DNA of 64,000 nt from an uncultured Bdellovibrionales bacterium. GTDB taxonomy: Bacteria; Patescibacteriota; Minisyncoccia; Moranbacterales; DUUL01. Position 1 is the first letter of the stretch. The number at the start of each line of letters is the position of its first letter. The notes below the pieces were generated by a model. That model did not search any database and had not been told where the DNA came from. It saw nothing but the letters and a program-made list of their open reading frames with translations. The translations under genes were made by a program, and so were the position numbers. Positions 1-64,000 of this stretch are shown here, one piece after another. The DNA is taken from positions 532 through 64,531 of the forward strand of contig CAYFUG010000004.1 in the NCBI GenBank assembly GCA_964346295.1, given 5' to 3'.

Positions 1-2
1 CG

Positions 3-1250
3 GTGGAGCGGTCGCTTTTCGGTTTGCATTTAGCGGCTGGGACCACTTATTGGAAAATTTTTTGTCCACCGCAAATTGTGATTAATTCGGGCTCCTTAAC
101 TGATCAGCAGGCTCATTTTTGGGAGCGGCTTTACCGAGAAGGGATGGGGCAGTTTTATTTTGAAAATCAACTCGATCCTAACCAGCTAGCGCCCAAATTT
201 CCAGTGGTTGAATCGGAATTACCTTCAAATATGTCCTTTAATCCCCCTAGCCCCAATGATTCAGGCGAAATTTCAGATTTATCAGGTTATTTATTGCCTT
301 GGGGTGGAGGCAAAGACTCCATCGTGGCTTCAGAGTTGCTGAAGGAAAAGCTCTTAAATCAAAAAAAAGACCCTCAGGAGGAGATTTTACTGTTTTCGGT
401 ACGAAATTCCTTGATTCAGCAAAAAAGCGCCGAGAAGGCCCAAATTGAGCGAATAGTGGCCGATCGGAAGCTGGCCGACAATCTTCAGCAGGTGCAGAGT
501 GAAGGGGGTGGCTATGCCGGGCATGTGCCTATTACAGCCATTTATGCTTTTGTAGAGGCTCTAGTAGCGATTATTTGGGGCAAAAAAACCATTGTGATGG
601 CCAACGAAAAAAGTGCCGATGAAGAGAACTTGATCTATAAGGGTCTCAAAATTAACCATCAATATTCTAAAACTAGCCAGTTTGAGCAGGATTTTCAGAC
701 TTATTTGTCTCAGTTTGTCACTCCTAGCCTTCAATACTTCAGCATTTTGCGAGGCTATTATGAAATCAAAATAGCTCAAATTTTTGCTCAGTATCCTCAG
801 TATTTTGAGAGCTTTTCTTCTTGTAACCGTAATTTTTCTCTTAAAGACTCAGAGAAGTTAGAGAACGCTTCTCGTCTAAAAGAGAATTCAAACGAGAATT
901 TCCTAAAAGAAGGGGGAAAGCTTTGGTGTGGCAAGTGCCCTAAGTGCGGCTTTGTGTTTTTGCTTTTGGCGGCTTTTTTGCCTAAAGAAGAAGTGGTAGG
1001 CAAAATTTTTGGTCAAGACTTGCTAGATAATTCGGACCTCAAAGGTTTGTTTGAAGAAATTCTGGGCCTAGAAGGTCACAAGCCCCTGGAATGCGTGGGA
1101 ACGGTAGCAGAATCTCGTCTGGCGATGCTGAAAGTGATTGAAAAAGGAGAGTTTCAGGATAGTGTGTTGGTTTCTCAATTGGCTGAAAAGATTCTACTTC
1201 TGCAAGAGGAGATTTTGGCACAAGAGGGGGAGTTGATGGGGAATCTCTAA
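3..1250 (+). CDS. PP-loop / adenine-nucleotide-alpha-hydrolase-like protein, 5' end off-window; function unassigned
   Basis: ORF is open from the window edge. The translation has WGGGKDS (a variant of the SGGKDS PP-loop) and a C-terminal CGKCPKC cysteine motif. Confidence 0.6.
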   Translation: MERSLFGLHLAAGTTYWKIFCPPQIVINSGSLTDQQAHFWERLYREGMGQFYFENQLDPNQLAPKFPVVESELPSNMSFNPPSPNDSGEISDLSGYLLPWGGGKDSIVASELLKEKLLNQKKDPQEEILLFSVRNSLIQQKSAEKAQIERIVADRKLADNLQQVQSEGGGYAGHVPITAIYAFVEALVAIIWGKKTIVMANEKSADEENLIYKGLKINHQYSKTSQFEQDFQTYLSQFVTPSLQYFSILRGYYEIKIAQIFAQYPQYFESFSSCNRNFSLKDSEKLENASRLKENSNENFLKEGGKLWCGKCPKCGFVFLLLAAFLPKEEVVGKIFGQDLLDNSDLKGLFEEILGLEGHKPLECVGTVAESRLAMLKVIEKGEFQDSVLVSQLAEKILLLQEEILAQEGELMGNL

Positions 1251-1280
1251 ATATTAAGATGCAAATTTTGTATTAAAATT

Positions 1281-1925
1281 ATGGCTAAATACCTGATAAT
1301 TAATGCCGATGACTTTGGTTATAGTAAGATTTTCAATGAAGTTATTTTAGAACTGATCAAGAAGGATTTAATTCGCTCTACAACGGTAATGGTTGACAGA
1401 ATTACAGATAATCAAAAAGGGCAGTTCGACGACTTGGTTAGTCTTTCAAGGAGCAAAAACCTAAGTATCGGCCTTCACCTGGAATTTGAAAATTTGGACT
1501 ATTCTTCGCAAATAAAATCTCAGCATCAAAAATTCAAAGATTCTCTTGGTTTTAACCCATCGCATATTGATATTCATAAAGCACACAGCTTAATAGAATC
1601 CTTTTCTGCTGTCGCAGAATTTTGTAGAAAAAATAAACTCCTCCTGAGAAATAGTGGCGTATTCCATGAAGGAATAAAAACCACCGCCTCCGAAGCATTT
1701 TTCGGTAGCATTCCTGATTTTAATGAAATTGAGGAATGGATTAGAACTCTTGAAAATGGAAAATATTACGAAATTCTATTTCATCCTGGAAGATTTGATC
1801 CTACCTGTGAATCAAGTCTTAATAAAGACAGGGAGCGAGATGTGGAGCATATCAAAAAATTGAATTCGATTCTTGATGAAAATAATATAAGGGTTATTAG
1901 CTATTTGGATTTAGCTGATGTTTAA
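1281..1925 (+). CDS. ChbG/HpnK (YdjC-like) carbohydrate deacetylase family protein
   Basis: N-terminal LIINADDFGYS signature, plus GLHL and FHPG motifs typical of the YdjC family. Confidence 0.85.
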   Translation: MAKYLIINADDFGYSKIFNEVILELIKKDLIRSTTVMVDRITDNQKGQFDDLVSLSRSKNLSIGLHLEFENLDYSSQIKSQHQKFKDSLGFNPSHIDIHKAHSLIESFSAVAEFCRKNKLLLRNSGVFHEGIKTTASEAFFGSIPDFNEIEEWIRTLENGKYYEILFHPGRFDPTCESSLNKDRERDVEHIKKLNSILDENNIRVISYLDLADV

Positions 1926-1997
1926 ATAAGATTCCGGATATTTTCTTTTAAAAATGAAAATTCCGGAATGACATAATTTTTTAGATGCCATTTTTCC

Positions 1998-2732
1998 ATG
2001 CCAGTTTTCTTTTTTCAAGCTTTGGGTGCGGCCCTGGTGGCTAGCCTGGTCTCTTTGGTGGGAGTAGTGTTTTTGGGTTTGGCGCAGAAGAGACAAAAAA
2101 GATGGCTGTTTGGACTGATTAGTTTTTCGGCTGGAGCGCTTTTGGGAGGAGCTTTTCTTCATTTGTTGCCGGAAGCTCTGGAGGAGCTGGAGAGCGCCCA
2201 GGCTGTTTTTCGTTTAGCACTGGGAGGATTTGTGCTATTCTTCCTTTTGGAGCGAGTGTTGCTCTGGCATCATTGCCACGAGGATCATTGCGAAACTCAT
2301 CGGCTTTTGGGCTATCAAAATTTGGTTGGAGACGGCCTGCACAATTTTTTGGATGGCCTAGTTTTGTTAGCGGCTTTTTCGGTAAATATCGAGGTAGGTC
2401 TGGCAGCTACTTTGGCAGTGGTGCTGCACGAGATTCCTCAGGAGATTGGTGACTTTGCCGTGCTTCTGTATAGCGGCTTTTCTCGTGTTAAGGCTATTGT
2501 TTTCAATTTGATCTCCGCTTCTTTGGCAATTTTAGGGGTAATAGTAGGATTTTTCTTGTTGGATAGGATTCCTCACTTGGTAGGTTTTTTGCTTCCAATT
2601 GCCGCAGGAGGTTTTATTTATATCGCGGCGGCCGATTTAATCCCGGAATTGCATCGGGAAAAAAGCCTCCAAAAATCACTTTCGGCTTTTGGGTTGTTCT
2701 TGGTGGCGCTGGTAGTGATGGCAGTGATTTAG
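1998..2732 (+). CDS. ZIP family divalent metal transporter
   Basis: Multi-TM protein with a HEIPQEIGDFAVLL signature and a His-rich loop (HHCHEDHCETH). Confidence 0.9.
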   Translation: MPVFFFQALGAALVASLVSLVGVVFLGLAQKRQKRWLFGLISFSAGALLGGAFLHLLPEALEELESAQAVFRLALGGFVLFFLLERVLLWHHCHEDHCETHRLLGYQNLVGDGLHNFLDGLVLLAAFSVNIEVGLAATLAVVLHEIPQEIGDFAVLLYSGFSRVKAIVFNLISASLAILGVIVGFFLLDRIPHLVGFLLPIAAGGFIYIAAADLIPELHREKSLQKSLSAFGLFLVALVVMAVI

Positions 2733-2810
2733 TTTAGGTTGATAGTTTTTGAAGACCAGGTTTTCCCAGGAAATAATTTTAAAAAATTTTAAGGCAAAAT
2801 AAAATTTAAG

Positions 2811-5273
2811 ATGAATTTTAAAAGAGAACAAATACCTAGAGCCAAAGAGGCGATTCCAACTGTTTCCTTGGAAGCGAGAAATCGGAAAATAGCAGCGGCA
2901 CAGCCAGCTTTTGATAGGGAGCTTTTTCAAAGAGAATGGGAGGATCAGGGTTGGTCAGAGAAAGAGGTTCATCGGATGGCTTTAGTTAGTTTGAGTCCCC
3001 GAGCTTTGAGGGCCGCTTATAACTTAATAAGTGAGGATAATCCAAGTGATGCTGATCAATCAGTCTTGGAAGCGGAGTTGCCTGATGGACTTTCCAGAGA
3101 GTCGCTTTTAGAGATGGCCCAAAATGTCAAGTTAGAGGGGAGTTTTGGTTCTTCGGATATTTTTGCCTTTCAAGTTCCTAAACTGGTGGAAAAAAAGGAT
3201 TTGCCTCGAGAGTTGCAAAAAAGAGCGGATAAGAATGAGCTCCTAAAGTCAATGGAGAGGTTTTCCCAGGCGGACTTAAAAGAGCATGCTTATGTGGCGG
3301 ATATCGCCCTAGAAATTTATCCTGATAACGAGCGAAGACTGCGGTACACTCAGTTTTTCCTGGATAAAATAGAGACTATTAGAGGTAAATTTCCTGCGAA
3401 AGCAAGGGATAGAGAAGCTCGAGAGGCGGCGATCACTGAATTCGTGGAAGAGCAAAAAGAAGGTCTGTTTTTACGGGCTCAAGAGCAGTGGGACCCCCTT
3501 TTTTGCAATAATATAGAATCTTTAAGTAGAAAACTCAAAGGTCTGGTAAATTCTCCCGAGGGTAATCAGGAGGCTAAGAAATTTTACCGTGATCTTTTTC
3601 AGCATTACAAGACGGAAGGCGAGGAGTTAAGAAGTCTAAGAGAGCAATTAAGTTCCTGGGTGAGGCCGGACGAAAATTTTAAAGGGTTAAAAAGGCATCA
3701 ATTGTTGGGAATTAATTTTCTTCTTAAAAAAGAGCGGGCAATTTTAGCGGATGAAATGGGGCTCGGGAAAACTTTGACGGGAATTTTTGCCGCTTTGGGA
3801 GCCCAAACTAAGCGCAATGTGGTGATAGGCCCTAACTCCTTGATTTCTAATTGGCGAGAAGAGCTAAAACGAACTAATGTTCCCGAGGAAAATATTTTAG
3901 TAGTGAGGGGTAAAGAGGAGTTGGTAGCCTTAGAAGGTGGACCAGCGGGAGCTGATTCAAGCTTTCCAGTGTTTATTCTTTTTAATAATGAGAAACTAAG
4001 CGGAGATTATGCGGAGAGAATTACTCAACAAATTAATGATAACTCTCAAGATACGACTTTGATAGTGGATGAGGCTCATAACTTCAAGTCTTCTTGGGCT
4101 AATTCTAATCGAACAGAAGCTATAGCGGGATTGAAAAGTAAGAAGCTTTTCTTGTTGTCGGGGACCCCTATAGTAAACGGGGGAGAGGATTTGTATAATT
4201 ACCTGAGCTTAATAAGCTCAGAGGAATACCCCCAAGAAGCAATTTCCAAAAAAGGCTTTAAGCAAAAAATTAACACTCCCGAAGGAGCGGAGGAGGTTTA
4301 TAAAATTCTCAAAGGTTGCATGCTGAGAAGGAGAATCGCTGATTACGATCAAAGAATTAGGGAGATCAAGGAAGCGGCAGAAAAACAGGAAATAACAGTG
4401 GATTTGAAGGGTAAAATTAGAGAAGTCTATCTGAGGGTGATAAAGTCTTTTCAAGAAAAGGCCAAGACAAGCGATGTGCTCTCTCAGAAGGATTATATTC
4501 GAGCGTTACATCTTTTGAAAAAACTAGAAACCGATCCGTTTTTGGTAAGTGATCAGGCGAAGGAAAACACCATTTTCTCCTACCTAACCAGTCAGGAGCT
4601 AGAAGAAGTTTTTGAAACCACTGATCCGGAGCAAGTGGCAACAATTTTATCCCGGGAGCTTTTACCAGAAAAAATTCAAAAAACCATTGAGATGATCAGG
4701 AATCTCCCGTCTGATCAAAATGCGGTGGTTTATGTCTGCAACCCGGAAACAACCAAAAGAATGGCAGAGTTGTTAAATGAGCAAGGAGTGGTGAGTACTT
4801 TTATTTCTGGAGAAGTCAAAGATGATACCAGAAGGCAATCCAGGAGTGAGCGAATAGCAGATTTTAATGATCCTACCTCTGTTACTAGGGTCTTAGTGAT
4901 GAATCAAGTGGGAGGAGAGGGGCTTAACTTGCAATCCGCCAGTCATCTTTTTAAGCTGGATAGCCCTTGGACAGCTGCTCAAGATGCTCAAATTGACGCT
5001 CGGATTATTCGTCTGGGTCAGAAATTGGCGGTAAAAATTTATTCTTTTATTACTAAAAATCTCTCGGAATTAACCTCTTCGGACGGGAGTGGCCAACCGA
5101 TTAGAACCATTGATTCTTATGCCAGAAGAGTGGTTTTGCCCGCCAAAGAACGGCTAGCAGAATTCTTTTTAGAGGGCTTACTAACCAAGGCTGAACTAGA
5201 AGAACTGGAAGCAATGAGGGATGCTGAGAAAAGGATTATGCTTAGATTAGCAGGTGTAACAATCGCAGATTGA
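2811..5273 (+). CDS. SNF2-family DEAD/H helicase with long N-terminal extension
   Basis: Helicase motifs LADEMGLGKT (I), DEAHNFK (II) and LSGTPIVN (III). C-terminal helicase block GGEGLNLQSASHLFKLDSPW...RIIRLGQ. Confidence 0.9.
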   Translation: MNFKREQIPRAKEAIPTVSLEARNRKIAAAQPAFDRELFQREWEDQGWSEKEVHRMALVSLSPRALRAAYNLISEDNPSDADQSVLEAELPDGLSRESLLEMAQNVKLEGSFGSSDIFAFQVPKLVEKKDLPRELQKRADKNELLKSMERFSQADLKEHAYVADIALEIYPDNERRLRYTQFFLDKIETIRGKFPAKARDREAREAAITEFVEEQKEGLFLRAQEQWDPLFCNNIESLSRKLKGLVNSPEGNQEAKKFYRDLFQHYKTEGEELRSLREQLSSWVRPDENFKGLKRHQLLGINFLLKKERAILADEMGLGKTLTGIFAALGAQTKRNVVIGPNSLISNWREELKRTNVPEENILVVRGKEELVALEGGPAGADSSFPVFILFNNEKLSGDYAERITQQINDNSQDTTLIVDEAHNFKSSWANSNRTEAIAGLKSKKLFLLSGTPIVNGGEDLYNYLSLISSEEYPQEAISKKGFKQKINTPEGAEEVYKILKGCMLRRRIADYDQRIREIKEAAEKQEITVDLKGKIREVYLRVIKSFQEKAKTSDVLSQKDYIRALHLLKKLETDPFLVSDQAKENTIFSYLTSQELEEVFETTDPEQVATILSRELLPEKIQKTIEMIRNLPSDQNAVVYVCNPETTKRMAELLNEQGVVSTFISGEVKDDTRRQSRSERIADFNDPTSVTRVLVMNQVGGEGLNLQSASHLFKLDSPWTAAQDAQIDARIIRLGQKLAVKIYSFITKNLSELTSSDGSGQPIRTIDSYARRVVLPAKERLAEFFLEGLLTKAELEELEAMRDAEKRIMLRLAGVTIAD

Positions 5274-5302
5274 TCTTGCAAGAGGTCTGCTAGAAAAGCA
5301 AA

Positions 5303-5335
5303 AATGGGCGTACCCAAGAATCGGGTGCGCCCATT
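5303..5335. terminator. Bidirectional intrinsic terminator between convergent genes
   Basis: 13-bp stem AATGGGCGTACCC / GGGTGCGCCCATT with a 7-nt loop. A-rich upstream and T-rich downstream. Confidence 0.6.
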
Positions 5336-5364
5336 ATTTAGTGGATAAATTCCGAGCCTTTAAG

Positions 5365-5775
5365 TTAGGAAAAAATTGACTCTAAAGCTTCTTCTTTGAG
5401 CCATTCTCCTTTGAGGCCAAATTCTTCTACCAGTTTTGAGGCAGCTTCTGCTTGGTCTCCGGTAAGGCCTCGGAAAAGGATCAGGGTGCCTTCGTTTGGA
5501 TCTTCTCTAACCCGAAGAAGGGGAGGGAAAGCTTCCTTAGTCCCAAAATTAGCCCCAAAAAAGGTATCGAAAAGATTCAGATTTCTTGTCGCTAATTCTT
5601 CTGGGACTTCTCCAATGAAATTCACCGGGAAATTGAAAAGGGGCATTTCCCGGGCGGTTTTTCCCAGCCCCTCTAAAACCTCCCTTGAATCTCCCTCCTC
5701 CTTGAGGCGGAAGGCCAGGTTTAGGCCATTGGAGGAGCAGGAGCTGGGAGAGTAGCAAAGAATTTTATTTTCCAT
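5365..5775 (-). CDS. Hypothetical protein (136 aa)
   Basis: Longest of three overlapping ORFs here. AAGGAG lies 9 nt upstream of the ATG on the minus strand. No motif recognised. Confidence 0.55.
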   Translation of the reverse strand: MENKILCYSPSSCSSNGLNLAFRLKEEGDSREVLEGLGKTAREMPLFNFPVNFIGEVPEELATRNLNLFDTFFGANFGTKEAFPPLLRVREDPNEGTLILFRGLTGDQAEAASKLVEEFGLKGEWLKEEALESIFS

Positions 5776-6098
5776 GACATTTTCTCCTTTTTTTGGTTTA
5801 TTTTTCTATTTTAACCTCTTTGAATTTCAAAAACAAATCAATAGATCAAAATCAAAGAGGGAAAATTAGAAGAGCGTCGAACAAGTCGACTAGTTTGTTT
5901 AGCAGGGAATTGGATTTTTGTAAATAGCGGGATTTATAGGGCGGCTTTGATAAGAAAAGAGGGCCGCATAGTTGCCTAATTATTAGCTTCCCAGAAGCTT
6001 TAAAGCACATCGGTTTAGGCCGGTGTTTTTTGTTGGAAAAAATAAGATAGAACATTTTCGCCCCAGTAATTTTTTAGCTAAGATCCTTCGACTTTTTT

Positions 6099-6138
6099 CT
6101 TCGCTAGAGCTACGACGGACAAGCCGCTTGGGATGACA
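6099..6138. repeat. Short interspersed repeat, family A (CTTCGC...GCTAC.G..G.CAAG.CGCT.GGGATGACA)
   Basis: Related copies at 34324-34363 and 42283-42322. A related variant lies inside mnmA. Confidence 0.5.
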
Positions 6139-6195
6139 GTTGAAAAATTTTTAGATTTAGAGCGAAATTTATTGAATTACAATTCCATAAATTTG

Positions 6196-6239
6196 AATTA
6201 ATTTATAGATTATGCTTCTATATATTATAATTAATTTAT
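6196..6239 (+). promoter_or_regulatory. Pair of AATTAATTTAT direct repeats, 33 bp apart, just upstream of an AAA+ ATPase gene
   Basis: AATTAATTTAT at 6196-6206 and 6229-6239. The same 33-bp period is seen upstream of the two paralogous ATPase genes. Confidence 0.4.
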
Positions 6240-6257
6240 GGAGTTAATTTTAACAAA

Positions 6258-7505
6258 ATGGCTAATGATAAGGAATTCGGTAGATTTTTTAATTTAGAAA
6301 GACTTATTTCTACTGTTCCAGGTAAAATTCTGGTAATTCAGGGGCCTCGAGGAGCGGGCAAGACCCGAACTTTGAGGAAAATTGTTCGGGAATTAAGACT
6401 TGATTGTCACTGGGATTCTGGAGATAGTTTTAGATTACAGCAGCTATTCAGAGATCCGGAAGCAGCTAAGATTTTGCAGTATATCCAAAGCCGAGAGTGG
6501 TTAGTGGTAGAGGAAGCCCAGAAAATTCCCAATCTAAGAGAGGGGCTAGAAATTATAAGGAGGCATAAACTAAAACTAAAAATTATTCTGAGTAGTTCTT
6601 GGAGGCTAGATTTGGCTACTGCGCCTAAGGGCGAAGAGGAGCGGAGGACTTTTGGTCAAAATTTTTGGCAAGTAGATCAGCAGTTAGGATCAGAAGAAGA
6701 TCCTTGGGAGGAGCAAAAGACTATCATTGACTTGCTACCTCTTTCTCAGGCGGAACTTAACCAAAAATATACTCGGTTTCAACTGCGAGAATTGCTGCCT
6801 TGGTTTCTGATTTTTGGCACTTATCCTCAGGTGATAAGGGCGGCTAATAAGCCTCAAATTGAAGAATTTCTTGGGGAGTTAGTGTTTTCTCAGCTACTTC
6901 CAGAAGTGGTGATCCAGGGTAGAGTTAAGAAGCCAGAAAAACTCCTCCAGCTAAGCAAGCAAGTGGCTTTTCGGATAGGTGAGGAGCTTTCTCTTAACGA
7001 ACTTTCGGAATTGGTGGGGGTGGATGTTAAAACGATAGACCGCTACTTGGAATTGCTAGAAAAAGCCCTCATCATTAAGAAAATTTCACCTTTTAGTCGT
7101 AATTTGAAAAGAGAGATTGATTTTAAGGCTAAATATTATTTTTACGACACCGGAGTGCGCAATGCGCTAATTTCTCAATTTAATGAATTAGAAAATCGGA
7201 ATGATGGGGCGGCGTTATGGGAGAATTTTCTTGTGATGGAGAGAATTAAAATGTTTGAAATAAATCAAAAAAACGCCAGTTTTTATTTTTGGCGGACTTA
7301 CGATGGGCAGAGGGTAAATTGGATCGAGGAGACTAAAGAAAGACTGCGGGGAGGGGAATCTAAAGGTGAATTGCGAGGCTATCAATTTCAATGGAAGCAA
7401 ACTAACCGCAAGAGATCTAAAGCCCCTCAGGATTGGCTACGGACTTACCCAGTGACGAATCTTGAGATTATTAGGCCAAGTAACTATTTGGATTTTTTGA
7501 TTTAG
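6258..7505 (+). CDS. AAA+ ATPase of the AAA_14/DUF4143 type
   Basis: Walker A QGPRGAGKT. Overall architecture is shared with the ORFs at 7623 and 47103. Confidence 0.85.
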   Translation: MANDKEFGRFFNLERLISTVPGKILVIQGPRGAGKTRTLRKIVRELRLDCHWDSGDSFRLQQLFRDPEAAKILQYIQSREWLVVEEAQKIPNLREGLEIIRRHKLKLKIILSSSWRLDLATAPKGEEERRTFGQNFWQVDQQLGSEEDPWEEQKTIIDLLPLSQAELNQKYTRFQLRELLPWFLIFGTYPQVIRAANKPQIEEFLGELVFSQLLPEVVIQGRVKKPEKLLQLSKQVAFRIGEELSLNELSELVGVDVKTIDRYLELLEKALIIKKISPFSRNLKREIDFKAKYYFYDTGVRNALISQFNELENRNDGAALWENFLVMERIKMFEINQKNASFYFWRTYDGQRVNWIEETKERLRGGESKGELRGYQFQWKQTNRKRSKAPQDWLRTYPVTNLEIIRPSNYLDFLI

Positions 7506-7524
7506 TTTCTAGCTAAAATTAGCT

Positions 7525-7554
7525 AAAAACACCCCTAAAGCAGGGTGTTTTTTG
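7525..7554 (+). terminator. Intrinsic terminator
   Basis: AAAAACACCC-loop-GGGTGTTTTTT hairpin followed by a T-run. Confidence 0.7.
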
Positions 7555-7572
7555 AGCAAAGGGTTGACTTTT

Positions 7573-7632
7573 TGTAAATAAATGGTACCATGTTTAGACA
7601 TAAGATGTAAATAAATGGTACCATGTTTAGAC
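7573..7632 (+). repeat. 27-bp direct repeat x2 (period 33 bp) spanning the start codon of the AAA+ ATPase gene
   Basis: TGTAAATAAATGGTACCATGTTTAGAC at 7573-7599 and 7606-7632. The first copy yields a 6-codon mini-ORF, MFRHKM*. Confidence 0.8.
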
Positions 7633-8957
7633 GAAAAATCGAGAAAACTCTTTTAGAATGGAAAAATAGAGCAGAAAGGAAGCCTTTGATTTTAAGGGGT
7701 GCTCGCCAAGTAGGAAAAACTACTTTATTAGAGAGTTTTGCTCAAGAAAAATTTGCTGATTATCTGAAAATAAATTTTGATAATGGAGAAGATCTGAGGA
7801 ATTTTGAAAAAGTAGATAATTTAAAGGATTTTGAAGAAGTGGTTAAAGCCGTTTATCATAAACAGTTTAACAAAGACACTCTTGTTTTTATTGATGAAAT
7901 TCAAAATCTTCCTAATATAATCAAGCTTTTAAGGTTCTTTTGGGAAGACAGAAGAGAAATTCCAGTGGTAGCGGCGGGGTCGCTTTTGGAGGTAAAAATT
8001 AAACAAGAAGGCTTTTCTCTGCCGGTGGGAAGGGTAGAATTTGCCTATCTTTACCCCTTAAGCTTTTTTGAGTTTCTTGATGCCAGGGGAGAAGACCAAT
8101 TATTAGCCTATATTAAAGAGGCGAATTGGAAAAATCCTCTTGGTCAGACATTGCATCAAAAGTTAGAAGATTTTTTTCTGGAGTATGTTTTGTTGGGGGG
8201 TATGCCGGAGGTAGTAAAGACTTTTGTGAGGGAGGGTAGAGCAGATTTAGCAAGAATTTATCAGTCTTTGCTTCAAACTTATGCAGAAGATTTACATAAA
8301 TATTCCTCTCAATCCGAAGCTAAATACTTAAGATTTGTTTTCGATAATGCTCCTTTTTATGCTGGAAGTCTGGTTCATTATCAAAATTTTGCCCAGTCGG
8401 AATATCGCACTCGGGAGATGCAAGTAGCCTTCGAAGCCCTGCGGGATGCAATGCTCTTGGAAACCATTTTCTCTACCGGCTCTAAGCGCTTACCTTTAAC
8501 AGGTAAAAACAAGCGGCCTAAAAAGCTGCTTTTTCTAGATTCCGGGTTAGCAAGTTATAAAAGAGGTTTTGAAAGGAGTGACTTGAATTGGAACAGCTTA
8601 GATGATGCTTATAAAGGGGGAGTTTTTGAACAGACCATAGGTCAAAACCTCAAGTCTCTTTTTGCTAATGAGCAGAAAAAGCTTTTTTACTGGAGCAAAG
8701 AGAAGGCTCGGGGAGCAGCCGAGGTGGACTTCTGTTTCGAAAGTAGAGGCAAAATTGTGGGGCTGGAAGTTAAGGCGGGAGTGGCTACTCGAGCTCGTTC
8801 TTTGTTTAGTTTTGCTAGCCAAGTGGAAAATAGTGTGATTGTGAGAATTTATCCCGGACCACTTCGAAAAGAGCGAGTAAAACTAGGAGGAGATGAATTT
8901 TCTCTGGTTTCGCTCCCTTTTTACCTAATTGAAAGAGTTTTGGATTTTATAGATTAG
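7623..8957 (+). CDS. AAA+ ATPase of the AAA_14/DUF4143 type
   Basis: Walker A RGARQVGKTT, Walker B LVFIDEIQ, and a long C-terminal domain as in its paralogs. Confidence 0.9.
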   Translation: MFRRKIEKTLLEWKNRAERKPLILRGARQVGKTTLLESFAQEKFADYLKINFDNGEDLRNFEKVDNLKDFEEVVKAVYHKQFNKDTLVFIDEIQNLPNIIKLLRFFWEDRREIPVVAAGSLLEVKIKQEGFSLPVGRVEFAYLYPLSFFEFLDARGEDQLLAYIKEANWKNPLGQTLHQKLEDFFLEYVLLGGMPEVVKTFVREGRADLARIYQSLLQTYAEDLHKYSSQSEAKYLRFVFDNAPFYAGSLVHYQNFAQSEYRTREMQVAFEALRDAMLLETIFSTGSKRLPLTGKNKRPKKLLFLDSGLASYKRGFERSDLNWNSLDDAYKGGVFEQTIGQNLKSLFANEQKKLFYWSKEKARGAAEVDFCFESRGKIVGLEVKAGVATRARSLFSFASQVENSVIVRIYPGPLRKERVKLGGDEFSLVSLPFYLIERVLDFID

Positions 8958-8982
8958 AATTCTTTGCTAAAGAGTATATTTC

Positions 8983-9015
8983 AAAAACACCCCAATTATA
9001 ACGGGGTGTTTTTTG
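8983..9015 (+). terminator. Intrinsic terminator
   Basis: AAAAACACCCC-loop-GGGGTGTTTTTT. Confidence 0.75.
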
Positions 9016-9045
9016 ATAACATTAGAAGTCAGTGGGTAATTATCC

Positions 9046-9074
9046 TTGACATTTTTTTATAAATATGCTATTAT
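9046..9074 (+). promoter_or_regulatory. Module 1 promoter P1 (sigma70 consensus-like)
   Basis: TTGACA (9046-9051), 17-nt spacer, TATTAT (9069-9074) preceded by TGc. Followed by GTCCAGCTGAAATGG, which resembles the conserved start of the other module transcripts. Confidence 0.6.
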
Positions 9075-9127
9075 AGACCGTCCAGCTGAAATGGGGAGCA
9101 AAAACGGGGGCGAGTAGTGACACGATA

Positions 9128-9156
9128 TTGACAAGGTTTCAAAAATATGCTACACT
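9128..9156 (+). promoter_or_regulatory. Module 1 promoter P2
   Basis: TTGACA, 17-nt spacer, TGcTACACT. Followed by GTCAAGCTAAGAAAAGG (9162-9178), almost identical to 28912-28928 and 59154-59170. Confidence 0.7.
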
Positions 9157-9958
9157 GTATCGTCAAGCTAAGAAAAGGATTCAGGCGAGCACCTTAAAAG
9201 CACTATCATAAATTATTCTTTGAGGAGAGAGTAATCTATAAAAAGAGTTTAACAATTGGACCTTGAGGGCTAAAAAGATTTTTAAATTAGCTCCCTAGAA
9301 AGGTTGTTATTCAAATTAGATTACAAAGCGGATTTATTTCTCTCTCAAAGTTTTTTCATCGTTTTCTCATCGGCAAGAACGATGGGAACCGACAAGAGGT
9401 GGGAATGAATCCGTTTTTTATTGCTTTTGTGGCAAGCCCGATGGAGGAGAGAGTTAAAATCCAAAAGTTTCCGCGGTTACGAAGTCATAACTATTGAATC
9501 GCGAGAAAGTATTGGCCGTAGTTTTTTCTACACCTTCATCGGGCTTCTCGCAAAGTCGAGGAGCGATTCTCAGCGAAGAATCACTGAACCCAATTTAGAG
9601 CGTTTTAACAGCGCTCCTACAAAGAACCTTACAATCAGGAATTTCTAGAATTTATCTAAAAATTCCTAAAACAAATGTTTAAGCTTTGCTTTTGAAAAAC
9701 CTCCCCGCCGCTATTAACGCTTTGGCGGGGTGCTAAGCAAATCTAATTCTCACTCAGCCTTCAAGGCTGGCTCGGATTGATTTGTTGGCAGAGGAGAGAG
9801 GCTCTAGCAGAAAACTAGAGTTCCCGAGAGGAGAGAGCAAGGTCGAATCATGAACATTTCTTTTGTTTTAGCCGGTCTTTTATAAAGACGGGCGGACATC
9901 TGCCGGTAAGAAGTTTCAACGCAAATTTCTTGCTGGTGATGTCTCTCAACGGAGAGAC

Positions 9959-9977
9959 TGTTCTTTGAAAATCTTAG
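9959..9977 (+). promoter_or_regulatory. boxA-like antitermination motif (module 1)
   Basis: TGTTCTTTGAAAATCTTAG. The core TGTTCTTTGAAAA matches the Gram-positive rrn boxA consensus and the copies at 29130, 32104 and 59261. Confidence 0.55.
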
Positions 9978-10017
9978 TTACTGTTTAGTCTATTTTCTCC
10001 TTATTTTTAAGGTGAAA

Positions 10018-10110
10018 GGTGATTAGCTTCTTTAGGGTGGTTTGCCATTTGGTCATTGCAATTTGCAATTAGCAATTAGAAGGCAAGCCGCTGGAAAGGA
10101 GTTAATCACC
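10018..10110 (+). promoter_or_regulatory. Long imperfect hairpin following boxA (RNase III-like substrate)
   Basis: GGTGATTAGCTTCTTTAGGGTGGTTTGCC pairs with GGCAAGCCGCTGGAAAGGAGTTAATCACC. Pairs include G-U pairs. Confidence 0.55.
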
Positions 10111-10228
10111 AACAACCTTATTTCTAAATCCCGAAAAGGAAGGCAAAAGTAAAGGCCCGGTCCGCTTTGGGCGGATGGTCGGGAGCTACACTGACTTTTG
10201 CTGGAATTGGAGGGAGAAGGAGAGGATC

Positions 10229-11209
10229 ATGACCAATTTCGCGAGCAAATTTGACGGCAAGGGGATCCATGTAATCGCAACCGGTTCGGTGGACGGGGTT
10301 TTGACCACCGCGGCATTTTTGCGGGTGATCGGACTCCATGAGGAGAAGGCAGGGGTGGAGTTTACCCAGGCCTTCACGGTTGACAAGCTGAATCCGGCCC
10401 AGTGGCCGGAGGGGCGGCAGGTCGTTTTCGTGGACCTGGCGGTCAACAATCAGAACCCGGAGATGACGGCGGATTTCGTCCGGCGCATTCGGGAAGCGGG
10501 ACATGAGATCGTTGCCGTATGCGACGAGCACGACGCCGACGCCTGGAAGCGGGTGTTGGGGCAGGAGCCCTTTGAGGCCCTGATCGTAAAGCCCCAAAGT
10601 CAGAAAAAGGGCGAGGCCCAGTCCAGCGGCGCCATTTTATTGGAGGCGCTGGGGGACGAGGCCGATGACCACACTCGCGAGCTGTGCGAAGCCGCGAATG
10701 CCGCCGACCAAATGGATTTTTCCACCCATTTTGGCAGTTACGCCAATCGGGCGGTTAAGTCCGCCATGGGAGACAACTCCCGGCGGGTGCATTTGGCTGG
10801 GCACTTTGCTGCCAACCGGGAGCCGGACGAAGTTATCAGCAGCTGGTGCGCCGAGTACGAGGCGATTATCGCCACCCACGAGGAAGTCCTGGGAAACCGG
10901 GAAGACCTGGGAAGCGGGATCGTCCGGATCGACTGCACTGGCAAGAAGGTGGACATGACCACCTTGATGGGCCAGGTCTACGATCTGCCTGAAACGAAGG
11001 CCTGCCTGGTGATCGGGCCGGTGTATAACAAGGCCAAGGGCGGAATCGAGGTTATGGCCTCCTTCGGAACACGGATTGAAGGCTTCGACATTCAGGCCGC
11101 GATTCAGTCCGAAGGTGTTTCGGCCGGCGGCTTTGCCTCCAAGGCGAATGTCGATCTGGAAAACGAAAAGGCGGCCATTGAGGCCGTCAGAAAAGCGCTT
11201 AACGGCTAG
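10229..11209 (+). CDS. GC-rich cargo protein 1a (326 aa), weak DHH-phosphoesterase-like motifs; function unknown
   Basis: Start chosen at the ATG after GGAGGGAGAAGGAGAGG (the track ORF starts upstream at 10175). GC3-rich codons. Motifs HVIATGSVDG, VVFVDLAV and VAVCDEHDAD. Confidence 0.8.
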   Translation: MTNFASKFDGKGIHVIATGSVDGVLTTAAFLRVIGLHEEKAGVEFTQAFTVDKLNPAQWPEGRQVVFVDLAVNNQNPEMTADFVRRIREAGHEIVAVCDEHDADAWKRVLGQEPFEALIVKPQSQKKGEAQSSGAILLEALGDEADDHTRELCEAANAADQMDFSTHFGSYANRAVKSAMGDNSRRVHLAGHFAANREPDEVISSWCAEYEAIIATHEEVLGNREDLGSGIVRIDCTGKKVDMTTLMGQVYDLPETKACLVIGPVYNKAKGGIEVMASFGTRIEGFDIQAAIQSEGVSAGGFASKANVDLENEKAAIEAVRKALNG

Positions 11210-11685
11210 ACAGTAGCCCCGTTCGTAACTCTCCTCTCTGCTATTTTTATAGTAGAGCAGCGACGAGTGCGTTCGGGGCCTAGCCAAAGATTTTCGTGTG
11301 GTTCAGGGAAAGGAGTTTGTCGGCAACATTCGACAGCTCCTTCCTTCTAAGCTCGGCAACTGAAAGTTTTCAGCTGGTGGTTTTAGAAGGGAATAATGTT
11401 TCCCTAGAGAGTGTATCTCTAAGATATGCTCTAGTTCTTTGACAAGTCCTATTTATACTAGACTCTAAGCTCTGGAGGTTTGATTCTCAAGCTTTTCCCA
11501 TTCCTTAATTTCCTTAAATTCCTAGCTTTACCATCACTGCCTGAGAGCGCAAATACGAATATCCGTTGAAGTAGCGGAAAGTTGTCTAAAATTTGTGCTT
11601 GCAAGTGGTGATGGTAAAAACCCTGGCCGGAATGTTTCCGGTGGGGGTTGGAAGTAATTTTTGAAAAAAGGAAAAAGGAGAAGTC

Positions 11686-12459
11686 ATGGAAAACAATTCC
11701 AAAGAGATGGCGAAGGTTGTGGCTGAGGGATTAGTCGGATTTTTGTCTGGCACTCTTATACTGTTTATTATGGCAAGGATTGCTAGTCCAGGGCCTTCAG
11801 TGTTCCTTGGAATAGCTACAAACCTCCTGTTCTTCATGGGCAGGATTAACTGGATTGGGGGGTGGGAGAAAAAAATACTTTTCATTTTCACTCCAATTAT
11901 CCTCTGGATGGCTCTTATAGGAGCCTGGGGGTTGGGATTATTTCAAATGCCCGACCCAATCAGGCCACCCGTAATCGAAGAGGGGCCGGAGGTGGAGGCC
12001 GTTGAGCTTGATGCGGAAACTTTTATTCCCCGAGTTGAGCGAGAAGAGGGGAAGTTAAGAGTTTCCCTGCATCGACTTAGGCCGTCTACAGAGAAACTCT
12101 TTTTTGCCGTTCAAGAGAACGGCTATTTCTTTCTCGAGTTTAATTTTGGGGGAGGCCGTCTTGCTAAAATAGAGCGCAGAGCCTTCGCCTCCAGCGAAAA
12201 CCCCAGGGAAAGATGGGATTACAGGCTGGAGGGAGGGGCAAGCTCTTTGCTCGAATGGCTTCAGGAAGAGAGAGTTGCTCTTGGAGACCGCGACATGGAA
12301 GATTTCGAAAAATTCATGGAGTGCTTCGGTTTCCAGGGCGAAATCGCCAGGGCGTTTTTCTTGGCCTGCCAGTTTGGAATGGACTGGCCGGAAAAATATT
12401 CACTCGAGACCCAGTTGGCTCGAGAGCTTTTCCGGGAATTAATTTCCGGGGAGCTGTAA
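11686..12459 (+). CDS. Cargo protein 1b: N-terminal membrane segments plus soluble domain, unknown function
   Basis: AAGGAG lies 6 nt upstream of the ATG. Two or three hydrophobic helices at the N-terminus. Intermediate GC. Confidence 0.75.
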   Translation: MENNSKEMAKVVAEGLVGFLSGTLILFIMARIASPGPSVFLGIATNLLFFMGRINWIGGWEKKILFIFTPIILWMALIGAWGLGLFQMPDPIRPPVIEEGPEVEAVELDAETFIPRVEREEGKLRVSLHRLRPSTEKLFFAVQENGYFFLEFNFGGGRLAKIERRAFASSENPRERWDYRLEGGASSLLEWLQEERVALGDRDMEDFEKFMECFGFQGEIARAFFLACQFGMDWPEKYSLETQLARELFRELISGEL

Positions 12460-12758
12460 AAATAGGACTACTAAAGAATAGGATGGGGCGCGCGTTGGAT
12501 CGTCAACCGCGCCTCCCCTATCATCCGGTGAGACCGGATCTGATGAGGTTTTCTGAATAACATTTCAGAGTCAAAGCCGAAATAGGGATTGTTTCTTTGT
12601 AATGTTTTTAGTGGTAAAAGTTAGCCTTTTGTGGGCTGTAGTGTCAAATTCAAAAACCTCTCTCCTCCTCTATTGGTTATAAATACTAGCTATTTAGTCA
12701 CTAGAGTTGAATTTGATGCTCAGCCCAAAGGAGGCTAAGTAAATAAAAAGTAAAAACA

Positions 12759-12785
12759 TCTCTTATCCAGGGGGTGTTTTTTGAT
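12759..12785 (+). terminator. Terminator-like hairpin, likely 3' end of module 1
   Basis: ACATCTC-loop-GGGGGTGT stem with G-U pairs, followed by TTTTTT. Confidence 0.45.
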
Positions 12786-12858
12786 GGAAATTTTGATTAA
12801 TTGGAGTTTTTTGCTAAAATTCAAAAAAGATCTGAGAAATAAAAGGATAAAAAAAATT

Positions 12859-15192
12859 ATGGAAAAGGAAAATCAACAACCATTAGAAAAGGGTAAGCCT
12901 GAAGAAGTTAGGAGGAGCCCCGAAAGTCAAGCAGGGAATTTCTGGAAATGGGAAGATTTAGAATTAGGTGAATTAACCCTAAGAAGAGTAGCGGAATTGA
13001 AAGCACAGATTGAAGCAGAAGGGCGAAGAGAACAAGAAGGCCTGAATAAAGAGCAAAAAGAATACAACAGTCATCGATTAGTAGTTTTTGAGCCAGGAAG
13101 AAGCTCTGGAGAGTTAGTTACTAGAACTTTAGGGAAAGTTGGCCTTGTAAAAGAAAACCCTCAGGAGCTGAAGGTGGAGCCAGGGAAAGTTTACGATGTG
13201 ACAATTGTAGAAGAGGTTTCTGGGAAGGGAAAGGGAGGATTTTTTCAATTAAGAGTAGAAGAGGAAATTGATCCGGATCAAATCGATGACCGGACTTTGT
13301 TTCGCTATAATAACTTGGAAGTAAAAGAGGCGGCTGAAAATCCAAAAGGAACTAATTTGCGACAGCTGTCTTTTGAGCAGAGAAAGGGAAGATGGGGCGC
13401 AGTTTATCGAGATTACAAAGGATCTGATTTGGATGGGGTGGAGCGTACTGGGCCTCGCTTAGTTACTCTCAATGAAGAGAATTTTTCGGTTGGAGAGGTC
13501 AAAGAAGGAGAGGAGTATCTGGTAGTACTTGGAGAAACTGGCAGAGAAATACCCACTAGAAGAGGTGGAAAAATGGTTTTGCAAAAAGGAATGGTTCTGA
13601 AGCCGGCTCGAGAATGGCTAATGCAGCCTCGCTTTAATCGCTTGGGTGGAATCGAGTTGTATTTGCTGCGGGGAGTCAAAAAGGAGAGTCTTGTTCAGGT
13701 TGGCTCTCGGGAAGATATTGAAAAAAAGCTTCCAGTTGAGATCCCTTCTGAATACCGGGCCAAGTTAGAAGCAATGTTGAAAATAAAAGAGTGGGAAAAA
13801 GGGCAGAATCAAGAACGAGATAAAATAGCAGTGGAATTTATCAGAGGATTTCAAGAGGCTTGGGAGCAGGCGGAGGCGAGGTATTGTGAAGAAGAGGTGG
13901 AGCTAAAGGAAGTCAGTGAGGATTTTTGCCGGTTTGAGTGGGATAATCAGGATTATACTTTTGAGCCTTATCTTCCACCTTCGGAATTAGGAAGAGCGCC
14001 CGGCTTTTTTGTGAAAAAGGGTGATAAACCAGGAATTAAAAGCAGTGAAGATCCGGTGAGTGAGCATCCTTATTTTAAGGCTTGGGAGGAGCAGAGAGGG
14101 CAAGACCCGGATTATCTTTTAAAGACAGAAATTGTGCGGGCTTTAATGAAGTATTCTCAGGAAGATCCCTTAGAGATTGATTGGGGGGATAGCGGCATTT
14201 TCGATAGTTCTGCAATGCGAAATTTAGTAGGGGATATTAGATCTCAGGGGGCAGAGATGGATTTAGACTTGGATAACCAAGGGGCAGCAGTGGCTAGGGT
14301 TAGTAATGAGGAGGCTAAAGAGGTTTACTTAGGAAGCTCGGGATTAGGCCAAGGAAGATTGAAAGGCAGTTTGGTTTTTCGGTCAGCCTTAGTGGAACAA
14401 GGAGGGCGGTATTTTATTCGGTATGTGGTGGACCCGGAGAAGACTGAGTTAAAAGTAAATTCAAAGACACTTCACCTTAAATTGAAGGCAAGAATCAAAA
14501 CGGAAATTCTGGATCCGTTGATAGAAGAATTGTCTCAAGCAACCAAAGAGGGAGAGCAGTTGATCAAAATGGGCGGTCAAGAAGAAGAGGGGGAAGTAGC
14601 CAGAGGGGGTTCTGGGGAAACATTGGAGACCGATCAAGGAACCCCGGGAGCTTTTGATCCAGGTGAAATGGAAGGAGGAGGAGATCAAGAAAGCTTCTCA
14701 AAAGGATCCGCACCAAACAGTTATCGGGAGCTTAATCTAGGGGAATTATCAGATGATGAATATGGACGGGCAGGAGCCTGTGCAAATGAAGTATTGAATT
14801 ATGCTAAGTATGATCGGAACCTTTCTTTTAGTGTCGGGGAGGCAAATAGTACTAGAGATGAATTGACTCAACTGGTTGCTTTTGAGAGGCGATACAATCC
14901 GGAGGGCCCTATCGCTGAGGCTATTCAAGGGACTGAGCGCTTAACTGGTCAGGACTGTGCTGTTGTTTGGAGGATTTACAAAAGGGAAGAGATTAGCGCA
15001 ACTTCTGAAAATTCGGAGAGCGCCCAGGGGAGTCCAGAAGTAGCAGAGGAAGTCTTAGGGGAGCCTGTTCCCGCTCAAGGAGATACTCAACAAGCATCTC
15101 CTACGGCAGGCTCGTTGGCTGATTTAAAAGCGATGTTTGGAGGAGAGGGGTCCAAAAAGAAGAATAAAAAATCTTCCAAAAAGAAAAAATAA
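12859..15192 (+). CDS. Large acidic/Lys-tailed hypothetical protein
   Basis: Long ORF (track start 12781; alternative ATG at 12784). I favour ATG 12859 (MEKENQQ...). No SD and host-like composition. C-terminus is KKKNKKSSKKKK. Confidence 0.7.
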   Translation: MEKENQQPLEKGKPEEVRRSPESQAGNFWKWEDLELGELTLRRVAELKAQIEAEGRREQEGLNKEQKEYNSHRLVVFEPGRSSGELVTRTLGKVGLVKENPQELKVEPGKVYDVTIVEEVSGKGKGGFFQLRVEEEIDPDQIDDRTLFRYNNLEVKEAAENPKGTNLRQLSFEQRKGRWGAVYRDYKGSDLDGVERTGPRLVTLNEENFSVGEVKEGEEYLVVLGETGREIPTRRGGKMVLQKGMVLKPAREWLMQPRFNRLGGIELYLLRGVKKESLVQVGSREDIEKKLPVEIPSEYRAKLEAMLKIKEWEKGQNQERDKIAVEFIRGFQEAWEQAEARYCEEEVELKEVSEDFCRFEWDNQDYTFEPYLPPSELGRAPGFFVKKGDKPGIKSSEDPVSEHPYFKAWEEQRGQDPDYLLKTEIVRALMKYSQEDPLEIDWGDSGIFDSSAMRNLVGDIRSQGAEMDLDLDNQGAAVARVSNEEAKEVYLGSSGLGQGRLKGSLVFRSALVEQGGRYFIRYVVDPEKTELKVNSKTLHLKLKARIKTEILDPLIEELSQATKEGEQLIKMGGQEEEGEVARGGSGETLETDQGTPGAFDPGEMEGGGDQESFSKGSAPNSYRELNLGELSDDEYGRAGACANEVLNYAKYDRNLSFSVGEANSTRDELTQLVAFERRYNPEGPIAEAIQGTERLTGQDCAVVWRIYKREEISATSENSESAQGSPEVAEEVLGEPVPAQGDTQQASPTAGSLADLKAMFGGEGSKKKNKKSSKKKK

Positions 15193-15245
15193 AAATCCAA
15201 GAGGTAGATATATTAAAGAGAGATAAAAAGTGACTTTCAGAGTAG

Positions 15246-15279
15246 AAAAAACCACTTGCCAGTAGGCAGGTGGTTTTTT
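15246..15279. terminator. Bidirectional intrinsic terminator
   Basis: AAAAAACCACTTGCC-AGTA-GGCAGGTGGTTTTTT between convergent genes. Confidence 0.75.
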
Positions 15280-15292
15280 AGTTAGAGAAGAG

Positions 15293-18200
15293 CTATAAAT
15301 TTGTCAAGATTGGCATATCAACAAAAGTATTAGAAGATCCAGAGTGGGTGATCTTATAATGAGTAAGAAAAATCCGATCTGTTTTGTCTGCTAAATTTTC
15401 CTGAGTTAGCTTTATTCCCAGGTTGATACCAATTTGAACAGCCAAGGCGGCTGACCAGCGTCCTGCTAGTATCCTAATTTTACTTTTTTCGGGAGAATTT
15501 TTAAGTACCAAGATTACTTGAGAGGAGATGTTTCTGACTAGCTCGCTAATAATTTCTGGTTTATCTAAATCCAGAAAGCCCTTAACGCCAATTTCACAAT
15601 CGAATTTCTCTATTGGAAAAACTTCCCCTGCTAAATTTGTCACTCCTTTTGACTTGATCTCCTCTTGATTTTCCAGGGGGTTATTTTGCCCGATGTGAAG
15701 ATTAATATACCCGTTCTTATCTGGAGTTAATTCTCTTTTTTCTGGCAAAGGCCGAAAGAAAGAATTGGGAATGGAAAGCTTTCCTTCGGTTTGGCGCCAC
15801 TCCTCGATTTGTTCTAGAGTAGCCTGAAGATTTTTATTTTCAGGAAAGGCAGTTTGAAGGTCTTCTAGTAGCCGAGGATTAGCGCGGGTGGTTTCCTTCC
15901 AAAATTGAGGAAAATCCCCGTAAGGATATCGGTCAAGAAGTCGCTCTAAGTTTTGAGCAAACTCCGGGTGGATAGCTTCTTTATTCTCCTTAGCCAAGAG
16001 CCCCAGGTAGTTAGCGAGGGTGGTTTCATTGACAACTTGCAAATCTCGCTTTCGATTTTCTTCCTGGAAAGCCTGATATTCACCAGAAAGCACAATTTTT
16101 TCTAGAGCGGGAATTAAATTACTAGGCTCTGGTTGACTATTTTCTAGGGCAGGGCGGGTTAATTTGCCTAAAATCCCGTAAGCTTTGCTGGCGATTTTAG
16201 CTGGTAGATAGGGGAATTGAAAAGCGGCGTAGTGCTCGTTCATGCCAGTGGGAACCAAAAACTTCTTGCGATCCATTTTGGGAGCTAATCGGTAAACACG
16301 ATGAAGGGCGGTGGGATTTTCGCTGATATTTGCCAAGATAGGAAGCAGTTCTTGAGTTGGGTCAAGTGCTTCCATCCAGCTGAGATCTAAATCTTCCAAG
16401 CCGTTGAGAGCATTGTGAATATCTTCTACTTGGTCTAAATAATGCCGCAACATCTTTAAGGCCCGTTGATTTTTAGCCTTGATGATTTGGGGTGGGTCTT
16501 GATAGCCTTCTTGAGTGGCAGCTTGGTTCCAGGCTAGCCGGGAAAGATCATCCATTTCTTCATAAAGTTCGAAATCGCTCTCGTAAATCCGGAAAGATTT
16601 TCCATCGTCAGAGAAGATTAAATCCAGACAACCCTCGGGAGCACGATATTGACCACGGTGCTCTGACGGGTAGTGGGCTTCATAATTTTCAAAGTCTAAT
16701 TTTCCTGCCAGCTGGCTAGCTCTTTGCCGGAAATCCTTTTTGTTGTCCGAGCGTTCAAAGCTCAAGAGATCTTTGAGGACGGTAAGAATTTCTTCTTGAT
16801 TGAGGCTGGTGCCAGCGGGGCCGGTTGCCACAATACCCCGGTGGCCGCCAAACTGACTTTGCTCCACCGAAAAAGTAGGTCGGGAGCCGTGCCAATTCTC
16901 GTACTGATTGAGCCGAGCGATTAATCTCTCCAGGTCGAAGTTTTCTCCGGTGGTATCTCTCAAGGAGGTCAAAACTAACTTAGGAGGTAACTCTTCTTCA
17001 GGCTGGTCGATATCAACCCGGTCCACTTGGAAAAGTAAAAAATCAGGCTCAAAATTATACTGTTGCTTAATTTGATTGGCTAAAAATCCGCTGGCTCCTT
17101 CTAAGTTTTTTAAATCATCTCCCGTAAGGTCTACTGCGGCAAGTTTAATTCCTCGGAAGGTGGTGGCGGTTTCTAGAAATCTTCCCTCTGCGCTGCTGAT
17201 TTTTTCGGTGGCAGTTCTTTTTAATTGGCTTTGAAGTTCTTGGTTTTGGGCTTCAACTTGCCCTCGGTTTTCCCGATAGTCCGAGTCAATTTCTGCAGCA
17301 GCTGCTTGTAGCGTACTTGAATCGCTGGAGTCTTGGCCGCGTTGGAGCATTTGATCCATAATCCGAATCATTTGCTGGATGAATTCCGGGCGATTTTCCT
17401 GGTGCTTAGAGAGATCACTAGAGTGTTGCTGGTCAAAAATTTTCTTTTTGGTGTAAAAAATTTGCTTAAGAGCAGCTAAATCCTTGGCTCGAAGATTTTG
17501 AGGCTGAAAGCGGCCACCATCACGGTTGTCAGCACTGGAAAGCCACTGGCCTAATTCCCAGAGTTGAGCCTGACGAATCAATTTAGGATTTTTCTCTTTT
17601 GTTTCACTTCTCAAGAGTTCTTTTAAAGCTTCCGGATTAGAGAAATTTTTACTATTGGCTCGTAAAATAGCTTCGGTGGTGGAATGGCCTCGGTCTAGGT
17701 CATCGTTGTAGTTTCCAGAAACTTGAGCATTGATCCCGAATTGCTCTTTTTGATCACGGTTGATGCCTTCCAGGACTAAAGTGCCACTATCTCTCAGGGC
17801 TTCTTCGGTTACTTGAGCGCCGAAGTTTATTTCTAAAGCATTGATATCTCGGCCTTGAAGGGCGACATAAAGGCTAAAAAGTTGGTCTAAGTCGAAATCA
17901 TTCCAGGAATGGCCTAAAAAGACTCGAGAGTGGTCTAGGCCTTCTACTAGTCGTTCAGGAGCCATTTCGGGCGAGGCGGCAATTTCACTTTCAGCAGGAA
18001 GGGTGATTACTTCTAGCATACAGTAAACCCTTCCTTGAGGACTTTTAGTTTTCCGGATCCTCAAGCTTGCACTATCTGGAATAGTGCCAGAGTTATAAAT
18101 GGCATTTCCCACTACTTCTGGGCTAACTTGGATGTCGTTTTCAGGTCCAAGGCCTGACCGGATAAACCCAAATTTACCCTTGCTTTTTCTTTTTTTTTCG

Positions 18201-18340
18201 AATTCAAGGGGCGCAGTATTAACAACTGTGGTTTCACCTCCCACTTCTAAATCAGTCAAAGCTTCTAATCCGTTAGCTGGAAGGGTTGTTTCCGCGTCAG
18301 GCGTTTCTGTGGGCGACTTGGGTTTGGGAGGGGCTTCCAT
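15293..18340 (-). CDS. Very large hypothetical protein (about 1016 aa)
   Basis: Uninterrupted ORF. The probable start is the internal ATG (MEAPPKPK...) rather than the track start at 18412. No motif recognised. Confidence 0.75.
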   Translation of the reverse strand: MEAPPKPKSPTETPDAETTLPANGLEALTDLEVGGETTVVNTAPLEFEKKRKSKGKFGFIRSGLGPENDIQVSPEVVGNAIYNSGTIPDSASLRIRKTKSPQGRVYCMLEVITLPAESEIAASPEMAPERLVEGLDHSRVFLGHSWNDFDLDQLFSLYVALQGRDINALEINFGAQVTEEALRDSGTLVLEGINRDQKEQFGINAQVSGNYNDDLDRGHSTTEAILRANSKNFSNPEALKELLRSETKEKNPKLIRQAQLWELGQWLSSADNRDGGRFQPQNLRAKDLAALKQIFYTKKKIFDQQHSSDLSKHQENRPEFIQQMIRIMDQMLQRGQDSSDSSTLQAAAAEIDSDYRENRGQVEAQNQELQSQLKRTATEKISSAEGRFLETATTFRGIKLAAVDLTGDDLKNLEGASGFLANQIKQQYNFEPDFLLFQVDRVDIDQPEEELPPKLVLTSLRDTTGENFDLERLIARLNQYENWHGSRPTFSVEQSQFGGHRGIVATGPAGTSLNQEEILTVLKDLLSFERSDNKKDFRQRASQLAGKLDFENYEAHYPSEHRGQYRAPEGCLDLIFSDDGKSFRIYESDFELYEEMDDLSRLAWNQAATQEGYQDPPQIIKAKNQRALKMLRHYLDQVEDIHNALNGLEDLDLSWMEALDPTQELLPILANISENPTALHRVYRLAPKMDRKKFLVPTGMNEHYAAFQFPYLPAKIASKAYGILGKLTRPALENSQPEPSNLIPALEKIVLSGEYQAFQEENRKRDLQVVNETTLANYLGLLAKENKEAIHPEFAQNLERLLDRYPYGDFPQFWKETTRANPRLLEDLQTAFPENKNLQATLEQIEEWRQTEGKLSIPNSFFRPLPEKRELTPDKNGYINLHIGQNNPLENQEEIKSKGVTNLAGEVFPIEKFDCEIGVKGFLDLDKPEIISELVRNISSQVILVLKNSPEKSKIRILAGRWSAALAVQIGINLGIKLTQENLADKTDRIFLTHYKITHSGSSNTFVDMPILTNL

Positions 18341-18654
18341 TTTGATGTTGGTTTTGATTTGAGATAATAAAAATCTAAAACTAGAATAGCAGAAAGACAG
18401 GTAAATTTGCAATACTAGACAAATCCGGAGTCAAATTCCGGAATTGTCCGGAGTTGACCTTCGAGCTCGTTTTGGTTAGTTGCCGATTTAGCAAGAAGTG
18501 GTAAAATTATCTGCATTCAAGAGTCAAAAAAATAAATATTTACGTCTTCCTTGATTTTGCTCAATTCCCTTTGCCCCCTTTCTCCCTTTACAAAAGAGGG
18601 GAGTCGAAATAGACCCGTCGGTAAAATTGAGGAAACTCTAATCATTTCAACAAC

Positions 18655-19716
18655 ATGATCAAACGCAAAAAAACTAGGCAAATACAAGTAGGGAAAGTAA
18701 AAATTGGAGGGGATGCGCCGGTAGTGGTGCAATCAATGACTAACACTGATACCCGAGAGGTGGCGGCTACCGTGGAGCAGATTAACGCCTTAGAGGGGGC
18801 TGGTTGCGAATTAGTGCGAGTGGCAGTTCCCGATCAAGCAGCGGCCAAAAAGTTAGGCGAGATTAAAGCTCAAATTAATATTCCCTTAGTAGCCGATATT
18901 CATTTTTCGGCCGATCTAGCCTTGGAGGCGATTGCTCAAGGGATTGACAAGCTCCGGATTAACCCCGGCAATATGCGGCCCCAGGAAAAGATTCTTGAGA
19001 TTGTGGCGGCTTGCAAAAAGAAAAATATTCCTATCAGGATTGGAGTGAACGCCGGTTCTCTGGAAAAAGATCTGCTGGAAAAACATGGTGGCAAGGCCAC
19101 CGCTGAAGGAATGGTAGAATCGGCTTTGCGGCATATTAAAATTTTAGAGGAACTAGATTTTCAGGATATCGCCATTTCTCTCAAGGCCTCGGACATTGAG
19201 CGCACGGTGGAGGCTTATCGATTACTTAGCAGCCAGGTGGATTATCCTTTGCATGTAGGCGTGACGGAGGCGGGGACCAAGTTTCGAGGCACTATCATGT
19301 CCAGTGTGGGAATTGGGATGCTACTTTACGAAGGTATCGGGGATACCATCCGAGTTTCTCTGACTGATAATCCTCTGGAAGAGTTGCCAGTGGCTTGGGA
19401 GCTTTTAAGTGTGCTCGATTTGCGCCACAAAAAGCCTACGGTGACCAGTTGCCCCACCTGTGGCCGAACCGAGATTGATCTGGTAAAATTAACCAATCAG
19501 GTAGAAGAACTGGTGAAAGACTTTCCGACTCATTTGCACATTGCCGTAATGGGTTGTGTGGTGAATGGTCCGGGTGAGGCTCGAGAGGCGGATATTGCGG
19601 TAGTAGGAGGAAGAGGTGTGGGGCTAATTTGTCGTAAGGGCGAAACTCTCAGAAAAGTGAAGGAAGAAGATTTATTGGAAGAGTTTAAAAAGGAATTAGA
19701 TAAAGAGGTTGTGTAA
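18655..19716 (+). CDS. ispG: 4-hydroxy-3-methylbut-2-en-1-yl diphosphate synthase
   Basis: The N-terminus (KTRQIQVGKVKIGGDAPVVVQSMTNTDT) and the C-terminal CPTCGR...GCVVNGPGEA Fe-S motifs are diagnostic of IspG/GcpE. Confidence 0.95.
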   Translation: MIKRKKTRQIQVGKVKIGGDAPVVVQSMTNTDTREVAATVEQINALEGAGCELVRVAVPDQAAAKKLGEIKAQINIPLVADIHFSADLALEAIAQGIDKLRINPGNMRPQEKILEIVAACKKKNIPIRIGVNAGSLEKDLLEKHGGKATAEGMVESALRHIKILEELDFQDIAISLKASDIERTVEAYRLLSSQVDYPLHVGVTEAGTKFRGTIMSSVGIGMLLYEGIGDTIRVSLTDNPLEELPVAWELLSVLDLRHKKPTVTSCPTCGRTEIDLVKLTNQVEELVKDFPTHLHIAVMGCVVNGPGEAREADIAVVGGRGVGLICRKGETLRKVKEEDLLEEFKKELDKEVV

Positions 19717-19963
19717 TTTTTAATCCAGAATTTTAAACTTTCAAATCCGCTTTCGCTAAAGCTACAGCTAGGCATGGCAATTTTAAATACAAAAACTAAC
19801 TTTATAGCCTTAGAGAGCTAATTTTTATTAAAAATTGAGTCATTAAGTTATTGTTTTGAAATTAAAAATTTAAAATTAGAAATTGAGCGTTGCTTGTGGC
19901 TTAAGGCTGGATTAATTTAAAGATATCCTCGATTAAGTGAATATTTAAAATATCAAACCTAAA

Positions 19964-21265
19964 ATGCACCAGGAAATAGTTAACAAAAAGAAAAAGATTG
20001 CGGTGATTGGCTTGGGCTATGTGGGCCTGCCAATTGCTTTGGAGTTTGCCAAAAAGTTTTCCGTGATAGGATTCGATATTAGCACCGAGCGAGTAGCCAT
20101 GATGAAGAAGGGAATCGACCCTTCCGAAGAACTGGATAGAGCGGTTTTTGAAGGTTGTGATATTGAATTCACGGCCGACCCCGAAGATCTTCGGGCGGCT
20201 AACTTTTTTGTGGTAGCAGTACCTACTCCGATTGATCGGCATAATCAGCCGGATTTAAAGCCACTTTTAGCGGCGAGTAAAACGGTTGGGAAGGTCTTAG
20301 ATAAAGGAGATTTTGTGGTCTACGAATCAACGGTTTATCCGGGTTGTACGGAGGAGGATTGCGTGCCAATTTTAGAAAAAGAATCCGGTCTCAAGTTCAA
20401 AAAAGACTTTAAGGTAGGTTTTTCTCCGGAACGGATCAATCCCGGCGACAAAAGTCACACCTTAACCTCCATTGTTAAAGTAGTCTCTGGTTGCGACGAG
20501 AAATCACTGGCAGAGATTGGCAAAATTTACGGGGAAATTATTACGGCAGGGATTCACCCGGCTAGTTCCATCAAGGTAGCCGAGGCTTCTAAAATTATTG
20601 AAAACACTCAGCGTGACATCAACATTGCTTTCATGAACGAGTTAGCAGTGATCTTTGGAAAAATGGGGATTAATACCTACGAAGTATTAGAAGCGGCTCG
20701 CACTAAGTGGAACTTCCTTCATTTTTTTCCTGGCTTGGTGGGAGGGCATTGTATCGGGGTAGATCCTTACTATCTTAGTTATAAAGCTAAAGAGCTGGGT
20801 CACCATCCTCAGATGATCGATGCTGGGCGTCAAATCAATGACGGAATGGGAGCCTATGTTGCTGGTCAAATTGTAAAAAAGATTATTGCTCGAGAAAAAA
20901 ACATTCGAGATGCGAGAATTTTGATTATGGGAGTGACTTTTAAGGAGAATGTTAGTGATATTCGTAATTCTAAAGTAGTGGATATTTATCGAGAATTAGT
21001 AGATTTTGGGGCACTAGTGGAATTAGTAGATCCCTTAGCGGATTCTAATGAGGTGAAAAAAGAGTACGGCTTTGATTTGACTAAAAACCCCCAAGGGAAG
21101 TATGATGCAATTGTGCTGGCAGTTGGTCATCGGGAGTATCGAGAGCTTTCGGAAGATTACTTTACAAAGCTTTCTACTGAGAAGGGTTTTGTGGCAGATG
21201 TGAAGGGTTTTTTGAAGAAGAGGCTTGCTGGCGAGGGCAGTAAGCTAGGGTATTGGAGTTTGTAG
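19964..21265 (+). CDS. Nucleotide-sugar (UDP-N-acetyl-hexosamine type) dehydrogenase
   Basis: Rossmann KIAVIGLGYVGLP and catalytic GGHCIGVDPYY, as in the WecC/TviB/WbpO family. Confidence 0.9.
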   Translation: MHQEIVNKKKKIAVIGLGYVGLPIALEFAKKFSVIGFDISTERVAMMKKGIDPSEELDRAVFEGCDIEFTADPEDLRAANFFVVAVPTPIDRHNQPDLKPLLAASKTVGKVLDKGDFVVYESTVYPGCTEEDCVPILEKESGLKFKKDFKVGFSPERINPGDKSHTLTSIVKVVSGCDEKSLAEIGKIYGEIITAGIHPASSIKVAEASKIIENTQRDINIAFMNELAVIFGKMGINTYEVLEAARTKWNFLHFFPGLVGGHCIGVDPYYLSYKAKELGHHPQMIDAGRQINDGMGAYVAGQIVKKIIAREKNIRDARILIMGVTFKENVSDIRNSKVVDIYRELVDFGALVELVDPLADSNEVKKEYGFDLTKNPQGKYDAIVLAVGHREYRELSEDYFTKLSTEKGFVADVKGFLKKRLAGEGSKLGYWSL

Positions 21266-21520
21266 TTCTAGAAGGGATTTCTAGCTTTTGAACCTTGCGT
21301 TAGGATTTCATCCAATATGGCAAGAATCTTGTTGTCGTCACCCGATTTTCGATTGCAGAGTTATCTGGAATTGGAGCTTCTCTGAAATTTGAAAGCCCCC
21401 AGTCCTTTGCTGTCTTGTTGTGCTTGTACAAGTTGTGCAAGTTGATAAAATAATTCTAAAATTTAAAATTTAAAGGCTAGTCAGAATGACTAGTTGTAAT
21501 TTCCAATACTAAATCATTTT

Positions 21521-23302
21521 ATGAAAGAGCACACTAAAAAATTAGGGGGAAAGTTTTTGGCGATTATTTTGTTAGCAATTTTAGGGACAGTATTAGTGAG
21601 TCCGCGGGAAACCGGGATTGCTGGGATCGACAATTTTACTGACCGCTTCAGCTATAATTTAGGACTGGATTTAGCGGGAGGAGCTCGATTGACTTATCAG
21701 GCTGATATGAGTCAGGTTGATTCTGGTGATCAAGGAGAGGCCTTGAGTGGTTTGCAGGATGTAATTGAGCGGCGAGTAAATGCTTTTGGGGTAGCGGAGC
21801 CAAAGATTCAAACTGTTCAGAGCGGTAACAATTATCGCCTAGTAGTGGAATTGGCTGGCATTAAGGACCTAGGAGAGGCTAAGGAGATGATCAAAGAAAC
21901 GCCCTTTTTGGAGTTTAAGGAGCTAGGAGAGCCTCGAGACGAGAGCGATTTAACCGAGGAGGAAAATCAATTAATCGAGGAACAAATTACTCAAATAGAA
22001 GATTCTAATGAAGAGCAACGAAAAAAGGCTCAGGAAGTACTAGAAAAAGCTCTGCAAGGAGAGGATTTTGCTCAGTTAGCAGAGGAGTATTCAGAAGACA
22101 CTGTGAGCACGGAGCAAGGAGGGGATTTAGATTTTTTTAAGCGAGGGATAATGACAGAGTCTTTCGAAGAGACAATTTTTAGCGAAGAATTAGGAATCGA
22201 TGAGATTCACCCCGAGTTGGTGAAATCTCAATTTGGCTATCATATCATTAAAAAAACTGGGCAGCGAGGAGAGGGGGAAGAAGAGGAAGTAAAAGCTTCT
22301 CACATTCTTTTTAAGACCACGGAATCGGATCAATTGCGGCAAGCTTTTTTGGATCAGTTCTTGCAAGGCAACTTTGAGACTACTGAATTGACCGGAAAAG
22401 ACCTAGAAGGGGCTCAGATGGTGATTCAAAGTCAGCCGGGTCAAATTACTCAGCCGGTGGTACAGCTCCAGTTCAACAGTGAAGGAAGGGAAAAATTCAA
22501 GCAGATTACTGAAAGAAATGTAAGTAAGCCGGTAGCGATTTTTTTGGACGGACAGATTATTAGCTCCCCGGTGGTTAATAGTGTGATTAGAGATGGAAAG
22601 GCGGAGATCAGCGGTAAGTTTTCTGTTAAGGAGGCTAAGGAGTTGGCGCAACGCTTGAATGCGGGAGCCTTGCCGGTACCAATTAACTTAGTTAGTCAAG
22701 AAAGCGTAGAACCTTCTTTGGGGCAGAACGCTCTAGAGAAAAGTTTGCGAGCGGGAGCCTTGGGAATGGCGGCGGTAGCGATCTTTATGATTTTTTACTA
22801 CCGACTAGCGGGGATAGCAGCGGTGCTAGCCTTGGCTTTTTACGCCTTAATGATGGGCAGTATTTTTAAGTTTTCTTCGGTGTCTCAAATTACCGCCATT
22901 ACTTTAACTCTTTCGGGGATTGCTGGATTTATTCTTTCCTTGGGAATGGCGGTGGATGCTAACATTCTCATTTTCGAGCGAATGAGTGAAGAGGTGGCTC
23001 GAGGTCGGGATCTAAAAAAGGCTCTTAAGGAGGCTTATAAGCGAGCTTGGACTTCTATTCGAGACGGTAATGTTTCTACTCTGCTTACTTGTGGAATTTT
23101 AATGGCCTTTGGAAGTAGTTTTATTCAGGGTTTTGCGATTATTCTGGGTCTAGGAGTATTGCTCTCAATGTTTACTGCGATTGTGATTACCCGAGTTTTT
23201 ATGGAGCTACTGTTGCAAATCAGTTTTGTTAATAAGGCTCCGGGCTTGGTGATTGCACCCAAGCGGGTTAGAGGGTATAATAGAAAACGGAAACGCTCTT
23301 AG
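21521..23302 (+). CDS. secD: Protein translocase subunit SecD with parvulin-like insert
   Basis: LGLDLAGGARLTY, VAIFLDGQIISSPVV, and TM block LSGIAGFILSLGMAVDANILIFERMSEE. The internal GGDLDFF...FGYHIIKK...KASHILF segment resembles PpiC. Confidence 0.9.
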   Translation: MKEHTKKLGGKFLAIILLAILGTVLVSPRETGIAGIDNFTDRFSYNLGLDLAGGARLTYQADMSQVDSGDQGEALSGLQDVIERRVNAFGVAEPKIQTVQSGNNYRLVVELAGIKDLGEAKEMIKETPFLEFKELGEPRDESDLTEEENQLIEEQITQIEDSNEEQRKKAQEVLEKALQGEDFAQLAEEYSEDTVSTEQGGDLDFFKRGIMTESFEETIFSEELGIDEIHPELVKSQFGYHIIKKTGQRGEGEEEEVKASHILFKTTESDQLRQAFLDQFLQGNFETTELTGKDLEGAQMVIQSQPGQITQPVVQLQFNSEGREKFKQITERNVSKPVAIFLDGQIISSPVVNSVIRDGKAEISGKFSVKEAKELAQRLNAGALPVPINLVSQESVEPSLGQNALEKSLRAGALGMAAVAIFMIFYYRLAGIAAVLALAFYALMMGSIFKFSSVSQITAITLTLSGIAGFILSLGMAVDANILIFERMSEEVARGRDLKKALKEAYKRAWTSIRDGNVSTLLTCGILMAFGSSFIQGFAIILGLGVLLSMFTAIVITRVFMELLLQISFVNKAPGLVIAPKRVRGYNRKRKRS

Positions 23303-23464
23303 AAACTGTCTGAAAAGTATTATCCTACTGCAAATCCCAAATCTCGACTGCAAATTTATCAAATCTCGTCACCGTAGCTTAGGTTACAACTTCCTCAATT
23401 TTCAAAATTTTCGCACGAGATTATGAAATTTTCGTCGACGAAGAATACTTCTCAGACAGTTTCT
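23301..23464. repeat. MITE-like palindromic element (family B relative), 164 bp
   Basis: 21-bp terminal inverted repeats AGAAACTGTCTGAAAAGTATT / AATACTTCTCAGACAGTTTCT. Central CACCGTAGC...TTAC core. Overlaps the secD stop codon. Confidence 0.7.
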
Positions 23465-23836
23465 TAGGGGAACTTGAAGGAGGGCTTCCAAATTTTGAAA
23501 ATTTTAGAGCTAGATTATAAAGAGCAGTTCCCCCTTTTGAAGGGGGGTGACCGGTAACAGTCTTTCTGGTTATTAGGGGTTGTAGAAACTAGAAAAGCAA
23601 TTGATTTCAAAACTAAAACTAAAATTAAAATAAAAAAGAGAATTTGATTTGAGTTTAGATATTTGAGCTCAGAGGTTGAGATTGAAAATTAGTTATTAAG
23701 CCAGAAACCCCGCCTCTGGCGGAGTGCAGGGAAAACTAATTTTTATCTATCACTCGCAAGCTCGCTCTGATTCAAATTGTTTTCTCTACAAAATAAAAAT
23801 GAAAATTAAAAGTAGAAAAGGGGGTGAGGAAGCTTA

Positions 23837-24118
23837 ATGCATGCTTTATTTTCCCGAACTTTCTTCTTATTTGCTTCTATGGCTCTAGCGGCCGCGATGT
23901 ACGGATGGGGAATCCAAGATATTTGGCTGGCTTCTACGCAATGGATGCAAGTGGCAACTGTCTTTTTACTAATGGCGATTTTTGTGAAGATGAGTGAAGA
24001 GGACGACAAACGAATTGAAGAAGAAATGCGAAAAATTGCCGAAGAAAAGGCTAAAAATGCCCCAAAGAGCAAGAAGAAAGACAAGAAAGATCACAAGTCT
24101 TTTAAGTTGTCTAAATAG
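23837..24118 (+). CDS. Small two-TM protein with Lys-rich tail (hypothetical)
   Basis: GGGGTGAGG lies upstream of the ATG, and the N-terminus is hydrophobic. An equally long antisense ORF exists, so the call is tentative. Confidence 0.4.
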   Translation: MHALFSRTFFLFASMALAAAMYGWGIQDIWLASTQWMQVATVFLLMAIFVKMSEEDDKRIEEEMRKIAEEKAKNAPKSKKKDKKDHKSFKLSK

Positions 24119-24122
24119 AACG

Positions 24123-24264
24123 GAGCCTTACTCATTTTGAAAATTTCGTTGTTGAAATCCGGGCTTCCCTTTCACCGTACACTTCAGTACGGCTCAAGCA
24201 AAGCCTACCTGCCTGTCGGCAGGCAGGGATTTCGCCTAGAACTCTCCTAAAATGAGAAAGTCTC
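24123..24264. repeat. MITE-like palindromic element, family B
   Basis: TIRs GAGCCTTACTCATTTT / AAAATGAGAAAGTCTC. Core TCACCGTACACTTCAGTACGG hairpin. Confidence 0.65.
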
Positions 24265-24377
24265 TTAGGCTATTCTAAGAAAAAGGAAAATTGCTTCATG
24301 GATTTGTTTTAGATAAGGTCCCTCAATTTCGCTCGGGCTGACAGAGGGCTCGTTTTAATTTAAATTAAATCAGGATT

Positions 24378-24995
24378 TTGAAGCAAGGCTTTTTAGTTAT
24401 TGCTCATAATATCCGCAGTTGCTACAATGTTGGCTCGATTTTTCGTAGTGCGGATGCTTTGGGCGTGGAAAAGATTTATTTAACCGGCTACACTCCCAGA
24501 CCGGGTGTTTTGGTTACTTCCGATGCTGAAAGTGGTCTTGATAAATTAAGCTTTAAGGTAAATTCTCATTCCGATTCAAATTTAAGTCTCGGAGAAAGAA
24601 GAGGCCCCAAAACGAGCTTTACTGAGGCGCTAAAAGCTAAAAAAGATGCCAAAAAGATTGCTAAAACGGCTTTAGGAGCAGAAGAAGTAGTTGCTTGGGA
24701 ATACCAGAGGCAATTAGGACCACTGATTCAAAAATTGCAGTCGCAAGGGGTGCAAGTGGTAGCTCTGGAGCAAGCTTCTAATAGTCTAAAATTAACTGAT
24801 TTTAAGCCCAATTTTCCTTTGGCGCTGCTAGTGGGTAACGAAGTGCGAGGAATCTCTCCTCAAATACTGAAAAAAGTGGACAAAATCGTAGAAATCCCGA
24901 TGCAAGGAAAGAAGGAGTCCTTGAATGTTGGGGTGGCATTTGGAATCGCCGGTTTTTGGCTCCAAGCTGTTGATTTTGGTAAATTTCGTTGTTGA
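24378..24995 (+). CDS. TrmH/SpoU-family RNA 2'-O-methyltransferase
   Basis: NVGSIFRSADALGVEKIYL, LLVGNEVRGIS and IPMQGKKESLNVGVAFGIA motifs. TTG start as in the track. Confidence 0.85.
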   Translation: MKQGFLVIAHNIRSCYNVGSIFRSADALGVEKIYLTGYTPRPGVLVTSDAESGLDKLSFKVNSHSDSNLSLGERRGPKTSFTEALKAKKDAKKIAKTALGAEEVVAWEYQRQLGPLIQKLQSQGVQVVALEQASNSLKLTDFKPNFPLALLVGNEVRGISPQILKKVDKIVEIPMQGKKESLNVGVAFGIAGFWLQAVDFGKFRC

Positions 24996-25080
24996 AGTCT
25001 CCACTTCTCGCTCACCGTAGCTTTATTACGGCTTGCTTCGATGCTCGACTTCGCCTAGAACCTTACTCAAAATCAATAGC
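24966..25080. repeat. MITE-like palindromic element, family B, overlapping the last 30 nt of the TrmH gene
   Basis: TIRs GCTGTTGATTTTGGTAA / TTACTCAAAATCAATAGC. Core CTCACCGTAGCTTTATTACGG. Confidence 0.65.
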
Positions 25081-25342
25081 TTGGCCTAGACTGTGGCTGC
25101 TTCAGATTAAACTCAAAATATTGTCTAAAATTTCCTCCCGCTTTTGCCAGTGCTACAGATGGGACAGATAAAACTTGAAAAACTTAGGCCTAGTCGTAGT
25201 TATTCTCTATTCCTGTTTTAAAAATTGCTTTCGCGACTAAATTTGGAAATTGCAGTAGAGATTAGATTTTTAAAACAGGCTCTTAGTGCCTAAGTGCTAT
25301 TTTAAAAAATAAAAAATCTAAGAAAGACTAAATTAAAAACTA

Positions 25343-28009
25343 GTGGAGAGACTTGTTGTCGATAGAAGTGAAGAGAAGAGAAACGGACCGGAAAGAAATC
25401 CGGGGTTTTTTCAGTTAGCTGCTTATCCAAAAGAAGATTGGGATTTGTTAAGGGCTGTGAATAAGGTGTTGTCGAAAGATAGTAGTCGAGTTTATGGTTT
25501 GCAGAGGGCTTTATTGGATTATCCCGAACTAGGGAACGAAGAGACAAAGGAGGTAATTTTAGAAAAGATGGAAGAAGAACTTTTAAGCATTTATTCTGAT
25601 GATTTAAGACTGGAAAATGGAATAAACTCGATAAAAGATGCTTTTGAGGGAATAAGGGGGATTTATTTAGGGAAAATAGAGACAGAGAAGGTTGTGATCG
25701 AGCGAGTCAACCAGCTTTACCCAGCGGAGTTGGAAGCCTTTGAGGATTTATTGGGCGACTTTATAGTTTATAAAAAAGTTTTACCTAAAGATGTTATTCA
25801 GGCAATTTACAGAAATAGGCTAGAGAAAATTGGAAATGTAAATCTTAATAATCTTTTTAGTTATGGAGATGTAGGCTTAGAAAAAGAGTGTTTAGGGGTT
25901 AATGAAAGAATTTTTGAAGCTCTAGAGGAGCTAGCCTTGTTTTCTGATATTTCCGAAGGTCAGAAAGCGGAACTTTTTCAGTCAGTGGCAAGGGGGTTAT
26001 TTGGAAGGGAAAAAAAGTTTTTTGTAGACCCAGAAAAGGCTTTGAGATTTGTAAGAGTCACTTTTCAAAGTCCAGAGACCAAGCGCTATGCCAAGCCACT
26101 TTTCATGAATTATTGGTGGGAGTGGGAGAATGCTATTGAAAAAATGCAGTCAGAAATTGATTTTGAAGATCAGAGCAAGGAGAATATTAGGAAAATAGCA
26201 GAGTTGGCGGAAATTTACGGGGCAGTTTACGGAGAATTGATAAAGAGGGGAATCGAACCTAATAATGATGGGGCAGTTTACATGTTGAATTTTATTAACC
26301 AGGCGGGAGGAGTAGACGATTTTTACCTTAACTTAAAGGTTAAGCAAGCCGTTTTTCTTATTCAGGCTGATGCTTGCCTTTATTATGAGGAAGGCGAGGA
26401 TTGGCAAAAGGAAGGAAGGGCGCAGTTGATTTATAGTGCGGCTCAAACTTTGGGAACTGATCTGCAGCTTAGTGGCGAGGAGCTGCAGCAATTTTTAACT
26501 GATATAAAAGGTTTTTTTGGGCAAAAATTAACTGCCGAAATTGAACCTCTTGTTAAGGGGCAGGTGGCAGCTCCGGGAGTAGAAGGGCATTTTGATGATG
26601 ATTTTGATCTGGTGCTACTGGAGGAGGAGAGAGGCAATGAAGGTGATAGGCTGAAGTTTAGCGAATTTATTAAGTTGAATTACTACGATGTTATTGAAGA
26701 GGGCGATTTTCTGGATTTGATGTTTATGCAAAATTTATTCATCAAGAAGCGAATTTCCCAGGAGTTAGGCGTGGCTTTGCATAACTTAGAGTTGAGAGCT
26801 CAGAATCAGTTTTTAAACTTCATTAAAAATGCCTCCCAGGAGAGAGTGAGACAAGTGGCAGAATTCGTAAAAAATCCAGCAGAAGAAGAGCAGCGCTTAA
26901 ACCGCCTGAGAGTCTTTCTTTCCTTGGAAGAGGGCCATTTTTCAGGAGATCAGCTATTGGACTTGCCTTCCAGGATTGATGCTGACCAAGCGCAGCAAGT
27001 TTTTGACCAGTATGGGAGACTGGTTCAAGACGCTTTTTCGGAGCAGTCGACCCTTCAAGAAGTGCTAAAGAATCCGGAGGATTTGGCCAAAATTGATCAA
27101 GAAAAAATCACTCAAAATTTGCTCTTCCGAGGCCAAAAAATCCTTCAAAGGCTAATTGAGTCTAGCGAGCCAGAGAGAGAGGCAGAAAGTGTTTTATCCA
27201 GCCTTTTAGCACAAAAATGGCAAATTCAACTAGCGGGAGCAGTTTTTAGGGAAGGGATCGAGGCTGGGATGAGTTTAGATGATTTAGAGGGTGGCAGAAT
27301 TGAGGTTTTAACCGTCCAAGACTTAATTCAAAAACCAGAATTGGTGGCTAAAATGAGGGATATTTATTCTAATAATTTCTCCAAAAAACCTGATTTGCAA
27401 GGAGCGGTTTTGCAAGGATTTGATCAAAAAATGACAGAAGGAGGCGTTAATTCGGAGTTTGCTTTGGCCTTTGTGGGCGAAGAATTGGTGGCTTTTAGCC
27501 GCAGTGATCATGTAGACGAAAAAACTCGCTATTTTGCTTCTCTAAACTCTTCTTATGGCGGTGCCAAGTTTGGAGAAGCTCTGAGGAGGAAAAGAGAGGC
27601 TCAGGTGGGAGAAAATTTTGATATTCGGGCTCATAGTGAGCCAGAAAGTGCCATGAGTACGCTGTATATTGGCCCAGAGGGAGGATTTATAGCCGATGGG
27701 GTAGAATTTAATTATCACAACACCGAGGCTAATTTATTCAGTATTACTAGACAAAAAACCCCGCCCAGTTACTATGCTTGGAGTAAGCCTCGAGAAGAGC
27801 TAGTCAAAGAGGCGAAAGAACTTGCGGATAGTGAGATAAGTAGCATTTCTCTAGAAAAGGGTAAGCCTCTGGTTTTAAGCCTCCAGGGGCTAGAAAATAC
27901 ACTAGTGGCACTAAAAACCCTACTCAATGAGCAGGGCGGCCAGTTGACCAATTATTGGTTTCAGGGCGGAAGATATTTTTTAGCTATAGAAAACCCTAAA
28001 TCAAGCTAA
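25343..28009 (+). CDS. Large hypothetical protein (up to 888 aa)
   Basis: Long ORF with a GTG track start; the first ATG is at 25568. No motif recognised. Confidence 0.7.
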   Translation: MERLVVDRSEEKRNGPERNPGFFQLAAYPKEDWDLLRAVNKVLSKDSSRVYGLQRALLDYPELGNEETKEVILEKMEEELLSIYSDDLRLENGINSIKDAFEGIRGIYLGKIETEKVVIERVNQLYPAELEAFEDLLGDFIVYKKVLPKDVIQAIYRNRLEKIGNVNLNNLFSYGDVGLEKECLGVNERIFEALEELALFSDISEGQKAELFQSVARGLFGREKKFFVDPEKALRFVRVTFQSPETKRYAKPLFMNYWWEWENAIEKMQSEIDFEDQSKENIRKIAELAEIYGAVYGELIKRGIEPNNDGAVYMLNFINQAGGVDDFYLNLKVKQAVFLIQADACLYYEEGEDWQKEGRAQLIYSAAQTLGTDLQLSGEELQQFLTDIKGFFGQKLTAEIEPLVKGQVAAPGVEGHFDDDFDLVLLEEERGNEGDRLKFSEFIKLNYYDVIEEGDFLDLMFMQNLFIKKRISQELGVALHNLELRAQNQFLNFIKNASQERVRQVAEFVKNPAEEEQRLNRLRVFLSLEEGHFSGDQLLDLPSRIDADQAQQVFDQYGRLVQDAFSEQSTLQEVLKNPEDLAKIDQEKITQNLLFRGQKILQRLIESSEPEREAESVLSSLLAQKWQIQLAGAVFREGIEAGMSLDDLEGGRIEVLTVQDLIQKPELVAKMRDIYSNNFSKKPDLQGAVLQGFDQKMTEGGVNSEFALAFVGEELVAFSRSDHVDEKTRYFASLNSSYGGAKFGEALRRKREAQVGENFDIRAHSEPESAMSTLYIGPEGGFIADGVEFNYHNTEANLFSITRQKTPPSYYAWSKPREELVKEAKELADSEISSISLEKGKPLVLSLQGLENTLVALKTLLNEQGGQLTNYWFQGGRYFLAIENPKSS

Positions 28010-28762
28010 TTTTCGGGAATAATCCCAGTGAAATTCGAACAGGGATTTGTGCATTTGGTAAATATTGGGATCTTGGATTAGCATAGCGATTTTGTGTTCT
28101 TCTGAAAGGGAGATGTAAATGACTTTTCCTTCGTAAATTTGCATTACAGAACCCGAGAAGGGGTATTTTTCTTGATCAATAAGCTTAATTTCTGTAATAT
28201 CTCGCAGATAATTTTGCAAGTAATTTTTGGCAAAGGCAGAGTCCAGGACCAGAACCTTTTTGTTAAGGTTAAGCTTGGATCTTTTTTTCATGTAGCACTG
28301 ATTGATTTTTTCGGTGTATTTGATAACAGCCTCCAGGTCGGCATAAGTGTAAATAATTTCTTGACTGGTGAGAGTGTCTTCCAGGGCCTCTTGAATGCCT
28401 TCTAGTCCCTCAAAATAGCGGACGTCAGGTTTCTGAGAAACTAAATTAAATTCTGATGTCAGTGCATCTAGATTGGCCGCTAGGTTTTTATGAGTTTTTT
28501 CTAGTTGGGAAGATTGATCGCGGAGTAATTCTTCTAATTGATTAGGGTGTTGAGGATAAAAATGAGTCAATTTTCCCTTTTTTTTGCTAATTACCAGGCT
28601 TTTTTCTTCTAAAGATTCTAAAACATTGTAAACCACCCCCTTTTGGAGGGTGGTTTTTTTAATGATTTCGCTGGCAGGAACTGCTCCAGAGCGAAGCAGG
28701 AATTCGTAAATAGTGGCTTCATTAGGGGTCAGTCCAACTTGAGTAAGGATGTCTTGGTACAT
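28001..28762 (-). CDS. TrmB-family transcriptional regulator (paralog 1)
   Basis: N-terminal wHTH GLTPNEATIYEFLLRSGAVPASEIIKKTTLQKGVVYNVLESLEEKSLV. Divergent from the module 2 promoter. Confidence 0.8.
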   Translation of the reverse strand: MYQDILTQVGLTPNEATIYEFLLRSGAVPASEIIKKTTLQKGVVYNVLESLEEKSLVISKKKGKLTHFYPQHPNQLEELLRDQSSQLEKTHKNLAANLDALTSEFNLVSQKPDVRYFEGLEGIQEALEDTLTSQEIIYTYADLEAVIKYTEKINQCYMKKRSKLNLNKKVLVLDSAFAKNYLQNYLRDITEIKLIDQEKYPFSGSVMQIYEGKVIYISLSEEHKIAMLIQDPNIYQMHKSLFEFHWDYSRKLA

Positions 28763-28877
28763 GTTATTGAAGGTTAGTATTCTGTAAAAAGACTATTTTA
28801 AATGTATTTTTAAAAGATATTTCTACTTTAAATAAGGTAAAATAATAGATTAAGTTAAATTTTTAGTCATTAAATAC

Positions 28878-28906
28878 TTGACAATTTTTTAATAATATGC
28901 TACAAT
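28878..28906 (+). promoter_or_regulatory. Module 2 promoter (consensus sigma70, extended -10)
   Basis: TTGACA, 17-nt spacer, TGcTACAAT. A/T-rich upstream tract. Followed by GTCAAGCTAAGAAAAGG (28912-28928). Confidence 0.75.
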
Positions 28907-29129
28907 GCCTTGTCAAGCTAAGAAAAGGGTAAAACTCCGAAGCTTGAAGAACTGAAAGGTTCTAGCCAAATAAGAATAGTTGGCTCTTAGTACATTATAT
29001 CGAGAATAACCACACAACACAAACCACAGGAAAGTTTCTTGCAAGGCTTTTCTAGAGGTGTTTTTTGTGTTGTGGAAACATTCTCTAGCAAGAGCCCTGC
29101 AAAAAACTCTCCTATCACGGGGAGTTTTT

Positions 29130-29154
29130 TGTTCTTTGAAAACTCAGAAATCAG
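29130..29154 (+). promoter_or_regulatory. boxA-like antitermination motif (module 2, leader copy)
   Basis: TGTTCTTTGAAAACTCAGAAATCAG. Preceded by a terminator-like hairpin at 29101-29130. Confidence 0.6.
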
Positions 29155-29172
29155 TAAAGTGGTTTTCTCCTA

Positions 29173-29251
29173 GGGCTTTTGTCCTTGGTAGGCAGCTTAG
29201 TGCTTATGAAAGTTTGTAAGCGCTGAGCTGTTTATCAAGCAAGGAAAGCCC
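29173..29251 (+). promoter_or_regulatory. 79-nt imperfect hairpin after boxA (RNase III-like)
   Basis: GGGCTTT...CCTTG...CAGCTTAGTGCTTAT-GAAAG-...GTAAGCGCTGAGCTG...CAAGG...AAAGCCC. Confidence 0.6.
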
Positions 29252-29335
29252 GGGCGTCCTAGTCACCGGGAAATTTTACAAAAAAATTATCCGGGCTGTA
29301 CTAGGCAGCCCATTTTTCAGAAAAGGAGAAAGACC

Positions 29336-29785
29336 ATGAAGAAGAATTTCAAACTCGTTCCCGGATCCAAAGGTGCTCGCCGCTCCTTCGCCGTTACTTG
29401 TGGCCTGCAAGAGGGCTACGAAGACGGAACCCTTCACACTTTCCAGGAGGCCGTTGAGGTTGCCTTGGAATGGATGAGGGGGCGGGCCGCCGCCGGTGAG
29501 CAGTACTTGACTGGGACCTTCGTCCAGGGTGAGGTGGTGTTTGCCTGGCCCGAAGGCCCTGGCAAGGCCGGTGGCGGTCACGAGGCGACGGTGATTTACC
29601 AGGGCGAGGTCAGCCCGATCTACAACGCGGGCATGACCGATGAAGAGGCCGTCGAGATCCTCAATGACCTGGCGGCCCATCTGGGGACCGCTCTGGGCCA
29701 GACCCGGGTCTATGTCGCCTTGTGCGACCAGATCTGGATTCTCCAGGCGGAAGAGACGGAAACCCCCACCGGGGAGACCGTCTAG
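29336..29785 (+). CDS. GC-rich cargo protein 2a (149 aa), unknown function
   Basis: AAAGGAGAAAGACC-ATG. GC3-rich. Antisense shadow ORFs are present. Confidence 0.75.
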   Translation: MKKNFKLVPGSKGARRSFAVTCGLQEGYEDGTLHTFQEAVEVALEWMRGRAAAGEQYLTGTFVQGEVVFAWPEGPGKAGGGHEATVIYQGEVSPIYNAGMTDEEAVEILNDLAAHLGTALGQTRVYVALCDQIWILQAEETETPTGETV

Positions 29786-30072
29786 CGGCCGTTTTTCTGT
29801 CCCCCTTCAATTTGCTTTTGGCATTTAGGAGGGGGCAGCGCTGATTTCTGAGTAAGAGGGTTCAAGGAAGGCGGATTCACATTGTGCGTCCGCCTCCTTT
29901 TCTCAAATCTCAAGTTTAATTGAGGTTTGAGATGAAGGATTGCACCTTGAAAAATTTTCCCTATTTCTCCTTTCAATTGCCTTTTTTCACTTAGTGAAAA
30001 CAAATCCAACTTCGTTGATTGAAGTGAGGCAATTGACGATTTTCAACTGAAAAAAGGGAGAGGAGAAGGGGC

Positions 30073-30513
30073 ATGAAAATTCGAGTCAGGGATCCCAAAG
30101 AGGCGGCCGCCATTACCGGTGGCTGCACCTTTGAACCGGCTATCGGTTGGTGGACCTATACCGACCAGCCGGAAGAGCACGGAAGGCTGGGGCGGCTGTT
30201 TGAGGGGGAGCGGGATGCTTTATATATCCCCACACTCCAGAAAAATGGTCAGCCGGTGGCGGAAGAGGCCATTGCCCGCTTTAAGGTGCGAGCCAAGGAG
30301 TTGGGTTTTGGTGAAATCTCCGGAGCCTCCGGTATGTGGATTTTGTCCGACACGGGGGAGGCCCAGGTCGAGTACATCTGGATCTGTTGGGCTTCCCAAG
30401 TTTCGGATGAGACGCGGTCTCAGATGGCCGCGTTGGCAGAGGAAATCAAAGCCGCCACTAACCAGGACTGCGTGGCCTGGGAAAACGGCGGCCAGCTATT
30501 TTTCACGGGATAA
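30073..30513 (+). CDS. GC-rich cargo protein 2b (146 aa), unknown function
   Basis: GGGAGAGGAGAAGGGGC-ATG. Confidence 0.75.
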   Translation: MKIRVRDPKEAAAITGGCTFEPAIGWWTYTDQPEEHGRLGRLFEGERDALYIPTLQKNGQPVAEEAIARFKVRAKELGFGEISGASGMWILSDTGEAQVEYIWICWASQVSDETRSQMAALAEEIKAATNQDCVAWENGGQLFFTG

Positions 30514-30526
30514 GGAGGAGACACTT

Positions 30527-31306
30527 ATGAAACGGATTTTTGTTGTCCCTATCAACGATGGGGAGGCGGTAGAGATTAGGAATCTCCTACAGGATGGCGG
30601 TGAAGTGGTTGTGGAAAGCGTCCTCCGTTGGGGAGCCCGATGGGAGAAGCTGGAACCGGAGGTGGTGGCGGAGATCGAAAGGCTTCGCTCCCTTAATCCG
30701 GGAGTTCAGATCTACGGCGTGGAGCTGGCCGGCCCCAATCAGTGGGGGGCTCGCAACATCGACCACCACAAGTACCAGGATGAGGATCGGAGTAATTCCA
30801 AGTCCTCCCTGGAGCAAGTGGCGGAGTTGTTGGGCGTCCAGCTGACCCGGCACCAATTTTTGGTTTCGGAGAATGACAAGGGTTGGATCCCGGCGCTAAT
30901 AGCGGCCGGAGCCAGTCCCGACGAGATCGAACTGGTGCGGGCGCAGGATCGCCAGGCCCAGGGGGTTACCCCTGACGACGAAGCCCAGGCTCTTCGGGAT
31001 ATCGAGGCGGCCCAGTGGCAAGGTCGGAAGGTCTGGCTCCAGTGTCTCAAGGGGGCCACCTCGGCCCACACTGACCGGCTCTTTGGTCAGTTTGACGAAG
31101 CCCTGACGGTGGATGGGGTCAACGGAAAGTGGATCTATTTTGGTCCGCGATCCGAAGATTTCTTCGCCCTCACCGAAGGGGGCACCGAAGGGATACGCTG
31201 GAAAAGCCCTCGACCAGGGGGGTACTCCGGGGCGGAAAAGCCCCAGGAGGAGACCCAGGAAGCAATCCGGAATTTTTTTGGGAGTAATTCCCTTACCTCT
31301 TTTTAG
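30527..31306 (+). CDS. GC-rich cargo protein 2c (259 aa), contains NIDHH motif; unknown function
   Basis: Start taken at the ATG after TAAGGAGGAGACACTT, 14 nt after the 2b stop. The track ORF 30119-31306 has an implausible N-terminal extension that overlaps 2b. Confidence 0.75.
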   Translation: MKRIFVVPINDGEAVEIRNLLQDGGEVVVESVLRWGARWEKLEPEVVAEIERLRSLNPGVQIYGVELAGPNQWGARNIDHHKYQDEDRSNSKSSLEQVAELLGVQLTRHQFLVSENDKGWIPALIAAGASPDEIELVRAQDRQAQGVTPDDEAQALRDIEAAQWQGRKVWLQCLKGATSAHTDRLFGQFDEALTVDGVNGKWIYFGPRSEDFFALTEGGTEGIRWKSPRPGGYSGAEKPQEETQEAIRNFFGSNSLTSF

Positions 31307-31457
31307 CTAAGACGCACTAAGGAGAAGGACAAAATCAGCGTCGGGTTCAGATGGGCTGGCGAGAACCTCGTTAGCCCATCCTTTCCTAGTTCAGCACTAA
31401 AGTGGTGGTGGGCTAAGAAGGGATTAACGAAAAATCACCAAAAAAGGAGGCCCCAAA

Positions 31458-32003
31458 GTGTCTTTAACAAAAGAGCAATTCTCCAGATTAGCGAAGGTAG
31501 CGCTCCAGGTGGCAAAAGAGCGGGGCCAGAGCTTTTACGGGTGGGTTAATCCGCCTCAAATAGAGAGTGGAAAATTGACCCATGACTCCGGAAAAGGACC
31601 CCAGAAGATTTCTCCGGAAGAATCCCTGGCGATTTATAAGAGGAAGCTGGACGGGGTCTATGGGGAGAGATTCATTACCTCTTTGGGCACAATAGCTGCT
31701 TTGATAGCCAATGGCTATTCGGTGCGGCTGGTGCAGTTTTACAAGGAGGTAGGCCTGCCTTTTGACGCGGAGGGTTGGCTAGTGGTGATAATCGAAACCA
31801 TGCCAATTTTCCATGTTTCGCCGGGGGATCTGCGCCTGGAGCAGGTGGCGGATCTGGTTGAGGTGCTAGATGACAATCAAGCGCCCGATGTCTGCCACAA
31901 GGGCACCGACAAGCCGGGAGAGTTTGCGGCTCTTTTGCAGGGCTCTCTTTCTCCGGAGTTGGATTTGGTCAAGATTGCCCAGGAAAACAGTGGCAATTTT
32001 TGA
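31458..32003 (+). CDS. GC-rich cargo protein 2d (181 aa), unknown function
   Basis: AAAAAGGAGGCCCCAAA-GTG start. Confidence 0.7.
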   Translation: MSLTKEQFSRLAKVALQVAKERGQSFYGWVNPPQIESGKLTHDSGKGPQKISPEESLAIYKRKLDGVYGERFITSLGTIAALIANGYSVRLVQFYKEVGLPFDAEGWLVVIIETMPIFHVSPGDLRLEQVADLVEVLDDNQAPDVCHKGTDKPGEFAALLQGSLSPELDLVKIAQENSGNF

Positions 32004-32037
32004 TTCTGTCTACTTTCGATTTTCGTTCATTTCCAAT

Positions 32038-32084
32038 GGATCAGGTGTCATTGTGCATCTGATCCGGAATTCTGAGCTTAGCTC
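32038..32084 (+). promoter_or_regulatory. Conserved trailer element: hairpin plus CCGGAATTCTGAGCTT
   Basis: GGATCAGGTG...CATCTGATCC hairpin, then CCGGAATTCTGAGCTTAGCTC. Homologous to 60573-60616. Partly complementary to the transcript 5' end at 28914-28924. Confidence 0.5.
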
Positions 32085-32103
32085 TATTAAGAGGTAGGTT
32101 CAG

Positions 32104-32128
32104 CGTTCTTTAAAAACTCAGAAATCAG
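32104..32128 (+). promoter_or_regulatory. boxA-like motif (module 2, internal spacer copy)
   Basis: CGTTCTTTAAAAACTCAGAAATCAG. Confidence 0.55.
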
Positions 32129-32269
32129 GAAAATCCAACTTTCTATCTTTTCTCTTTGTCTTCTAAAAGTTGTTGGTTACCCGAGAGAATTTAATCTAGT
32201 TAATGAACTGAATTAGCCAGTTAAGTTTTTTTGGGCAACCAACAACCAAGGAAAGAGAAGGAGGAAGAC

Positions 32270-32518
32270 ATGAGATACCAAGGAGCGAGAGAATACAAGG
32301 GCCAGAGGGTGGAAATCCAGCTGCGGGCTGGGGGCAATAATCCCGGAAACGCCTCGGTAACGCTGGTTATCAAAATGGATGGCCAGGAGGTTTTTCGGAG
32401 AAGTGCCGGCCGAGACGGAATGGGCCAGGTGGAAGCCCTGGCCGTGGCTGAAGTGGCCAAGGTCCAAGAGTTGGGCGAAGAAATATATATCGTCCAGTTC
32501 AATGCCGAAGCTATCTAG
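32270..32518 (+). CDS. GC-rich cargo protein 2e (82 aa), unknown function
   Basis: GAAGGAGGAAGAC-ATG. The track ORF starts at an upstream TTG. Confidence 0.65.
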   Translation: MRYQGAREYKGQRVEIQLRAGGNNPGNASVTLVIKMDGQEVFRRSAGRDGMGQVEALAVAEVAKVQELGEEIYIVQFNAEAI

Positions 32519-32703
32519 CCCTTACCTTAGAATTTTTTTGATTTCTAGGCCCTCTCCATCAGGCCTCCTGCGAAGTTAGCAGGTTTTAAAAATTTGGATG
32601 GTAGTCCGAGCGGCGGAAATGACTCAAAACTATCCGCAAAATTAGCCCTGACAATCAGGGCCGGCCGAGGCAAGCGCAATGCCGCTTTAGCCTAAGAGGC
32701 CAC

Positions 32704-32836
32704 CAAAAGGCCCGAAAGAGTCTGGCCAACGCGCTAAATCTTTCGGAGGGACGAACTTGTTGAACACAACATTTTCGTCCCCTCTACTAGCAACTTAATT
32801 TGAGACTTGATCTTTTATTGAGTTGCTTGAGAGAAT
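32704..32836 (+). repeat. 133-bp direct repeat, copy 1 (structured element flanking cargo gene 2f)
   Basis: 131/133 identical to 34003-34135. Contains GGCCCGAAAGAGTCTGGCC and GAGGGACGAA...TTCGTCCCCTC hairpins. Confidence 0.9.
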
Positions 32837-32852
32837 CTATTTTGAAAGGCGA

Positions 32853-32864
32853 GTTCTTTGAAAT
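32853..32864 (+). promoter_or_regulatory. Short boxA-core-like string
   Basis: GTTCTTTGAAAT. Only the core is conserved. Confidence 0.35.
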
Positions 32865-32924
32865 ATATCCAAAGCTTCATTGTAATCTTTGGGTACTTCA
32901 ACCAAACCAGAAAAGGGGGATGCC

Positions 32925-33971
32925 ATGGGTAAATTTCAGGAAATCACACTGGAATTATTGTTGGAAAATGAAGTTTTGAGGAAGTATCTTCTCAAGGCAA
33001 GAATTGGTCCAGCTAAAAAAGGCGACGGTGCTTTTGTGGGGACTTATGATATTGCCCCGAAGGAGTTTCGGAGTTTTGGAATTGTTTTGCCCAGGGGCGG
33101 GATGATTATTCCAGGGGCAGATCCTGTCAAGTTAAAGGAAATGGTCAAGGAGCCTGAGCGCCGGCGTGAGGCGGAGGACTTGGCAAATCGTCGTGCTGTT
33201 GAAAAAGATTATCTCAATCAGGTGAAAGAGATAATTGCTGAAGCTGGCCTCACGGATATTGAAGTGGTGGAAGAAGACGGAGTGGACTTCCATAGTATCG
33301 GCGCCACCAGCTGGCACAAGAGCTTTTTGGTAAGAGAAGGAGAGAAAATCTTCAGTCTTCACAGCGAAGAGGAGCCGTATCGTGGCTTAGATGACGATGG
33401 TTCGTACGAGCCGTGGAGGACGGAGTTTACTCCGTTGGAAGAGGTGAAATCCTTCCTTGAAGAGGAGGCGCGTCTTGTTGGTCCGAGAAAAATGTTTGCT
33501 GATCGGATCAGGCGGCTTATTGATATAAGCCACAATGTTGGTCAGCAAGGGCCAGATGAAACTGGCTGGGATCGCCCTCGAGTGGAATTATTTTTGTACG
33601 ATGACTATAAAAAAGGCAGGGACTGGGGTTTTTTCGGTCATCGTTGTCAGGGTATCTCTTCGGCCCACAGGATTTACTATCGAAAAAAACTCTATGAGAT
33701 TACCGAAGAAGGCATTTCTCGCCTTGAGTATGAAATCGGAGAAAGGGAGGAGGCGCTAGAAGCAAGACGAGCGATGCTCAAAAGACTCTTCGAAGAGAAG
33801 GGCAGAGTTTTTGAGGAACTCAAAGAAGAGAAAGATTGCTATGCCGGAAAGTCACTGGCAACCGGCAAGGCAAAGTACGATGAGTGGACTGAAACGCGCT
33901 ACTTTCTCGGCGACACAGAAGTTACCGAGGAAGAGCGTGATTGGCTGAAGGGCTTACCTAAGGATAATTAG
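32925..33971 (+). CDS. Cargo protein 2f (348 aa), Glu/Arg-rich, unknown function
   Basis: AAAAGGGGGATGCC-ATG. The track start at 32889 is a TTG. Confidence 0.75.
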   Translation: MGKFQEITLELLLENEVLRKYLLKARIGPAKKGDGAFVGTYDIAPKEFRSFGIVLPRGGMIIPGADPVKLKEMVKEPERRREAEDLANRRAVEKDYLNQVKEIIAEAGLTDIEVVEEDGVDFHSIGATSWHKSFLVREGEKIFSLHSEEEPYRGLDDDGSYEPWRTEFTPLEEVKSFLEEEARLVGPRKMFADRIRRLIDISHNVGQQGPDETGWDRPRVELFLYDDYKKGRDWGFFGHRCQGISSAHRIYYRKKLYEITEEGISRLEYEIGEREEALEARRAMLKRLFEEKGRVFEELKEEKDCYAGKSLATGKAKYDEWTETRYFLGDTEVTEEERDWLKGLPKDN

Positions 33972-34002
33972 TGGATAAGGCCCTCAAGACTCTTCAAATT
34001 TT

Positions 34003-34135
34003 CAAAAGGCCCGAAAGAGCCTGGCCAACGCGCCAAATCTTTCGGAGGGACGAACTTGTTGAACACAACATTTTCGTCCCCTCTACTAGCAACTTAATTT
34101 GAGACTTGATCTTTTATTGAGTTGCTTGAGAGAAT
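34003..34135 (+). repeat. 133-bp direct repeat, copy 2
   Basis: See 32704-32836. There are two substitutions between the copies. Confidence 0.9.
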
Positions 34136-34169
34136 TTTGATAGATCTTAGGAAAGTTAATAGATACAGC

Positions 34170-34204
34170 AAAAAAGCGCCGGTATTAGTCCCGGCGCTTT
34201 TTTA
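34170..34204. terminator. Strong bidirectional intrinsic terminator (end of module 2; also downstream of gyrA)
   Basis: AAAAAAGCGCCGG-TATTAGTC-CCGGCGCTTTTTT. Confidence 0.8.
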
Positions 34205-34243
34205 TTCTACTGCTTTTAGCTATTCAATTCCCCTAATCCCTCC

Positions 34244-34363
34244 TCCTTTGCTAAAGCTATGGTCGGCAGGCTTTTGTAAGGGGGTTGCTGAGCAGGGAAA
34301 GGCTAAGATCTCTTGACTTCCTCCTTCGTCAAAACTTCGGAGGACAAGACGCTCGGGATGACA
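34244..34363. repeat. Two adjacent family-A short repeats
   Basis: CCTCCTTTGCTAAAGCTATGGTCGGCAGGCTTTTGTAAGGGGG resembles the mnmA-internal copies. CTTCGTCAAAACTTCGGAGGACAAGACGCTCGGGATGACA resembles 42283-42322. Confidence 0.5.
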
Positions 34364-34373
34364 AAGAAAAAAA

Positions 34374-36866
34374 CTACAATACGGCGCTGGCGGCAATCTT
34401 TTCATTTTTCTTAAGCCGCATAATGCGCACTCCTTGAGTAGCGCGATTAAGGACAGAAATCTTGTCAATGGGAGTGCGAATGATTTGTCCTCGGTTAGAG
34501 CTAACAATCAAATCCGCTTTTTCTTCTTGATCTTCTTGAGTGATGACATGAGCCGCTACCAAGGGGCCGGTTTTTTCCGTCACGAAAGCAGTTTTAATGC
34601 CGCTACCAGCGCGAGACTGAGTTTTGTAGCGCTTGAGGGGAGTTCGTTTGCCGTAGCCGTTTTCCATCAGCACTAGCAATTGATCTTCTTTTTTAGCACC
34701 CGCTTCTTCTTTTCTCTTGCGGATCACGCTCATACTGACAATTTCATCCTCCTTCTTAAGGCGGATAGCTTTGACACCAGCGGCAACTCGCCCCATGGGA
34801 CGAGCCTGACTTTCTTTAAAGCGAATTGATTGGCCCTGGTGAGTAGTCAAGATTAAGTCATCGGTGCCATCGGTGAGACCGACCCAACCCAAGGCGTCAT
34901 CTTCGTCCAAGCGAATAGCGATCATGCCTCCGCGACGCACATTCTCAAAATCCTTGAGGGCGGTTTTTTTGATTTTGCCCTTACGAGTTTGCATCACCAT
35001 GTATTGACACCGGGTATCTTTGGAGACAGCTAGGATGGAAGTTATCTTTTCATCTGGGGAGATTTGAATAAAATTGACAATTGCCTGACCTTTGGCGGTA
35101 CGGGAAGACGGGGGAATTTCGTAAGTTTTCAATTTAAAGACTTGGCCACCACTAGTGAAGAAAAACAGATCGTCGTGAGTCATAGTGGCGAGTACTTTGT
35201 CTACGGCGTCGCCTTCTTTAATATTGCCGCCGGCCACTCCTTGACCACCGCGTTTTTGGCTGCGCAAAATGGTGGGGGCGATGCGTTTAATGTAACCATC
35301 CTCAGTAAAGCTGATAATAGTCTCTTCGTTGGCTACCAAATCCTCTTGAGAAAATTCTCCGGCATTGGAATCGATAATTTTAGTGCGGCGTTCGTCGCCG
35401 TACTTCTTTTTGATCTCTAGGAGTTCCTCTTTGATGATACTCAAGATTTTTTGAGGGTCGGCTAGGATAGTTTCTAATTCTTCAATTAGTTTTAGCTTTT
35501 CCGCTAGCTCTTCCTCAATTTTTTGGCGCTCTAGACCGGCGAGGGTTTGCAAGCGCATCTCCAAAATTGCTTCGGCTTGCCGGTCGGAAAATTTGAATTT
35601 GGCCACTAAGTTCTCGTGAGCCTTTTCTTTGGTAGCGGATCCTCGAATAGTCTCAATTACCTCATTAATGTGATCCAGAGCTTTCTTGAGTCCTTCCAGA
35701 ATGTGAGCTCGCTCCTGGGCCTTCCTTAATTCAAATTCAGTACGGCGAGTAACTACCGTTTGGCGGTGAGCTACATAATATTCCAGCACCGACTTCAAGT
35801 TCAGCACTCGGGGCTCCAGGCCATCCACCAAGGCCAGCATATTCAAATGGAAAGTTTTTTGTAGCTCGGTCATAGAGTAGAGCTGGTTTAAAACTTTCTT
35901 GGGAAAAGTATCTTTTTTGAGCTCGACTACAATTCGGACACCATCCTTGTCAGATTCGTCTCGTAAGTCTTTAATGCCTTCAATTTTACCGGTCTTTACT
36001 AACTGGGCAATTTTTTGAATCAGAGTTGCTTTGTTAGTTTGGTAGGTAACTTCGCTTACTACAATTTGGAATTGACCGTTTTTAACTTCCACAATATCTG
36101 CCTGAGCCCTTGTAACCATGCCGCCTCGACCCGTGGAATAAGCGTTCAAAATGTCCTGGCGATTATAGAGAATGCCAGAGGTGGGAAAGTCGGGACCTTG
36201 AATGTATTTAACTAATTCTTCAATGGTGATATCGGGGTTTTCAATATAAGCAGTGATACCATCCACTAGCTCGCTCAGATTATGAGGAGGAATATTGGTA
36301 GCCATCCCAACCGCGATTCCTAGGGCGCCATTCAAAAGTAATTGAGGAAGTTTGGCGGGTAAGGTGGCTGGTTCTTTGCGAGTTCCGTCGTAGTTTTCTT
36401 TCCAATCCACAGTCTCTTTCTCAATATCAAAGAGCATTTCGTCGGAAATAGATTGAAGCTTAGCCTCGGTGTAACGCATGGCGGCTGGGTTGTCGCCGTC
36501 CATAGAACCAAAGTTTCCTTGGCCTTCTACTAGAGGGTAGCGCAAAGAGAAATCTTGAGCCATGCGAACCATGGCAATGTAAACAGAAGCGTCGCCGTGA
36601 GGATGATATTTACCCAATACCTCACCGACTACGGTGGCGCTTTTGCGGAATTTGGCACTAGAACGCAGACCCAGCTTCCACATGGCATATAAGATGCGGC
36701 GTTGCACCGGCTTGAGGCCATCCCGGACATCCGGCAGGGCGCGGGTAACAATTACGCTCATGGCATAAGAGAGATAGGATTCTTCCATTTCCGAGACAAT
36801 GGGGCGAGGTTGGACTTTTCCGATATTGCTAGTTTCGTTGGATTCGTTTTGGTTGTTGGGTTGCAT
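34374..36866 (-). CDS. gyrA: DNA gyrase subunit A
   Basis: [37 protein letters not shown] and AAMRYTE motifs, plus C-terminal beta-pinwheel repeats. Confidence 0.97.
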
Positions 36867-37204
36867 TGGGCTAGTTGTCTAGTTTTTAGTTTATGGTTGG
36901 TAGTTTTAGGCTGGATCTATTAGAGATGCAGAGTGAATCTATTATTGAGTTGTCTGATAATGTATATGTCTAGGAGCACAGATTTGTAAGTTACTATAAA
37001 AATTGGCAAAAAAGTCTGATACAAGGTCTGATATTAAGTGAAGTTAATTTAGTTTAATTTTAGTCTAAAAACACCAAAAAAATCTCCAGAATCAACTTTT
37101 AATTCTGGTGGCTAGCAGAGGCTTAATTACGGTAAGGTATTTTTTAAATTTATCAATTAAATCAATCTCTCCGAATTCTTTCTTAGAGGCAATTGATAAC
37201 TCAA

Positions 37205-37489
37205 TTAATCTTCTAGTTCAGTCAAATCAGATTGATTAGAGAATAAGTAAGTTTTCAATTCCTGAGCAAATTCTGAGTCGTTTTGCTCTAGCCAGCCAAT
37301 CAACATCGCAGCGTGCTCTTTTTCTTCCTGGGCGTTGTGTAGTAAGATTTTCCTAAGATTCTCATCCTGACAAGCGTCTGCTCGTTGTTGGTACCAATCT
37401 ACGGCTTCTAATTCTTCTTTGAGGGAGTCGATAGCTCTTTTGAGCTCCAAGGTTTTGGGAGAAACTTTGTTTCTCTCTTCGTGAAGCAT
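37205..37489 (-). CDS. Small ferritin-like (EncFtn-like) four-helix protein
   Basis: EELEAVDWYQQR...NAQEEKEHAAML pattern (E..H metal-binding helices). Assignment is by resemblance only. Confidence 0.5.
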   Translation of the reverse strand: MLHEERNKVSPKTLELKRAIDSLKEELEAVDWYQQRADACQDENLRKILLHNAQEEKEHAAMLIGWLEQNDSEFAQELKTYLFSNQSDLTELED

Positions 37490-37559
37490 AGTATTGAGTT
37501 TAAGGTTTAGGTTAAATCTATTACAATCATAAAAAATTTAAAGGAAAAAGTAAAGCTAA

Positions 37560-38255
37560 TTAGCGATAAAGGTCTAATACTACTAACCAAATCAAAAGAG
37601 CTTCTCGGCTGTAGCGACGAGCGCGGGTGGTAAGCTTAGTCCACCAAGAGTAGTGGGAACGATCGATAGTGCCCAGGCTGTCGACGGCTAACCCTACACC
37701 TACTAGCCCTAATTTTTGACAATGGTAAATAATCCGGGGTAGATGGTAGTGTTGAGAGATAAAAACCACTTCTCTTTGAGAAGAGAATTTATCAATTTCT
37801 GATCGGCAAGTATCAGGGGTGCTAAGAGCCAGAGGATCCAACTCGATTTTATCTTTGGGAATCCCCGCATTTTCAAGTTCTCTGAACATTACTTGGGCCG
37901 CCCGGGGAGCGTTGGAGGCCACCAAGGAATCAGTTTTATTTTCTTCCCAGATAATTTTTCCTGCTGCTAAGCGCTCCTGGAGAATGGGGGAGGGTTTTTG
38001 ATCGGATCCAAGATTAGCTCCAAAAATTAGAGCAGCGTCTGACTTTTGGAGATCTTCAGGAGAGGTGAAAATTTGGTCTCTAGTAATTTGAAGAAGAATC
38101 AAGTAGGGTGACCAAAAAACAGCTAGAGCCAGGATGGCTAGAAGCAGAAACCAGAAAACCTTTTTTTTAAAGCTTCGTGGGGCAGGTTTCGTGGGGAAAT
38201 CTTTGAGGGAGGGACTCTCTGATTGAGAAAAGAGAGGTTGAGGCTTAGTATCCAT
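37560..38255 (-). CDS. DUF218 (SanA/YdcF/ElyC-like) membrane-anchored protein
   Basis: N-terminal TM. ALIFGANLGSDQKPSPILQERL...LVASN...TPDT pattern. Confidence 0.75.
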   Translation of the reverse strand: MDTKPQPLFSQSESPSLKDFPTKPAPRSFKKKVFWFLLLAILALAVFWSPYLILLQITRDQIFTSPEDLQKSDAALIFGANLGSDQKPSPILQERLAAGKIIWEENKTDSLVASNAPRAAQVMFRELENAGIPKDKIELDPLALSTPDTCRSEIDKFSSQREVVFISQHYHLPRIIYHCQKLGLVGVGLAVDSLGTIDRSHYSWWTKLTTRARRYSREALLIWLVVLDLYR

Positions 38256-38586
38256 GTTGAATTGTCATTAGGATGCCCAGGATAACAAATCCCCCTAAGG
38301 CACCAAAGAGGAATGATTCGGCGGGTGAAAGGACTTTATTGAAGTCATAGCCAACAATAATACAAAAGAAGATTAAAAGAAGCGTCATTCCTACAAAAAT
38401 TTGAAAAATGGGGACTGTTCTGTCGTCCATTTTAATAACAATAGGAAGGAAAATCAGGGCATTTAAAAAAGCTCCCACTAGCCAAAGAAAAGCTGAAAAA
38501 TTATCTTCTCCAGTGAGCTTTAGAGTTGCTATCATTAAACAAGCCAGAGGTGGCAATAAAAAAAATATTCTCATTGCTTTAAGCAA
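38245..38586 (-). CDS. Small integral membrane protein (hypothetical)
   Basis: Four hydrophobic segments. Overlaps the downstream gene start by 11 nt. Confidence 0.5.
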   Translation of the reverse strand: MLKAMRIFFLLPPLACLMIATLKLTGEDNFSAFLWLVGAFLNALIFLPIVIKMDDRTVPIFQIFVGMTLLLIFFCIIVGYDFNKVLSPAESFLFGALGGFVILGILMTIQHGY

Positions 38587-39073
38587 AATGGTTTAAAAAA
38601 GGATTTAAGTTACTTGACAATCAATTGAGAAAAAGATAACTTCTAACTTAATTGCTTTTTATTGAGTCCGCTAAGGCAGCGTAACATTTTTTAGGGAATA
38701 AATCTACCCCCTGAGTAAGGAGGACTGGACTTTCTTGGAAAATGTTGTTAATATTGTAGACATAATTTGTCAGACTTCCTTAGGAGGGTAAATTAATTCC
38801 TGTTTAATTTCTTTAATATGCCTTAAATAAGGGTAAATTTAAAAAAGAAATTTTAATTAGGAAATTGATTAAGAGTTTTAATTTTATGTTAATGATCTTA
38901 ATTTAATTTCTCAAAATTTAATTTCTCATCTCAAAAGGGATTAGTTTATTTTTCTGGAAAATCTGAAATTTAATCTACGACTTGAACTCTGCTTGCTGGC
39001 TAGACTTGCAAAATTTAGAGAAGCAGTTTATAATAAAGTTAGAAATGCAGGAGGGTCAAGTTTTAAAAGAGTT

Positions 39074-39868
39074 ATGATGTTAGATGAAGAATTGATTAAA
39101 CTGGGCCTTTCCGAGAAAGAGGCAAAAGTTTACTTGGGGGCAATTCAATTAGGAGCCTCCACTGTCCAAAAAATTTCTCAGAAGTCTCAAGTTAACCGGG
39201 CGACTACTTATGTGATTATCGAGAGTTTAATGCGAATGGGCTTGATGTCTACTTTCGAGGAAGGTAGAAAAACTTTCTATGTTGCAGAGAAGCCTCGTCG
39301 TTTGGTAGAGTTCTATAAAAATAAGAAGACTCGCCTGGATGAGAAGATTGAAAGGTTAAGCGAGATCGTGCCGGAGTTGAATTCTCTTTATAACGATCAT
39401 TCCGACCGACCCAGAGTGAAGTATTATGAGGGCAGTGAGGGTTTATTAGCGATTTATGATGATTTCGAAAGTACTTTATCAGGGGGGCAAGAGATATTAA
39501 TATTTACTCCCATTGATGATTTCAAGAAAATCAAGAAGCCTCAGATGAGTCAAAGGATTGAGAAGTTTAGAGACAAGAGATTGAAAAAAGGAGTGAGAGC
39601 CAGGACTATATATAGCTCTGCGAGCGGAAGGGACGAAATATTTGAAGAAAGTATTAGAAAATTAGGTGAAGAGATCCTATTTTTAGAAAAAGATAAGAGT
39701 GGTCTCAATGGTTTAGACGCGGGTTTAAATGTTTATGGTAATAAGGTTTTCCTTTTTAGTTACCAAGGCAAGAGAGGCGGAGTTTTGATAGAGAGTCAAA
39801 GCGTGGCCAATCTTTTAGGAGGTATATTTGAAATAGTTTGGTCTCATTTGAAATCTTTAAAAAAGTGA
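39074..39868 (+). CDS. TrmB-family transcriptional regulator (paralog 2)
   Basis: LGLSEKEAKVYLGAIQLGASTVQKISQKSQVNRATTYVIIESLMRMGL. Start moved to the ATG preceded by TTGCAA-17-TATAAT. The track start at 38993 is a TTG. Confidence 0.75.
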   Translation: MMLDEELIKLGLSEKEAKVYLGAIQLGASTVQKISQKSQVNRATTYVIIESLMRMGLMSTFEEGRKTFYVAEKPRRLVEFYKNKKTRLDEKIERLSEIVPELNSLYNDHSDRPRVKYYEGSEGLLAIYDDFESTLSGGQEILIFTPIDDFKKIKKPQMSQRIEKFRDKRLKKGVRARTIYSSASGRDEIFEESIRKLGEEILFLEKDKSGLNGLDAGLNVYGNKVFLFSYQGKRGGVLIESQSVANLLGGIFEIVWSHLKSLKK

Positions 39869-40024
39869 ATTTAATTAATATTAATTAATTTAAACGATAT
39901 GGCACCAGGTTTAAAAATGAAAAGAAGGTCAGTCAAGAAAAGGGCTCAGAAGAAATAATTTCTTTGAGAAACTTTTGTCTATAAAATAAAAGCCGGGTTT
40001 TTGGTCTGGTTTTTATTTTAGGTT

Positions 40025-40882
40025 TTGATTTTTATGCATAATCAAGCGAGAGCAATGCAGGATTTTGAAATGCTAAGAGCACTTCAAGTAATTCAGCTCG
40101 ACTTAGGACCAAATCACTTGGTTGATTTGGGTTTTGTTCGAATTGTAATTTGCCCTTATGCGGATAATGAATTTTGGAACTTTGCAGTTTTTCAGGACGA
40201 AATCACATCATCTCAACTGAGGGAATTGGAGCAAAAATTTCAACAATTAGAAGAAGAGGCAGATAAGGACTTTGCTATTTGTGCTTCGGATAATCAGACT
40301 CAGGTTCTAAGACTAGTGAAGAAGACTGGCTACAAGAATATTCTGCACCGGTCGTTTTTTGTTAAAGACCTGGATGGATTTCAGGAAAGGACGCTTGATA
40401 GCCCTTTCGATAGTTTCAGTGAGAAGCTCCGTTTTGAAAAAGTTCAATCTGATCAGGGCTGGGAGGATTTTGTAAAAGTCTTTGATGAAGCTTTTAGGGA
40501 GGAAAATTCTGCCTCTCTTCATCCGGGGCCGATATATCTGGAGGTAATGGAAGAGGTCTGGCGTAAAGATCAGTCCAAGGGAGGCAAGATTGTTAATCAT
40601 CTCGTTTTGTACCAAGAGGGTGAGCCAGTGGCGGTAGCTTCTAATTTTAATTCTTTGCAGCATCGGATGAGTTATATCTCTAATGTAGGAGTGCATCCTA
40701 GGTTCAGAAAAAAGGGATTGGGAGGTCGGATAGTCAATTTTTGTCTGGCCGATTCTCAAGAATTTGGCAATGAGCAGGCAACCTTAGTAACAGAAAACAA
40801 CGCCGGCTTGAGAAGTTTCTATCGAGGATTGGGATTCCAGAATTTATTTGACTTTAGCTATTATGCCAAAAAATCCAATTAA
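40025..40882 (+). CDS. GNAT-family N-acetyltransferase
   Basis: C-terminal VGVHPRFRKKGLGGRIV acetyl-CoA-binding motif. Confidence 0.75.
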   Translation: MIFMHNQARAMQDFEMLRALQVIQLDLGPNHLVDLGFVRIVICPYADNEFWNFAVFQDEITSSQLRELEQKFQQLEEEADKDFAICASDNQTQVLRLVKKTGYKNILHRSFFVKDLDGFQERTLDSPFDSFSEKLRFEKVQSDQGWEDFVKVFDEAFREENSASLHPGPIYLEVMEEVWRKDQSKGGKIVNHLVLYQEGEPVAVASNFNSLQHRMSYISNVGVHPRFRKKGLGGRIVNFCLADSQEFGNEQATLVTENNAGLRSFYRGLGFQNLFDFSYYAKKSN

Positions 40883-42125
40883 AAAGCCTAAGATATTGGT
40901 GGCGCTGAGCGGAGGGGTAGACTCGGCGGTGGCGGCCCTGCTTCTTCTGGAGCAGGGTTTTGAGGTGCAAGGGATTCATTTTTTGCTGAGTAGCGAGAAA
41001 TTGATTAGCGCAGAAAAAGTTCGGTTGATTGCTAATGAATTGGGGGTCGAGCTAGAAGTAAGAGATATTTCTCGGGAGTTTCAAAAAGAGGTGGTGGATA
41101 GTTTTGCTAAAACTTATCAAAAAGGAGCGACGCCTAACCCTTGCGTGATTTGCAACCGGAAGGTAAAATTTAAGCAGTTACTCCAGGCTCGCGAGGAGCT
41201 AGGCTGTGATCTAGTAGCCACCGGACATTACGCACGGATTGCTGCTGGTGAGGGCTCCCTGAAGGCGATCTCCACTCAATCCTCTCAATCTCTCCATCTT
41301 CGCCAGGACTACAGTCGACAGGCTCTACAAAAGGGGGAGACTGAGGGTTTTTTTCTTCAAAAGGCCAAGGATCAGCGCAAGGATCAGTCCTATTTTCTCT
41401 ATCGATTAACCCAGGAGCAGTTGCAATTTTGTCGCTTTCCCTTGGGGGAGCACTTCAAAGATTGGGTCAAGCAGCGGGCTAAAGATTTAAATTTAGGCCT
41501 AGAAAGGCAAGGAGAGTCCCAAGACATTTGTTTTTTTGAGCCAGAGGAAAGCCTGCGAGATTTTCTTGGAAGGCGCTCTAAACAAAACTTTACAGAAGCT
41601 TCAATAATTTCGGACAAAGGTGAGCCTTTGGGGAAATGCGAGGGTTTGGAGTTGTTCACGATTGGCCAGCGCAAGGGCCTAAATCTCAGTGGGGGGCCTT
41701 GGTATGTTTTGAATAGAGATTTCACCAAGCGGCAGCTGGTAGTCACTCGCGATTCGGAAAGCCCGGATTTTTGGCAAAAGGGAATTTTTATCGAGCAAGT
41801 CAACTGGATTAATCAATCTCCTCAGCCGGGAAAATGGTACGACTTGCAAATTCGTTATCAAGGAAAAGTTTATCAAGGGATGCTTGAGAAATTAAAAGAG
41901 GGGCTTCGAGGGCAGGGCGGGGGATATTCCGTCCCCACTCCTACGGGGGTTGCTCAATCCCCCCAGCCCCTCCTCCTTCGCCAGGACTACAGTCGACAGG
42001 CTTTACGAAAGGGGGAGCCTAGCTGGAAGGTTAGCTTGAAGGAGGCGGCCCGGGCGGTAGCAGCGGGGCAATCGTTGGTGGTGTATGAGGGTAGTCAAGT
42101 TTTAGGGGGAGGAATCATCTTCTAG
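40863..42125 (+). CDS. mnmA: tRNA 2-thiouridine(34) synthase MnmA, with two in-frame repeat insertions
   Basis: ILVALSGGVDSAVAA PP-loop, NPCVICN, ATGHYARI, KDQSYFL and ESQDICF motifs. Start at the ATG (MPKNPIKKPK). Confidence 0.9.
   Translation: MPKNPIKKPKILVALSGGVDSAVAALLLLEQGFEVQGIHFLLSSEKLISAEKVRLIANELGVELEVRDISREFQKEVVDSFAKTYQKGATPNPCVICNRKVKFKQLLQAREELGCDLVATGHYARIAAGEGSLKAISTQSSQSLHLRQDYSRQALQKGETEGFFLQKAKDQRKDQSYFLYRLTQEQLQFCRFPLGEHFKDWVKQRAKDLNLGLERQGESQDICFFEPEESLRDFLGRRSKQNFTEASIISDKGEPLGKCEGLELFTIGQRKGLNLSGGPWYVLNRDFTKRQLVVTRDSESPDFWQKGIFIEQVNWINQSPQPGKWYDLQIRYQGKVYQGMLEKLKEGLRGQGGGYSVPTPTGVAQSPQPLLLRQDYSRQALRKGEPSWKVSLKEAARAVAAGQSLVVYEGSQVLGGGIIF
41298..41339 (+). repeat. 42-bp repeat inside mnmA, copy 1
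   Basis: CTTCGCCAGGACTACAGTCGACAGGCTCTACAAAAGGGGGAG, encoding LRQDYSRQALQKGE. Confidence 0.8.
41976..42017 (+). repeat. 42-bp repeat inside mnmA, copy 2
   Basis: 40/42 identical to copy 1, encoding LRQDYSRQALRKGE. Confidence 0.8.
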
Positions 42126-42282
42126 TTAGTAGTTTTTGATTTTTAGTTCTTAGTTAATTTCAGAAGGGAATAATTTTTTGGCGTTGCTAACTAAAAATAC
42201 ACAGCTATTGTCATTCCGACTGAAGCGAAGCGAAATGGAGGAATCTTAGCTGAAAAATAATATAAGATCCCTCGACTCCCTC

Positions 42283-42322
42283 CTTCGCCAAGGCTACGGC
42301 GGGCAAGGCGCTCGGGATGACA
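42283..42322. repeat. Family-A short repeat (intergenic copy)
   Basis: CTTCGCCAAGGCTACGGCGGGCAAGGCGCTCGGGATGACA. A second repeat type, GTCATTCCGACTGAAGCGAAGCGAAATGGAGGAATC, lies at about 42208-42245. Confidence 0.5.
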
Positions 42323-42370
42323 AACTAAGAATTTTAGAAGCTATACTTTATTGGCAATACCAATTTTTTT

Positions 42371-42871
42371 ATGAAGAAGTTTTTTCAACGGCATCGCAAA
42401 TTATTTTTGATCGTATTTGTTTGCTTGGTATTTTTGTGGAGTGGCTGGCAAGTTGCCAAGTGGGGGTTTAGAGAACTAGCACAAAGAGGAATTTTGCAAG
42501 GTGAGCAAGTTCACGCAGTTAGTTTTTTTGTTAACCTCAACGAATTGGAAGTGGCGACCGGTGAAGGAATTGATCGGGGTCAGATCGAAATTTTTTGGAA
42601 CGGCGAGCGGGTTTTTGCTGAAGGTAGAGTTTTGAAGTCGAATTTCAACAAGCGAGAAGTGCGTTATAAATACGGCCCTCAATCGTTTGGGGTCAAGTAC
42701 CGAGGAAAGGAATTAAGCAAGTCAGAGGATATTAAATTTATTGATTACAAAGCTAATAATTGGGATTGTAGCCACTATAAATTTGATATAGTTCAAGAAG
42801 AAAATGGCAAGGTGGCAGCTTATTTTTCTTCTGATTATGGCCACAGTAAAATAAAATTTACCCAAAATTAA
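42371..42871 (+). CDS. Membrane-anchored hypothetical protein
   Basis: ORF with a single N-terminal TM segment. No motif recognised. Confidence 0.55.
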   Translation: MKKFFQRHRKLFLIVFVCLVFLWSGWQVAKWGFRELAQRGILQGEQVHAVSFFVNLNELEVATGEGIDRGQIEIFWNGERVFAEGRVLKSNFNKREVRYKYGPQSFGVKYRGKELSKSEDIKFIDYKANNWDCSHYKFDIVQEENGKVAAYFSSDYGHSKIKFTQN

Positions 42872-43021
42872 TTTGATTTTATGAACGAGTTTTTTGAATT
42901 TTTTATCAAGCGATTGTTATGGGTTTGGATGCCGCTCTATGCACTGTATAGAGTCATTCTTGACTTTATTGAAGAGCGAGAACAGACCTGAGAGTTTTTT
43001 GAGTTGCTTTAATCAAGAAAT

Positions 43022-44218
43022 TTGACTTCAAAGAAAAAAAAACAGACCAGTTTTTTAGGGGACAAGAAGGTGGCTTTAGTCCACGATTTTTTGTTATACT
43101 GGGGGGGAGCGGAGGCCACTTTGCAAGTGTTGGCCAAAATGTTTCCTCAGGCGCCGATTTACACCCTGCTTCAGGATGAGCAGTTTACCAAAAAGCACTT
43201 CAGGGGGCGAGAAATCCGGACCTCGTTTTTACAGAAAATTCCCCGCTGGATCCGCAAAAAACACACTCGCTTATTGCCGCTAATGCCAACCGCCATTGAG
43301 TCGCTCAATTTGCGGGATTATGACTTGGTAATTTCCTCCTCTTCGGCTTTTGCCAAGGGAATTGTGGTGAAGCCTAAGACCACCCATGTTTGCTACATGC
43401 ACGCCCCTATGCGTTATGTCTGGGACTACTATCACCAGTATTTTCAAGAGCGCTTTGGCAATCGAGCTAAAATTTTTACCCGGACTTTTCTCAACTACTT
43501 GCGAACTTGGGATCGAGCCAGTGCCGACCGGGCTGATCATCTGGTTGCCAATTCTCGTTACACTGCTCGGCGAATCGAAAAATATTATCGTAGAGAATCC
43601 ATGGTGATTTATCCCCCAGTGGAGGTGGAAAAATTCGCCCTCAGTCCGGACAAGGCAAATTCCAGTATTTCTTCTAGCTCTGATTTGATAGAGAAGCAAA
43701 ATCAGGCCAGGAGAGGTAGCTATTTTTTGACAACGGGGCGCTTAGCGACTTATAAGCGGGTAGATCTTTTGATTGAGGCTTTTCAGAAGCTCAAGTTGCC
43801 GCTAGTGATAGTGGGTGATGGCCCGGAGCGTAAAAAGCTAGAGAAATTAGCCCAAGGGAACAGCAAGATAAAAATTTTAGGCTGGCAAAGTGAGGAAAAA
43901 TTAATTCGACTTTATCAAAATTCCCGGGCCTTTGTTTGTGCCACCGAAGATGATTTCAATATCACTTGCGTGGAGGCAATGGCAGCCGGAACGCCGGTAA
44001 TTGCCTTAAAAAAGGGCGGCGTGCAGGAAACAGTAATCGAAGGTCAGACGGGAATATTTTTCCAGGAGGCACGGTTGGAGCTAGTGGTGGATGGAGTGCG
44101 GCGGTTTATTGAAAAAGAGGCTGATTTTGACTCGGAGGTGATTCAGGCTCGAGCGAGGGAGTTTTCGAGGGAGAGATTTGAGAAGGAGATGCGAAAGTAC
44201 TTGACTTCCATTTTTTGA
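43022..44218 (+). CDS. Glycosyltransferase family 4 (GT-B, group 1)
   Basis: VALVHDFLLYWGGAE at the N-terminus and EDDFNITCVEAMAAGTPVIALKKGGVQETV (E-x7-E region). The start could be the TTG at 43022 or the GTG at the KKV-ALVH position. Confidence 0.85.
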   Translation: MTSKKKKQTSFLGDKKVALVHDFLLYWGGAEATLQVLAKMFPQAPIYTLLQDEQFTKKHFRGREIRTSFLQKIPRWIRKKHTRLLPLMPTAIESLNLRDYDLVISSSSAFAKGIVVKPKTTHVCYMHAPMRYVWDYYHQYFQERFGNRAKIFTRTFLNYLRTWDRASADRADHLVANSRYTARRIEKYYRRESMVIYPPVEVEKFALSPDKANSSISSSSDLIEKQNQARRGSYFLTTGRLATYKRVDLLIEAFQKLKLPLVIVGDGPERKKLEKLAQGNSKIKILGWQSEEKLIRLYQNSRAFVCATEDDFNITCVEAMAAGTPVIALKKGGVQETVIEGQTGIFFQEARLELVVDGVRRFIEKEADFDSEVIQARAREFSRERFEKEMRKYLTSIF

Positions 44219-44320
44219 AAATTTTGGTGTCAAAATCTCCGCTACTCCCTCACCGTAACTCTCAGTACGCCTCGCTCGCTGCTCGATTTCTCCTAAAAAT
44301 TTCCTAAAAAATGAAAGTCC
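44203..44320. repeat. 118-bp MITE-like palindromic element, family B, overlapping the GT4 stop
   Basis: TIRs GACTTCCATTTTTTGAAAATTTT / AAAATTTCCTAAAAAATGAAAGTCC. Core CTCACCGTAACTCTCAGTACG. Confidence 0.75.
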
Positions 44321-44417
44321 TTAAATATTTCTCGGATAGATGATAACTAGATTAAAATAAGACCCTGGATATTCTTTTTGGAAATTCCGGAATGGCAGGG
44401 TTTTAATTACAATCAAT

Positions 44418-44768
44418 ATGGGGATTCAAGTGGAATTTAATCCGGATTTGGCACTGAGAAATATTCAGCATTTTAATTCGGGGAAGCGCCAAAAAGAAGA
44501 GTGCATCCCAAAGCCTTTAGAAGAGGGTGGAGTCTATAACTTTCTGAAAGAAGGCCAGCGCAATTATTGGCTAGAAGGCGAGTTGCCGCTTTTAGAAACG
44601 GAAGGCGGGGGTCAGCTCTCTCGGCCTCGGGCCAGTATTGTGATTTTAGAGGCGACACACCTTTTAAAAAATGGTAAAATCTATACTAAGGGTAAGTATC
44701 AAGTGAAGAAGATCTTAGAAGAAGGGGAGGGGATTTATTTTGAAGGATTTAGTAAGGTGAGGAGTTAA
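44418..44768 (+). CDS. Hypothetical protein (116 aa)
   Basis: ORF only. Confidence 0.5.
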   Translation: MGIQVEFNPDLALRNIQHFNSGKRQKEECIPKPLEEGGVYNFLKEGQRNYWLEGELPLLETEGGGQLSRPRASIVILEATHLLKNGKIYTKGKYQVKKILEEGEGIYFEGFSKVRS

Positions 44769-44923
44769 TTTTCAAACCCGCTTTCATCTTAGGGCTTCAG
44801 CGAGGCGCAGCAATTTTTAATATTTTAATGATTGAATTTTAAATAAGCAGAGCAGGAAAAACAAAAACAGCCCTTTTAGGGCTGCTTGAAAGCTTATTTT
44901 TATTCTAAATATAGCAAAGCAAT

Positions 44924-44999
44924 AGAAGGGGGAACACTCGTTAAAATGTCTTCTTCTGCTATAATGTCGGTAGACATTTTAACGAGTGTTCCCCCTTCT
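44924..44999. repeat. Perfect 28-bp inverted repeat with a 20-nt loop that contains an extended -10 (TGCTATAAT)
   Basis: AGAAGGGGGAACACTCGTTAAAATGTCT (44924-44951) and its exact reverse complement (44972-44999). TATAAT at 44960-44965. Confidence 0.9.
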
Positions 45000-45191
45000 G
45001 TCAATACCCCTGAAAACAAAATTGTAATTGATAGCAGCAGTGAAATTTGTATTAAAAGTAACAACTTTGAAAGTTTCAGCATAAGTGATTTATTAGAAAA
45101 TATTAAGATTCTGATTAAGCATATTTTAGCATATTCAAGGGAAAAATCAAGGGTAAAAATCGATTCTAAGCGAGTAATTTGTCAAGCAAAG

Positions 45192-46835
45192 ATGAAAACA
45201 AAAACAAAAGCTAGTTCGCAGTCAGAAGAGGGGGGAATTTGGGATAGTTTTTGGGCTTGGGAGGCCCAGTTTAAAGAAGCTTTTTTTCGCAAAAGAAAAT
45301 TGCTGAGTGGGATGATTTTGGGACTGGTGCTGGTGGCCGGATTGCTTTTACGGCTAGGCTTCGCCCCTGCTAATCTGGCGGCAAATCCCGCTTCGGAGCC
45401 TTTTGTTTCCATTCTCCAAGAGCGCACTTTTTGGTACGATGAGGCGTTTACCGGAATTTTGCTAAAAGCCTCCTGGAAAGAGATGAATCAGATGATCTAT
45501 GACGATGTTCACCCTCCCCTTTATTACTGGTTGGCCAAGCCCTGGAGCGCAGCCTTTGACTATTCTCCGGTGGGGATTCGCTCTTTCTCTTTACTGTTTG
45601 GAATGCTGACAATAGTCTCTTTGTTTTGGATCGGATCGCGACTATTTGGCCCTAAGGCGGGTCGGTTGGCGGCAGCCTTGGCAGCCTTTTCGCCTTTTGC
45701 AGTGCAATATTCTCAAGAAGCTCGAATGTATGCCTTACTGGGCTTTTTGTTTTTGTGGGCTAGTTGGTTTTTCTATCGGGCTTTAGACAAAAATCGCCTC
45801 CAGGATTGGCTGATCTGGGGAGTTTTAGGCGGGCTTTGTTTTTACACTCACTACTTATCGTTGTTCTTTTTCGTTTCTTTTTATATTGCCTTTTATTTTT
45901 ACCAAGTGCTATTTCTCCAGGGCGGCTATTTTTGGTCCCTGTGGGGACAAAAGCGGCCGCTATTTTGGTTGGGAGTAGCGATAATAGGTGGCTTTTTTGC
46001 CAGTTGGTTGAAAGTTTTTTGGGTCCATTTTACCAAAACAGACGGGGACTTAGGCTGGATTGCGCCTTCTAACCTCAGTGATTTACCAGGAACACTGCAG
46101 ATTTTCCTTTTTGGTCATCCTCCGGGAGCAGGAGGCACGCCCGATGCTAATCCGTTAAAATTCTTTTTTGATCAAAGCTCGGTAGGACTTCTCGTCCTAG
46201 TGGCTATGGCGGTTTTGATTTTTTGCGCTTGGATTAAAAAGCGGCGTCGGCCGGAAATTCTAGTCTTGGGGACGATTTCCTTGGGCGCCTTACTGCTTTT
46301 AATTATCATCTCTCATTTTGACATTAAGTTTTATGTGGCCCGTTACATGATGCCAGCGGCAGTGATTTTTTACCTGCTTTTGAGTGGTTTGATAGTTTCT
46401 GCTACTCGGTGGCGACCAGGGCTGAAGGCAGTGATTTTTCTAGTGGCTTATTTGGCTCTCTTGTCAACTCTTCAACCGATTGACTACGCTCGGGGTTGGG
46501 CTAGGCTATATCAAGTGGATCAAGAAGTGGATTATCTCAAAAGCCGAATTCTGATAGCCAATGGTCCTTTTGAATACACTTCGGCTCGTTACTATTTTGG
46601 TCAAGAGCGAGTACGGTTTTTCAGCCCGGGTAATCTGGGAGAGGATTTTTCTGGTTGGGTGGTGGTGGGGAACCACAATCGCCTCAGTAGCAAAGAAGAG
46701 CTTCGGGCTAGCCCAAACTTTACAATTGTAGATCGGCAGTGTGAGTGGGAGGAGCTGAACTTAGAGGGCTATTCGATGAATATGAAGAGGTACGGGGAGA
46801 TGAGATTGTGCGTGCCGGGAACTTCCAAATTTTGA
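45192..46835 (+). CDS. Glycosyltransferase family 39 / ArnT-PMT-like membrane glycosyltransferase
   Basis: Polytopic membrane protein with DEAFTGIL...DVHPPLYYWL and SPFAVQYSQEARMY. Start moved to ATG 45192. The track ORF begins at 44886, across the palindrome. Confidence 0.8.
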   Translation: MKTKTKASSQSEEGGIWDSFWAWEAQFKEAFFRKRKLLSGMILGLVLVAGLLLRLGFAPANLAANPASEPFVSILQERTFWYDEAFTGILLKASWKEMNQMIYDDVHPPLYYWLAKPWSAAFDYSPVGIRSFSLLFGMLTIVSLFWIGSRLFGPKAGRLAAALAAFSPFAVQYSQEARMYALLGFLFLWASWFFYRALDKNRLQDWLIWGVLGGLCFYTHYLSLFFFVSFYIAFYFYQVLFLQGGYFWSLWGQKRPLFWLGVAIIGGFFASWLKVFWVHFTKTDGDLGWIAPSNLSDLPGTLQIFLFGHPPGAGGTPDANPLKFFFDQSSVGLLVLVAMAVLIFCAWIKKRRRPEILVLGTISLGALLLLIIISHFDIKFYVARYMMPAAVIFYLLLSGLIVSATRWRPGLKAVIFLVAYLALLSTLQPIDYARGWARLYQVDQEVDYLKSRILIANGPFEYTSARYYFGQERVRFFSPGNLGEDFSGWVVVGNHNRLSSKEELRASPNFTIVDRQCEWEELNLEGYSMNMKRYGEMRLCVPGTSKF

Positions 46836-46994
46836 ACCCCGCACTAGAGCTTTGCTCAATGCGGGACAAGAATCTCGTTGTTGCCGGTTGCGTTTCGAAC
46901 TCATCGTACCTTTAGTGCGACTCGTCCGAAGCCTCACCCTTCTTTCCCACTTTCCGCTAAGGCTACAGAAGGGACAGATAAAACTTGAAAGTCC
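46819..46994. repeat. Composite MITE-like element overlapping the GT39 stop
   Basis: Left end GAACTTCCAAATTTTGAAC. Right part GCTACAGAAGGGACAGATAAAACTTGAAAGTCC is shared with 25152-25178. Confidence 0.5.
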
Positions 46995-47017
46995 TGTCTT
47001 ATCCGGAAATATTCCAT

Positions 47018-47098
47018 TGATAAAATTTCCAGGAAAAACAATCAGTGGAGTGATATAAATTCCTTGATTTTTTATCAGTGGAGTGATAAAATTTCCAG
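47018..47098 (+). repeat. 33-bp tandem repeat (about 2.5 units) immediately upstream of the AAA+ ATPase start
   Basis: GATAAAATTTCCAGG at 47018 and 47084. ATCAGTGGAGTGATA at 47040 and 47073. Confidence 0.8.
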
Positions 47099-47102
47099 GT
47101 AA

Positions 47103-48377
47103 ATGATTAATTCTAGAAAAATGATTTCAAGAGAAATTTATCCTAAGCTTTATAGTTGGGCGAAAAAGGGCAAGATTATTATTTTGAAGGGACCTCGTCA
47201 GGCGGGGAAAACGACCCTGATGAATTTTTTATTAGACAATCTTAAAAAAGAAGGTCAAAATACCGCTTATTTGTTGGCAGATGACATTGATAAGCAAGAG
47301 TTGTTTAAGTCTCCAGCCGCTCTGGAATTTTACTTGAGTCAGAAGTATAATTTTCCCGAAAAACATCTTTTTCTTTTTATTGATGAGTTTCAATACATTG
47401 ATCAGGCGGGACTCTTCATTAAAAACTTTTTTGATAAGCATCAGGGCCAGGTAAATTTAATTTTAAGTGGGTCTAGTTCCCTGGAAATCACTCAAAATCA
47501 AGAGTTTTTGACCGGTCGGGCGGTGGAGTTTGAAATGGGAACTGTTAATTTTCGAGAGTTTTTTAATTTTCGAGAAGGAACTCGGATTAAAAAATTTCCC
47601 CTTGAAAGCCAGGATGATTTAAGTAATTTTTATAAATCCTTTGAGAGTAAGCTAAGCCTCGCCTTAAAGAATTTTTTAGTTTTTGGGGGGTATCCTGAGG
47701 TGGTGGAAACCTCATTAGAGGAAGATAAGAAAGTAATTTTAAAGTCGATTGTTAAGAAATATTTAGAAAAGGATGTGGCGGGTTTTTTGCAAATCGAAAA
47801 TATCACTGCCTTTAACAACTTAACGAAGATTTTGGCTTCTCAAATTGGTAATTTAGTTAATATTAGCGAACTGGCTAATACGGTAAACTTATCCATTAAC
47901 ACCGTTAAAAGATATCTGGATGTTTTGCAAGGGACATATGTCTTTAGTCTGGTGCGACCATATGCTAAGAACATTCGCAAGGAGCTAAGCAAAATGCCTA
48001 AAGTTTATATTCAAGACTTGGGGGCAAAAAATTATCTTTTAGGTGATTACAAAGACAATTTATTTGGTGGCAAGGAAGTGGAAAATTTTGTTTTTTTAGG
48101 GATGGCTAATAATTTAAGTTCAGAAGGAGTTAACTTCTATCGAACCAAGGGAGGCTCAGAGGTCGATTTTATTTTAGAAAAAGAGGGTGGCTTGAATTTG
48201 ATAGAAGTTAAATATCGGTCGGTTTCCAAGATCAAAGAGCCTCTGGCATTCGCCAATTTTTCGGAAAATTATGGAGACAGAGTTCAAAACAAGATTGTGA
48301 TTTCCAAAGATGTTTTAAAAAAAGATGGGAATATTTACTTTATTCCGGCGGTGCTTTGGCCCTGGATAGAGTTATAG
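47103..48377 (+). CDS. AAA+ ATPase of the AAA_14/DUF4143 type
   Basis: Walker A KGPRQAGKTT, Walker B LFIDEFQ. Paralog of the ORFs at 6258 and 7623. Confidence 0.9.
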   Translation: MINSRKMISREIYPKLYSWAKKGKIIILKGPRQAGKTTLMNFLLDNLKKEGQNTAYLLADDIDKQELFKSPAALEFYLSQKYNFPEKHLFLFIDEFQYIDQAGLFIKNFFDKHQGQVNLILSGSSSLEITQNQEFLTGRAVEFEMGTVNFREFFNFREGTRIKKFPLESQDDLSNFYKSFESKLSLALKNFLVFGGYPEVVETSLEEDKKVILKSIVKKYLEKDVAGFLQIENITAFNNLTKILASQIGNLVNISELANTVNLSINTVKRYLDVLQGTYVFSLVRPYAKNIRKELSKMPKVYIQDLGAKNYLLGDYKDNLFGGKEVENFVFLGMANNLSSEGVNFYRTKGGSEVDFILEKEGGLNLIEVKYRSVSKIKEPLAFANFSENYGDRVQNKIVISKDVLKKDGNIYFIPAVLWPWIEL

Positions 48378-48419
48378 CTTTCAGGTGGTTTTTTAGGCAA
48401 ATTAAATTAAAACAAAAAT

Positions 48420-49652
48420 ATGAAACAAACTAAAATTATTACCGAAAAGTGGGAGCAGGTGAGTCCAAGATTTATCTCTAGCTACCAAAAGACAGGAGGT
48501 TATCAGGATTTGGCTAAAGCCTTAAAAATGGGTCCGGATCAGGTACTTCAAGAGGTGTTAGCGTCTGGTCTGGCCGGTCGGGGCGGGGGCGGATTTCCTA
48601 CCGGAAAAAAGTGGCAAACGGCTTTAGAACAAAAAGCTTCGGAAAACTACTTTATCTGCAATTTGGATGAATCGGAGCCAGGGACTTACAAAGATCGCTA
48701 TTTAGCGGAAAGTAGTCCTCACCAGCTTTTAGAGGGCATTATGATTGCTTCTTTTGCCCTCAAGGTGAAGAAGGCTTACATTTACCTCAATGGAAATTTT
48801 CACGCCGCTCGGCAGTTGCTGCAAAACGCCCTTCAACAAGCCCAGGAAGCCGGATTTTTAGGAGAGAATATCTTGGAGAGCGGTTTTGATTTAGAAATCG
48901 AACTATTCGTGGGGGCGGGGGCCTATATTTGCGGAGAGGAATCAGCTTTGATTAATTCTATTGAGGGTAAAAGAGGGGAGCCACGGCGCCGGCCTCCTTT
49001 TGCTTGTGTTTGCGGACTGCATAATCGCCCTACGGTTGTGAACAACGCCGAAACTATTGCCAACTTGCCTTGGATAATCCAGAATGGCGGCAAGGCTTAT
49101 TCCCGGGTTGGCCTGCCAGATCAGCCGGGTACTAAACTTTTTTCCATCGGGGGAATGGTGCGTAACCCTGGTTTGTACGAGTTTCCTTTGGGCGTCAGTG
49201 TGCGAGAATTGGTTTACAAAGCGGGAATGGGCATGCGGCCAGGATTGGATTTTTGGTTTGCTCAAGTGGGGGGATCAGCCGGTCGCCTGGTAACGCGCAA
49301 TTTATTGGATGAAATTCCTAGTTATTCTCGCAAGGCTCGGATTTCGGTAGGATCGGGGGCGGTGCTGGTGGTAGATAAAAACCAGGACATCAAGGAACTT
49401 TTACTAGCTTGGAGCCGGTTTTTTGCTCGGGAGTCTTGCGGGCAGTGTGTTCCGTGTCGAGAGGGGACTTTCCGTTTGCAGCAGCTTGTAGAGCGCTTGG
49501 GGGGAGAAAATTTCAGTCAAGATGATTGGGAGGACATGCAGCGCATTATTTTCACTCTGGAGCGGAGTACTTTTTGCGCTTTAGGGAAGTTTGCAGCGGT
49601 GGCGATTAAGGATGCGCTGGAGCTGAAGTTGGTGGAGGCTTCCAAATTTTGA
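48420..49652 (+). CDS. NuoF-like NADH-binding FMN/Fe-S flavoprotein (51-kDa subunit family)
   Basis: GLAGRGGGGFPTGKKW, GAGAYICGEESALINSIEG and ESCGQCVPCREG motifs. Confidence 0.9.
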   Translation: MKQTKIITEKWEQVSPRFISSYQKTGGYQDLAKALKMGPDQVLQEVLASGLAGRGGGGFPTGKKWQTALEQKASENYFICNLDESEPGTYKDRYLAESSPHQLLEGIMIASFALKVKKAYIYLNGNFHAARQLLQNALQQAQEAGFLGENILESGFDLEIELFVGAGAYICGEESALINSIEGKRGEPRRRPPFACVCGLHNRPTVVNNAETIANLPWIIQNGGKAYSRVGLPDQPGTKLFSIGGMVRNPGLYEFPLGVSVRELVYKAGMGMRPGLDFWFAQVGGSAGRLVTRNLLDEIPSYSRKARISVGSGAVLVVDKNQDIKELLLAWSRFFARESCGQCVPCREGTFRLQQLVERLGGENFSQDDWEDMQRIIFTLERSTFCALGKFAAVAIKDALELKLVEASKF

Positions 49653-49754
49653 AAATTTTGGTGTTGCAAGCTGCGTTTGGCACTCACCGTACCCTTCAGT
49701 ACGGCTCGCACCAAGCCTCGCTTGCGCCTAAAAATTTCCTAAAATTTGGAAGCC
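49637..49754. repeat. 118-bp MITE-like palindromic element, family B, overlapping the NuoF-like stop
   Basis: TIRs GGCTTCCAAATTTTGAAAATTTTGGTG / CCTAAAAATTTCCTAAAATTTGGAAGCC. Core CTCACCGTACCCTTCAGTACGG. Confidence 0.8.
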
Positions 49755-49815
49755 TTAATCCAGCGGTTATTTTTAGTGGGAGATTTTTACAAGTTAACTT
49801 TTAAAATTTATTAAA

Positions 49816-50349
49816 ATGCAAAATCAGCCTAAAAATTGGCCTCAGGGGGGGGCAGAGCGAGGTAGCAGACAAGAGTTTTTTAATGCTCCAGAAAGAGAGC
49901 AGCAAGTAAGGGCTAAAAGATTAGATTCCTTGCTTGCTAGAGAGCGAGGAAATTATTTAGATTTTTGCCTGAATTTGTATAAATACCCTGATAGATTCAA
50001 AGGTAATTCTGAGAAAAATACAAAAATTTTTAATCAGCTTAGCTCTGGAAGTAGGATTTTAGAGAGGGCATTTGCTTTTTTTCTTGCTCAAAAAAGAAAT
50101 CAGGACACAAAAGGAGCCCATGAGGAATTGGGAAATATTATACAAAGTGATACTGGTGGTATTTCTGACCCTAATAATTTTCAGATTGATATCGATAAGG
50201 CTAAAGAAATGTTTCGATGGGGATTAGATTTGTATGTCAACGGAGGTGGTGAAAAAATTGGTAGGACACCTACTATCTCTGGAGGAGAGATTGATTCTTT
50301 GGTGGACGATATGGGGGAAATTTTAACAAAGGTAAATCAGTGGAGGTAG
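49816..50349 (+). CDS. Hypothetical protein (177 aa)
   Basis: ORF only. Confidence 0.55.
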   Translation: MQNQPKNWPQGGAERGSRQEFFNAPEREQQVRAKRLDSLLARERGNYLDFCLNLYKYPDRFKGNSEKNTKIFNQLSSGSRILERAFAFFLAQKRNQDTKGAHEELGNIIQSDTGGISDPNNFQIDIDKAKEMFRWGLDLYVNGGGEKIGRTPTISGGEIDSLVDDMGEILTKVNQWR

Positions 50350-50373
50350 TTTAATTAAAATCAAAAATTAAAA

Positions 50374-51525
50374 ATGGAGCGATTAATCAATCTCAAAAAG
50401 CCGGGTAATTTTGCTGGTAATCCAGAGGAATTCAGAGCTCTAGTAGCCTCGGCGAGTTCAAGTGAATCAGAGGCAGTTAAGAGCTTCTTGGAAAAAGCCG
50501 AGGATGAAGAATTCGAAACCTTTTCTTTGTTTTTAGAAAATGCTGATAAGCACTTAGGACTTTCTTTTGATCAGCTGGAGGAGTTGAAAGTTTTGTTAAT
50601 TAAAAACTTGCGAGGAGAGGGCAAGGAAGATTTTTTAAGGGCAATGCAAAGGGCCAATCAGATTTTGCAATTTCAAGGTAGGGATGGTTTACTTGATACT
50701 ATTCAAGCTAAGAGAAGGGCTAGGGATGGTGCTAAAGTTTTAGTTGAACCAGCCTTGGCTTGTCTGTTGGCAGTTTTCTTAACAGTAGGAATTGCGGGAG
50801 AAGCGTTTTCTTCGACTGATATGGAGGGAATGACTTTTAGAGAAGTCAGGGAATTTGTTACGAGTGGAAATCAAGAAAGTGATAAGAAGCTACCCTTTAA
50901 AATCCTTGGTATGAAAACTGCTAGCAATGGAGCTTGGCGAGCAGTAGAAAGCGAAATAAGACATTCAAGGGAGCCCATTACAAAAATAGCAAGAAAGGTG
51001 ACGGAAGGAGTTGAGAGAGTCTATTTTTATTATGAAGGTGAGATTAGGCCTAGTTACTCTTGGAGTGGAAGGAAAGGCGAAAGTGACGTTGTTGAGTCAG
51101 TAGGAGGGGCTAAAGAAATCTCTGCAAATCTTTTAGAAGATGGCTTTAGAGGGAGTGTCGATCAATTGAAAGAATCATCAAGTAGAGCTGTTTTTAGTAA
51201 GTTAAGTAAAAACCAGCGAGAGGCTCTAGGGGATTTTTTATCTAATATAACAAGCAATCCTCAAGTAGGGGTAAGCTTTAATGAGTACACTCTTTCCTCG
51301 GGCAAGACAATCTTGATTCCTTTGGTAAGTTATTTTATTGGAGGGTATGAAGTCAAGGTTAAGTTTCTTTTTAATAGGACAGAAATTACAGCTAAAGGGA
51401 AAGAGAAGGAGTTGGGTGGTCAGGAAACTAAGCATATTTTAATTAAGAAAGGAGGTGGTTTTTCTAGTTCTGACATATTAAGTTTAATTAATGGACAAGA
51501 TGACCCGGAAAATCAGCGTCAGTGA
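50374..51525 (+). CDS. Hypothetical protein (383 aa) with one central TM-like segment
   Basis: ORF only. Same strand as, and tightly spaced with, the previous ORF. Confidence 0.6.
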   Translation: MERLINLKKPGNFAGNPEEFRALVASASSSESEAVKSFLEKAEDEEFETFSLFLENADKHLGLSFDQLEELKVLLIKNLRGEGKEDFLRAMQRANQILQFQGRDGLLDTIQAKRRARDGAKVLVEPALACLLAVFLTVGIAGEAFSSTDMEGMTFREVREFVTSGNQESDKKLPFKILGMKTASNGAWRAVESEIRHSREPITKIARKVTEGVERVYFYYEGEIRPSYSWSGRKGESDVVESVGGAKEISANLLEDGFRGSVDQLKESSSRAVFSKLSKNQREALGDFLSNITSNPQVGVSFNEYTLSSGKTILIPLVSYFIGGYEVKVKFLFNRTEITAKGKEKELGGQETKHILIKKGGGFSSSDILSLINGQDDPENQRQ

Positions 51526-51540
51526 CGACAATCTAAGAGA

Positions 51541-52860
51541 ATGAAAAAATTTAACAAACCACAATTATTGGCGCCGGCGGGGAGTTTGGAGAAGATGAAA
51601 ATTGCTTTGGCTTTTGGAGCGGATGCGGTCTATTTGGGGCTGCCGGATTTTTCTTTGCGAGCCCGAGTTAATAATTTCACTCCAGAGCAGTTGGAGGAGG
51701 CGGCGGAGTATTGCCGAGAGCGAGGCAAACAGTTTTATCTCACTCTCAATATTTACGCTCATCAAAGGCATCTAGAAAAGCTTCCGGAGCAGATCGCGTT
51801 AATCCGTAAGTTGCAGCCCAGTGCCGTGATCGCCTCGGATCCGGGGGTTATTACTCGTCTAAAAGCAGAGGTGCCGGAAATCCCTCTCCATCTTTCTACC
51901 CAGGCCAATGTCACCAATGCCGAGGCGGCTAGATTTTGGTGGGAGCAAGGGATCGAGCGGGTGATTTTGGCTCGAGAGCTAAGCTTGTCAGAGATTAAAC
52001 AAATCAAAAAAGCAGTACCAGAGTTGGAGTTGGAGTGTTTTGTTCACGGGGCAATGTGCATGGCCTATAGCGGCCGGTGCCTGCTTTCTAGCTGGATAAC
52101 AGGAAGAGGGGCGAATGTGGGGGATTGCGCACAGCCTTGCAGGTGGTCATATCGTCTTCAAAATGAAGAATTGTTTAAGATTCAGGACGATCAAGAGCGG
52201 TTTGAGATTGAGTTGGAGGAGGATCAAAATGGGACTTATCTTTTCAATAGCTACGATATCAATTTGATTGATCAGTTGAACAAATTACTGGAGGCCGGAG
52301 TGGAGTCCTTCAAGATAGAGGGGCGTTCTAAAAGTGTTTATTATGTGGCGGTGGCCACCCGCGCTTATCGAAAAGTTTTGGATGCTGCTTTTGATTTTCT
52401 CCAGGATAAGCTCTCGCAGAATGCTTATGAAGAGCTAATTAAAGAGCAAAAACAGGAGTTAGAAAAACTCTCTCATCGGGGGTACTGGACCGGATTTTTG
52501 CTGGGTCAGCAGCCGCCGCATCTCACAGATCAAGACGCAGTGCGGAGTGACTGGGAGTTTGTGGGAATCGCGGCCTCAACTGAATCCGGGAGCTCTAGCT
52601 CTAAGCCAAGCACCAAATTAAATCCTAAAAAATCTGAGGGAAAGTGGCGGGCGGTGTTTGCGCACAATGCTTTGCGAGAAAATGACCAGGTGGAAGTGGT
52701 GACGCCAGAGGAGAATTATTTGGTGGAAATTAAAAAGATCGAAAATAGTCAGGGTGAGCAGGTGGATTCGGCCCACGGTGGCCAAAATGAAATTTTTTCG
52801 GTAGAATTCTCGCAGGTGATTGAAGAGGAAGTTTTTTTGCTGAGGAAGAAAATTAGTTAG
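51541..52860 (+). CDS. Peptidase U32 family protein
   Basis: LLAPAGSLEKMKIALAFGADAVYLG at the N-terminus, plus ECFVHGAMCMAYSGRCLLS and CAQPCRW cysteine motifs. Confidence 0.9.
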   Translation: MKKFNKPQLLAPAGSLEKMKIALAFGADAVYLGLPDFSLRARVNNFTPEQLEEAAEYCRERGKQFYLTLNIYAHQRHLEKLPEQIALIRKLQPSAVIASDPGVITRLKAEVPEIPLHLSTQANVTNAEAARFWWEQGIERVILARELSLSEIKQIKKAVPELELECFVHGAMCMAYSGRCLLSSWITGRGANVGDCAQPCRWSYRLQNEELFKIQDDQERFEIELEEDQNGTYLFNSYDINLIDQLNKLLEAGVESFKIEGRSKSVYYVAVATRAYRKVLDAAFDFLQDKLSQNAYEELIKEQKQELEKLSHRGYWTGFLLGQQPPHLTDQDAVRSDWEFVGIAASTESGSSSSKPSTKLNPKKSEGKWRAVFAHNALRENDQVEVVTPEENYLVEIKKIENSQGEQVDSAHGGQNEIFSVEFSQVIEEEVFLLRKKIS

Positions 52861-52965
52861 AATTTCTAATTTTAATTATTAGGGCGATGCATGGATTAAT
52901 TGAAAAATTTAAGAAGCATGTAATCGAAGAGTCGGGCAGATCAGATTTTATTCATCATAAGTGGT

Positions 52966-53475
52966 TTGAAATATCATCTGGAGATTGTGGAGAGGATTGC
53001 TAATGAGCTGTGCGATGCCTACCCGGAGGCTGATCGAGACTTAGTGAATGCGCTGGTCTGGCTCCATGATTATGGCAAAATCCTTGATTTTGATAATCAG
53101 TACCAGGCCACTCTTGAGGCGGGTAAAAAGAAGCTTTTAGAGTTAGGATTATCTCCTGAATTTACTTCTCGAGCAATTGAGTATGTTGATATCACCAATA
53201 AAAAATTAGAACTTGACATTGCTAAGCAGTCAATTGAGGTGCAGATTATTTCTTCGGCCGATGTAGCCGCTCATTTCGTGGGACCTTTTTTCAGCCTGTG
53301 GTGGTACGAAAATCCCGATAAGCCTTTCGAAGAACTGATGGCTGATAACTTAAAAAAGGCCCAAAAAAACTGGGAAAGAAAAATGGTCTTGCCAGAAATT
53401 AGAGAGAAATTTTATCAAAGATATAGAATTACATTAGAAAATAGTGGACAATTTCCCGAGCGATTTTTAGATTAA
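52966..53475 (+). CDS. HD-domain phosphohydrolase-like protein
   Basis: H...WLHDYGK...D pattern. A possible upstream N-terminal piece in another frame is described in the findings. Confidence 0.75.
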
Positions 53476-53489
53476 ATTTATCGACTGAA

Positions 53490-54254
53490 ATGAAATTAAC
53501 GGCTTTGCAAAAGGCCCGGACGGTGGTTTCAGTAAACTTCTTTATTTTGTTTATTATAGCCACATTAACTCCTCGTTTGGTGAGGGGCGATTTTTGGGTT
53601 TTGGGGGAAGAGACGATTGAAGGGATGTTTCTCTCTTTGGAATTTTTAGCAATGGTCTTGATTTTTCGCTACTATGATCAGCACAGCAAGAAGAGCGAGG
53701 AGGATCGCTTGGAGCTAGAGGGTCAGTTAAAAAAGAAAGAGCGAGAGCTTCTAGGTACTTTGGAATATTTGGGTAAGGTAAATGTAAAGATTTCTTTGGT
53801 GCGCTCTATCATAGAAAATACTAAAGCGCCAGGCAGTCGGAGTGAATTACGAGAAATTTATTCTCAACTGCTTAGTAGCGTGCGAAGTCTTGCTAAGAGA
53901 AAAAAGATTTTTTTGAAAATTGTCGATTTAGAAGAAGGAAAGACTATTAGTGAACAGACAGAGACTATGAAAGAAGAAGATAGCGGTAAAAAGCAGGCTT
54001 TTCATTTTGAAAATAAGACTCTGCTAGAAGCTTATAAATCTAAACAAGAGCTAATAAAAAATGCAGAAGGGAAGCAATTTAGGGTTTATTATTCTAGGCT
54101 AGAAAACTTCTCTCTGAAGGCTTTTATTATTGTTCCTAAAAACGGGCAAGGAGATCCCACGGAAGATGAAAAGGAATTTTTGCAGGCGATTGCCAATCAA
54201 TGCGAGGTGGTATTTTTGTTGTTTAATTCGGCTTATTATAAGTGCAAAGTTTAG
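53490..54254 (+). CDS. Membrane-anchored coiled-coil hypothetical protein
   Basis: Two N-terminal TM segments, then a charged helical region. Confidence 0.55.
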   Translation: MKLTALQKARTVVSVNFFILFIIATLTPRLVRGDFWVLGEETIEGMFLSLEFLAMVLIFRYYDQHSKKSEEDRLELEGQLKKKERELLGTLEYLGKVNVKISLVRSIIENTKAPGSRSELREIYSQLLSSVRSLAKRKKIFLKIVDLEEGKTISEQTETMKEEDSGKKQAFHFENKTLLEAYKSKQELIKNAEGKQFRVYYSRLENFSLKAFIIVPKNGQGDPTEDEKEFLQAIANQCEVVFLLFNSAYYKCKV

Positions 54255-54386
54255 CAAGAATCATCCCAGGATTAGAGAGTTTTGTTCCTCGAGAAGTCTC
54301 AATAGTTATGTTCTAAGTGCAAAGGCAACTGAGAAGCTATTGTGGGATTTAATCTTTTATCAAATTATCAAATTTAAACTAAACAA

Positions 54387-55868
54387 ATGGAAAAACCGAA
54401 AATTCACTTGGGGTCACTGGAAGAGTATCGAACTTCCGTCCTTAAGTATCTAGAATGGATGTTAAGCCGCTACTATCAAGGTCAAGATTTGAGCAAAATT
54501 TCTCTAGAGGAAATTGAAAAAGATTCCCTGGAGATCAATGCTTATGAAAATTTCTCTCATCTTAAGCCGATTGATGAGAAGGCAGTGACTATTTTAGATG
54601 ACGAACGAATCAATACTAAGTGGGCTGAGAAGGCAGTTTTGGAGGGCAAGATTCTTTGGGAGCATACGGCAGCTGGTGAGGCCACTCGTTTGGGATTGGG
54701 CACCAAGTACCTTCTTAATTTAAGTCGTTTTTCTCTAGACGAGGTGATTTTTCATATGAAAAAGGAAGCTCAGAAAGAGCTATCCAAGCAAGAACTTTCG
54801 GAATCAGAAAAGGAGGAGCGGCTCAAGAATATTGAGAAGCAAATTGATCGGGATCAGGTTTTAGCTCAGATGGGCGGTGACCCCAGCGAACTGGGAGAAA
54901 TTTCCTTGGGTAATCGGCATATGTTTCAATTGGCTTTCGACATTAAAAAGCTGGCTCAAAATAACGGAGTTGATCCAGGGGAGGCACTTGCCAAGCAGAA
55001 AAATTTAATAATTCTCAATGAGCAAACCGCCGAAGAAATCATCGAAGAGTTCAAGCGCTTCAACTTCTTTGGCTTTGAACCGGAGAATATTTATTTTATG
55101 GTTCAGCGAGCTTTTCACGGGATTTATTTAAGAGAAGGAGGTCTCTTTTTTGATATCACCACTGAACGTAATAAGCGTTTGCATAATCATGGCCAGATGA
55201 TCATGCAAAAAACTCACGACGAAATGATTTTTCAGGTTGATCGCAATAATTTGCGCAATCGTAAGTTTCTTTTTAGCCAGGAGCTTGAAGATCTTTTAGC
55301 TCAGCACAAAGATTTATTGTCCTATAATGTAGAAGATCTAGCCTACCTTAATAGTGCGATTGATCTGCCTAGTTTAGCTTTGGCGCTTGAGTTAAAAGAT
55401 CAAGGTTACAATATGACCATGGAAATTGTGGCTAATAATCCTATTAAGCCACAAAAAGGAGGAGCCTGCTTTTACGATTCTAAGTTGAAGCGAGTAGTGA
55501 TGATTGAGTCCAATCAGCTTAAGGACATTAAAAACGAAGAAATTAAGCACCTTAATAAAAATTTTAATCACTATGTTGATCCAGTAGTAGCGTTTCGGGC
55601 AGTTAGAGAACAAGGACTGCCGCTTAGCTTTGATGTTAAAGCGGCTTTTAATCAAAGCGGAGAAGCTCAAAAATATATCTATCCTTGTCCGGTCCAAGGA
55701 GATGTCAATTTTTTGGTTAAAACCGCTTTTGTGATGCGCAAGAATATCAAGCCAATTTCTAACTGGAAGTCTCCCGCTACTACTCCGGCTGCTGTTAAGG
55801 CGATGTTGGATCAAGACGCTCAAGAAGGCTTCTTGGATTTGGTAGAGAAGGTTCAGAATGGGAAGTAA
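54387..55868 (+). CDS. Putative UDPGP-family sugar-1-phosphate nucleotidyltransferase-like protein
   Basis: TAAGEATRLGLGTKY resembles the (L)xGGxGTRLG loop of UDPGP/UAP enzymes. The CDS is solid; the function is tentative. Confidence 0.5.
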   Translation: MEKPKIHLGSLEEYRTSVLKYLEWMLSRYYQGQDLSKISLEEIEKDSLEINAYENFSHLKPIDEKAVTILDDERINTKWAEKAVLEGKILWEHTAAGEATRLGLGTKYLLNLSRFSLDEVIFHMKKEAQKELSKQELSESEKEERLKNIEKQIDRDQVLAQMGGDPSELGEISLGNRHMFQLAFDIKKLAQNNGVDPGEALAKQKNLIILNEQTAEEIIEEFKRFNFFGFEPENIYFMVQRAFHGIYLREGGLFFDITTERNKRLHNHGQMIMQKTHDEMIFQVDRNNLRNRKFLFSQELEDLLAQHKDLLSYNVEDLAYLNSAIDLPSLALALELKDQGYNMTMEIVANNPIKPQKGGACFYDSKLKRVVMIESNQLKDIKNEEIKHLNKNFNHYVDPVVAFRAVREQGLPLSFDVKAAFNQSGEAQKYIYPCPVQGDVNFLVKTAFVMRKNIKPISNWKSPATTPAAVKAMLDQDAQEGFLDLVEKVQNGK

Positions 55869-55944
55869 GGAGTTTTAAATTTTGAAAGGATTCGAGTGAA
55901 TTATCAAGATACTTTTTGGAAAAATTGTTTAATTTGATTTTTTT

Positions 55945-56360
55945 AAACTAAAATACTACAATTCCTAGTCGCTTGGTCTAGCTTTGTCTAGATCAAGAGG
56001 AAAGTCTGGACACCAGCCGGCTTTCAATTGGAAGCCAGTTAAAAGGGTAATCGGTAACGCCGATCGGGCTCGATGTGAGTCGAGTCAAGGGATAGCGCCG
56101 CAGAGACAATACTAGTTAATGCTCTGCATTAACGAAAGGTGAAAAGTGTCGAGGGGCTCATTTCTTCGGAATTTGAGCTACTCGACTCGGCTATTGGCGA
56201 CAATAGTTTGTGGCAAGCCCTACCCGGTGCAAGGCCGTGTCTTCTCGTAAAAGAGAGGAAGTGCCGCTAAAGTTCAGCAGTGATGTTGAATGTAGATAAA
56301 TGACTAGGCCAATTTACTTTGGTAGATTGGTACAGAATCCGGCTTATTTTATCTAGTTTT
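55945..56360 (+). ncRNA. rnpB: RNase P RNA (bacterial type A-like)
   Basis: GAGGAAAGTCTGG (55997-56009) and ACAGAATCCGGCTTA (56332-56346) form the universal P4 strands. P1 pairing is AAACTAAAATA / TATTTTATCTAGTTT. GC-rich relative to its surroundings. Confidence 0.85.
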
Positions 56361-56658
56361 CAGTTAGTAGTTTTCAGTTTTTAGGCCGCATGGAGGCAGC
56401 GCAGGTTATAGAAGCGAGTCCTTTGTAAAAATCTCGAGCGTTGTTTACAGCTTTCTTTATTAGTAGAACACCTCTATTTTTCTTCATGAGGCATTTTGTC
56501 TCCTATATAAGGCAATAAACGCCGTCATTAAAACTGGAGCGGTTTGAAATTGAAATTTAAAAATGTAAACAACGCTAAGGAATCTTACAAGTTATTTCTT
56601 ATCTTGAATTTTCTGGTGTAGTATATGCTGAGCTAAGATAGAAAATAAAATCAAAAGA

Positions 56659-57144
56659 ATGGGTCAATTTGTTTATTTTATACCCCATTTATTCCCACTG
56701 ATTGTCGGAGGGGTGGTAATTTTCTCTCTGGGACATTTTAGCTTTAAATTCTTTATGCACCTTGTGAATAGGAGGTTTTATGTAGCTCCTAGGGAAGGCT
56801 CTATTCTTGGTAAGACGGCAGCTTTCTTGTCTTTGGGATTTTTACCAATTTTTTTCTTAGTAGGAATGCTGGAGTCTAAATTGGATGGATTTTTGAATGA
56901 CCTAATGTTAAATTCTAGTATTTTTCAGCGGGGGACTTTTTTAAGAAAAGCTATCTTTTATCTAGAGCAAAGTTCACTTGCTCTGATTTTTCTAGTTGTT
57001 TATTTAATTTTTTACTCATTTTTAATCTTTCTTTCATATTCCAAAGAGTCAAATAAAAAGTGGGCCTTTCTTTCAGAAGTTGTAATTTTTATTGGGATAG
57101 GCTATTTGGGCTATTTGCTTTTAGTGGCATTTGGAGTGGGATGA
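56659..57144 (+). CDS. Integral membrane protein (hypothetical)
   Basis: Four or five hydrophobic segments. Confidence 0.55.
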   Translation: MGQFVYFIPHLFPLIVGGVVIFSLGHFSFKFFMHLVNRRFYVAPREGSILGKTAAFLSLGFLPIFFLVGMLESKLDGFLNDLMLNSSIFQRGTFLRKAIFYLEQSSLALIFLVVYLIFYSFLIFLSYSKESNKKWAFLSEVVIFIGIGYLGYLLLVAFGVG

Positions 57145-57172
57145 TTTTTTAGTTTTAATTGCTTCATTTTCT

Positions 57173-58018
57173 ATGGTTAAAAGATCTTCGGGTAAAATTA
57201 AATATGGAGTGGTTGGGGGAGTTTTTTTATTGGTTTTATTGGTGGTCTTTGTGACTAGAGGGAGCGATAAAAAACCCCTGGAGGGCTTTTGGAATTGGAC
57301 AGTGCGGCCAGTAGCAGGAGTTTTTTCGGCAGTGGGAGGTTGGTTTGGTCAAAAAACTTCGGTGGTTACTTCCATTGGGGAAGTTAAAGAGGAGAATAAC
57401 CGCTTAACGGAGGAGAATTTAAAATTAAAATTTCAATTATCTCAATTGGCTAGTATTCAGCGAGAAAACGAGGAGTTGCGGAGTTTGTTGGCCTTGGCAC
57501 CAGTGGATAAATACGATCTGGAATCAGTGCTGATTGTGGGGCGAGATGTGAATGGTCAAAGAGAGGTGGTTTATCTTAGCAAGGGCAGCAAGCAGGGCAT
57601 TCAAGAGGGGATGGGAGTAGTGGTAGGTGAGGGGGTGTTGATTGGAAAAATTTCTAAAGTTTTTGCTAATTCTTCACAAATGGAGTTTTTAGTGAGTGAT
57701 ATGCGAGTAAACGCTGAAATTGTGGAAGCGGGAGCCAAGGGTGTAGTGGTGGGCCGCTATGAAACGGCAGCGCTAATGGAGATGATTCCTCGGACAGTAG
57801 AGGTAAACAAAGGCGATGCGATTATCACTTCTGGGGTGGGAAAAACTCTCCCCAGGGGTCTTTTGATCGGTTATGTAGCGGAAGTTAAACCTTCTTCTAA
57901 CCAGCTTTTCCAAGAGGCTAGTATTGAATTTTTGGTGGATTTTCAAAAAATTCGGGGAGCGTGGGTGGTGAAAAAGGCTAAGGATGAGGAAGAGGAAGTT
58001 GACCGAGTAGAAAACTAA
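57173..58018 (+). CDS. mreC: Rod shape-determining protein MreC
   Basis: N-terminal TM, coiled coil EENNRLTEENLKLKFQLSQL...ENEELRSLL, and C-terminal beta domain (VITSGVGKTLPRGLLIGYV). Start at ATG 57173. Confidence 0.85.
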   Translation: MVKRSSGKIKYGVVGGVFLLVLLVVFVTRGSDKKPLEGFWNWTVRPVAGVFSAVGGWFGQKTSVVTSIGEVKEENNRLTEENLKLKFQLSQLASIQRENEELRSLLALAPVDKYDLESVLIVGRDVNGQREVVYLSKGSKQGIQEGMGVVVGEGVLIGKISKVFANSSQMEFLVSDMRVNAEIVEAGAKGVVVGRYETAALMEMIPRTVEVNKGDAIITSGVGKTLPRGLLIGYVAEVKPSSNQLFQEASIEFLVDFQKIRGAWVVKKAKDEEEEVDRVEN

Positions 58019-58051
58019 CTCTTTTGGCTAATATAAGGCGTTTATTGATTA

Positions 58052-58837
58052 TTAAGCTGGCAAAGTTTTCCAAAGTTGCTCAAATTGGGTGCGTTGGAGA
58101 GCGTAGATTTGAGGATCTTCGATAATGATGGAAATTAACCCGGAGGACCCGATTGCCTGGTAGGAGATTTTATTGTGATAAATTTGAATGGAAGCGCTGA
58201 AGTTAAGGGCGCTTTTTTTAATGAAACGCACTTGAGTGATGGCCTGGTAATTAGCGGGAGCAGTTCGATATTCTTCGATTATTCCGGGTTCATCAAGATC
58301 GATAATCCTTTTTTGGAGCCCCAAACGGGCTCTTTTTTGAGTGTAGCGAGCGTTGATCTTCTCATTGTTTTTGGCTAATTTCGGATCAGTGGTTCTAAAA
58401 ATAGCAGCAGAATCGATTAAAGTGAGAATTTCCGTGTCGCTGCGCAAAGTGTCCTCCAGCACTTTCTCTAGACCTTCGGAGCCCTCTAAAAAGCGAATTC
58501 CTGGTCGATTGAGGCCCAAATTGTATAAAGAAGCTAAGTTAGGCGCCATCTCTAAGAAGGCGCTTTTTTGTTGCTTAAATTCTTGCTCTTTTTGATCGAG
58601 GATTTTTTGGATTTGAGCCGGGTGTTGAGCGGAAAAACGGGCTACTTTGCCTTTTTTATCAAGCCTAAAGACTAGTTCCAGGTTCTCTAGCTCAGCCAGA
58701 ATTTTATAGGCGGCTTCTCTGGGGCGGTTGGTTTTTTGGGCAATTTCTCGGGCTCGGGTCGGTCCGTTTTGGTAGAGGAATTCCAAGATTTGGGCTTGGG
58801 AGGGGGTGAGGCCGATGCTTTGGAGAAGTTCCAGCAT
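58052..58837 (-). CDS. TrmB-family transcriptional regulator (paralog 3)
   Basis: GLTPSQAQILEFLYQNGPTRAREIAQKTNRPREAAYKILAELENLELV. Divergent from the module 3 promoter. Confidence 0.8.
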   Translation of the reverse strand: MLELLQSIGLTPSQAQILEFLYQNGPTRAREIAQKTNRPREAAYKILAELENLELVFRLDKKGKVARFSAQHPAQIQKILDQKEQEFKQQKSAFLEMAPNLASLYNLGLNRPGIRFLEGSEGLEKVLEDTLRSDTEILTLIDSAAIFRTTDPKLAKNNEKINARYTQKRARLGLQKRIIDLDEPGIIEEYRTAPANYQAITQVRFIKKSALNFSASIQIYHNKISYQAIGSSGLISIIIEDPQIYALQRTQFEQLWKTLPA

Positions 58838-58846
58838 ATTGAGAAG

Positions 58847-58964
58847 AACTTCCAGATTTGGCGAATCTCGATGTTACTCGCTGCGTTTAGTACTCACCAT
58901 ACTTCTTAGTACGCCTCCCACTAAGCCTCACTTGCACCTAGAGCTTCACTCAAATCTGAAAGTT
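58847..58964. repeat. 118-bp MITE-like palindromic element, family B
   Basis: TIRs AACTTCCAGATTTGGCGAA / TTCACTCAAATCTGAAAGTT. Core CTCACCATACTTCTTAGTACG. Confidence 0.75.
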
Positions 58965-59119
58965 TTAAAGTAAGCTGTTTATTTTGTCATGGGTAATTTT
59001 AGCACATTTATATTTTTTGTAAACTTTTAAGATTACATTTTTTAGGCTTATTTAATTATTTTATCTTTATTGAGTTATTTTTTAAAGTAACATTTTCAAT
59101 TTTAGTGTAGTTTTGATTA

Positions 59120-59148
59120 TTGACAAATATTAATTATTATGCTACAAT
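59120..59148 (+). promoter_or_regulatory. Module 3 promoter (consensus sigma70, extended -10)
   Basis: TTGACA, 17-nt spacer, TGcTACAAT. A/T-rich upstream. Followed by GTCAAGCTCAGAAAAGG (59154-59170). Confidence 0.75.
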
Positions 59149-59260
59149 GCTCTGTCAAGCTCAGAAAAGGTTCAGATTCGTGGGTTTTGATTGTTGGAAT
59201 AATTTTGAGATCCGGAAAAAGGCTTAAAAAGCTTTTCTCGGGCTCTCAAAGCAGAGCCTA

Positions 59261-59285
59261 GGTTCTTTGAAAACTTAGAAATCAG
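59261..59285 (+). promoter_or_regulatory. boxA-like antitermination motif (module 3)
   Basis: GGTTCTTTGAAAACTTAGAAATCAG. Confidence 0.6.
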
Positions 59286-59324
59286 TTACTTCGAGATTCT
59301 TACTTGGAAATTGATAAAGAGGGT

Positions 59325-59384
59325 AGTTATCAGTCTTTTGAGGCTCTAAATTGCAAAATTTGGGGCTTGAGATGACTGATAACT
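59325..59384 (+). promoter_or_regulatory. 22-bp-stem hairpin after boxA (RNase III-like or terminator-like)
   Basis: AGTTATCAGTCTTTTGAGGCTC pairs with GGGCTTGAGATGACTGATAACT (2 mismatches, several G-U pairs). Followed by TATTTTTTATTTT. Confidence 0.6.
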
Positions 59385-59420
59385 TATTTTTTATTTTCTT
59401 TTATCAACAAGGAGGATATC

Positions 59421-60554
59421 ATGAAAAAAATTTTTTTATACAGTCCGGGCGCGGATCTGCTCCTTTCCTGGGGCGCTCATTTGATCGAACGGCCTGATCT
59501 GTCAATCGAACGGGACATGCTCGCGGGCGCGATCAGCGAATGGAACCGGAACGAATTGCTGGCGGATTTCCTGGAATCCTGGCCGACCATGCTGGAAGAC
59601 GCCAACAAGGCGCAAGCGTTTTTTGAAGCTCGTCCCGTCATTCCCAATGATTTCACCGATCCTGACTGGAATGAGGCCATTGACGCCCTGCGGGCGTTCG
59701 ACCAGGTCGTTCATCTGTGGGTCGCGGTCGAAGACTTGTTCAGTGACAACGCGCCGGAAGTCATCGACGAACTGGAAGGCCGTTGTTACGACATTTCCGA
59801 ATGGCTTGACAACGCCGAATCGTTTACCAGCCTTCGTCTGGCCCCCTTGAACGAATGGCGGAAAAACCGGATTGAACGCGTCGAAGCGTCTTCCCGGTTC
59901 CTGTTTCCCTGGCTTGCCGATATGGCATGGGCCCCCGCCGACGCGCTGGAACAGCTTGAAGCCCATTGGAACGCGGTTCGGGAAAAAGGCGTTGGCGGCC
60001 TTTCATTTATCGCCGAGCCGGACCGCCTCATTTTCTGGGATTATTTAAAACGCGACATCGGGCTTCAGCAGGAAATGGAAAACCGCCGGCGGCTGGACAT
60101 CGCCATCGCCGACGCCGTGGATCAGAGCCTTCCGCTTCAACTGTTGCGGGTATACGAGAAGCATGTGCAAATATCCGACGTGCCGGAACACGTCCTTCGC
60201 CATGGACTGGCCAACGCGGCCTGCGCCGCCCTGACGGGCGACCGGCATGACGAAGCGTCCCATGAAGACCTGGGCCCCGCCCTGGAAGCGGCCATGGCGC
60301 AAAACGCTCCCATCGAGCGCGTGCTGACGACCGCCCTTTGCGGCCCCTTTCTTACCGACGCCCAGCGGCTTGCCGCGTTCAAGCGGGCCGCGATGAAGCT
60401 GGAAAAAGACGTCTCGGTGGGCGGTTTGGAGGGAATCTTCACCCAGGTGGACCTATGGATGAAAAACGAACTGACGGACGGCGATTTTGCCGACGCGATG
60501 ATGGCCGCCTGGGACCGGATGGCGGAAAACGCCATGAAAGGAGGTGATAACTGA
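59421..60554 (+). CDS. GC-rich cargo protein 3 (377 aa), unknown function
   Basis: CAAGGAGGATATC-ATG. GC3-rich. Several shadow ORFs on both strands. Confidence 0.8.
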   Translation: MKKIFLYSPGADLLLSWGAHLIERPDLSIERDMLAGAISEWNRNELLADFLESWPTMLEDANKAQAFFEARPVIPNDFTDPDWNEAIDALRAFDQVVHLWVAVEDLFSDNAPEVIDELEGRCYDISEWLDNAESFTSLRLAPLNEWRKNRIERVEASSRFLFPWLADMAWAPADALEQLEAHWNAVREKGVGGLSFIAEPDRLIFWDYLKRDIGLQQEMENRRRLDIAIADAVDQSLPLQLLRVYEKHVQISDVPEHVLRHGLANAACAALTGDRHDEASHEDLGPALEAAMAQNAPIERVLTTALCGPFLTDAQRLAAFKRAAMKLEKDVSVGGLEGIFTQVDLWMKNELTDGDFADAMMAAWDRMAENAMKGGDN

Positions 60555-60572
60555 TTTCTAGTGGTTCTTTTC

Positions 60573-60616
60573 GGATCAGGCTCGCAATGCGCGCTTGGTC
60601 CGGAATTCTGAGCTTG
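60573..60616 (+). promoter_or_regulatory. Conserved trailer element: hairpin plus CCGGAATTCTGAGCTTG
   Basis: GGATCAGGC...GCTTGGTCC hairpin. TTCTGAGCTTG (60606-60616) is the exact reverse complement of CAAGCTCAGAA at the transcript 5' end (59156-59166). Confidence 0.55.
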
Positions 60617-60672
60617 TCTGGAGCAATTTGATTGCTTTAGGCAAGTTGAGAATTCTTGAGTGATATTTTTTC

Positions 60673-60707
60673 AAACCTGGCAGATCTAAAGATAGGCCAG
60701 GTTTTTT
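60673..60707 (+). terminator. Intrinsic terminator (end of module 3)
   Basis: AAACCTGGC-loop-GCCAGGTTTTTT. Confidence 0.75.
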
Positions 60708-60813
60708 GATGGTGCTCAATTTCCCTGTCTCCCTTTGCAAAAAAAAGGGGGAGCTGGGAAATTGTTTTTTGTTTAGCTAACTGTTAAAATTAGGCTATCA
60801 ATTTCTATCAACT

Positions 60814-61050
60814 CTAGGAAGATCTTAAAAAATAAAAACTAATGTTGGGCGAAAAAATTATCGATAAAAAAAGATTTGATTCTCGTTTTTTATCCTCATG
60901 AGTGTACTTCATTGCGTCTCCTCGTTGTTCAATGATCTTGTCAATTTGCTTTTCTGATAGCTCCGGATCATCGTTTCCAGTGAATTTTGCCATCATCATT
61001 TGAAGTCTCCGCTCCTCTGTTTTTTCAGATTTTTCCAATTCCTTGCTCAT
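60814..61050 (-). CDS. Small hypothetical protein (78 aa), downstream partner of a 2-gene pair
   Basis: Its start overlaps the upstream gene's stop (ATGA). Confidence 0.4.
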   Translation of the reverse strand: MSKELEKSEKTEERRLQMMMAKFTGNDDPELSEKQIDKIIEQRGDAMKYTHEDKKRESNLFLSIIFSPNISFYFLRSS

Positions 61051-61298
61051 TGCGTTGTTTTTTGAAGGTAATTAAGCAAAAAAACGCTCCCTTTGGATTT
61101 TCTTGAGTCTTCTTCTTTTTCAAAGTAATAATCTAAAGAATCCCTCAATTCCTTTTTCAGTAAGATAGAAATCAAAAAACGAGCCTCTCTTGAAGTGATT
61201 AAACTTTCCTTTTTCGCTTCAACGATTCTATCAATTTTTAAGTCAAGTTCGTCGGAGTAGTTGTTCTTGGGACGGATTGTGATGCTAGTAGTATTCAT
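61047..61298 (-). CDS. Small protein with ribbon-helix-helix-like N-terminus (83 aa)
   Basis: SITIRPKNNYSDELDLKIDRIVEAKK...SREARFLISILL fits a beta-strand/helix/helix pattern. Tentative. Confidence 0.45.
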   Translation of the reverse strand: MNTTSITIRPKNNYSDELDLKIDRIVEAKKESLITSREARFLISILLKKELRDSLDYYFEKEEDSRKSKGSVFLLNYLQKTTQ

Positions 61299-61521
61299 TA
61301 GATTGATTTTATCTTTATGGTTTCATTTTAACTCAATTAGAGAAAAAATCAAGAAAGCAATTGAGGCAGTTAATCCTGAAGCTCCCTTCTTTAGAGATTT
61401 TTTTGTGAAAAATTTACCAGTTGCGAGAGTTGGAAAATCTTGTAAACTGAAAATGTAGTTAGCAGATTTTAATTTCCTTATCTATTCCAAACAGGCTCTA
61501 AGCCACTATTCAGATTATGTT

Positions 61522-62046
61522 ATGGGCAAGATCATTTTTTTCTTTTTATTTCTCACTTTTTTTGTCGAGTTCTCTCTTTTGGCAGCTTTTCCGGGGGATT
61601 TTTTTGCGGGAGCCGGTTTTTTCGCAGTTTTTTTGCTGGCAGTAACTCTCAAGCGAGATGAGGAGGAAAGTCTATTTTGGGCTATTTCCGGAGGTATTTT
61701 CTTGGATTATTTCTCGTCTTTGCCCTGGGGAACTAATGCCTTGGCTTTTGGATCAATAGTTTTTTTGGCTGCTTTAGTAAAACAGAAGTTGCTTTCTCAG
61801 GACCAGCGCTTTTATCAAGCTTTTGTCTTGGTGCTGGTCTTGGAGATCATCTTTTCAATCCTGATTCTTTTGTGGGGTAATTTTTTATCGTTAATCACGG
61901 GAGAGGGTTGGTTATGGCTAGGTTCTTCGGCGGGAAGTTACTTAATTTCGCAGGTGTTTTTTGCTCTTTGGGGAGGATTTTTCTACAAGATACTGTGGCT
62001 GGGAGAGAGTTATTTGGAGAAGAAAGAGAGACGGTTGATTGTCTAA
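61522..62046 (+). CDS. mreD: Rod shape-determining protein MreD (probable)
   Basis: 174-aa polytopic membrane protein directly upstream of PBP2. Size and position are typical of MreD. Confidence 0.6.
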   Translation: MGKIIFFFLFLTFFVEFSLLAAFPGDFFAGAGFFAVFLLAVTLKRDEEESLFWAISGGIFLDYFSSLPWGTNALAFGSIVFLAALVKQKLLSQDQRFYQAFVLVLVLEIIFSILILLWGNFLSLITGEGWLWLGSSAGSYLISQVFFALWGGFFYKILWLGESYLEKKERRLIV

Positions 62047-62142
62047 GACAGTCCCCAAGAAAGCTTCCGAGACAGCTTTCAGAAAAGTTTTCCAGGAATA
62101 TTTTTTAGATAGATTTTGAAATTGAAAATTAGCTCTTTTATC

Positions 62143-64000
62143 ATGGGTTTATTTAAAAAACACAAAAAAATAGCGAACTTTGAGATCGATAATCCCTTAG
62201 GCTACTCTCGCCGGAAGAGTGGCTTAGGGGAGGCGGAAGAGTCAGATAAGGATTCAGCCTCTCTTAATCGTGGGATAGCTTGGCTAATAATGGCCGGTTT
62301 TTTCGCATTGCTATTTGGCAGGGTTTTTTATCTGCAAATAATATCCGGGGAGCATTATAGGGAGATAGCTAGGGAAAATCGAATTCAATCCAAGGTGATT
62401 CCAGCCTTGAGGGGATTGATTAAGGATCAAGAGGGAGTGGCTTTAGTGCAAAATAAACCTGGATTTGATGCGGTAGTGATTCCGGCCTTACTCCCTAAGG
62501 AAGAAAAGGAATTAGAAAAAGGCATGGAGATATTTTCTCAAATGGTTGATATAAGCAAGGAAGAGTTGCGAGTTCAGGTTAAACAATATCGACCCTATGA
62601 TCAGAACATGCATTTAATTGAGGAAGGAATCTCAGAAGAGAAAGCCTTAGCAATTGCCGAAAAACAAGGGGAGTTTCCAGGGTTCGAAGTGGCGAACTTT
62701 GCTAAGCGCTATTATCCGCGAGGACCGGCTTATGCTCATATTTTGGGGTACGAAGGGAAAGTTAATCAGGAGGAGTTGGACTTAAATCCTGGCTATCTCT
62801 CAACTGATAATATCGGAAAGAGTGGCTTAGAGTATACTTATGAGCAATACTTAAAGGGAGAGCACGGAGAGTATCAATTCGAGGTAGATTCTCAGGGGCG
62901 TTTAAAAAAAGAATTAGGAGAGGATCCTCCAATTCCCGGGAGTGATCTAGTTTTGCATTTGGATAGTCAATTGCAAGAGATGATTTATCAAGAGTTATCC
63001 TTGGTAATGGAGGAAAATCCAGATGCTACTGGAGCCACGGCAATCGCAATCGACCCTCGGAATGGAGGAGTACGGGCACTGGTAAGTGTTCCTTCTTTTG
63101 ATAACAATCTTTTTTCTGGAGGAATAGGGCAGGAGGATTACAATAAGTTATTGCATAATCCTAACCGCCCACTCTTTAATCGGGCAGTGAGCGGAGAGTA
63201 TCCTCCGGGCTCCACTTTTAAGCCGGTGGTAGCCCTGGCAGCCTTAAATGAAGGTACTGTTAGCGAAAACCTCATTCTCCAATGCAAAGGAGGGATTAAA
63301 GTAGGAGAGTGGTATTTTCCAGATTGGAAAACCCATGGCCCGACCGATATCAAAAAGGCGATTGCTGAGAGTTGTAATGTATATTTTTATGCTATAGGAG
63401 GAGGTTGGGGAGATGTTCCAGCCTTGGGAGTTGATCGAATTAACAAATATGCCAAGGGGTATGGATTCGGAGAAATTTTAGGTATTGATTTGCCCGGAGA
63501 AAAGGGGGGGCTAGTGCCGAACGATGCTTGGAAGCAGCGTCGATTTGGGGAGAGTTGGTATGTGGGAGATAGTTATCATATTTCGATTGGCCAGGGTTAT
63601 TTTTTAGCCACTCCTCTTCAGGTGGCTAACATGACAGCAGCAGTGGCTAACGGGGGTACTTTATATCGACCTCAGTTAGTAGACAAGATAGTAAATGCGG
63701 AGACCAGACAGGAAAAACAGCTGTCCTCTGTGGTGTTGGGCAAGGAAATAGTTTCTCCGGAGGCAATGCGAACAGTGCGGGAGGGCATGAGAGACACCGT
63801 GATAACGAAACATGGAAGCGGATGGCCCCTTAAGGAGTTGAAAGTGACTAGTGCTGGGAAAACTGGGACGGCTCAATTTGGAAATGAAGATAAGACTCAC
63901 TCTTGGTATACTTCTTTTGCGCCTTATGAGAACCCGGAACTGGCGATGGTGGTGTTAGTTGAATCAGGAGGAGGAGCTTTTGATTGGGCGGTTCCAGTTA
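62143..64000 (+). CDS. mrdA: Penicillin-binding protein 2 (elongasome transpeptidase), 3' end off-window
   Basis: Not in the ORF track because no stop lies in the window. My own translation from ATG 62143 gives an N-terminal TM segment, GRVFYLQIISGEHY, PGSTFKP (SxxK), AESCN (SxN) and AGKTGTA (KTG). Confidence 0.92.
   Translation, partial: MGLFKKHKKIANFEIDNPLGYSRRKSGLGEAEESDKDSASLNRGIAWLIMAGFFALLFGRVFYLQIISGEHYREIARENRIQSKVIPALRGLIKDQEGVALVQNKPGFDAVVIPALLPKEEKELEKGMEIFSQMVDISKEELRVQVKQYRPYDQNMHLIEEGISEEKALAIAEKQGEFPGFEVANFAKRYYPRGPAYAHILGYEGKVNQEELDLNPGYLSTDNIGKSGLEYTYEQYLKGEHGEYQFEVDSQGRLKKELGEDPPIPGSDLVLHLDSQLQEMIYQELSLVMEENPDATGATAIAIDPRNGGVRALVSVPSFDNNLFSGGIGQEDYNKLLHNPNRPLFNRAVSGEYPPGSTFKPVVALAALNEGTVSENLILQCKGGIKVGEWYFPDWKTHGPTDIKKAIAESCNVYFYAIGGGWGDVPALGVDRINKYAKGYGFGEILGIDLPGEKGGLVPNDAWKQRRFGESWYVGDSYHISIGQGYFLATPLQVANMTAAVANGGTLYRPQLVDKIVNAETRQEKQLSSVVLGKEIVSPEAMRTVREGMRDTVITKHGSGWPLKELKVTSAGKTGTAQFGNEDKTHSWYTSFAPYENPELAMVVLVESGGGAFDWAVPV

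What the first reader, a model, noticed from the sequence alone, without database searches (positions are those of the whole stretch)
7573..7632. All three DUF4143-type AAA+ ATPase genes are preceded by gene-specific direct repeats with an identical 33-bp period
- Gene 7623 has the 27-bp repeat TGTAAATAAATGGTACCATGTTTAGAC at 7573 and 7606. The second copy contains the start codon. The first creates a mini-ORF, MFRHKM*.
- Gene 47103 has about 2.5 tandem 33-bp units (47018-47098), with ATCAGTGGAGTGATA at 47040 and 47073 and GATAAAATTTCCAGG at 47018 and 47084.
- Gene 6258 has AATTAATTTAT at 6196 and 6229.

The repeat sequences differ between genes, but the spacing is 33 bp in every case, about three helical turns. 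This suggests cognate, paralog-specific operator pairs that could autoregulate through the C-terminal winged-helix-like domain typical of this family. Alternatively they may be footprints of a common duplication mechanism at the 5' ends.
Basis: partly seen in the sequence, partly recalled or inferred. Interest (0 to 1): 0.6.

Follow-up and report, generated by a model that had tools for sequence, protein, structure and literature searches.

The report
Phased repeat arrays before DUF4143 genes
Each of three ATPase-nuclease genes from a very common but uncharacterised candidate phage-defence family is preceded by its own short DNA motif repeated every 33 bases; this feature is conserved across the family in many phyla and most likely marks where the protein binds to control its own gene.

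Summary
In the window, the only tandem direct repeats with a period of 28 bp or more are the three period-33 arrays. They sit immediately 5' of the only three AAA_14+DUF4143 genes (PADLOC candidate defence family PDC-S01).

The pattern holds across the family in three independent collections:
- **Genomes:** 65 of 79 relatives have a best upstream repeat period of 33 or 66 bp. All 52 strong repeats do, against none in seven control regions.
- **Metagenomes:** 29 of 79.
- **Viral contigs:** 30 of 51.

Arrays have 2-6 same-strand units. Each unit is a conserved core of about 20 bp plus a diverged linker of about 12 bp. Cores differ between paralogs and clades but are conserved in orthologs at 41-67% protein identity. 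Arrays overlap promoter-like hexamers. A minor subfamily uses a 22-23 bp period.

The modelled protein has a STAND/ORC-like ATPase module followed by the DUF4143 region, which carries HTH-like sequence and a PD-(D/E)xK motif.

Best reading: helically phased cognate binding sites through which the protein regulates, probably represses, its own gene. Binding itself is untested. I found no prior description.

The parts
7564..7569 (+). -35-like hexamer TTGACT just upstream of unit 1 of the 7623 array. With a 16-nt spacer it pairs with TACCAT (7586-7591, preceded by TG) inside unit 1.
   Evidence: Promoter scan. TTGAC is invariant in the alignment with orthologs L161 and L162. This is a consensus-level prediction only.
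7573..7605 (+). Unit 1 of the 7623 array. The core is TGTAAATAAATGGTACCATGTTTAGAC (7573-7599) and the linker is ATAAGA. The core is an imperfect dyad centred on GGTACC.
   Evidence: The core is conserved in L161 (67% protein identity) and L162 (51%), while the linker is diverged.
7606..7638 (+). Unit 2 of the 7623 array. It has the identical 27-bp core (7606-7632), which embeds the start codon ATG at 7623.
   Evidence: In L162 the equivalent cores lie at -82 and -49, and the start codon falls 32 nt after the second core's ATG, in phase.
7623..8957 (+). AAA_14 + DUF4143 ATPase-nuclease gene (444 aa), PADLOC PDC-S01 type PDLC04788. Walker A, Walker B (DEIQ) and PD-(D/E)xK (EVDF...EVK) motifs are intact.
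6196..6209 (+). First direct half-site of the 6258 array, AATTAATTTATAGA.
   Evidence: It aligns with the AATTTATGGAtT half-site of orthologs L163, L164 and L169.
6216..6228 (-). Inferred inverted half-site (TTCTATATATTAT on the + strand) between the two direct half-sites.
   Evidence: It aligns with ATCCATAAATTTT in L163/L164/L169, which is the reverse complement of the direct half-site. In the window it is degenerate, so this part is an inference.
6229..6242 (+). Second direct half-site, AATTAATTTATGGA, 33 bp after the first and 16 nt before the ATG at 6258.
   Evidence: In orthologs this half-site lies in the 17-nt spacer of a TTGACn-17-(-10) promoter-like element.
6258..7505 (+). AAA_14 + DUF4143 gene (415 aa), PDC-S01 type PDLC04789. 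It is a degenerate paralog: Walker B is EE instead of DE, the nuclease D is N, ExK is QFQ, and it is about 40 aa longer than its 374-aa relatives.
7525..7552 (.). GC-rich hairpin followed by a T-run. It is terminator-like and separates the 6258 gene from the 7623 array, so each gene looks like its own transcription unit.
   Evidence: Terminator scan; sequence.
47018..47050 (+). Unit 1 of the 47103 array (TGATAAAATTTCCAGGAAAAACAATCAGTGGAG).
47051..47083 (+). Unit 2 of the 47103 array (TGATATAAATTCCTTGATTTTTTATCAGTGGAG). It contains the -35-like TTGATT (47064-47069). Its TTGATTTTTTATCA core is shared with orthologs L084 and L085.
47084..47116 (+). Unit 3, partial (TGATAAAATTTCCAGG...). It contains an extended -10-like TGaTAAAAT (47085-47092) and the first in-frame ATG at 47103.
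47103..48377 (+). AAA_14 + DUF4143 gene, PDC-S01 type PDLC04789. The real start is probably the ATG at 47121 (418 aa), because homologs are 418-421 aa and align from there.

Best explanation
**What is shown**
Each DUF4143 ATPase gene carries an array of 2-6 copies of a gene-specific DNA motif of about 20 bp immediately upstream. The copies are on the same strand and spaced 33 bp start-to-start. That is three turns at about 11 bp per turn. A minor subfamily uses 22-23 bp, or two turns. This anatomy, its specificity to the gene and its conservation across the family are shown here.

**What is inferred**
- The motifs are cognate binding sites for the protein encoded downstream.
- The protein reads them with the HTH-like segment that lies between its ATPase and its C-terminal PD-(D/E)xK motif.
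- The fixed phasing puts neighbouring bound protomers, or dimers on dyad-symmetric cores, on roughly the same DNA face. They can then contact each other through the oligomerising ATPase module.
- The last units overlap the -35, spacer, -10, transcription start or start codon. Occupancy would therefore shut down the gene's own promoter (autorepression).
- This would keep a potentially toxic ATP-dependent nuclease at a low, self-limited level, and would let the gene carry its own control when transferred horizontally.
For: **Window**
- The three period-33 arrays are the only long-period tandem repeats in 64 kb. They sit at the only three DUF4143 genes.
- Each core is unique to its own gene.

**Family-wide**
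- In 79 genome loci from many phyla, the best upstream repeat period is 32-34 in 48 and 65-67 in 17.
- All 52 repeats with score >=15 fall in these classes, against none in seven control regions.
- Aggregate 6-mer autocorrelation at lag 33 is 105x the median, with harmonics at 66 and 99. Controls are flat.
- The pattern is replicated in metagenome loci of the other subfamily (29/79; 11 of 16 strong) and in viral contigs (30/51; 11 of 11 strong).

**Selection on the sites**
- Cores and spacing are conserved between orthologs at 41-67% protein identity from different lineages, while linkers diverge without indels.
- Arrays are always on the gene's strand and upstream.
- The period classes of 33 and 22-23 bp are both multiples of about 11 bp.

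**Promoter overlap**
- 7623 type: a conserved TTGAC lies 3-12 nt before unit 1.
- 6258 type: one half-site lies inside a TTGACn-17-(-10) spacer in three orthologs.
- 47103 type: TTGATT-17-TGaTAAAAT spans units 2-3.

**Protein**
- The confident model has a STAND/ORC-like ATPase module.
- The central region gives weak hits to HTH_24, HTH_11 and HTH_5. PF08279 (HTH_11) is recorded for several relatives.
- Motif distance correlates with distance in the central segment after controlling for the ATPase domain (partial r 0.24, permutation p about 5e-4). The reverse does not hold (0.03, not significant).
Against: - There is no direct evidence of binding or of any effect on transcription.
- Promoters are consensus matches in AT-rich DNA, and no transcription start is mapped.
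- Many family members show no detectable array: 14/79 in set 1, over half of set 2, and the Segatella copri and Ruminococcus albus plasmid copies.
- To my knowledge, the winged helix of STAND NTPases usually serves oligomerisation rather than DNA reading.
- The 7623 protein's own central region gave no HTH hit.
- The Mantel result is modest. It is confounded by shared descent and by different evolutionary rates of the domains, and the nuclease domain also correlates.
- At 10.5 bp per turn, 33 bp is 3.14 turns, so the sites are not strictly on one face.
- Whole-unit gain and loss by itself propagates the period.
Confidence: 0.6

Rival explanations
1. The sites are bound by the gene's own protein, but their main role is not transcription control. 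The array would be a nucleation or assembly platform that sets the pitch of an ATPase-nuclease oligomer on self DNA. This could be a parked, inactive store of the nuclease, a licensing site, or a cis target of the nuclease. Any repression would be a by-product.
For: - Arrays of up to 6 units extend more than 200 bp upstream, more than simple occlusion of one promoter needs.
- The fold resembles oligomerising STAND and ORC/Cdc6 ATPases.
- The nuclease-domain distance also correlates with motif distance.
- The strict phasing suggests a higher-order complex.
Against: - Many arrays have only two units that sit right on the promoter-like hexamers.
- Nothing indicates cleavage or rearrangement at the arrays.
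- The degenerate 6258 paralog, which lacks nuclease and Walker B residues, keeps its sites. This fits a regulatory role at least as well.
Confidence: 0.2
2. The repeats are read by something other than the ATPase. They could be tandem promoters, RNA-polymerase or sigma-factor elements, or sites for a host regulator.
For: - Several cores contain -35-like TTGAC or TTGAT. In some loci one 33-bp unit can be read as -35 + 17 + -10 + 4. I read this by eye in L085 and L066.
- Promoter-like hits are enriched around the arrays.
Against: - The same period and related cores occur in phyla with different promoter types, including Bacteroidota. From general knowledge, Bacteroidota use -33/-7 promoters. The repeated TTTG would be about 25 nt from the next unit's -7-like box, not the usual 19-21.
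- The -35-like position of the core is variable: TGAC, TAAC, TTAC or TCAC.
- Cores differ between three paralogs within one genome. A shared host factor does not explain this.
- Motif divergence tracks the encoded protein.
Confidence: 0.08
3. The array acts as RNA. It would be a repeated element in the 5' leader that pairs, for example the self-complementary AUGGUACCAU of units 1 and 2, to sequester the start codon.
For: Folding the 7623 and 6258 regions as RNA gives z-scores of -4.7 and -4.5. The 7623 stem covers the start-codon region.
Against: - The stability comes from the dyad symmetry of the cores. The common Bacteroidota-type cores are not self-complementary.
- In the 6258 type the hairpin-forming half-sites overlap or precede the -35-like hexamer, so they would not be transcribed from it.
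- The half-sites show mismatches without compensatory changes.
- There is no Rfam match.
- The 47103 region scores z -1.5.
Confidence: 0.04
4. The repeats are neutral footprints of tandem duplication or slippage at the 5' ends, with the period simply inherited.
For: Whole-unit copy-number differences between near-identical relatives: 3 versus 4 units at 90-97% protein identity, including one exact duplicate unit.
Against: - Cores stay conserved and linkers diverge, yet spacing is held at 33 (rarely 32 or 34) across orthologs and phyla.
- Neutral DNA at this divergence would lose both the sequence and the register.
- No comparable repeats occur at other genes.
Confidence: 0.03
5. The arrays are end sequences of a mobile element, such as multiple transposase-binding sites, or a recombination or replication-origin site.
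For: - Genes occur singly between housekeeping genes and on plasmids and viral contigs, and they move between phyla.
- From general knowledge, iterons at origins are phased at about 22 bp.
Against: - No consistent inverted or direct copy of the core lies at the 3' side of the gene.
- No transposase, integrase or Rep gene accompanies the gene in the contexts listed.
- Three copies lie within 64 kb of one chromosome, which argues against origins.
Confidence: 0.03

Closest known systems
Iterons and autoregulatory operator arrays of plasmid Rep proteins (general knowledge, not tested here)
   Same: - Several direct repeats of about 20 bp, phased by whole helical turns.
- Located next to the gene of the protein presumed to bind them.
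- Specificity co-diverges with the protein.
- Units are gained and lost whole.
   Different: - The protein is an AAA+/STAND-like ATPase fused to a PD-(D/E)xK nuclease, not a Rep.
- Several independent copies occur per chromosome.
- The dominant period is 33 bp rather than 22 bp.
- No sign of an origin was looked for or seen.
Controller (C) proteins and C-boxes of restriction-modification systems (general knowledge)
   Same: - A horizontally mobile nuclease-encoding unit carries its own operators in front of its own regulator.
- The operators have dyad symmetry and overlap the promoter, giving self-limiting expression.
   Different: - Here regulator, ATPase and nuclease are one polypeptide.
- There are up to six phased units rather than two adjacent palindromes.
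- There is no methyltransferase partner.
MalT and other STAND-type transcription factors binding repeated boxes (general knowledge)
   Same: A STAND-like nucleotide-binding oligomerisation module combined with recognition of several repeated asymmetric sites, which suggests nucleotide-dependent cooperative binding.
   Different: - MalT uses a separate LuxR-type HTH and a sensor domain, and it activates other operons.
- Here the only visible target is the gene's own upstream region, and the effector is a nuclease domain.
Archaeal Orc1/Cdc6 with origin recognition boxes next to the cdc6 gene (general knowledge; fold match)
   Same: - An AAA+ protein with a winged helix.
- Several cognate repeats lie directly upstream of its own gene.
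   Different: - The repeats are direct and evenly phased, rather than inverted around an unwinding element.
- The genes are multi-copy in bacteria.
ParR-parC type centromeres upstream of par operons (general knowledge)
   Same: Tandem direct repeats immediately upstream of an operon that also serve as the operator for autoregulation.
   Different: There is no partition ATPase and adaptor pair. This is a single chromosomal gene with different protein folds.
PADLOC PDC-S01 (COG1373, AAA_14 + DUF4143)
   Same: All three window proteins match PDC-S01 models very strongly (E 1e-80 to 1e-136).
   Different: - PDC-S01 is defined only as a protein family and an untested defence candidate (10.1101/2024.01.29.577857; PMC12988326).
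- In none of the papers retrieved did the titles, abstracts or passages I read describe an upstream array.

Membership tests
AAA_14 + DUF4143 ATPase (COG1373; PADLOC PDC-S01) | Pfam AAA_14 and DUF4143 hits above gathering score | tested here: met
   All three proteins pass. AAA_14 scores are 40.8, 96.1 and 94.0 bits against a cut-off of 27. DUF4143 scores are 99.7, 68.6 and 122 bits against a cut-off of 28.1.
AAA_14 + DUF4143 ATPase (COG1373; PADLOC PDC-S01) | Match to PADLOC PDC-S01 profile HMMs | tested here: met
   E 1.8e-136 (7623), 9.1e-80 (47103) and 1e-95 (6258).
AAA_14 + DUF4143 ATPase (COG1373; PADLOC PDC-S01) | Intact Walker A, Walker B and PD-(D/E)xK catalytic residues | tested here: inconclusive
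   They are intact in the 7623 and 47103 proteins (GxxxxGKT, DE, EVDF...EVK). The 6258 protein has EE for DE, N for D and QFQ for EVK.
AAA_14 + DUF4143 ATPase (COG1373; PADLOC PDC-S01) | Anti-phage activity | not testable with these tools
   PDC-S01 is an untested candidate (10.1101/2024.01.29.577857). One representative, tested in E. coli B against T4, T5 and T7, was not among the four positives (10.1101/2024.09.26.614923).
Autoregulatory operator / iteron-like binding-site array | Repeated, phased motif adjacent to the gene of the presumed binding protein and specific to it | tested here: met
Autoregulatory operator / iteron-like binding-site array | Purifying selection on sites and on spacing across orthologs | tested here: met
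   Alignments A4 and A5. Period statistics come from three collections.
Autoregulatory operator / iteron-like binding-site array | Overlap with the functional promoter | tested here: inconclusive
   Sites overlap conserved -35/-10-like hexamers, but no transcription start is mapped.
Autoregulatory operator / iteron-like binding-site array | Sequence-specific binding by the gene product and an effect on its own transcription | not testable with these tools
   Only indirect evidence exists: weak HTH-like hits and a partial Mantel correlation with the central segment.
Transposon or mobile-element terminal repeats | Matching sites at the other end of the element | tested here: not met
   Core searches over whole loci found copies essentially only upstream and on the gene strand.
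Structured cis-regulatory RNA | Match to a curated RNA family, or conserved pairing with compensatory changes, within the transcript | tested here: not met
   There is no Rfam hit. Pairing derives from dyad symmetry only. Mismatches are not compensated, and the sites overlap or precede the -35-like hexamer.
CRISPR array | Repeats of 23-47 nt separated by unique spacers of similar length, usually with cas genes | tested here: not met
   Units have a core of about 20 nt plus a linker of about 12 nt, with 2-6 copies. Linkers are related to one another within arrays.
Orc1/Cdc6 replication initiator with ORB sites | The protein is an Orc1/Cdc6 ortholog | tested here: not met
   [not shown]

The most novel reading that the evidence does not exclude
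DUF4143/PDC-S01 proteins would be a very large family of sequence-programmable, ATP-dependent DNA-reading nucleases.
- Each paralog recognises its own motif of about 20 bp.
- The 33-bp (or 22-23 bp) array in front of each gene is the template on which the STAND/ORC-like ATPase polymerises with a fixed pitch.
- The gene's own promoter therefore doubles as the assembly or parking site that holds the nuclease in check until a trigger, such as infection or foreign DNA carrying similar sites, releases or redirects it.

This would give a mechanism for one of the commonest uncharacterised candidate defence genes. It would also provide a natural set of orthogonal protein-operator pairs.
Probability: 0.2. 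Interest if true: 0.85.

Novelty: new variant of a known kind. Interest (0 to 1): 0.68.

Why it matters
PDC-S01 (COG1373) is reported as the fourth most common defence candidate across prokaryotes, with tens of thousands of copies (PMC12988326). It has no known mechanism, and its one reported phage test was not among the positives.

A conserved, gene-specific and strictly phased DNA array in front of these genes gives the family its first concrete molecular handle. It offers:
- a predicted DNA ligand for every paralog;
- a predicted regulatory logic;
- a geometric constraint of about 11 bp x 2 or 3 on the nucleoprotein complex.

The question 'what do these ATPase-nucleases do' becomes directly testable by EMSA, DAP-seq, reporters and cryo-EM.

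It also has two practical consequences:
- Heterologous defence assays may fail or mislead if the native upstream array is omitted or retained unknowingly.
- The family could supply many mutually orthogonal operator-regulator pairs.

Tried and rejected
- **Rfam:** a search of the window and seven array-bearing loci found nothing at the arrays.
- **Solved structures:** a sequence search of the PDB found no relative.
- **Viral contigs:** a scan with the single 47103 protein found nothing.
- **Literature:** the search for 'AAA_14' returned only noise because underscores are ignored. Searches for DUF4143, COG1373, PF13635 and PDC-S01 turned up no description of the repeats in what I read.
- **Mini-ORF MFRHKM*:** rejected as functional because it is absent from the closest ortholog.
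- **Transposon ends:** rejected because there are no sites at the 3' side.
- **'Each unit is a promoter', which could explain 33 as 6+17+6+4:** considered because some units read that way. It is not favoured: the period holds in Bacteroidota, the -35-like position of the core varies, and paralogs in one genome differ.
- **RNA pairing:** considered because of strong z-scores. It is explained by dyad symmetry and is not general.
- **Second paralog in L164:** it showed only a weak 32-33 bp pair.
- **Plasmid copies in Segatella copri DSM 18205 and Ruminococcus albus 7:** no clear array was found, so the feature is frequent but not universal.
Full report
**1. The observation**

Reading the sequence and two independent repeat finders confirm all three claims.
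- **Gene 7623.** The 27-mer TGTAAATAAATGGTACCATGTTTAGAC occurs at 7573 and 7606. 30 of 33 positions of the full unit are identical, and the second copy holds the ATG at 7623.
- **Gene 47103.** Three units start at 47018, 47051 and 47084.
- **Gene 6258.** AATTAATTTAT occurs at 6196 and 6229, inside 33-nt units that are 25/33 identical.

All three genes are AAA_14 + DUF4143 by Pfam. A tblastn search shows they are the only such genes in the window, and they are only 20-25% identical to one another.

The repeats are far beyond chance.
- In a scan of every period from 20 to 120, the only full-unit repeats with a period of 28 or more are the two at 7573 and 6176.
- The largest direct-repeat families within 120 bp are D1, D3 and D4, which are these three arrays, plus one unrelated promoter pair, D2.
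- Among 43 gene-upstream regions of the window, no unrelated gene has a comparable period 33/66 repeat.
- None of the cores recurs outside its own gene's upstream region in the window.

**2. It is a family trait, not a local curiosity**

*Genome collection.* A scan with the alignment of the three paralogs returned 80 loci with 7623-type relatives at 32-48% identity. They come from Bacteroidota, Spirochaetota, Desulfobacterota, Legionellales, Dependentiae, Cloacimonadota, Chlamydiota and others.
- In the region from -200 to +45 of 79 of them, the best direct repeat has period 32-34 in 48 and 65-67 in 17.
- All 52 repeats with score >=15 fall in these two classes.
- Seven control regions (inside the gene, further upstream, downstream) gave none.
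- Pooled 6-mer autocorrelation peaks at lag 33 (105x the median), 66 (58x) and 99 (18x), and is flat in controls.

*Metagenome collection.* A scan with an alignment of 47103/6258-type proteins gave 80 more loci at 21-51% identity.
- 29 of 79 have a best period of 32-34. Chance would give about 3%.
- 11 of the 16 strong repeats do.
- Lag 33 is 21x the median.

*Viral contigs.* 30 of 51 non-redundant upstream regions have a best period of 33 or 66, as do all 11 strong repeats.

*Limits.* The trait is frequent but not universal. The plasmid copy in Glaesserella parasuis has three units and the copy in Bacteroides fragilis has a 66-bp pair. The copies in Segatella copri DSM 18205 and Ruminococcus albus 7 show no clear array.

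*A second period class.* A distinct, partly GC-rich subset has three units at 22-23 bp instead (L101, L107, L109, L112, L116). The periods seen are therefore about 2 x 11 and 3 x 11 bp.

**3. Anatomy**

- Arrays have 2 (13 loci), 3 (25), 4 (10), 5 (3) or 6 (1) units.
- Units lie almost always on the gene's strand and upstream of it. There is no consistent copy at the 3' side.
- A unit is a conserved core of about 20 bp plus a linker of about 12 bp that varies.
- Cores differ between clades. Examples are ACCCTGACTTTGTTACA, TAGGTTTGATTTTCGACCAAA, ATCATGGTGGATTTTTAACCA, TTTCCATCCGAAAAGTGT and CTGCCAAATGTCGGT.
- Many 7623-type cores fit a loose pattern, ACC..(2-4)..TTT..(2-3)..ACA. The window core TACCATGTTTAGACA also fits it.

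**4. Conservation in orthologs of the three window genes**

*7623 type.* L161 (67% protein identity) and L162 (51%) keep TTGAC followed by two TGTAA(A)TAA(A)nTGGTACCATG cores exactly 33 bp apart. The linkers have diverged.
- In L161, unit 1 has no ATG, so the mini-ORF is incidental.
- In L162 the cores lie at -82 and -49, and the real start codon follows the second core's ATG by 32 nt.
- The start codon's position inside the last unit in the window is therefore a variant of a conserved register.

*6258 type.* L163, L164 and L169 (41-44% identity; L169 is from a Nitrospirota genome) share three half-sites with the window:
- AATTTATGGAtT (direct);
- its reverse complement ATCCATAAATT;
- AATTTATGGATT (direct).

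The two direct half-sites are 33 bp apart. The last one lies in the 17-nt spacer of a TTGACn-17-(-10) promoter-like element that ends 6-9 nt before the ATG.

*47103 type.* L084 and L085 carry two TTGATTTTTTAT(C/G)-type cores 33 bp apart, like unit 2 of the window. L083 has a pair of a different motif at the same spacing.

*Meaning.* Non-coding DNA that keeps both sequence and register at this protein divergence, while the intervening linkers change without indels, is under selection. Arrays also change by whole units between close relatives: 3 versus 4 units at 90% and 97% protein identity.

**5. The protein**

- The AlphaFold model of the 7623 protein is confident (pLDDT 90.6).
- Next come STAND NTPases (plant resistosomes, CED-4, Avs5, Avs3) and ORC/Cdc6.
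- The Pfam DUF4143 model covers the central segment and the C-terminal part.
  - The central segment gives weak hits to HTH_24, HTH_11 and HTH_5 in the 47103 and 6258 proteins, but none in the 7623 protein.
  - PF08279 (HTH_11) is recorded for several relatives.
- The C-terminus carries the D...ExK signature. DUF4143 is classed in the PD-(D/E)XK superfamily (PMC3424549).
- All three proteins match PADLOC PDC-S01.
  - PDC-S01 is an untested 'guilt-by-embedding' defence candidate (10.1101/2024.01.29.577857).
  - It is said to be the fourth most common defence candidate in prokaryotes (PMC12988326).
  - The one representative tested in E. coli was not among the systems that protected (10.1101/2024.09.26.614923).

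**6. Mechanism**

*Shown here:*
- gene-specific, phased, conserved arrays;
- overlap with conserved promoter-like hexamers;
- dyad symmetry in several cores, namely GGTACC-centred in the 7623 type and direct-inverted half-sites in the 6258 type.

*Inferred:*
- The encoded protein binds its own array through its HTH-like segment.
- Neighbouring units interact through the ATPase module.
- Occupancy represses the promoter.

- Three paralogs in one genome have three unrelated cores.
- Gene and array travel together across phyla.
- In 52 loci, motif distance correlates with distance in the central segment (residues 228-310) after controlling for the ATPase domain (partial r 0.24, permutation p about 5e-4). 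The converse is null at 0.03.
- This last test is modest and is confounded by descent and by rate differences. The nuclease domain also correlates.

*Rivals:*
- The array may be an assembly or parking platform rather than, or in addition to, an operator. I cannot separate this from autoregulation.
- Tandem promoters or a host factor are disfavoured by cross-phylum conservation, the variable -35-like position of the core, and paralog specificity.
- An RNA element is disfavoured. The strong folding z-scores arise from dyad symmetry, are not general, lack compensatory changes, and involve sites that overlap or precede the -35-like hexamer.
- Neutral duplication footprints are disfavoured by the core/linker contrast.
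- Mobile-element ends are disfavoured because no far-end sites exist.

**7. Comparison with what is known, and novelty**

It works like iterons or operator arrays of self-regulated DNA-binding proteins. Other parallels are C-protein/C-box control of restriction genes, MalT-type STAND regulators on repeated boxes, and Orc1/Cdc6 with ORB sites next to its gene. These comparisons rest on general knowledge plus the fold match. The protein is a member of none of those families.

The protein family itself is known. In the papers retrieved for DUF4143, COG1373, PF13635 and PDC-S01, no title, abstract or passage I read describes the arrays, and Rfam has nothing there. I therefore rate this a new variant of a known kind of element. 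It applies to a very large and functionally unexplained family.

**8. Verdict**

- The key missing evidence is experimental: binding, reporters and transcription starts.
- Interest is 0.68.

Noticed in passing
window 9046-9169, and 9170-10170: Two strong sigma-70-like promoter matches lie 82 bp apart: TTGACA-17-TATTAT and TTGACA-17-TACACT, both with an upstream TG. About 1 kb follows with no ORF of 100 aa or more and no credible Rfam match. This could be an unannotated non-coding RNA or a leader.
   Followed up: partly
window 6258-7505: The 6258 paralog looks degenerate. Walker B is EE instead of DE, the nuclease D is N, and ExK is QFQ. It is about 40 aa longer than its 374-aa relatives, yet it keeps its upstream half-sites. 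It may be a regulator-only or decaying copy.
   Followed up: partly
window 7623 and 47103: Start-codon issues. The public gene call for the 7623 gene is 423 aa, starting 21 codons late (P0001). The 47103 ORF probably starts at the ATG at 47121, because homologs are 418-421 aa.
   Followed up: yes
L101, L107, L109, L112, L116, L132 (upstream of the DUF4143 gene): A subset of family members has arrays with a 22-23 bp period instead of 33, typically three units, for example CGGCAGATCGTCA or CTGCCAAATGTCGGT.
   Followed up: partly
L182/L184 vs L185; L188 vs L190: Close relatives (90-97% protein identity) differ by exactly one 33-bp unit, 3 versus 4 units. This includes a perfect unit duplication in L190. 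Arrays expand and contract in whole units.
   Followed up: yes
window 55953-56363: Bacterial class A RNase P RNA on the + strand, 144.6 bits.
   Followed up: no
window 1-64000: ARAGORN found no tRNA gene in the whole 64-kb window.
   Followed up: no
window 15151-15197: An A-rich 24-nt tandem repeat (2 copies, 86-87% identical) lies at the 3' end of ORF 12781-15192.
   Followed up: no
L164 1-1000: Two DUF4143 genes are arranged divergently with a 676-bp intergenic region. The second paralog has only a weak 32-33 bp pair of a different motif.
   Followed up: partly

What the first reader, a model, noticed from the sequence alone, without database searches (positions are those of the whole stretch)
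9046..12785. Module 1: tandem P1/P2 promoters, a 1.07-kb hairpin-dense leader, boxA, a 93-nt hairpin and two cargo genes
Two consensus promoters lie 82 bp apart (9046-9074 and 9128-9156). Each is followed by GTC(C/A)AGCT..., which mimics the classic rrn P1/P2 arrangement. The leader (9157-10228) has no credible ORF but contains many stems. TGTTCTTTGAAAA sits at 9959, followed by the hairpin at 10018-10110. Next comes a ~62% GC ORF (10229-11209) and then a second SD-led ORF (11686-12459). A possible trailer, CCTTCCTTCTAAGCTCGGC (11340-11358), is imperfectly complementary to the 5' GTCAAGCTAAGAAAAGG: 11 of 13 positions pair when G-U pairs are allowed. A leader this long before a protein gene is unusual and may itself be a functional RNA.
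Basis: partly seen in the sequence, partly recalled or inferred. Interest (0 to 1): 0.8.

Follow-up and report, generated by a model that had tools for sequence, protein, structure and literature searches.

The report
rRNA-style self-processing gene cassette module
A small-genome (Patescibacteria-like) bacterium expresses GC-rich protein genes from rRNA-like tandem promoters, through a hairpin-packed leader that carries boxA antitermination signals, stems enclosing each gene and a hammerhead ribozyme, so the long transcript is probably kept elongating and then cut into stable single-gene messages.

Summary
All three share a promoter, a 5' motif (GTCAAGCTNAGAAAAGG) and boxA-like GTTCTTTRAMAA sites found only inside modules and only on the + strand.

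- **Gene-enclosing stems.** The 12-14 nt after each boxA in module 1 has its best partner in the whole 64-kb window at the stop codon of the next ORF.
- **Masked ribosome-binding sites.** Each is predicted to pair with an upstream anti-SD tract.
- **A type III hammerhead ribozyme at 12514-12590.** A model built only from related loci finds it at E = 8e-5.

Cargo 1 is a DHH/DHHA1-fold phosphoesterase, widespread in these bacteria and nearly always 5-22 GC points richer than its flanks. Cargo 2 is an orphan.

The 0.8-kb leader is strongly structured, holds four exact GAGGAGAGAG motifs and has no ORF remnant. No homologue exists, so its own function is untested. Related modules also have long leaders.

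Best reading: an rRNA-operon-like transcription and RNA-processing platform for mRNAs. It is a new variant built from known parts, and no expression data support it.

The parts
9046..9074 (+). Promoter P1 (TTGACA-17-TGcTATTAT)
   Evidence: It matches the consensus at 11/12 positions with an extended -10. It is a 65% copy in repeat family D1.
9082..9091 (+). 5' motif of the P1 transcript, CCAGCTGAAA
   Evidence: It is perfectly complementary over 10 nt to 11368-11377 (I4; read).
9128..9156 (+). Promoter P2 (TTGACA-17-TGcTACACT)
   Evidence: It matches the consensus at 10/12 positions. It is 75-86% identical to the promoters of modules 2 and 3 (D1/D12).
9162..9178 (+). 5' motif of the P2 transcript, GTCAAGCTAAGAAAAGG, shared with modules 2 and 3
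   Evidence: Exact copies lie at 28912 and 59154. Its second-best duplex partner in the whole window is the trailer at 11331-11360.
9163..9940 (+). Hairpin-dense untranslated leader of about 0.8 kb, specific to this lineage
   Evidence: The MFE for 9163-10228 is -377 kcal/mol. Windows give z from -3 to -7.5, and the helices are listed. There is no ORF remnant, no Rfam hit and no similarity to the L001 leader.
9222..9837 (+). Four exact GAGGAGAGAG motifs (9222, 9444, 9791, 9828): Shine-Dalgarno-like, with no start codon behind them
   Evidence: Four of the six exact copies in the window are here, and a fifth lies as the complement at 12658. The same strand-specific motif occurs in the leaders of L001, L137, L142 and L194.
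9941..9958 (+). boxB-like hairpin GTCTCTC-AACG-GAGAGAC, ending 1 nt before boxA
   Evidence: A hairpin ends 0-4 nt before boxA in most copies.
9960..9971 (+). boxA-like site 1, GTTCTTTGAAAA
   Evidence: The published gamma-proteobacterial consensus is GYTCTTTAANA (PMC5725501).
9977..9988 (+). 5' strand of the stem enclosing ORF1, GTTACTGTTTAG
   Evidence: The best duplex partner of 9972-9995 among about 12,800 positions in the window is 11191-11220.
9992..10002 (+). Anti-SD tract ATTTTCTCCTT, predicted to pair with the SD at 10217-10227
   Evidence: Seen in the MFE. Anti-SD tracts lie 18-51 nt after boxA in 5 of 6 cassettes.
10008..10120 (+).
   Evidence: -54.3 kcal/mol, z = -8.6. Arms of 39 nt (I1).
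10229..11209 (+). Cargo gene 1: DHH/DHHA1-fold phosphoesterase, 326 aa, GC 0.596, GC3 0.75
   Evidence: It has 114 homologues in Patescibacteria. The AlphaFold2 model has pLDDT 96.2. Foldseek matches PAP phosphatase, PggH, GdpP, NrnA and RecJ at E about 1e-9. Conserved motifs are GSxDG, D69 and D99-E100-H101.
11206..11217 (+). 3' strand of the stem enclosing ORF1, CTAGACAGTAGC, overlapping the stop codon
   Evidence: It forms 12 bp with 9977-9988, two of them G-U.
11339..11377 (+). Trailer: 11339-11357 is complementary to the P2 5' motif and 11368-11377 to the P1 5' motif
   Evidence: I4. It also folds as a local hairpin, 11341-11392, at -22.6 kcal/mol and z = -3.2.
11408..11445 (+). Hairpin (11408-11432) plus boxA-like site 2, GTTCTTTGACAA (11434-11445)
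11445..11458 (+). 5' strand of the stem enclosing ORF2, AGTCCTATTTATAC
   Evidence: It is 93% complementary to 12456-12469 (I25). The best partner of 11446-11469 in the whole window is 12441-12470.
11520..11625 (+). Long hairpin in the 5' UTR of ORF2
   Evidence: -42.5 kcal/mol, z = -7.65. Listed as I6 and I2.
11686..12459 (+). Cargo gene 2: orphan 257-aa protein with a hydrophobic N-terminal part
   Evidence: Only a self-hit among 1.84 billion representative proteins. GC by codon position is 0.55/0.39/0.54.
12456..12469 (+). 3' strand of the stem enclosing ORF2, GTAAAAATAGGACT, overlapping the stop codon
12514..12590 (+). Type III hammerhead ribozyme candidate, with predicted cleavage after C12522
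   Evidence: It has the CUGAUGA and GAAA core and the cleavage triplet AUC. Helices I and III are fully paired. Model R2, built without this sequence, scores it 25.2 bits at E = 8.4e-5, and it is the only hit in the window. Family covariation is 98.3% paired, with 12 of 15 pairs changed on both sides.
12591..12602 (+). Degenerate boxA-like GTTTCTTTGTAA right after the ribozyme
   Evidence: Read. Roughly half of the hammerheads in related loci are followed by a boxA-like motif.
12619..12740 (+). Long terminal hairpin with no ORF behind it (an 'empty' cassette)
   Evidence: -49.7 kcal/mol, z = -7.3.
12752..12783 (+). Terminator-like hairpin with a U run; end of the module
   Evidence: -11.8 kcal/mol, z = -2.45.

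Best explanation
Module 1 (9046-12783) is one of three paralogous transcription units. They apply the logic of an rRNA operon to protein-coding genes.

**Shown in the sequence.**
- Two strong sigma-70-type promoters in tandem.
- A hairpin-dense 0.8-kb leader.
- A hairpin followed by a boxA-type site before each gene.
- Directly after each boxA, a 12-14-nt strand whose complement overlaps the stop codon of the following ORF, so that each ORF is enclosed as 16S and 23S rRNA are.
- An anti-SD tract that can mask each ribosome-binding site across a long (about 100 nt) hairpin.
- Complements of the transcript's 5' end after ORF1.
- A type III hammerhead after ORF2.

**Inferred mechanism.**
1. NusB/NusE bind each boxA and make RNA polymerase resistant to Rho and to pausing on a long, poorly translated, structured transcript.
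2. As in the rrn antitermination complex, tethering of boxA to the polymerase helps the distant stem strands to meet.
3. RNase III (at the long duplexes) and the hammerhead then cut the polycistronic RNA into single-gene mRNAs.
4. The ends of these mRNAs stay base-paired and their SD is unmasked, giving stable, highly expressed messages.

**Regulation and cargo.** Divergent TrmB-like regulators next to modules 2 and 3, and next to homologous modules elsewhere, probably control the promoters. The cargo is GC-rich relative to the genome. Cargo 1 is a DHH/DHHA1 phosphoesterase, probably acting on short oligonucleotides or nucleotide signals.

**The extra 0.8 kb of leader.** It is most likely an accessory, fast-evolving structured spacer carrying non-initiating SD-like (GAGGAGAGAG) elements that protect or tune the transcript. 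It is probably not a conserved stand-alone RNA gene.
For: **Paralogous modules.**
- The promoter plus 5' motif occurs four times (D1).
- boxA occurs only in modules and only on the + strand, 5 copies against 0.25 expected, with a sixth one-mismatch copy at 32853.
- boxA matches the published consensus GYTCTTTAANA (PMC5725501). boxA is known outside rRNA operons, upstream of protein genes and CRISPR arrays (PMC5725501, PMC7665894).

**Enclosing stems.**
- The top-ranked partner of the post-boxA strand among about 12,800 window positions lies at the next stop codon for M1 boxA1, M1 boxA2 and M2 boxA1. For M3 it ranks third.
- The stem sequences differ between cassettes while complementarity is kept. 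L128 has AGAATCAGAAAG paired with CTTTCTGATTCT directly after its stop codon.
- P1 and P2 have separate, correctly nested 3' partners.

**Structure.**
- The non-coding parts are strongly structured.
- Anti-SD tracts lie 18-51 nt after boxA.

**Hammerhead.**
- An independent model scores the window copy at E = 8.4e-5.
- Family covariation is strong.
- 16 hammerheads, all on the cargo strand, lie in 10 related loci and flank the cargo-1 gene or its neighbours.
- Several are followed directly by boxA.
- Hammerheads flanking genes have been proposed to process polycistronic RNAs (PMC3088659, PMC6765202).

**Conservation of the context.**
- Homologues of cargo 1 in L001, L003, L128, L137 and L194 carry a strong promoter.
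- They often also have a long leader (L001, L128, L137, L194), boxA (L001, L128, L137) or a divergent TrmB (L001, L003, L128, L194).
- L137 has tandem promoters 123 bp apart.

**Cargo 1 fold.**
Against: - There are no expression, 5'/3'-end or cleavage data.
- The organism's own rRNA operon was not available, so identity of its boxA and promoter with those of the modules is untested. In L177 the likely boxA of the 23S leader (GCTCTTAAATCAG) differs from the GTTCTTTAAAAC near the cargo gene.
- boxA1 lies at the end, not the start, of the 0.8-kb leader, so it cannot protect the leader itself.
- Every long-range stem has local competitors. The trailer forms a hairpin. In the MFE, 9166-9173 pairs with 9972-9979 and 9620-9627 pairs with boxA.
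- In L001, L124, L158 and L177 the post-boxA strand pairs locally or has no clear partner at the stop codon.
- The window's hammerhead has a 32-nt helix II and a 3-nt loop I. It gets no Rfam hit even at E = 10, so it could be slow or inactive.
- The anti-SD ranks are only moderately unusual, in the top 0.06-4.5%.
Confidence: 0.55

Rival explanations
1. The 1.07-kb leader is itself a large stand-alone structured non-coding RNA, for example a protein or ribosome sponge carrying repeated GAGGAGAGAG sites. The downstream genes would merely be co-transcribed.
For: - Structure is strong over 0.8 kb.
- Four exact, strand-specific GA motifs recur in the long leaders of L001, L137, L142 and L194.
- The L137/L142 leaders keep their hairpins through 11 compensatory changes.
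- There is no coding remnant.
Against: - There is no sequence homologue. The closest relatives have unrelated (L001, L128) or very short (L124) leaders, and modules 2 and 3 have leaders of only 140-250 nt.
- There is no Rfam match.
- No terminator or processing signal separates the leader from ORF1. Instead, the boxA, stem and anti-SD elements tie it to the gene.
Confidence: 0.2
2. The leader is a graveyard: remnants of former cassettes (hairpin, SD-like tract, degenerate boxA) whose ORFs were lost, as in the 'empty' cassette at 12591-12740. It would have no function of its own.
For: - The module is built from repeated units of hairpin or ribozyme, then boxA, then hairpin, then SD and ORF.
- An ORF-less unit exists at the 3' end of module 1.
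- The GA motifs resemble the modules' SDs but lack start codons.
- ATTCTTTGAGGAG at 9215 looks like a decayed boxA.
- Leader length varies freely between relatives.
Against: - No decayed hammerhead was detected in the leader, and there is no protein remnant.
- The exact 10-mer is kept four times here and also in distant lineages, which argues for selection.
- Structure is much stronger than in shuffled sequence.
Confidence: 0.2
3. The GTTCTTTGAAAA sites are not Nus (boxA) sites. They would be RNase cleavage sites, or DNA operators for the neighbouring TrmB-like regulators, and the stems would simply be mRNA-stabilising or terminator hairpins of a horizontally acquired island.
For: - TrmB-like genes sit divergently next to modules 2 and 3 and next to homologous modules.
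- The cargo is compositionally foreign.
- Module 3's cargo is a recent transfer.
- No Nus binding data exist.
Against: - The motif matches the boxA consensus and is strictly strand-specific: 25 copies on the cargo strand against 2 on the opposite strand across the loci.
- It lies inside transcripts, up to 3 kb from the promoter, and is preceded by a hairpin as in rrn leaders.
- Module 1 has no adjacent TrmB gene.
- The cargo-1 family is old and widespread in these bacteria, and it is absent from phage and viral collections.
Confidence: 0.12

Closest known systems
Bacterial rRNA operon leader and spacer (P1/P2 promoters, boxB-boxA-boxC antitermination sites, RNase III processing stems flanking 16S and 23S)
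   Same: - Tandem consensus promoters.
- A hairpin plus boxA in the leader, and boxA again in the spacer.
- Long-range stems whose strands flank each 'product'.
- 5'-end and trailer complementarity.
- Product segments richer in GC than the genome.
   Different: - The enclosed products are protein-coding ORFs with SDs, not rRNA. Rfam finds no rRNA in the window.
- boxA is repeated before nearly every cassette.
- The ribosome-binding sites are masked by anti-SD tracts.
- A hammerhead ribozyme is part of the unit.
- 0.8 kb of leader precedes the first boxA.
Hammerhead ribozymes flanking single genes or short gene blocks in prophages (Perreault et al. 2011, PMC3088659)
   Same: Type III hammerheads lie between genes on the coding strand of a polycistronic unit, and relatives carry 2-3 per locus. 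The presumed role is cutting a long RNA into gene-length mRNAs.
   Different: - The context is chromosomal and non-phage, in Patescibacteria.
- The ribozymes are coupled to boxA sites and to gene-enclosing stems.
- The window's module 1 has only one hammerhead, with an unusually long helix II.
boxA-dependent Nus regulation outside rRNA (suhB and other genes, PMC5725501; CRISPR arrays, PMC7665894)
   Same: A boxA consensus lies in the 5' region of non-rRNA transcripts that are long and poorly translated.
   Different: There are several boxA copies per transcript, each next to a stem strand, and this is a phylum in which boxA has not been studied. Function is untested here.
Non-initiating Shine-Dalgarno stabilisers in 5' UTRs (STAB-SD of Bacillus cryIIIA mRNA; from my own knowledge, not checked in the library)
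   Same: SD-like purine tracts without start codons lie in a long 5' UTR.
   Different: Here there are four identical 10-mers inside a 0.8-kb structured leader, and they are partly base-paired in the predicted fold.
NrnA / PggH / GdpP / PAP-phosphatase DHH-DHHA1 phosphoesterases (for cargo 1)
   Same: The two-domain fold is shared (Foldseek E about 1e-9), and the acidic/His motifs lie at the equivalent positions.
   Different: There is no Pfam or NCBIfam hit. The signature is DEH instead of DHH. Sequence identity to solved structures is 10-14%.

Membership tests
rRNA operon (rrn) | Encodes 16S, 23S or 5S rRNA between the leader and the terminator | tested here: not met
   Rfam at gathering threshold finds only RNase P RNA in the window. 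The enclosed segments are ORFs with homologous proteins. The module works like an rrn operon but is not one.
rrn-type Nus antitermination site (boxA) | A boxA consensus on the transcribed strand, downstream of the promoter and again in the spacer | tested here: met
   There are 6 copies within 1 mismatch of GTTCTTTGAAAA, all on the + strand and all inside modules. The copy at 32105 fits GYTCTTTAANA exactly (PMC5725501).
rrn-type Nus antitermination site (boxA) | The same boxA in the organism's own rRNA leaders | not tested
   No rRNA operon of this genome was retrievable.
rrn-type Nus antitermination site (boxA) | NusB-NusE binding and Rho-resistant elongation | not testable with these tools
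   This needs biochemistry or genetics.
Hammerhead ribozyme, type III | Catalytic core CUGAUGA ... GAAA, cleavage triplet NUH, and three helices with helix III open | tested here: met
   In 12514-12590, helix III is CCCUA/UAGGG and the cleavage triplet is AUC. Helix I is 7 bp, the CUGAUGA core is present, helix II is closed by GGU/GCC, and GAAA follows.
Hammerhead ribozyme, type III | Covariation supporting the three helices | tested here: met
   Across 12 sequences, 98.3% of cells are paired, 12 of 15 pairs change on both sides, and the covariation score is 0.861 against 0.243 shuffled and at most 0.16 when slid.
Hammerhead ribozyme, type III | Reaches the score of the curated Rfam model (RF00008, 48.5 bits) | tested here: not met
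   The window copy gets no hit even at E = 10. The relative in L142 scores 32.1 bits. The model built here without the window copy gives 25.2 bits at E = 8.4e-5.
Hammerhead ribozyme, type III | Self-cleavage | not testable with these tools
   This needs in vitro transcription.
Prophage hammerhead-flanked gene blocks | Prophage or other mobile-element context | tested here: not met
   There is no meaningful PHROG hit, no integrase, transposase or reverse transcriptase in the window, and no homologue in phage or viral collections.
Integron-like gene cassette array | An integrase and attC-type recombination sites | tested here: not met
   There is no integrase. The repeats are RNA-type elements specific to the transcribed strand.
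DHH/DHHA1 phosphoesterases (cargo 1) | The two-domain DHH-DHHA1 fold | tested here: met
   The model has pLDDT 96.2. The top Foldseek hits are all DHH-family enzymes with probability 1.0.
DHH/DHHA1 phosphoesterases (cargo 1) | A match to the Pfam DHH or DHHA1 profiles, and the canonical DHH triad | tested here: not met
   There is no Pfam or NCBIfam hit. The invariant triad is D99-E100-H101. It is a divergent branch, and its activity is unknown.

The most novel reading that the evidence does not exclude
The modules may be a Patescibacteria-specific platform for capturing and expressing genes.

**Capture.** ORFs, including foreign gene fragments, would be slotted between a boxA/5'-strand and a 3'-strand. 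Module 3 fits this: it holds the N-terminal 377 aa of a type III-E Csx30 at 92% nucleotide identity to a real CRISPR locus, with a new start and a new stop.

**Release.** The transcript would then be cut by ribozymes and RNase III into end-paired RNAs. Where hammerheads flank both sides, these might even be ligated into circles.

**Cargo theme.** The cargo comprises two DHH phosphoesterases (one NrN-like) and a Csx30 fragment. This would point to interference with, or control of, type III CRISPR signalling in the symbiont or its host.
Probability: 0.15. Interest if true: 0.9.

Novelty: new variant of a known kind. Interest (0 to 1): 0.68.

Why it matters
If this reading is right, the Nus/boxA machinery and the long-range 'processing stem' design, thought of as rRNA-specific, are reused in a major uncultured bacterial group. 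There they would transcribe, fold and cut protein-coding messages, together with self-cleaving ribozymes.

That would give bacterial hammerheads a concrete role, which is still largely open. It would explain why some Patescibacteria loci are 35-45% non-coding. It would also provide a recognisable signature (promoter, boxA, enclosing stems) for finding highly expressed or recently acquired genes in these genomes.

The constant GC excess of the cargo and the captured Csx30 fragment add a testable link to gene transfer and CRISPR type III biology.

Tried and rejected
- **Rfam.** Searches at gathering and at E <= 10 found nothing in 8900-12900 apart from chance-level hits.
- **Genome scan.** The same idea on viral contigs gave nothing.
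- **Leader alignment.** Aligning the leader with that of the closest long-leader relative, L001, showed no homology beyond the promoter and boxA. An all-against-all blastn of 32 upstream regions linked the window only through its promoter, plus M2 to L128.
- **Coding remnants.** blastx of the leader against all ORFs of the fetched loci found no pseudogene remnant.
- **Extra hammerheads.** A covariance search of the whole window with filters off found no further live or decayed copies.
- **Enclosing-stem rule in relatives.** The post-boxA/stop-codon rule was unclear in other boxA-bearing loci (L001, L124, L145, L158, L177, L189) and clear in L128.
- **GA motifs as strands of long-range stems.** Only GA2 has a top-ranked partner, at 12649.
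- **Cargo annotation.** Cargo 1 and cargo 2 have no hit in Pfam, NCBIfam, PHROGs or PADLOC. Cargo 2 has no homologue at all.
- **Phage or mobile-element origin.** Rejected.
- **Cargo 1 embedded in an rRNA operon.** In L177 it lies next to a 23S gene but has its own promoter and terminator.

Full report
**Setting**

The window is a bacterial chromosome segment. It carries GcpE, SecD/F, GyrA, MnmA, MreC/D and RNase P RNA. Homologues of its unusual genes are named Patescibacteria, Portnoybacteria, Uhrbacteria and Taylorbacteria by their sources. Background GC is about 0.42. Three islands are richer, at about 10-11 kb, 29-32 kb and 59.4-60.6 kb.

- P1 (9046-9074) and P2 (9128-9156) are near-consensus promoters with an extended -10.
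- Together with the promoters at 28878 and 59120 they form a four-copy repeat. The repeat continues into the transcript as GTCAAGCTNAGAAAAGG (D1).
- GTTCTTTRAMAA occurs five times, always on the + strand and always inside one of the three modules, against 0.25 expected. A sixth copy with one mismatch is at 32853.
- The motif fits the published boxA consensus GYTCTTTAANA (PMC5725501). BoxA is known to act outside rRNA operons (PMC5725501, PMC7665894).
- Most copies are preceded within 0-4 nt by a hairpin, as boxB precedes boxA in rrn leaders.
- The leader and both later non-coding stretches are far more structured than shuffled sequence. Windows give z from -4 to -8, and the three long hairpins give z of -8.6, -7.65 and -7.3.
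- No ORF or coding remnant is detectable in the leader.

I took the 24 nt after each boxA and asked where in the whole 64-kb window it pairs best.

- For both boxA sites of module 1, the top-ranked site of about 12,800 is the stop codon of the next ORF.
  - 9977-9988 GTTACTGTTTAG pairs with 11206-11217 CTAGACAGTAGC.
  - 11445-11458 AGTCCTATTTATAC pairs with 12456-12469 GTAAAAATAGGACT.
- The same holds for the first cassette of module 2. In module 3 the site ranks third.
- The sequences differ between cassettes while complementarity is kept.
- The closest relative with a module-2-like leader (L128) has AGAATCAGAAAG after boxA and CTTTCTGATTCT right after its stop codon.

So each ORF is enclosed by a stem anchored next to boxA, as 16S and 23S rRNA are.

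**The outer stem**

In module 1 the diverged P1 start region has its own perfect 10-nt partner, 9082-9091 with 11368-11377. This partner is nested outside the P2 pair.

The trailer can also fold on itself, so this outer stem is less secure than the inner ones.

**Masked ribosome-binding sites**

The predicted fold pairs the SD of ORF1 (10217-10227) with an anti-SD at 9992-10002, across the 93-nt hairpin. Similar anti-SD tracts lie 18-51 nt after boxA in five of six cassettes, with moderate statistical support.

**A hammerhead ribozyme**

- While inspecting the boxA flanks of related loci I found canonical hammerhead cores.
- A motif scan found 18 matches in 11 loci, three of them copies of one contig, all on the cargo strand. 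One is in the window at 12514-12590, 55 nt after ORF2.
- The family shows textbook covariation in all three helices: 98.3% of cells paired, and 12 of 15 pairs changed on both sides.
- A covariance model built without the window's copy finds it as the only significant hit in the window, at 25.2 bits and E = 8.4e-5.
- The same model finds 16 copies in 10 related loci. They lie upstream, downstream or on both sides of the cargo-1 gene.
- Rfam's own model misses the window copy, which has a 32-nt helix II. It scores a relative at 32 bits.
- Several hammerheads are followed at once by boxA. In the window a degenerate GTTTCTTTGTAA follows, then a long hairpin with no ORF, then a terminator-like hairpin.

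**Cargo**

*Cargo 1*
- ORF1 has more than 100 homologues. Its confident model (pLDDT 96.2) has the DHH/DHHA1 fold of NrnA, PggH, GdpP and PAP phosphatase. The invariant residues are at the catalytic positions, but no profile hit is obtained.
- In 32 distinct loci, 36 rows counting duplicate contigs, the gene is almost always 5-22 GC points above its flanks, although its GC tracks that of the genome. This argues against simple recent transfer and is unexplained.
- The family is absent from phage and viral collections.

*Cargo 2*
- ORF2 is an orphan.

*Other modules, for context*
- Module 2 carries an NrN-like DHH hydrolase (PADLOC DHH_CorA, E = 3e-31).
- Module 3 carries the first 377 aa of a 576-aa Csx30. 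It is 92.3% identical in DNA to a genuine type III-E locus, with rebuilt ends.
- Modules can therefore take in foreign gene fragments.

**The 0.8-kb leader**

- It has no homologue. The closest relatives have unrelated long leaders (L001, L128) or a 60-nt one (L124).
- Long leaders between a strong promoter and the first boxA or ORF do recur (L001, L128, L137, L142, L194). L137 also has tandem promoters.
- They share a strand-specific GAGGAGAGAG(T) motif. It is present four times, exactly, in the window's leader.
- The L137/L142 pair keeps its hairpins through 11 compensatory changes.

I therefore regard the leader as a selected but fast-evolving structured part of the transcript. It may carry non-initiating SD-like protective or titrating sites. 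It does not look like a conserved stand-alone RNA gene, but this is inference.

**Mechanism proposed**

The elements and their complementarities are shown. The following steps are inferred.

1. TrmB-type regulators gate very strong promoters. They lie divergently next to modules 2 and 3 and next to homologous modules.
2. Nus factors load at each boxA and keep the polymerase going.
3. The tethered boxA helps the flanking strands to pair.
4. RNase III and the hammerhead release single-gene mRNAs with paired ends and an unmasked SD.

**Comparison and novelty**

Each ingredient is known.
- rrn leaders and processing stems.
- boxA outside rRNA (PMC5725501, PMC7665894).
- Hammerheads flanking prophage genes (PMC3088659, PMC6765202).

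What I could not find described is their combination around protein genes, in a chromosomal Patescibacteria context and with GC-rich cargo. I rate it a new variant of a known kind.

Noticed in passing
window 59421-60554 (module 3); L192 8026-9129: Module 3's only gene is the N-terminal 377 aa of a 576-aa Csx30. It is 92.3% identical in DNA over 1104 nt to a genuine type III-E CRISPR locus carrying Csx29, an RpoE-like sigma factor, Csx31, Csx30 and gRAMP. The window copy has a new start and a new stop, so it is a recently captured gene fragment.
   Followed up: yes
window 30527-31306 (module 2): This 259-aa protein has a DHH motif and matches the PADLOC model DHH_CorA (an NrN-like hydrolase of CorA-type III CRISPR systems) at E = 3e-31. 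It has more than 100 homologues in Patescibacteria.
   Followed up: partly
window 28001-28762 (-) and 58052-58837 (-): Two paralogous TrmB-like regulators (36% identity) each lie divergently upstream of a module promoter. The same arrangement occurs in L001, L003, L128 and L194.
   Followed up: partly
window 32704-32836 and 34003-34135: A 133-nt direct repeat, 98% identical, flanks the last gene of module 2 (about 32925-33971, lower GC). This looks like a duplication made when a cassette was inserted.
   Followed up: no
window 24122-24206, 44200-44284, 49634-49718; 6079-6147, 34304-34372, 42263-42331; 34223, 41275, 41953: There are several families of 45-85-nt intergenic repeats, for example one containing CACCGTA...CAGTACGG, mostly just after genes. 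They resemble REP or terminator elements.
   Followed up: no
window 7573-7638 and 47018-47128: Tandem 33-nt repeats lie immediately upstream of genes (an AAA_14/DUF4143 ATPase at 7623, and an ORF at 47103). They may be operator arrays.
   Followed up: no
window 44924-44999: A perfect 28-nt inverted repeat with a 20-nt loop lies inside, or at the start of, ORF 44886-46835.
   Followed up: no
window 55953-56363: A bacterial class A RNase P RNA is present (144.6 bits).
   Followed up: no
L124, L131, L132, L137, L138, L142, L143, L152, L157, L194: These loci hold sixteen type III hammerhead ribozymes, all on the strand of the DHH-like cargo gene and flanking it or its neighbours. They fall below the Rfam gathering score, so they would be missed by routine annotation.
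   Followed up: yes
38 loci with cargo-1 homologues: The DHH-like gene is nearly always 5-22 GC points richer than its flanking genome, over genome GC values from 0.32 to 0.62. The cause is unknown.
   Followed up: partly
L177 4968-6023 and 6564-10932: In one distant lineage the cargo-1 homologue lies 540 nt upstream of a 23S rRNA gene that contains a group I intron. Each has its own promoter, and the start region of the 23S promoter (GCTCAAGAT) resembles the module start motif.
   Followed up: partly
window 9438-9459 and 12649-12678: The second GAGGAGAGAG motif of the leader has its best duplex partner in the whole window in the CT tract CCTCTCTCCTCC. That tract lies inside the terminal hairpin of module 1, 3.2 kb downstream.
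   Followed up: partly

What the first reader, a model, noticed from the sequence alone, without database searches (positions are those of the whole stretch)
28001..28929. TrmB-like regulators diverge from the modules, and promoters are bracketed by a TTGACA/TGTCAA inverted repeat
Two of the three TrmB-family paralogs (28001-28762 and 58052-58837, both minus strand) are divergently adjacent to module promoters. In each module promoter the -35 hexamer is mirrored 33 bp downstream at the transcription-start region:
- CTTGACAA 28877-28884 with TTGTCAAG 28910-28917 (8 bp perfect)
- TTGACA 59120 with TGTCAA 59153
- TTGAC 9128 with GTCAA 9162

A dimeric wHTH protein binding this dyad would occlude the promoter. 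Assigning that role to the TrmB-like proteins is inference. The right half-site also belongs to the conserved 5' stem sequence, so the symmetry may be incidental.
Basis: partly seen in the sequence, partly recalled or inferred. Interest (0 to 1): 0.6.

Follow-up and report, generated by a model that had tools for sequence, protein, structure and literature searches.

The report
Promoter mirror repeat is RNA stem
The mirrored TTGACA/TGTCAA hexamers are real, but they are a standard promoter -35 box plus the first bases of a transcribed RNA hairpin, not a repressor-binding dyad; the adjacent TrmB-like genes are nevertheless conserved partners of these expression modules across the tiny-celled Patescibacteria.

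Summary
Two TrmB-family genes (28001-28762 and 58052-58837, minus strand) sit divergently next to near-consensus promoters. In each, TTGACA is mirrored 33 bp downstream: 8/8 bp in module 2, 6/6 in module 3, 5/5 in module 1.

The proposed operator role is not supported. Across 29 homologous promoters the -35 box never varies. The "right half-site" does vary (GTCAAG, GTTAAG, GTTACG, GTCATG, ATCAAG) and covaries with a downstream partner, not with the -35. It is the 5' arm of a 5'-terminal RNA hairpin, which is followed by a boxA-like element (GTTCTTTGAAAAC). That is the layout of an rRNA-type antitermination leader.

The TrmB-module linkage is strongly supported. A leader profile hits the divergent strand within 700 nt upstream of the TrmB gene in 25 of 82 Patescibacteria loci, with 16 more weaker or promoter-only matches, and almost nowhere else.

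The proteins resemble TrmBL2 over their full length. The better operator candidate is a different palindrome, TGTCA-N8-TGACA. It overlaps the TrmB gene's own -35 in 44/82 loci and, in degenerate form, the module -35 in 13/30.

In passing: module cargo repeatedly resembles type III CRISPR ancillary proteins. One piece is 92% identical in DNA to a type III-E csx30 gene.

The parts
28001..28762 (-). TrmBL2-like winged-helix gene T2 (253 aa): wHTH, long coiled-coil helix (residues 75-109), PLD-like C-terminal domain
   Evidence: Pfam TrmB E=1.2e-10. Profile hit to TrmBL2 5bpd/5box over residues 8-251, E=4e-5. AF2 model pLDDT 89.6. Foldseek: TrmBL2 5bqt E=4e-15, TrmB 3qph E=9e-9, C-terminal domain vs NucT 6ehi E=5e-6.
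25343..28009 (+). 888-aa protein of unknown function, convergent with and overlapping the 3' end of T2; a conserved neighbour of this TrmB family
   Evidence: No Pfam or NCBIfam hit. tblastn homologs lie convergently just downstream of the TrmB gene in 45 of 84 loci (contexts).
28865..28883 (.). Near-palindrome AGTCA-N9-TGACA formed by back-to-back -35 hexamers (T2-directed ATGACT and module TTGACA); best in-window candidate operator
   Evidence: 9/10 match to TGTCA-N-TGACA. Minus-strand promoter candidate ATGACT-17-TATTAT at 28870->28842. The same geometry is enriched at module promoters of other loci.
28878..28906 (+). Module 2 promoter: -35 TTGACA, 17-nt spacer, TG extended -10, -10 TACAAT; inferred start near 28912-28914
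   Evidence: 11/12 consensus, TG present. The start site is inferred from geometry, not measured.
28877..28917 (.). The reported inverted repeat CTTGACAA / TTGTCAAG (arms 28877-28884 and 28910-28917)
   Evidence: 8 nt, 100% complementary. Not maintained across homologs.
28913..28947 (+).
   Evidence: MFE fold. Covariation in 19 homologs: 86.8% paired, 6/8 pairs with changes on both sides, 0/500 shuffles. 20/29 leaders fold this way unaided against 7.8 expected.
28912..29335 (+). Module 2 leader RNA, 424 nt, very strongly structured, with several long near-perfect hairpins
   Evidence: MFE -163.6 kcal/mol, z = -9.35. No Rfam family.
29131..29141 (+). boxA-like element GTTCTTTGAAA(AC), directly after a hairpin with a U-run and ahead of the first cistron of module 2
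   Evidence: The consensus GYTCTTTAANA is from PMC5725501.
32105..32115 (+). boxA-like element GTTCTTTAAAA, an exact match to the gamma-proteobacterial consensus; internal to module 2. Further copies at 32853-32863, and a looser one at 29942
   Evidence: repeat family D15.
30527..31306 (+). Module 2 cargo: DHH-family protein related to the CorA-associated NrN of type III CRISPR systems; third gene of a conserved trio with 29336-29785 and 30073-30513
   Evidence: PADLOC DHH_CorA E=3e-31. The trio is conserved in order in L057 and L088.
58052..58837 (-). TrmBL2-like gene T3 (261 aa), lying between mreC (57131-58018) and module 3
   Evidence: Pfam TrmB E=6.6e-11. 36% identical to T2. MreC and MreD identified.
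59120..59158 (.). Module 3 promoter (TTGACA-17-TACAAT, TG extended -10, 59120-59148) and the mirrored TGTCAA at 59153-59158
59262..59272 (+). boxA-like element of module 3 (GTTCTTTGAAA)
59154..59166 (+). 5' end of the module 3 transcript, which pairs with 60606-60618 (12 of 13 Watson-Crick) to form a leader-trailer helix enclosing the cargo ORF
   Evidence: best complement in the module, reached by 1/200 shuffles.
60606..60618 (+). 3' partner of the module 3 leader-trailer helix (TTCTGAGCTTGTC). A related element, CCGGAATTCTGAGCTT, occurs at 32063-32079 in module 2
59434..60537 (+). Module 3 cargo: 1104-nt segment derived from a type III-E csx30 gene, embedded in ORF 59421-60554, whose start and stop codons are supplied by the module
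   Evidence: NCBIfam Csx30 E=4e-45. 92.0% ungapped nucleotide identity to L086. Donor loci carry Csx29, RpoE-like sigma, Csx31 and Cas7-11. Junctions are sharp.
9128..9199 (+). Module 1 promoter (TTGACA-17-TACACT, 9128-9156), 5' motif GTCAAGCTAAGAAAAGG (9162-9178) and first boxA-like element GCACCTTAAAA (9189-9199); no TrmB gene adjacent. A degenerate tandem copy of the promoter unit lies at 9046-9105
9960..9970 (+). boxA-like element ahead of the module 1 cargo 10229-11209; another lies at 11434-11444 ahead of 11686-12459
38993..39868 (+). Third TrmB-family paralog (likely start ATG 39074, 264 aa); no module leader adjacent
   Evidence: The nhmmer profile has no hit near it.

Best explanation
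The TTGACA...TGTCAA bracket is an incidental partial complementarity between two independently constrained elements.

- **Left arm.** It is the consensus sigma-70 -35 hexamer of a very strong promoter (TTGACA, 17-nt spacer, TG extended -10, TAYAMT).
- **Right arm.** It is the first 6-8 transcribed bases. These form the 5' arm of a 5'-terminal RNA hairpin (P1).
- **Leader.** P1 is followed by a boxA-like sequence. Together they resemble the hairpin-plus-boxA signal of rRNA-operon leaders, which loads NusB/NusE and makes RNA polymerase resistant to termination. Further boxA-like copies precede the downstream cistrons.
- **What the leader does.** It drives long, heavily structured transcripts that carry GC-rich genes.
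- **The TrmB-like proteins.** They are TrmBL2-type winged-helix proteins and conserved divergent neighbours of these units throughout Patescibacteria. They most likely act as local regulators through a different site: a TGTCA-N8-TGACA palindrome in which one half is a -35 hexamer. This would give autorepression at their own promoter. Where a degenerate copy overlaps the module -35, it would also give repression of the module.
- **In this window.** The corresponding site is the back-to-back -35 pair AGTCA-N9-TGACA at 28865-28883.

**Shown:** the sequence elements, their conservation and covariation, the synteny, and the protein fold.

**Inferred:** the transcription start, Nus binding to the boxA-like elements, and any DNA binding by the TrmB-like proteins.
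For: **Right arm is RNA.**
- In 19 homologous leaders, P1 is 86.8% paired, 6 of 8 pairs change on both sides (20 cells), and 0/500 shuffles reach this. Slid registers give 23-42%.
- Examples: GUCAA/UUGAC, GUCAU/AUGAC, GUUAC/GUAAC, AUCAAG/UUUGAU, GUUAACCU/AGGUUGGC.
- Without any fitting, 20/29 leaders fold with 5 or more of their first 7 nt as a 5' arm, against 7.8 expected.
- The module 2 leader folds with z = -9.35 and includes P1.

**Dyad not maintained.** The -35 is invariant, there is no covariation, and the G-C at the core is kept in 13/29.

**boxA.** GYTCTTTRAAA occurs 5 times in the window against 0.99 expected (0/100 shuffles). All copies are on the + strand inside modules. A slightly looser pattern gives 6/6 plus-strand hits inside modules. 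The consensus GYTCTTTAANA and boxA function outside rRNA are documented in PMC5725501 and PMC7665894. boxA-like elements follow P1 in most homologous leaders.

**Linkage.** 25 + 16 of 82 loci have the divergent leader or promoter, with 4 hits elsewhere.

**Alternative operator.**
- The TGTCA-N6-12-TGACA palindrome lies within 300 nt upstream of the TrmB start in 44/82 loci: 1.98 per kb against 0.017 per kb elsewhere.
- 43/50 copies have N8. 31/50 are followed by a -10 in the TrmB direction, but only 11/50 in the module direction; background is 11.5%.
- A 4-of-5-or-better TGTCA half-site lies exactly 8 bp upstream of the module -35 in 13/30 promoters, against 0-2/30 at other spacings.

**Protein.** Full-length TrmBL2 similarity. 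In TrmBL2 the dimerisation helix places the two wHTH domains on adjacent major grooves (PMC4877046).
Against: - No RNA or binding data exist. The start site is inferred from promoter geometry.
- The P1 alignment used for the covariation count was built by hand (arms chosen by eye, three bulged cases left out). RNAalifold on an automatic alignment found nothing because loop lengths differ.
- The boxA call rests on similarity to consensus sequences from distant phyla. No rRNA operon of these genomes was available to confirm that the same motif is used there.
- The strict N8 palindrome is absent from this window's own TrmB upstream regions. The in-window candidate has N9 spacing and doubles as two -35 boxes, so it could be explained by promoter layout alone.
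- The register-0 pairing of -35 and +1 consensus (75% when G-T is counted) is well above slid registers, so a residual DNA-level role of the symmetry is not excluded.
- About half of the TrmB loci show neither the leader profile nor the palindrome.
Confidence: 0.6

Rival explanations
1. One reading: a TrmB-like dimer (or higher oligomer) binds the TTGACA/TGTCAA dyad that brackets the promoter and occludes RNA polymerase.
For: - The repeat is perfect over 8 bp in module 2 and 6 bp in module 3.
- Each arm has the same pentamer (TGACA/TGTCA) as the half-sites of the palindrome conserved next to this gene family, so each arm is a plausible half-site.
- The -35 and +1 consensus sequences stay about 75% complementary in register 0, against 19-39% in slid registers.
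- TrmBL2 forms tetramers covering about 25 bp, and modelled octamers cover about 3.5 turns (PMC4877046), so an oligomer could span 33 bp.
Against: - There is no covariation, and the -35 is invariant while the right arm drifts to GTTAAG, GTTACG, GTCATG or ATCAAG. The strict match falls to 2-5 of 8 in many homologs.
- The right arm covaries with a downstream RNA partner instead.
- The arms are everted and 33 bp apart, whereas the conserved palindrome is inverted with 13 bp centre to centre.
- A TrmBL2-type dimer reaches adjacent major grooves only (PMC4877046).
- Module 1 carries the same arrangement with no adjacent TrmB gene.
Confidence: 0.07
2. The TrmB-like proteins are TrmBL2-style nucleoid proteins that coat AT-rich intergenic DNA with little sequence specificity, or they regulate something other than the module. 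The adjacency would then reflect shared chromosomal neighbourhood or co-mobility rather than operator-based control of the module promoter.
For: - The closest solved relatives over the full length are TrmBL2 chromatin proteins, which bind DNA non-specifically and form filaments (PMC4877046, PMC3031468).
- There are three paralogs in 64 kb.
- The T3-plus-module-3 block sits between mreC and mreD, which looks like an insertion.
- The family is also tightly linked to a convergent large protein in 45/84 loci.
- Modules exist without TrmB (window module 1; L093).
Against: - A sharply defined palindrome with fixed N8 spacing is enriched about 120-fold upstream of these genes. That is the signature of a sequence-specific factor.
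- The divergent leader is found at a fixed position relative to the gene in many phylum-level lineages, which argues against chance neighbourhood.
Confidence: 0.15
3. The mirrored hexamer is the -35 box of an antisense, TrmB-directed promoter that overlaps the module promoter face to face, so the two promoters compete for RNA polymerase.
For: - On the minus strand, TGTCAA reads TTGACA.
- In module 2 a weak -10-like TATTAA lies 17 nt further on (read).
- T2 lacks an obvious strong promoter of its own.
Against: - The consensus scan finds no minus-strand promoter using 28917-28912 or 59158-59153. It places T2- and T3-directed candidates elsewhere: 28870->28842, 59126->59099 and 59023->58996.
- In most homologs the hexamer is GTTAAG or GTTACG, which reads as a poor -35. 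The TrmB promoters there are identifiable near the gene, with the palindrome.
Confidence: 0.05

Closest known systems
TrmBL2 (Pyrococcus furiosus PF0496 / Thermococcus kodakarensis TK0471), PDB 5BOX, 5BPD, 5BQT
   Same: - About 260 aa with the same domain order: extended wHTH, long dimerisation helix, C-terminal domain, and no sugar-binding extension.
- It is the best sequence-profile and fold match over the full length.
   Different: - Only 17-19% identical.
- Bacterial (Patescibacteria) rather than archaeal.
- Encoded as several paralogs, each with a fixed divergent partner locus and a conserved palindrome. TrmBL2 is a single abundant chromatin protein with non-specific binding (PMC4877046, PMC3031468).
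- Oligomeric state and DNA specificity were not tested here.
TrmB / TrmBL1 sugar-sensing repressors of Thermococcales, which bind palindromic operators such as the TGM
   Same: - TrmB-family wHTH (PF01978) and a fold match to 3QPH.
- A likely local repressor acting on a palindrome that overlaps promoter elements.
   Different: - It lacks the C-terminal sugar-binding domain (253-264 aa against about 340).
- NCBIfam equivalog scores are far below the cut-offs.
- The candidate operator is TGTCA-N8-TGACA, not the TGM.
- The targets are not sugar transport or glycolysis genes.
rRNA-operon leader antitermination signal (boxB hairpin, boxA, boxC; NusB/NusE/NusA/NusG/SuhB) and boxA elements upstream of suhB and CRISPR arrays
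   Same: - A strong promoter, a 5' hairpin, then a GYTCTTTAANA-like boxA in a long structured transcript.
- Module 3 also has a leader-trailer helix like that of pre-rRNA (PMC5725501, PMC7665894, PMC10250234).
   Different: - It drives protein-coding cistrons rather than rRNA.
- boxA-like copies recur before successive cistrons.
- The 5' hairpin starts at +1.
- Nus binding is untested, and no rRNA leader from these genomes was available for comparison.
Divergently transcribed, autoregulated wHTH repressors (MarR-type and similar) whose palindromic operator overlaps a -35 box
   Same: Divergent gene arrangement, with a palindrome overlapping the regulator's own -35 in 31/50 cases.
   Different: - Different protein family and a larger protein with a PLD-like C-terminal domain.
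- The half-site spacing is 13 bp centre to centre.
- No ligand is known.

Membership tests
TrmB family (Pfam PF01978) | N-terminal TrmB-type winged helix-turn-helix scoring above the Pfam gathering threshold | tested here: met
   41.6, 42.3 and 50.2 bits against a cut-off of 25.6 for the three paralogs.
TrmBL2 subgroup | Full-length architecture of wHTH, dimerisation helix and C-terminal domain, without the sugar-binding domain, in about 260 aa | tested here: met
   Profile alignment of residues 8-251 to 12-262 of 5box/5bpd, E=4e-5. AF2 model pLDDT 89.6 with helix 75-109. Foldseek top 8 hits are all TrmBL2, E down to 4e-15.
TrmBL2 subgroup | NCBIfam equivalog score for TrmBL2 (NF041141) | tested here: not met
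   20 bits against a cut-off of 530. This is a distant relative, not an ortholog.
TrmBL2 subgroup | Tetramer; non-specific DNA coating and filament formation | not testable with these tools
   Needs biochemistry. The conserved palindrome argues for specificity instead.
TrmB/TrmBL1 sugar-sensing regulators | C-terminal sugar-binding domain and control of sugar transport or glycolytic genes | tested here: not met
   The protein is 253-261 aa and ends after the PLD-like domain. NCBIfam TrmB and TrmBL1 equivalogs score 16-23 bits against cut-offs of 600-650. The neighbours are unrelated to sugar metabolism.
   The -35 is invariant while the right arm is variable. Covariation score 0.087 against a shuffled mean of 0.099. 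Core G-C kept in 13/29.
   The arms are 33 bp centre to centre and everted. The family's conserved palindrome is inverted with 13 bp centre to centre. TrmBL2 dimers contact adjacent major grooves (PMC4877046). The step from geometry to binding is inference.
rrn-type boxA antitermination leader | Sequence matching the boxA consensus GYTCTTTAANA in the transcribed strand downstream of the promoter | tested here: met
   One exact match (32105) and four one-position variants (GTTCTTTGAAA). All lie on the + strand inside modules, 5 against 0.99 expected. boxA-like elements follow P1 in most homologous leaders.
rrn-type boxA antitermination leader | Hairpin (boxB-like) immediately upstream of boxA | tested here: met
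   P1 with covariation. In module 2 a 14-bp hairpin abuts the boxA at 29131.
rrn-type boxA antitermination leader | The same motif used in the organism's own rRNA leaders | not tested
   No rRNA gene in the window or in any fetched locus.
rrn-type boxA antitermination leader | NusB/NusE binding and termination resistance | not testable with these tools
   Requires binding and transcription assays.
Type III-E CRISPR Csx30 (cargo of module 3) | NCBIfam equivalog score above the cut-off | tested here: met
   154.5 bits against a cut-off of 125.
Type III-E CRISPR Csx30 (cargo of module 3) | Full-length protein encoded next to cas7-11, csx29, csx31 and rpoE | tested here: not met
   Only profile positions 2-347 of 560 are present, in a 377-aa ORF. 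No cas gene is in the window. The full-length relatives do sit in complete III-E loci.

The most novel reading that the evidence does not exclude
The TrmBL2-like gene plus its divergent, rRNA-style antiterminated leader is a Patescibacteria-wide expression platform for counter-defence genes. These are homologs of type III CRISPR "off-switch" or ancillary proteins, in at least one case captured from another organism, and they are expressed to blunt a host's or competitor's type III CRISPR signalling.

**Cargo seen:**
- Csx3/Crn3 ring nuclease with its AAA partner.
- NrN-like DHH phosphodiesterase.
- A Csx30 N-terminal fragment that is 92% identical in DNA to a bona fide III-E locus. It is fused to a module-supplied ribosome-binding site, start codon and stop codon.

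**Basis:**
- 4 of 20 GC-rich cargo ORFs from other loci hit Csx3-AAA models, E from 1e-52 to 3e-62.
- The window adds the NrN-like protein and the csx30 fragment.
- GC-rich cargo is general across loci.

**Against:**
- The commonest cargo family (326 aa) is a phylum-wide protein of unknown function.
- The proteins could equally regulate the organism's own signalling.
- No delivery route into a host is known.
Probability: 0.2. Interest if true: 0.85.

Novelty: new variant of a known kind. Interest (0 to 1): 0.55.

Why it matters
**For the finding as stated.** It shows that a tempting palindrome at a promoter is a by-product of a -35 box and an RNA stem. It also redirects any binding experiment to a different, comparatively supported site.

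**More broadly.** It defines a conserved locus type in Patescibacteria, a phylum with almost no experimentally characterised regulation. The locus has:
- a TrmBL2-like regulator;
- a near-consensus promoter;
- a hairpin-plus-boxA leader on protein-coding operons;
- GC-rich cargo that repeatedly resembles type III CRISPR ancillary enzymes.

None of this is in Rfam, and the paper library holds nothing that links TrmB to this phylum.

**If the boxA reading holds,** it extends Nus-type processive antitermination to multi-cistron protein operons in an ultra-small bacterium.

**If the cargo reading holds,** it points to anti-CRISPR-like functions encoded by cellular symbionts rather than viruses.

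Tried and rejected
- **Exact-pattern scans.** Scans for the promoter-leader junction (TGCTANNNTNNNNNGTCAAGCTNAGAAAAGG) in genome, metagenome and viral collections found nothing. The motif is too variable, so relatives were reached through the protein instead.
- **Rfam.** At gathering and E-value thresholds, on the window and on 13 loci, only RNase P and tRNAs came up. The weak leader hits (Phe_leader, lactis-plasmid, miRNAs) are chance.
- **Automatic alignment plus RNAalifold.** This gave no structure because the P1 loop length varies. It was replaced by a hand-registered arm alignment and an unfitted folding test.
- **PWM of the strict N8 palindrome.** It finds no good site upstream of the window's own TrmB genes. 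Only a 9/10 N9 site lies at the module 2 -35.
- **Second apparent intergenic palindrome (AGCTAAAATTAGCT type).** It was not robustly enriched: 3 loci.
- **Long-range 5'-3' pairing.** Significant only for module 3 (1/200 shuffles). For modules 1 and 2 it is indistinguishable from chance.
- **Mobile-element explanations.** Integron, transposon and retroelement explanations for the modules were considered. No integrase, transposase or reverse transcriptase is in the window.
- **"All cargo is recently captured foreign DNA."** Rejected. The 326-aa cargo is a phylum-wide family, and the NrN trio is conserved at 51-68% identity among relatives.
- **Antisense promoter using the mirrored hexamer.** Not supported by the consensus scan.

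Full report
**Setting.** The window is a bacterial chromosome segment of about 42% GC with a uniformly positive GC skew. It carries gyrA, mreC, mreD, secDF, ispG, mnmA and an RNase P RNA. The closest relatives of its TrmB-like proteins all come from Patescibacteria (CPR) genomes: Paceibacterota, Falkowbacteria, Magasanikbacteria, Doudnabacteria, Kaiserbacteria and others. The window's own taxon was not determined.

**Check of the observation.**
- ORFs 28001-28762(-) and 58052-58837(-) match Pfam TrmB above threshold. They are 36% identical over their full length.
- The third paralog is 38993-39868(+).
- The inverted repeat is exactly as described: CTTGACAA 28877-28884 / TTGTCAAG 28910-28917, 8 nt and 100% complementary.
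- TTGACA-N25-40-TGTCAA occurs twice in the window against 0.02 expected. Module 1 has the 5-bp version.
- The three units, plus a degenerate fourth at 9046, are homologous 60-nt promoter-leader copies. They count as one architecture inherited several times.
- The promoters are close to ideal: TTGACA, 17 nt, TG extended -10, TACAAT, 11/12 consensus matches. Promoter geometry puts the start at about 28912-28914, the first bases of the "right half-site". This is inference; there are no RNA data.

**Is the regulator-module link real?**
- A search with T2 gave 37 homologs. Three genomic contexts all showed the same order: a large unknown protein convergent with the TrmB gene, then the TrmB gene, then a divergent strong promoter, a long non-coding leader and small ORFs without Pfam domains.
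- A profile-guided scan of one genome per species returned 80 further loci.
- An nhmmer profile of the 54-nt promoter-plus-leader start hits the strand divergent from TrmB, within 700 nt of its start, in 25 of 82 distinct loci through the +1 motif. Another 16 loci give weaker or promoter-only hits. Only four hits lie elsewhere in about 840 kb.
- Homologs of the 888-aa protein 25343-28009 lie convergently downstream of TrmB in 45 of 84 loci.
- Starting from the cargo side, with the 326-aa protein of module 1, two of three long contigs carry a divergent TrmB gene and one does not. This matches module 1 of the window.
- The link is therefore frequent and conserved across phylum-level lineages, but not obligatory.

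**Is the dyad the operator?**
- On 29 ungapped homologous promoters the -35 is invariant (TTGACA in 28, TAGACA in one). The +1 motif drifts through GTCAAG, GTTAAG, GTTGAG, GTTACG, GTCATG, GTTATG and ATCAAG.
- Treated as a pairing, the dyad shows no covariation. The score is 0.087 against a shuffled mean of 0.099, and 453 of 500 shuffles are as high. The central G-C is kept in only 13/29.
- The strict complementarity ranges from 2 to 8 of 8, and window module 2 is the extreme case.
- The same bases covary with a partner 8-35 nt downstream. Examples are GUCAA/UUGAC, GUCAU/AUGAC, GUUAC/GUAAC, AUCAAG/UUUGAU, GUUAACCU/AGGUUGGC and UUACGCUG/CAGCGUAA.
- In a hand-registered alignment of 19 leaders, 86.8% of cells pair and 6 of 8 pairs change on both sides (20 cells). 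No shuffle out of 500 reaches this, and slid registers give 23-42%.
- That alignment was fitted by eye, so I added an unfitted test. Folding the first 55 nt of each leader alone, 20 of 29 use at least 5 of their first 7 nt as the 5' arm of a hairpin, against 7.8 expected from shuffles.
- The module 2 leader as a whole folds with z = -9.35 and contains this hairpin.
- The right half-site is therefore the 5' arm of a 5'-terminal RNA hairpin (P1). The left half-site is fixed by sigma-70.
- What remains is consensus-level complementarity (cTTGACA against TGTYAAg), 75% with G-T counted against 19-39% for slid registers. I cannot show this to be meaningless, but nothing selects for it.

**What follows P1.**
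- Two to six nucleotides after P1, most leaders carry GTTCATTGAAAAC, GAACATTAAAA, GCACCTTAAAA, GCACTTTACAA or similar.
- In the window, GYTCTTTRAAA occurs five times against 0.99 expected (0/100 shuffles). Every copy is on the + strand inside a module and ahead of a cistron: 9960, 29131, 32105, 32853 and 59262. A slightly looser pattern adds 11434.
- The published gamma-proteobacterial boxA consensus is GYTCTTTAANA (PMC5725501). The copy at 32105 matches it exactly.
- boxA is known to act outside rRNA, at suhB and upstream of CRISPR arrays, and its consensus drifts between phyla (PMC5725501, PMC7665894).
- Module 3 also has a 12-of-13 Watson-Crick helix between its first 13 nt and 60606-60618, enclosing the cargo ORF (1/200 shuffles). 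This resembles the pre-rRNA leader-trailer helix (PMC10250234).
- I read the unit as an rRNA-style antitermination leader placed on protein-coding operons.
- Untested parts: Nus binding, and whether the rRNA leaders of these genomes use the same motif. No rRNA gene was in any sequence I could fetch.

**The protein.**
- A profile of 17 family members aligns over residues 8-251 with TrmBL2 structures (E=4e-5).
- The AlphaFold model (pLDDT 89.6) has a wHTH, a 35-residue helix and an alpha/beta C-terminal domain.
- Foldseek ranks eight TrmBL2 chains first (E down to 4e-15), then TrmB (9e-9). The C-terminal domain matches the PLD-fold nuclease NucT (5e-6).
- The protein lacks the sugar-binding extension of TrmB and TrmBL1, and it scores far below every NCBIfam equivalog cut-off.
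- It is a distant, bacterial, TrmBL2-like member of the TrmB family.

**A better operator candidate.**
- Upstream of the TrmB genes there is a sharply defined palindrome, TGTCA-N8-TGACA. It lies within 300 nt of the start in 44 of 82 loci, at 1.98 per kb against 0.017 per kb elsewhere. The spacing is N8 in 43 of 50 copies.
- Its TrmB-proximal half is followed by a -10 at 16-18 nt in 31/50 cases (background 11.5%), so it doubles as the gene's own -35. The distal half has a -10 in the module direction in only 11/50. Back-to-back promoters therefore do not explain it.
- At the module promoters, a 4-of-5-or-better TGTCA half-site lies exactly 8 bp upstream of the -35 TGACA in 13/30, against 0-2/30 at every other spacing from 4 to 13.
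- The window's own loci are poor examples. There is no strict site. The only good match is AGTCA-N9-TGACA at 28865-28883 (9/10), and it coincides with back-to-back -35 boxes of the module promoter and a T2-directed candidate promoter.

**Cargo, noticed along the way.**
- Module ORFs are 10-20 GC points richer than their genomes, here and in most related loci.
- ORF 30527-31306 is a DHH protein of the CorA-associated NrN type (PADLOC 3e-31). NrN degrades the type III CRISPR messenger SAM-AMP (PMC10600005). With its two upstream genes it forms a trio conserved in L057 and L088.
- ORF 59421-60554 passes the NCBIfam Csx30 cut-off. Window 59434-60537 is 92.0% identical in DNA, without gaps, to the 5' two-thirds of a csx30 gene in a complete type III-E locus with Csx29, an RpoE-like sigma factor, Csx31 and Cas7-11.
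- The homology ends sharply on both sides. The module supplies its own Shine-Dalgarno sequence, ATG and stop codon.
- In other TrmB-divergent modules, 4 of 20 GC-rich cargo ORFs are AAA-Csx3 or Csx3-associated AAA proteins, E from 1e-52 to 3e-62. Csx3 is the ring nuclease Crn3 (PMC7371418).
- Against a simple "captured foreign DNA" reading, the 326-aa cargo of module 1 belongs to a phylum-wide family with more than 100 members.

**Verdict.**
- The regulator-module association is confirmed and generalised.
- The specific dyad-operator mechanism is not supported. It is replaced by three readings: the right arm is an RNA stem, the unit is a boxA-type leader, and a different palindrome is the candidate operator.
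- None of these elements is in Rfam. The paper library holds no paper that links TrmB to this phylum.

Noticed in passing
window 59421-60554 (homology 59434-60537): The module 3 ORF is a 377-aa fragment of a type III-E CRISPR csx30 gene. It is 92% identical in DNA, over 1104 ungapped nt, to a complete III-E locus of 55% GC. The junctions are sharp, and the ribosome-binding site, start codon and stop codon are supplied by the module. It looks like a very recent capture of a gene fragment into an expression slot.
   Followed up: partly
L069:3734-4978(-), L056:530-1138(-), L079:123-710(-), L005:2821-3384(-); window 30527-31306: GC-rich cargo of TrmB-divergent modules in several Patescibacteria lineages matches type III CRISPR ancillary families: AAA-Csx3, the Csx3-associated AAA domain, and an NrN-like DHH protein. 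No cas genes are nearby.
   Followed up: partly
window 10001-12000, 29336-32000, 59421-60554; loci: Genes downstream of the leaders are 10-20 GC points richer than their genomes in most loci. This holds even for cargo families that are conserved phylum-wide, so recent transfer alone does not explain it.
   Followed up: partly
window 32704-32836 and 34003-34135: Two 133-nt direct repeats, 98% identical, flank ORF 32925-33971 at the distal end of module 2. This suggests a recent cassette-like insertion or duplication.
   Followed up: no
window 57131-62046: T3, module 3 and a pair of small overlapping minus-strand ORFs (60814-61050 and 61047-61298) lie between mreC and mreD, which are normally adjacent. 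This suggests the whole block was inserted.
   Followed up: no
window 24122-24206, 44200-44284, 49634-49718, 58927-58962 (also 6079, 34304, 42263): Two families of 70-130-nt intergenic repeats (REP/MITE-like, with a CACCGTAC...GTACGGCTC core) sit at gene ends. One copy lies in the 5' region of T3, between its start codon and its likely promoter.
   Followed up: no
window 7573-7638 and 47018-47128: 33-nt tandem repeats (2 and 3 copies) sit immediately upstream of, or overlap, the starts of two AAA_14/DUF4143 ATPase genes (7623-8957 and 47103-48377).
   Followed up: no
L006, L073, L004, L007, L024, L008, L039 leaders: A subset of leaders shares a further conserved block (GGCGRGTTAGAGTGRYGG ... 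CCAAYCCAAARGG ... TTACCGGCGAGTGAC) and repeated GGAGAGAG/CTCTCTCC stems. This is possibly a distinct structured RNA domain that is not in Rfam.
   Followed up: no
L004 about 2430-2680 (opposite strand of the leader): A GIY-YIG (URI-type) endonuclease ORF is inserted in the long leader of one related module, flanked by short repeats.
   Followed up: no
TrmB upstream regions of L005-L084: In many loci the -35 of the TrmB promoter lies only 28-45 nt from the start codon. This implies leaderless or very short-leader mRNAs for these regulators.
   Followed up: no
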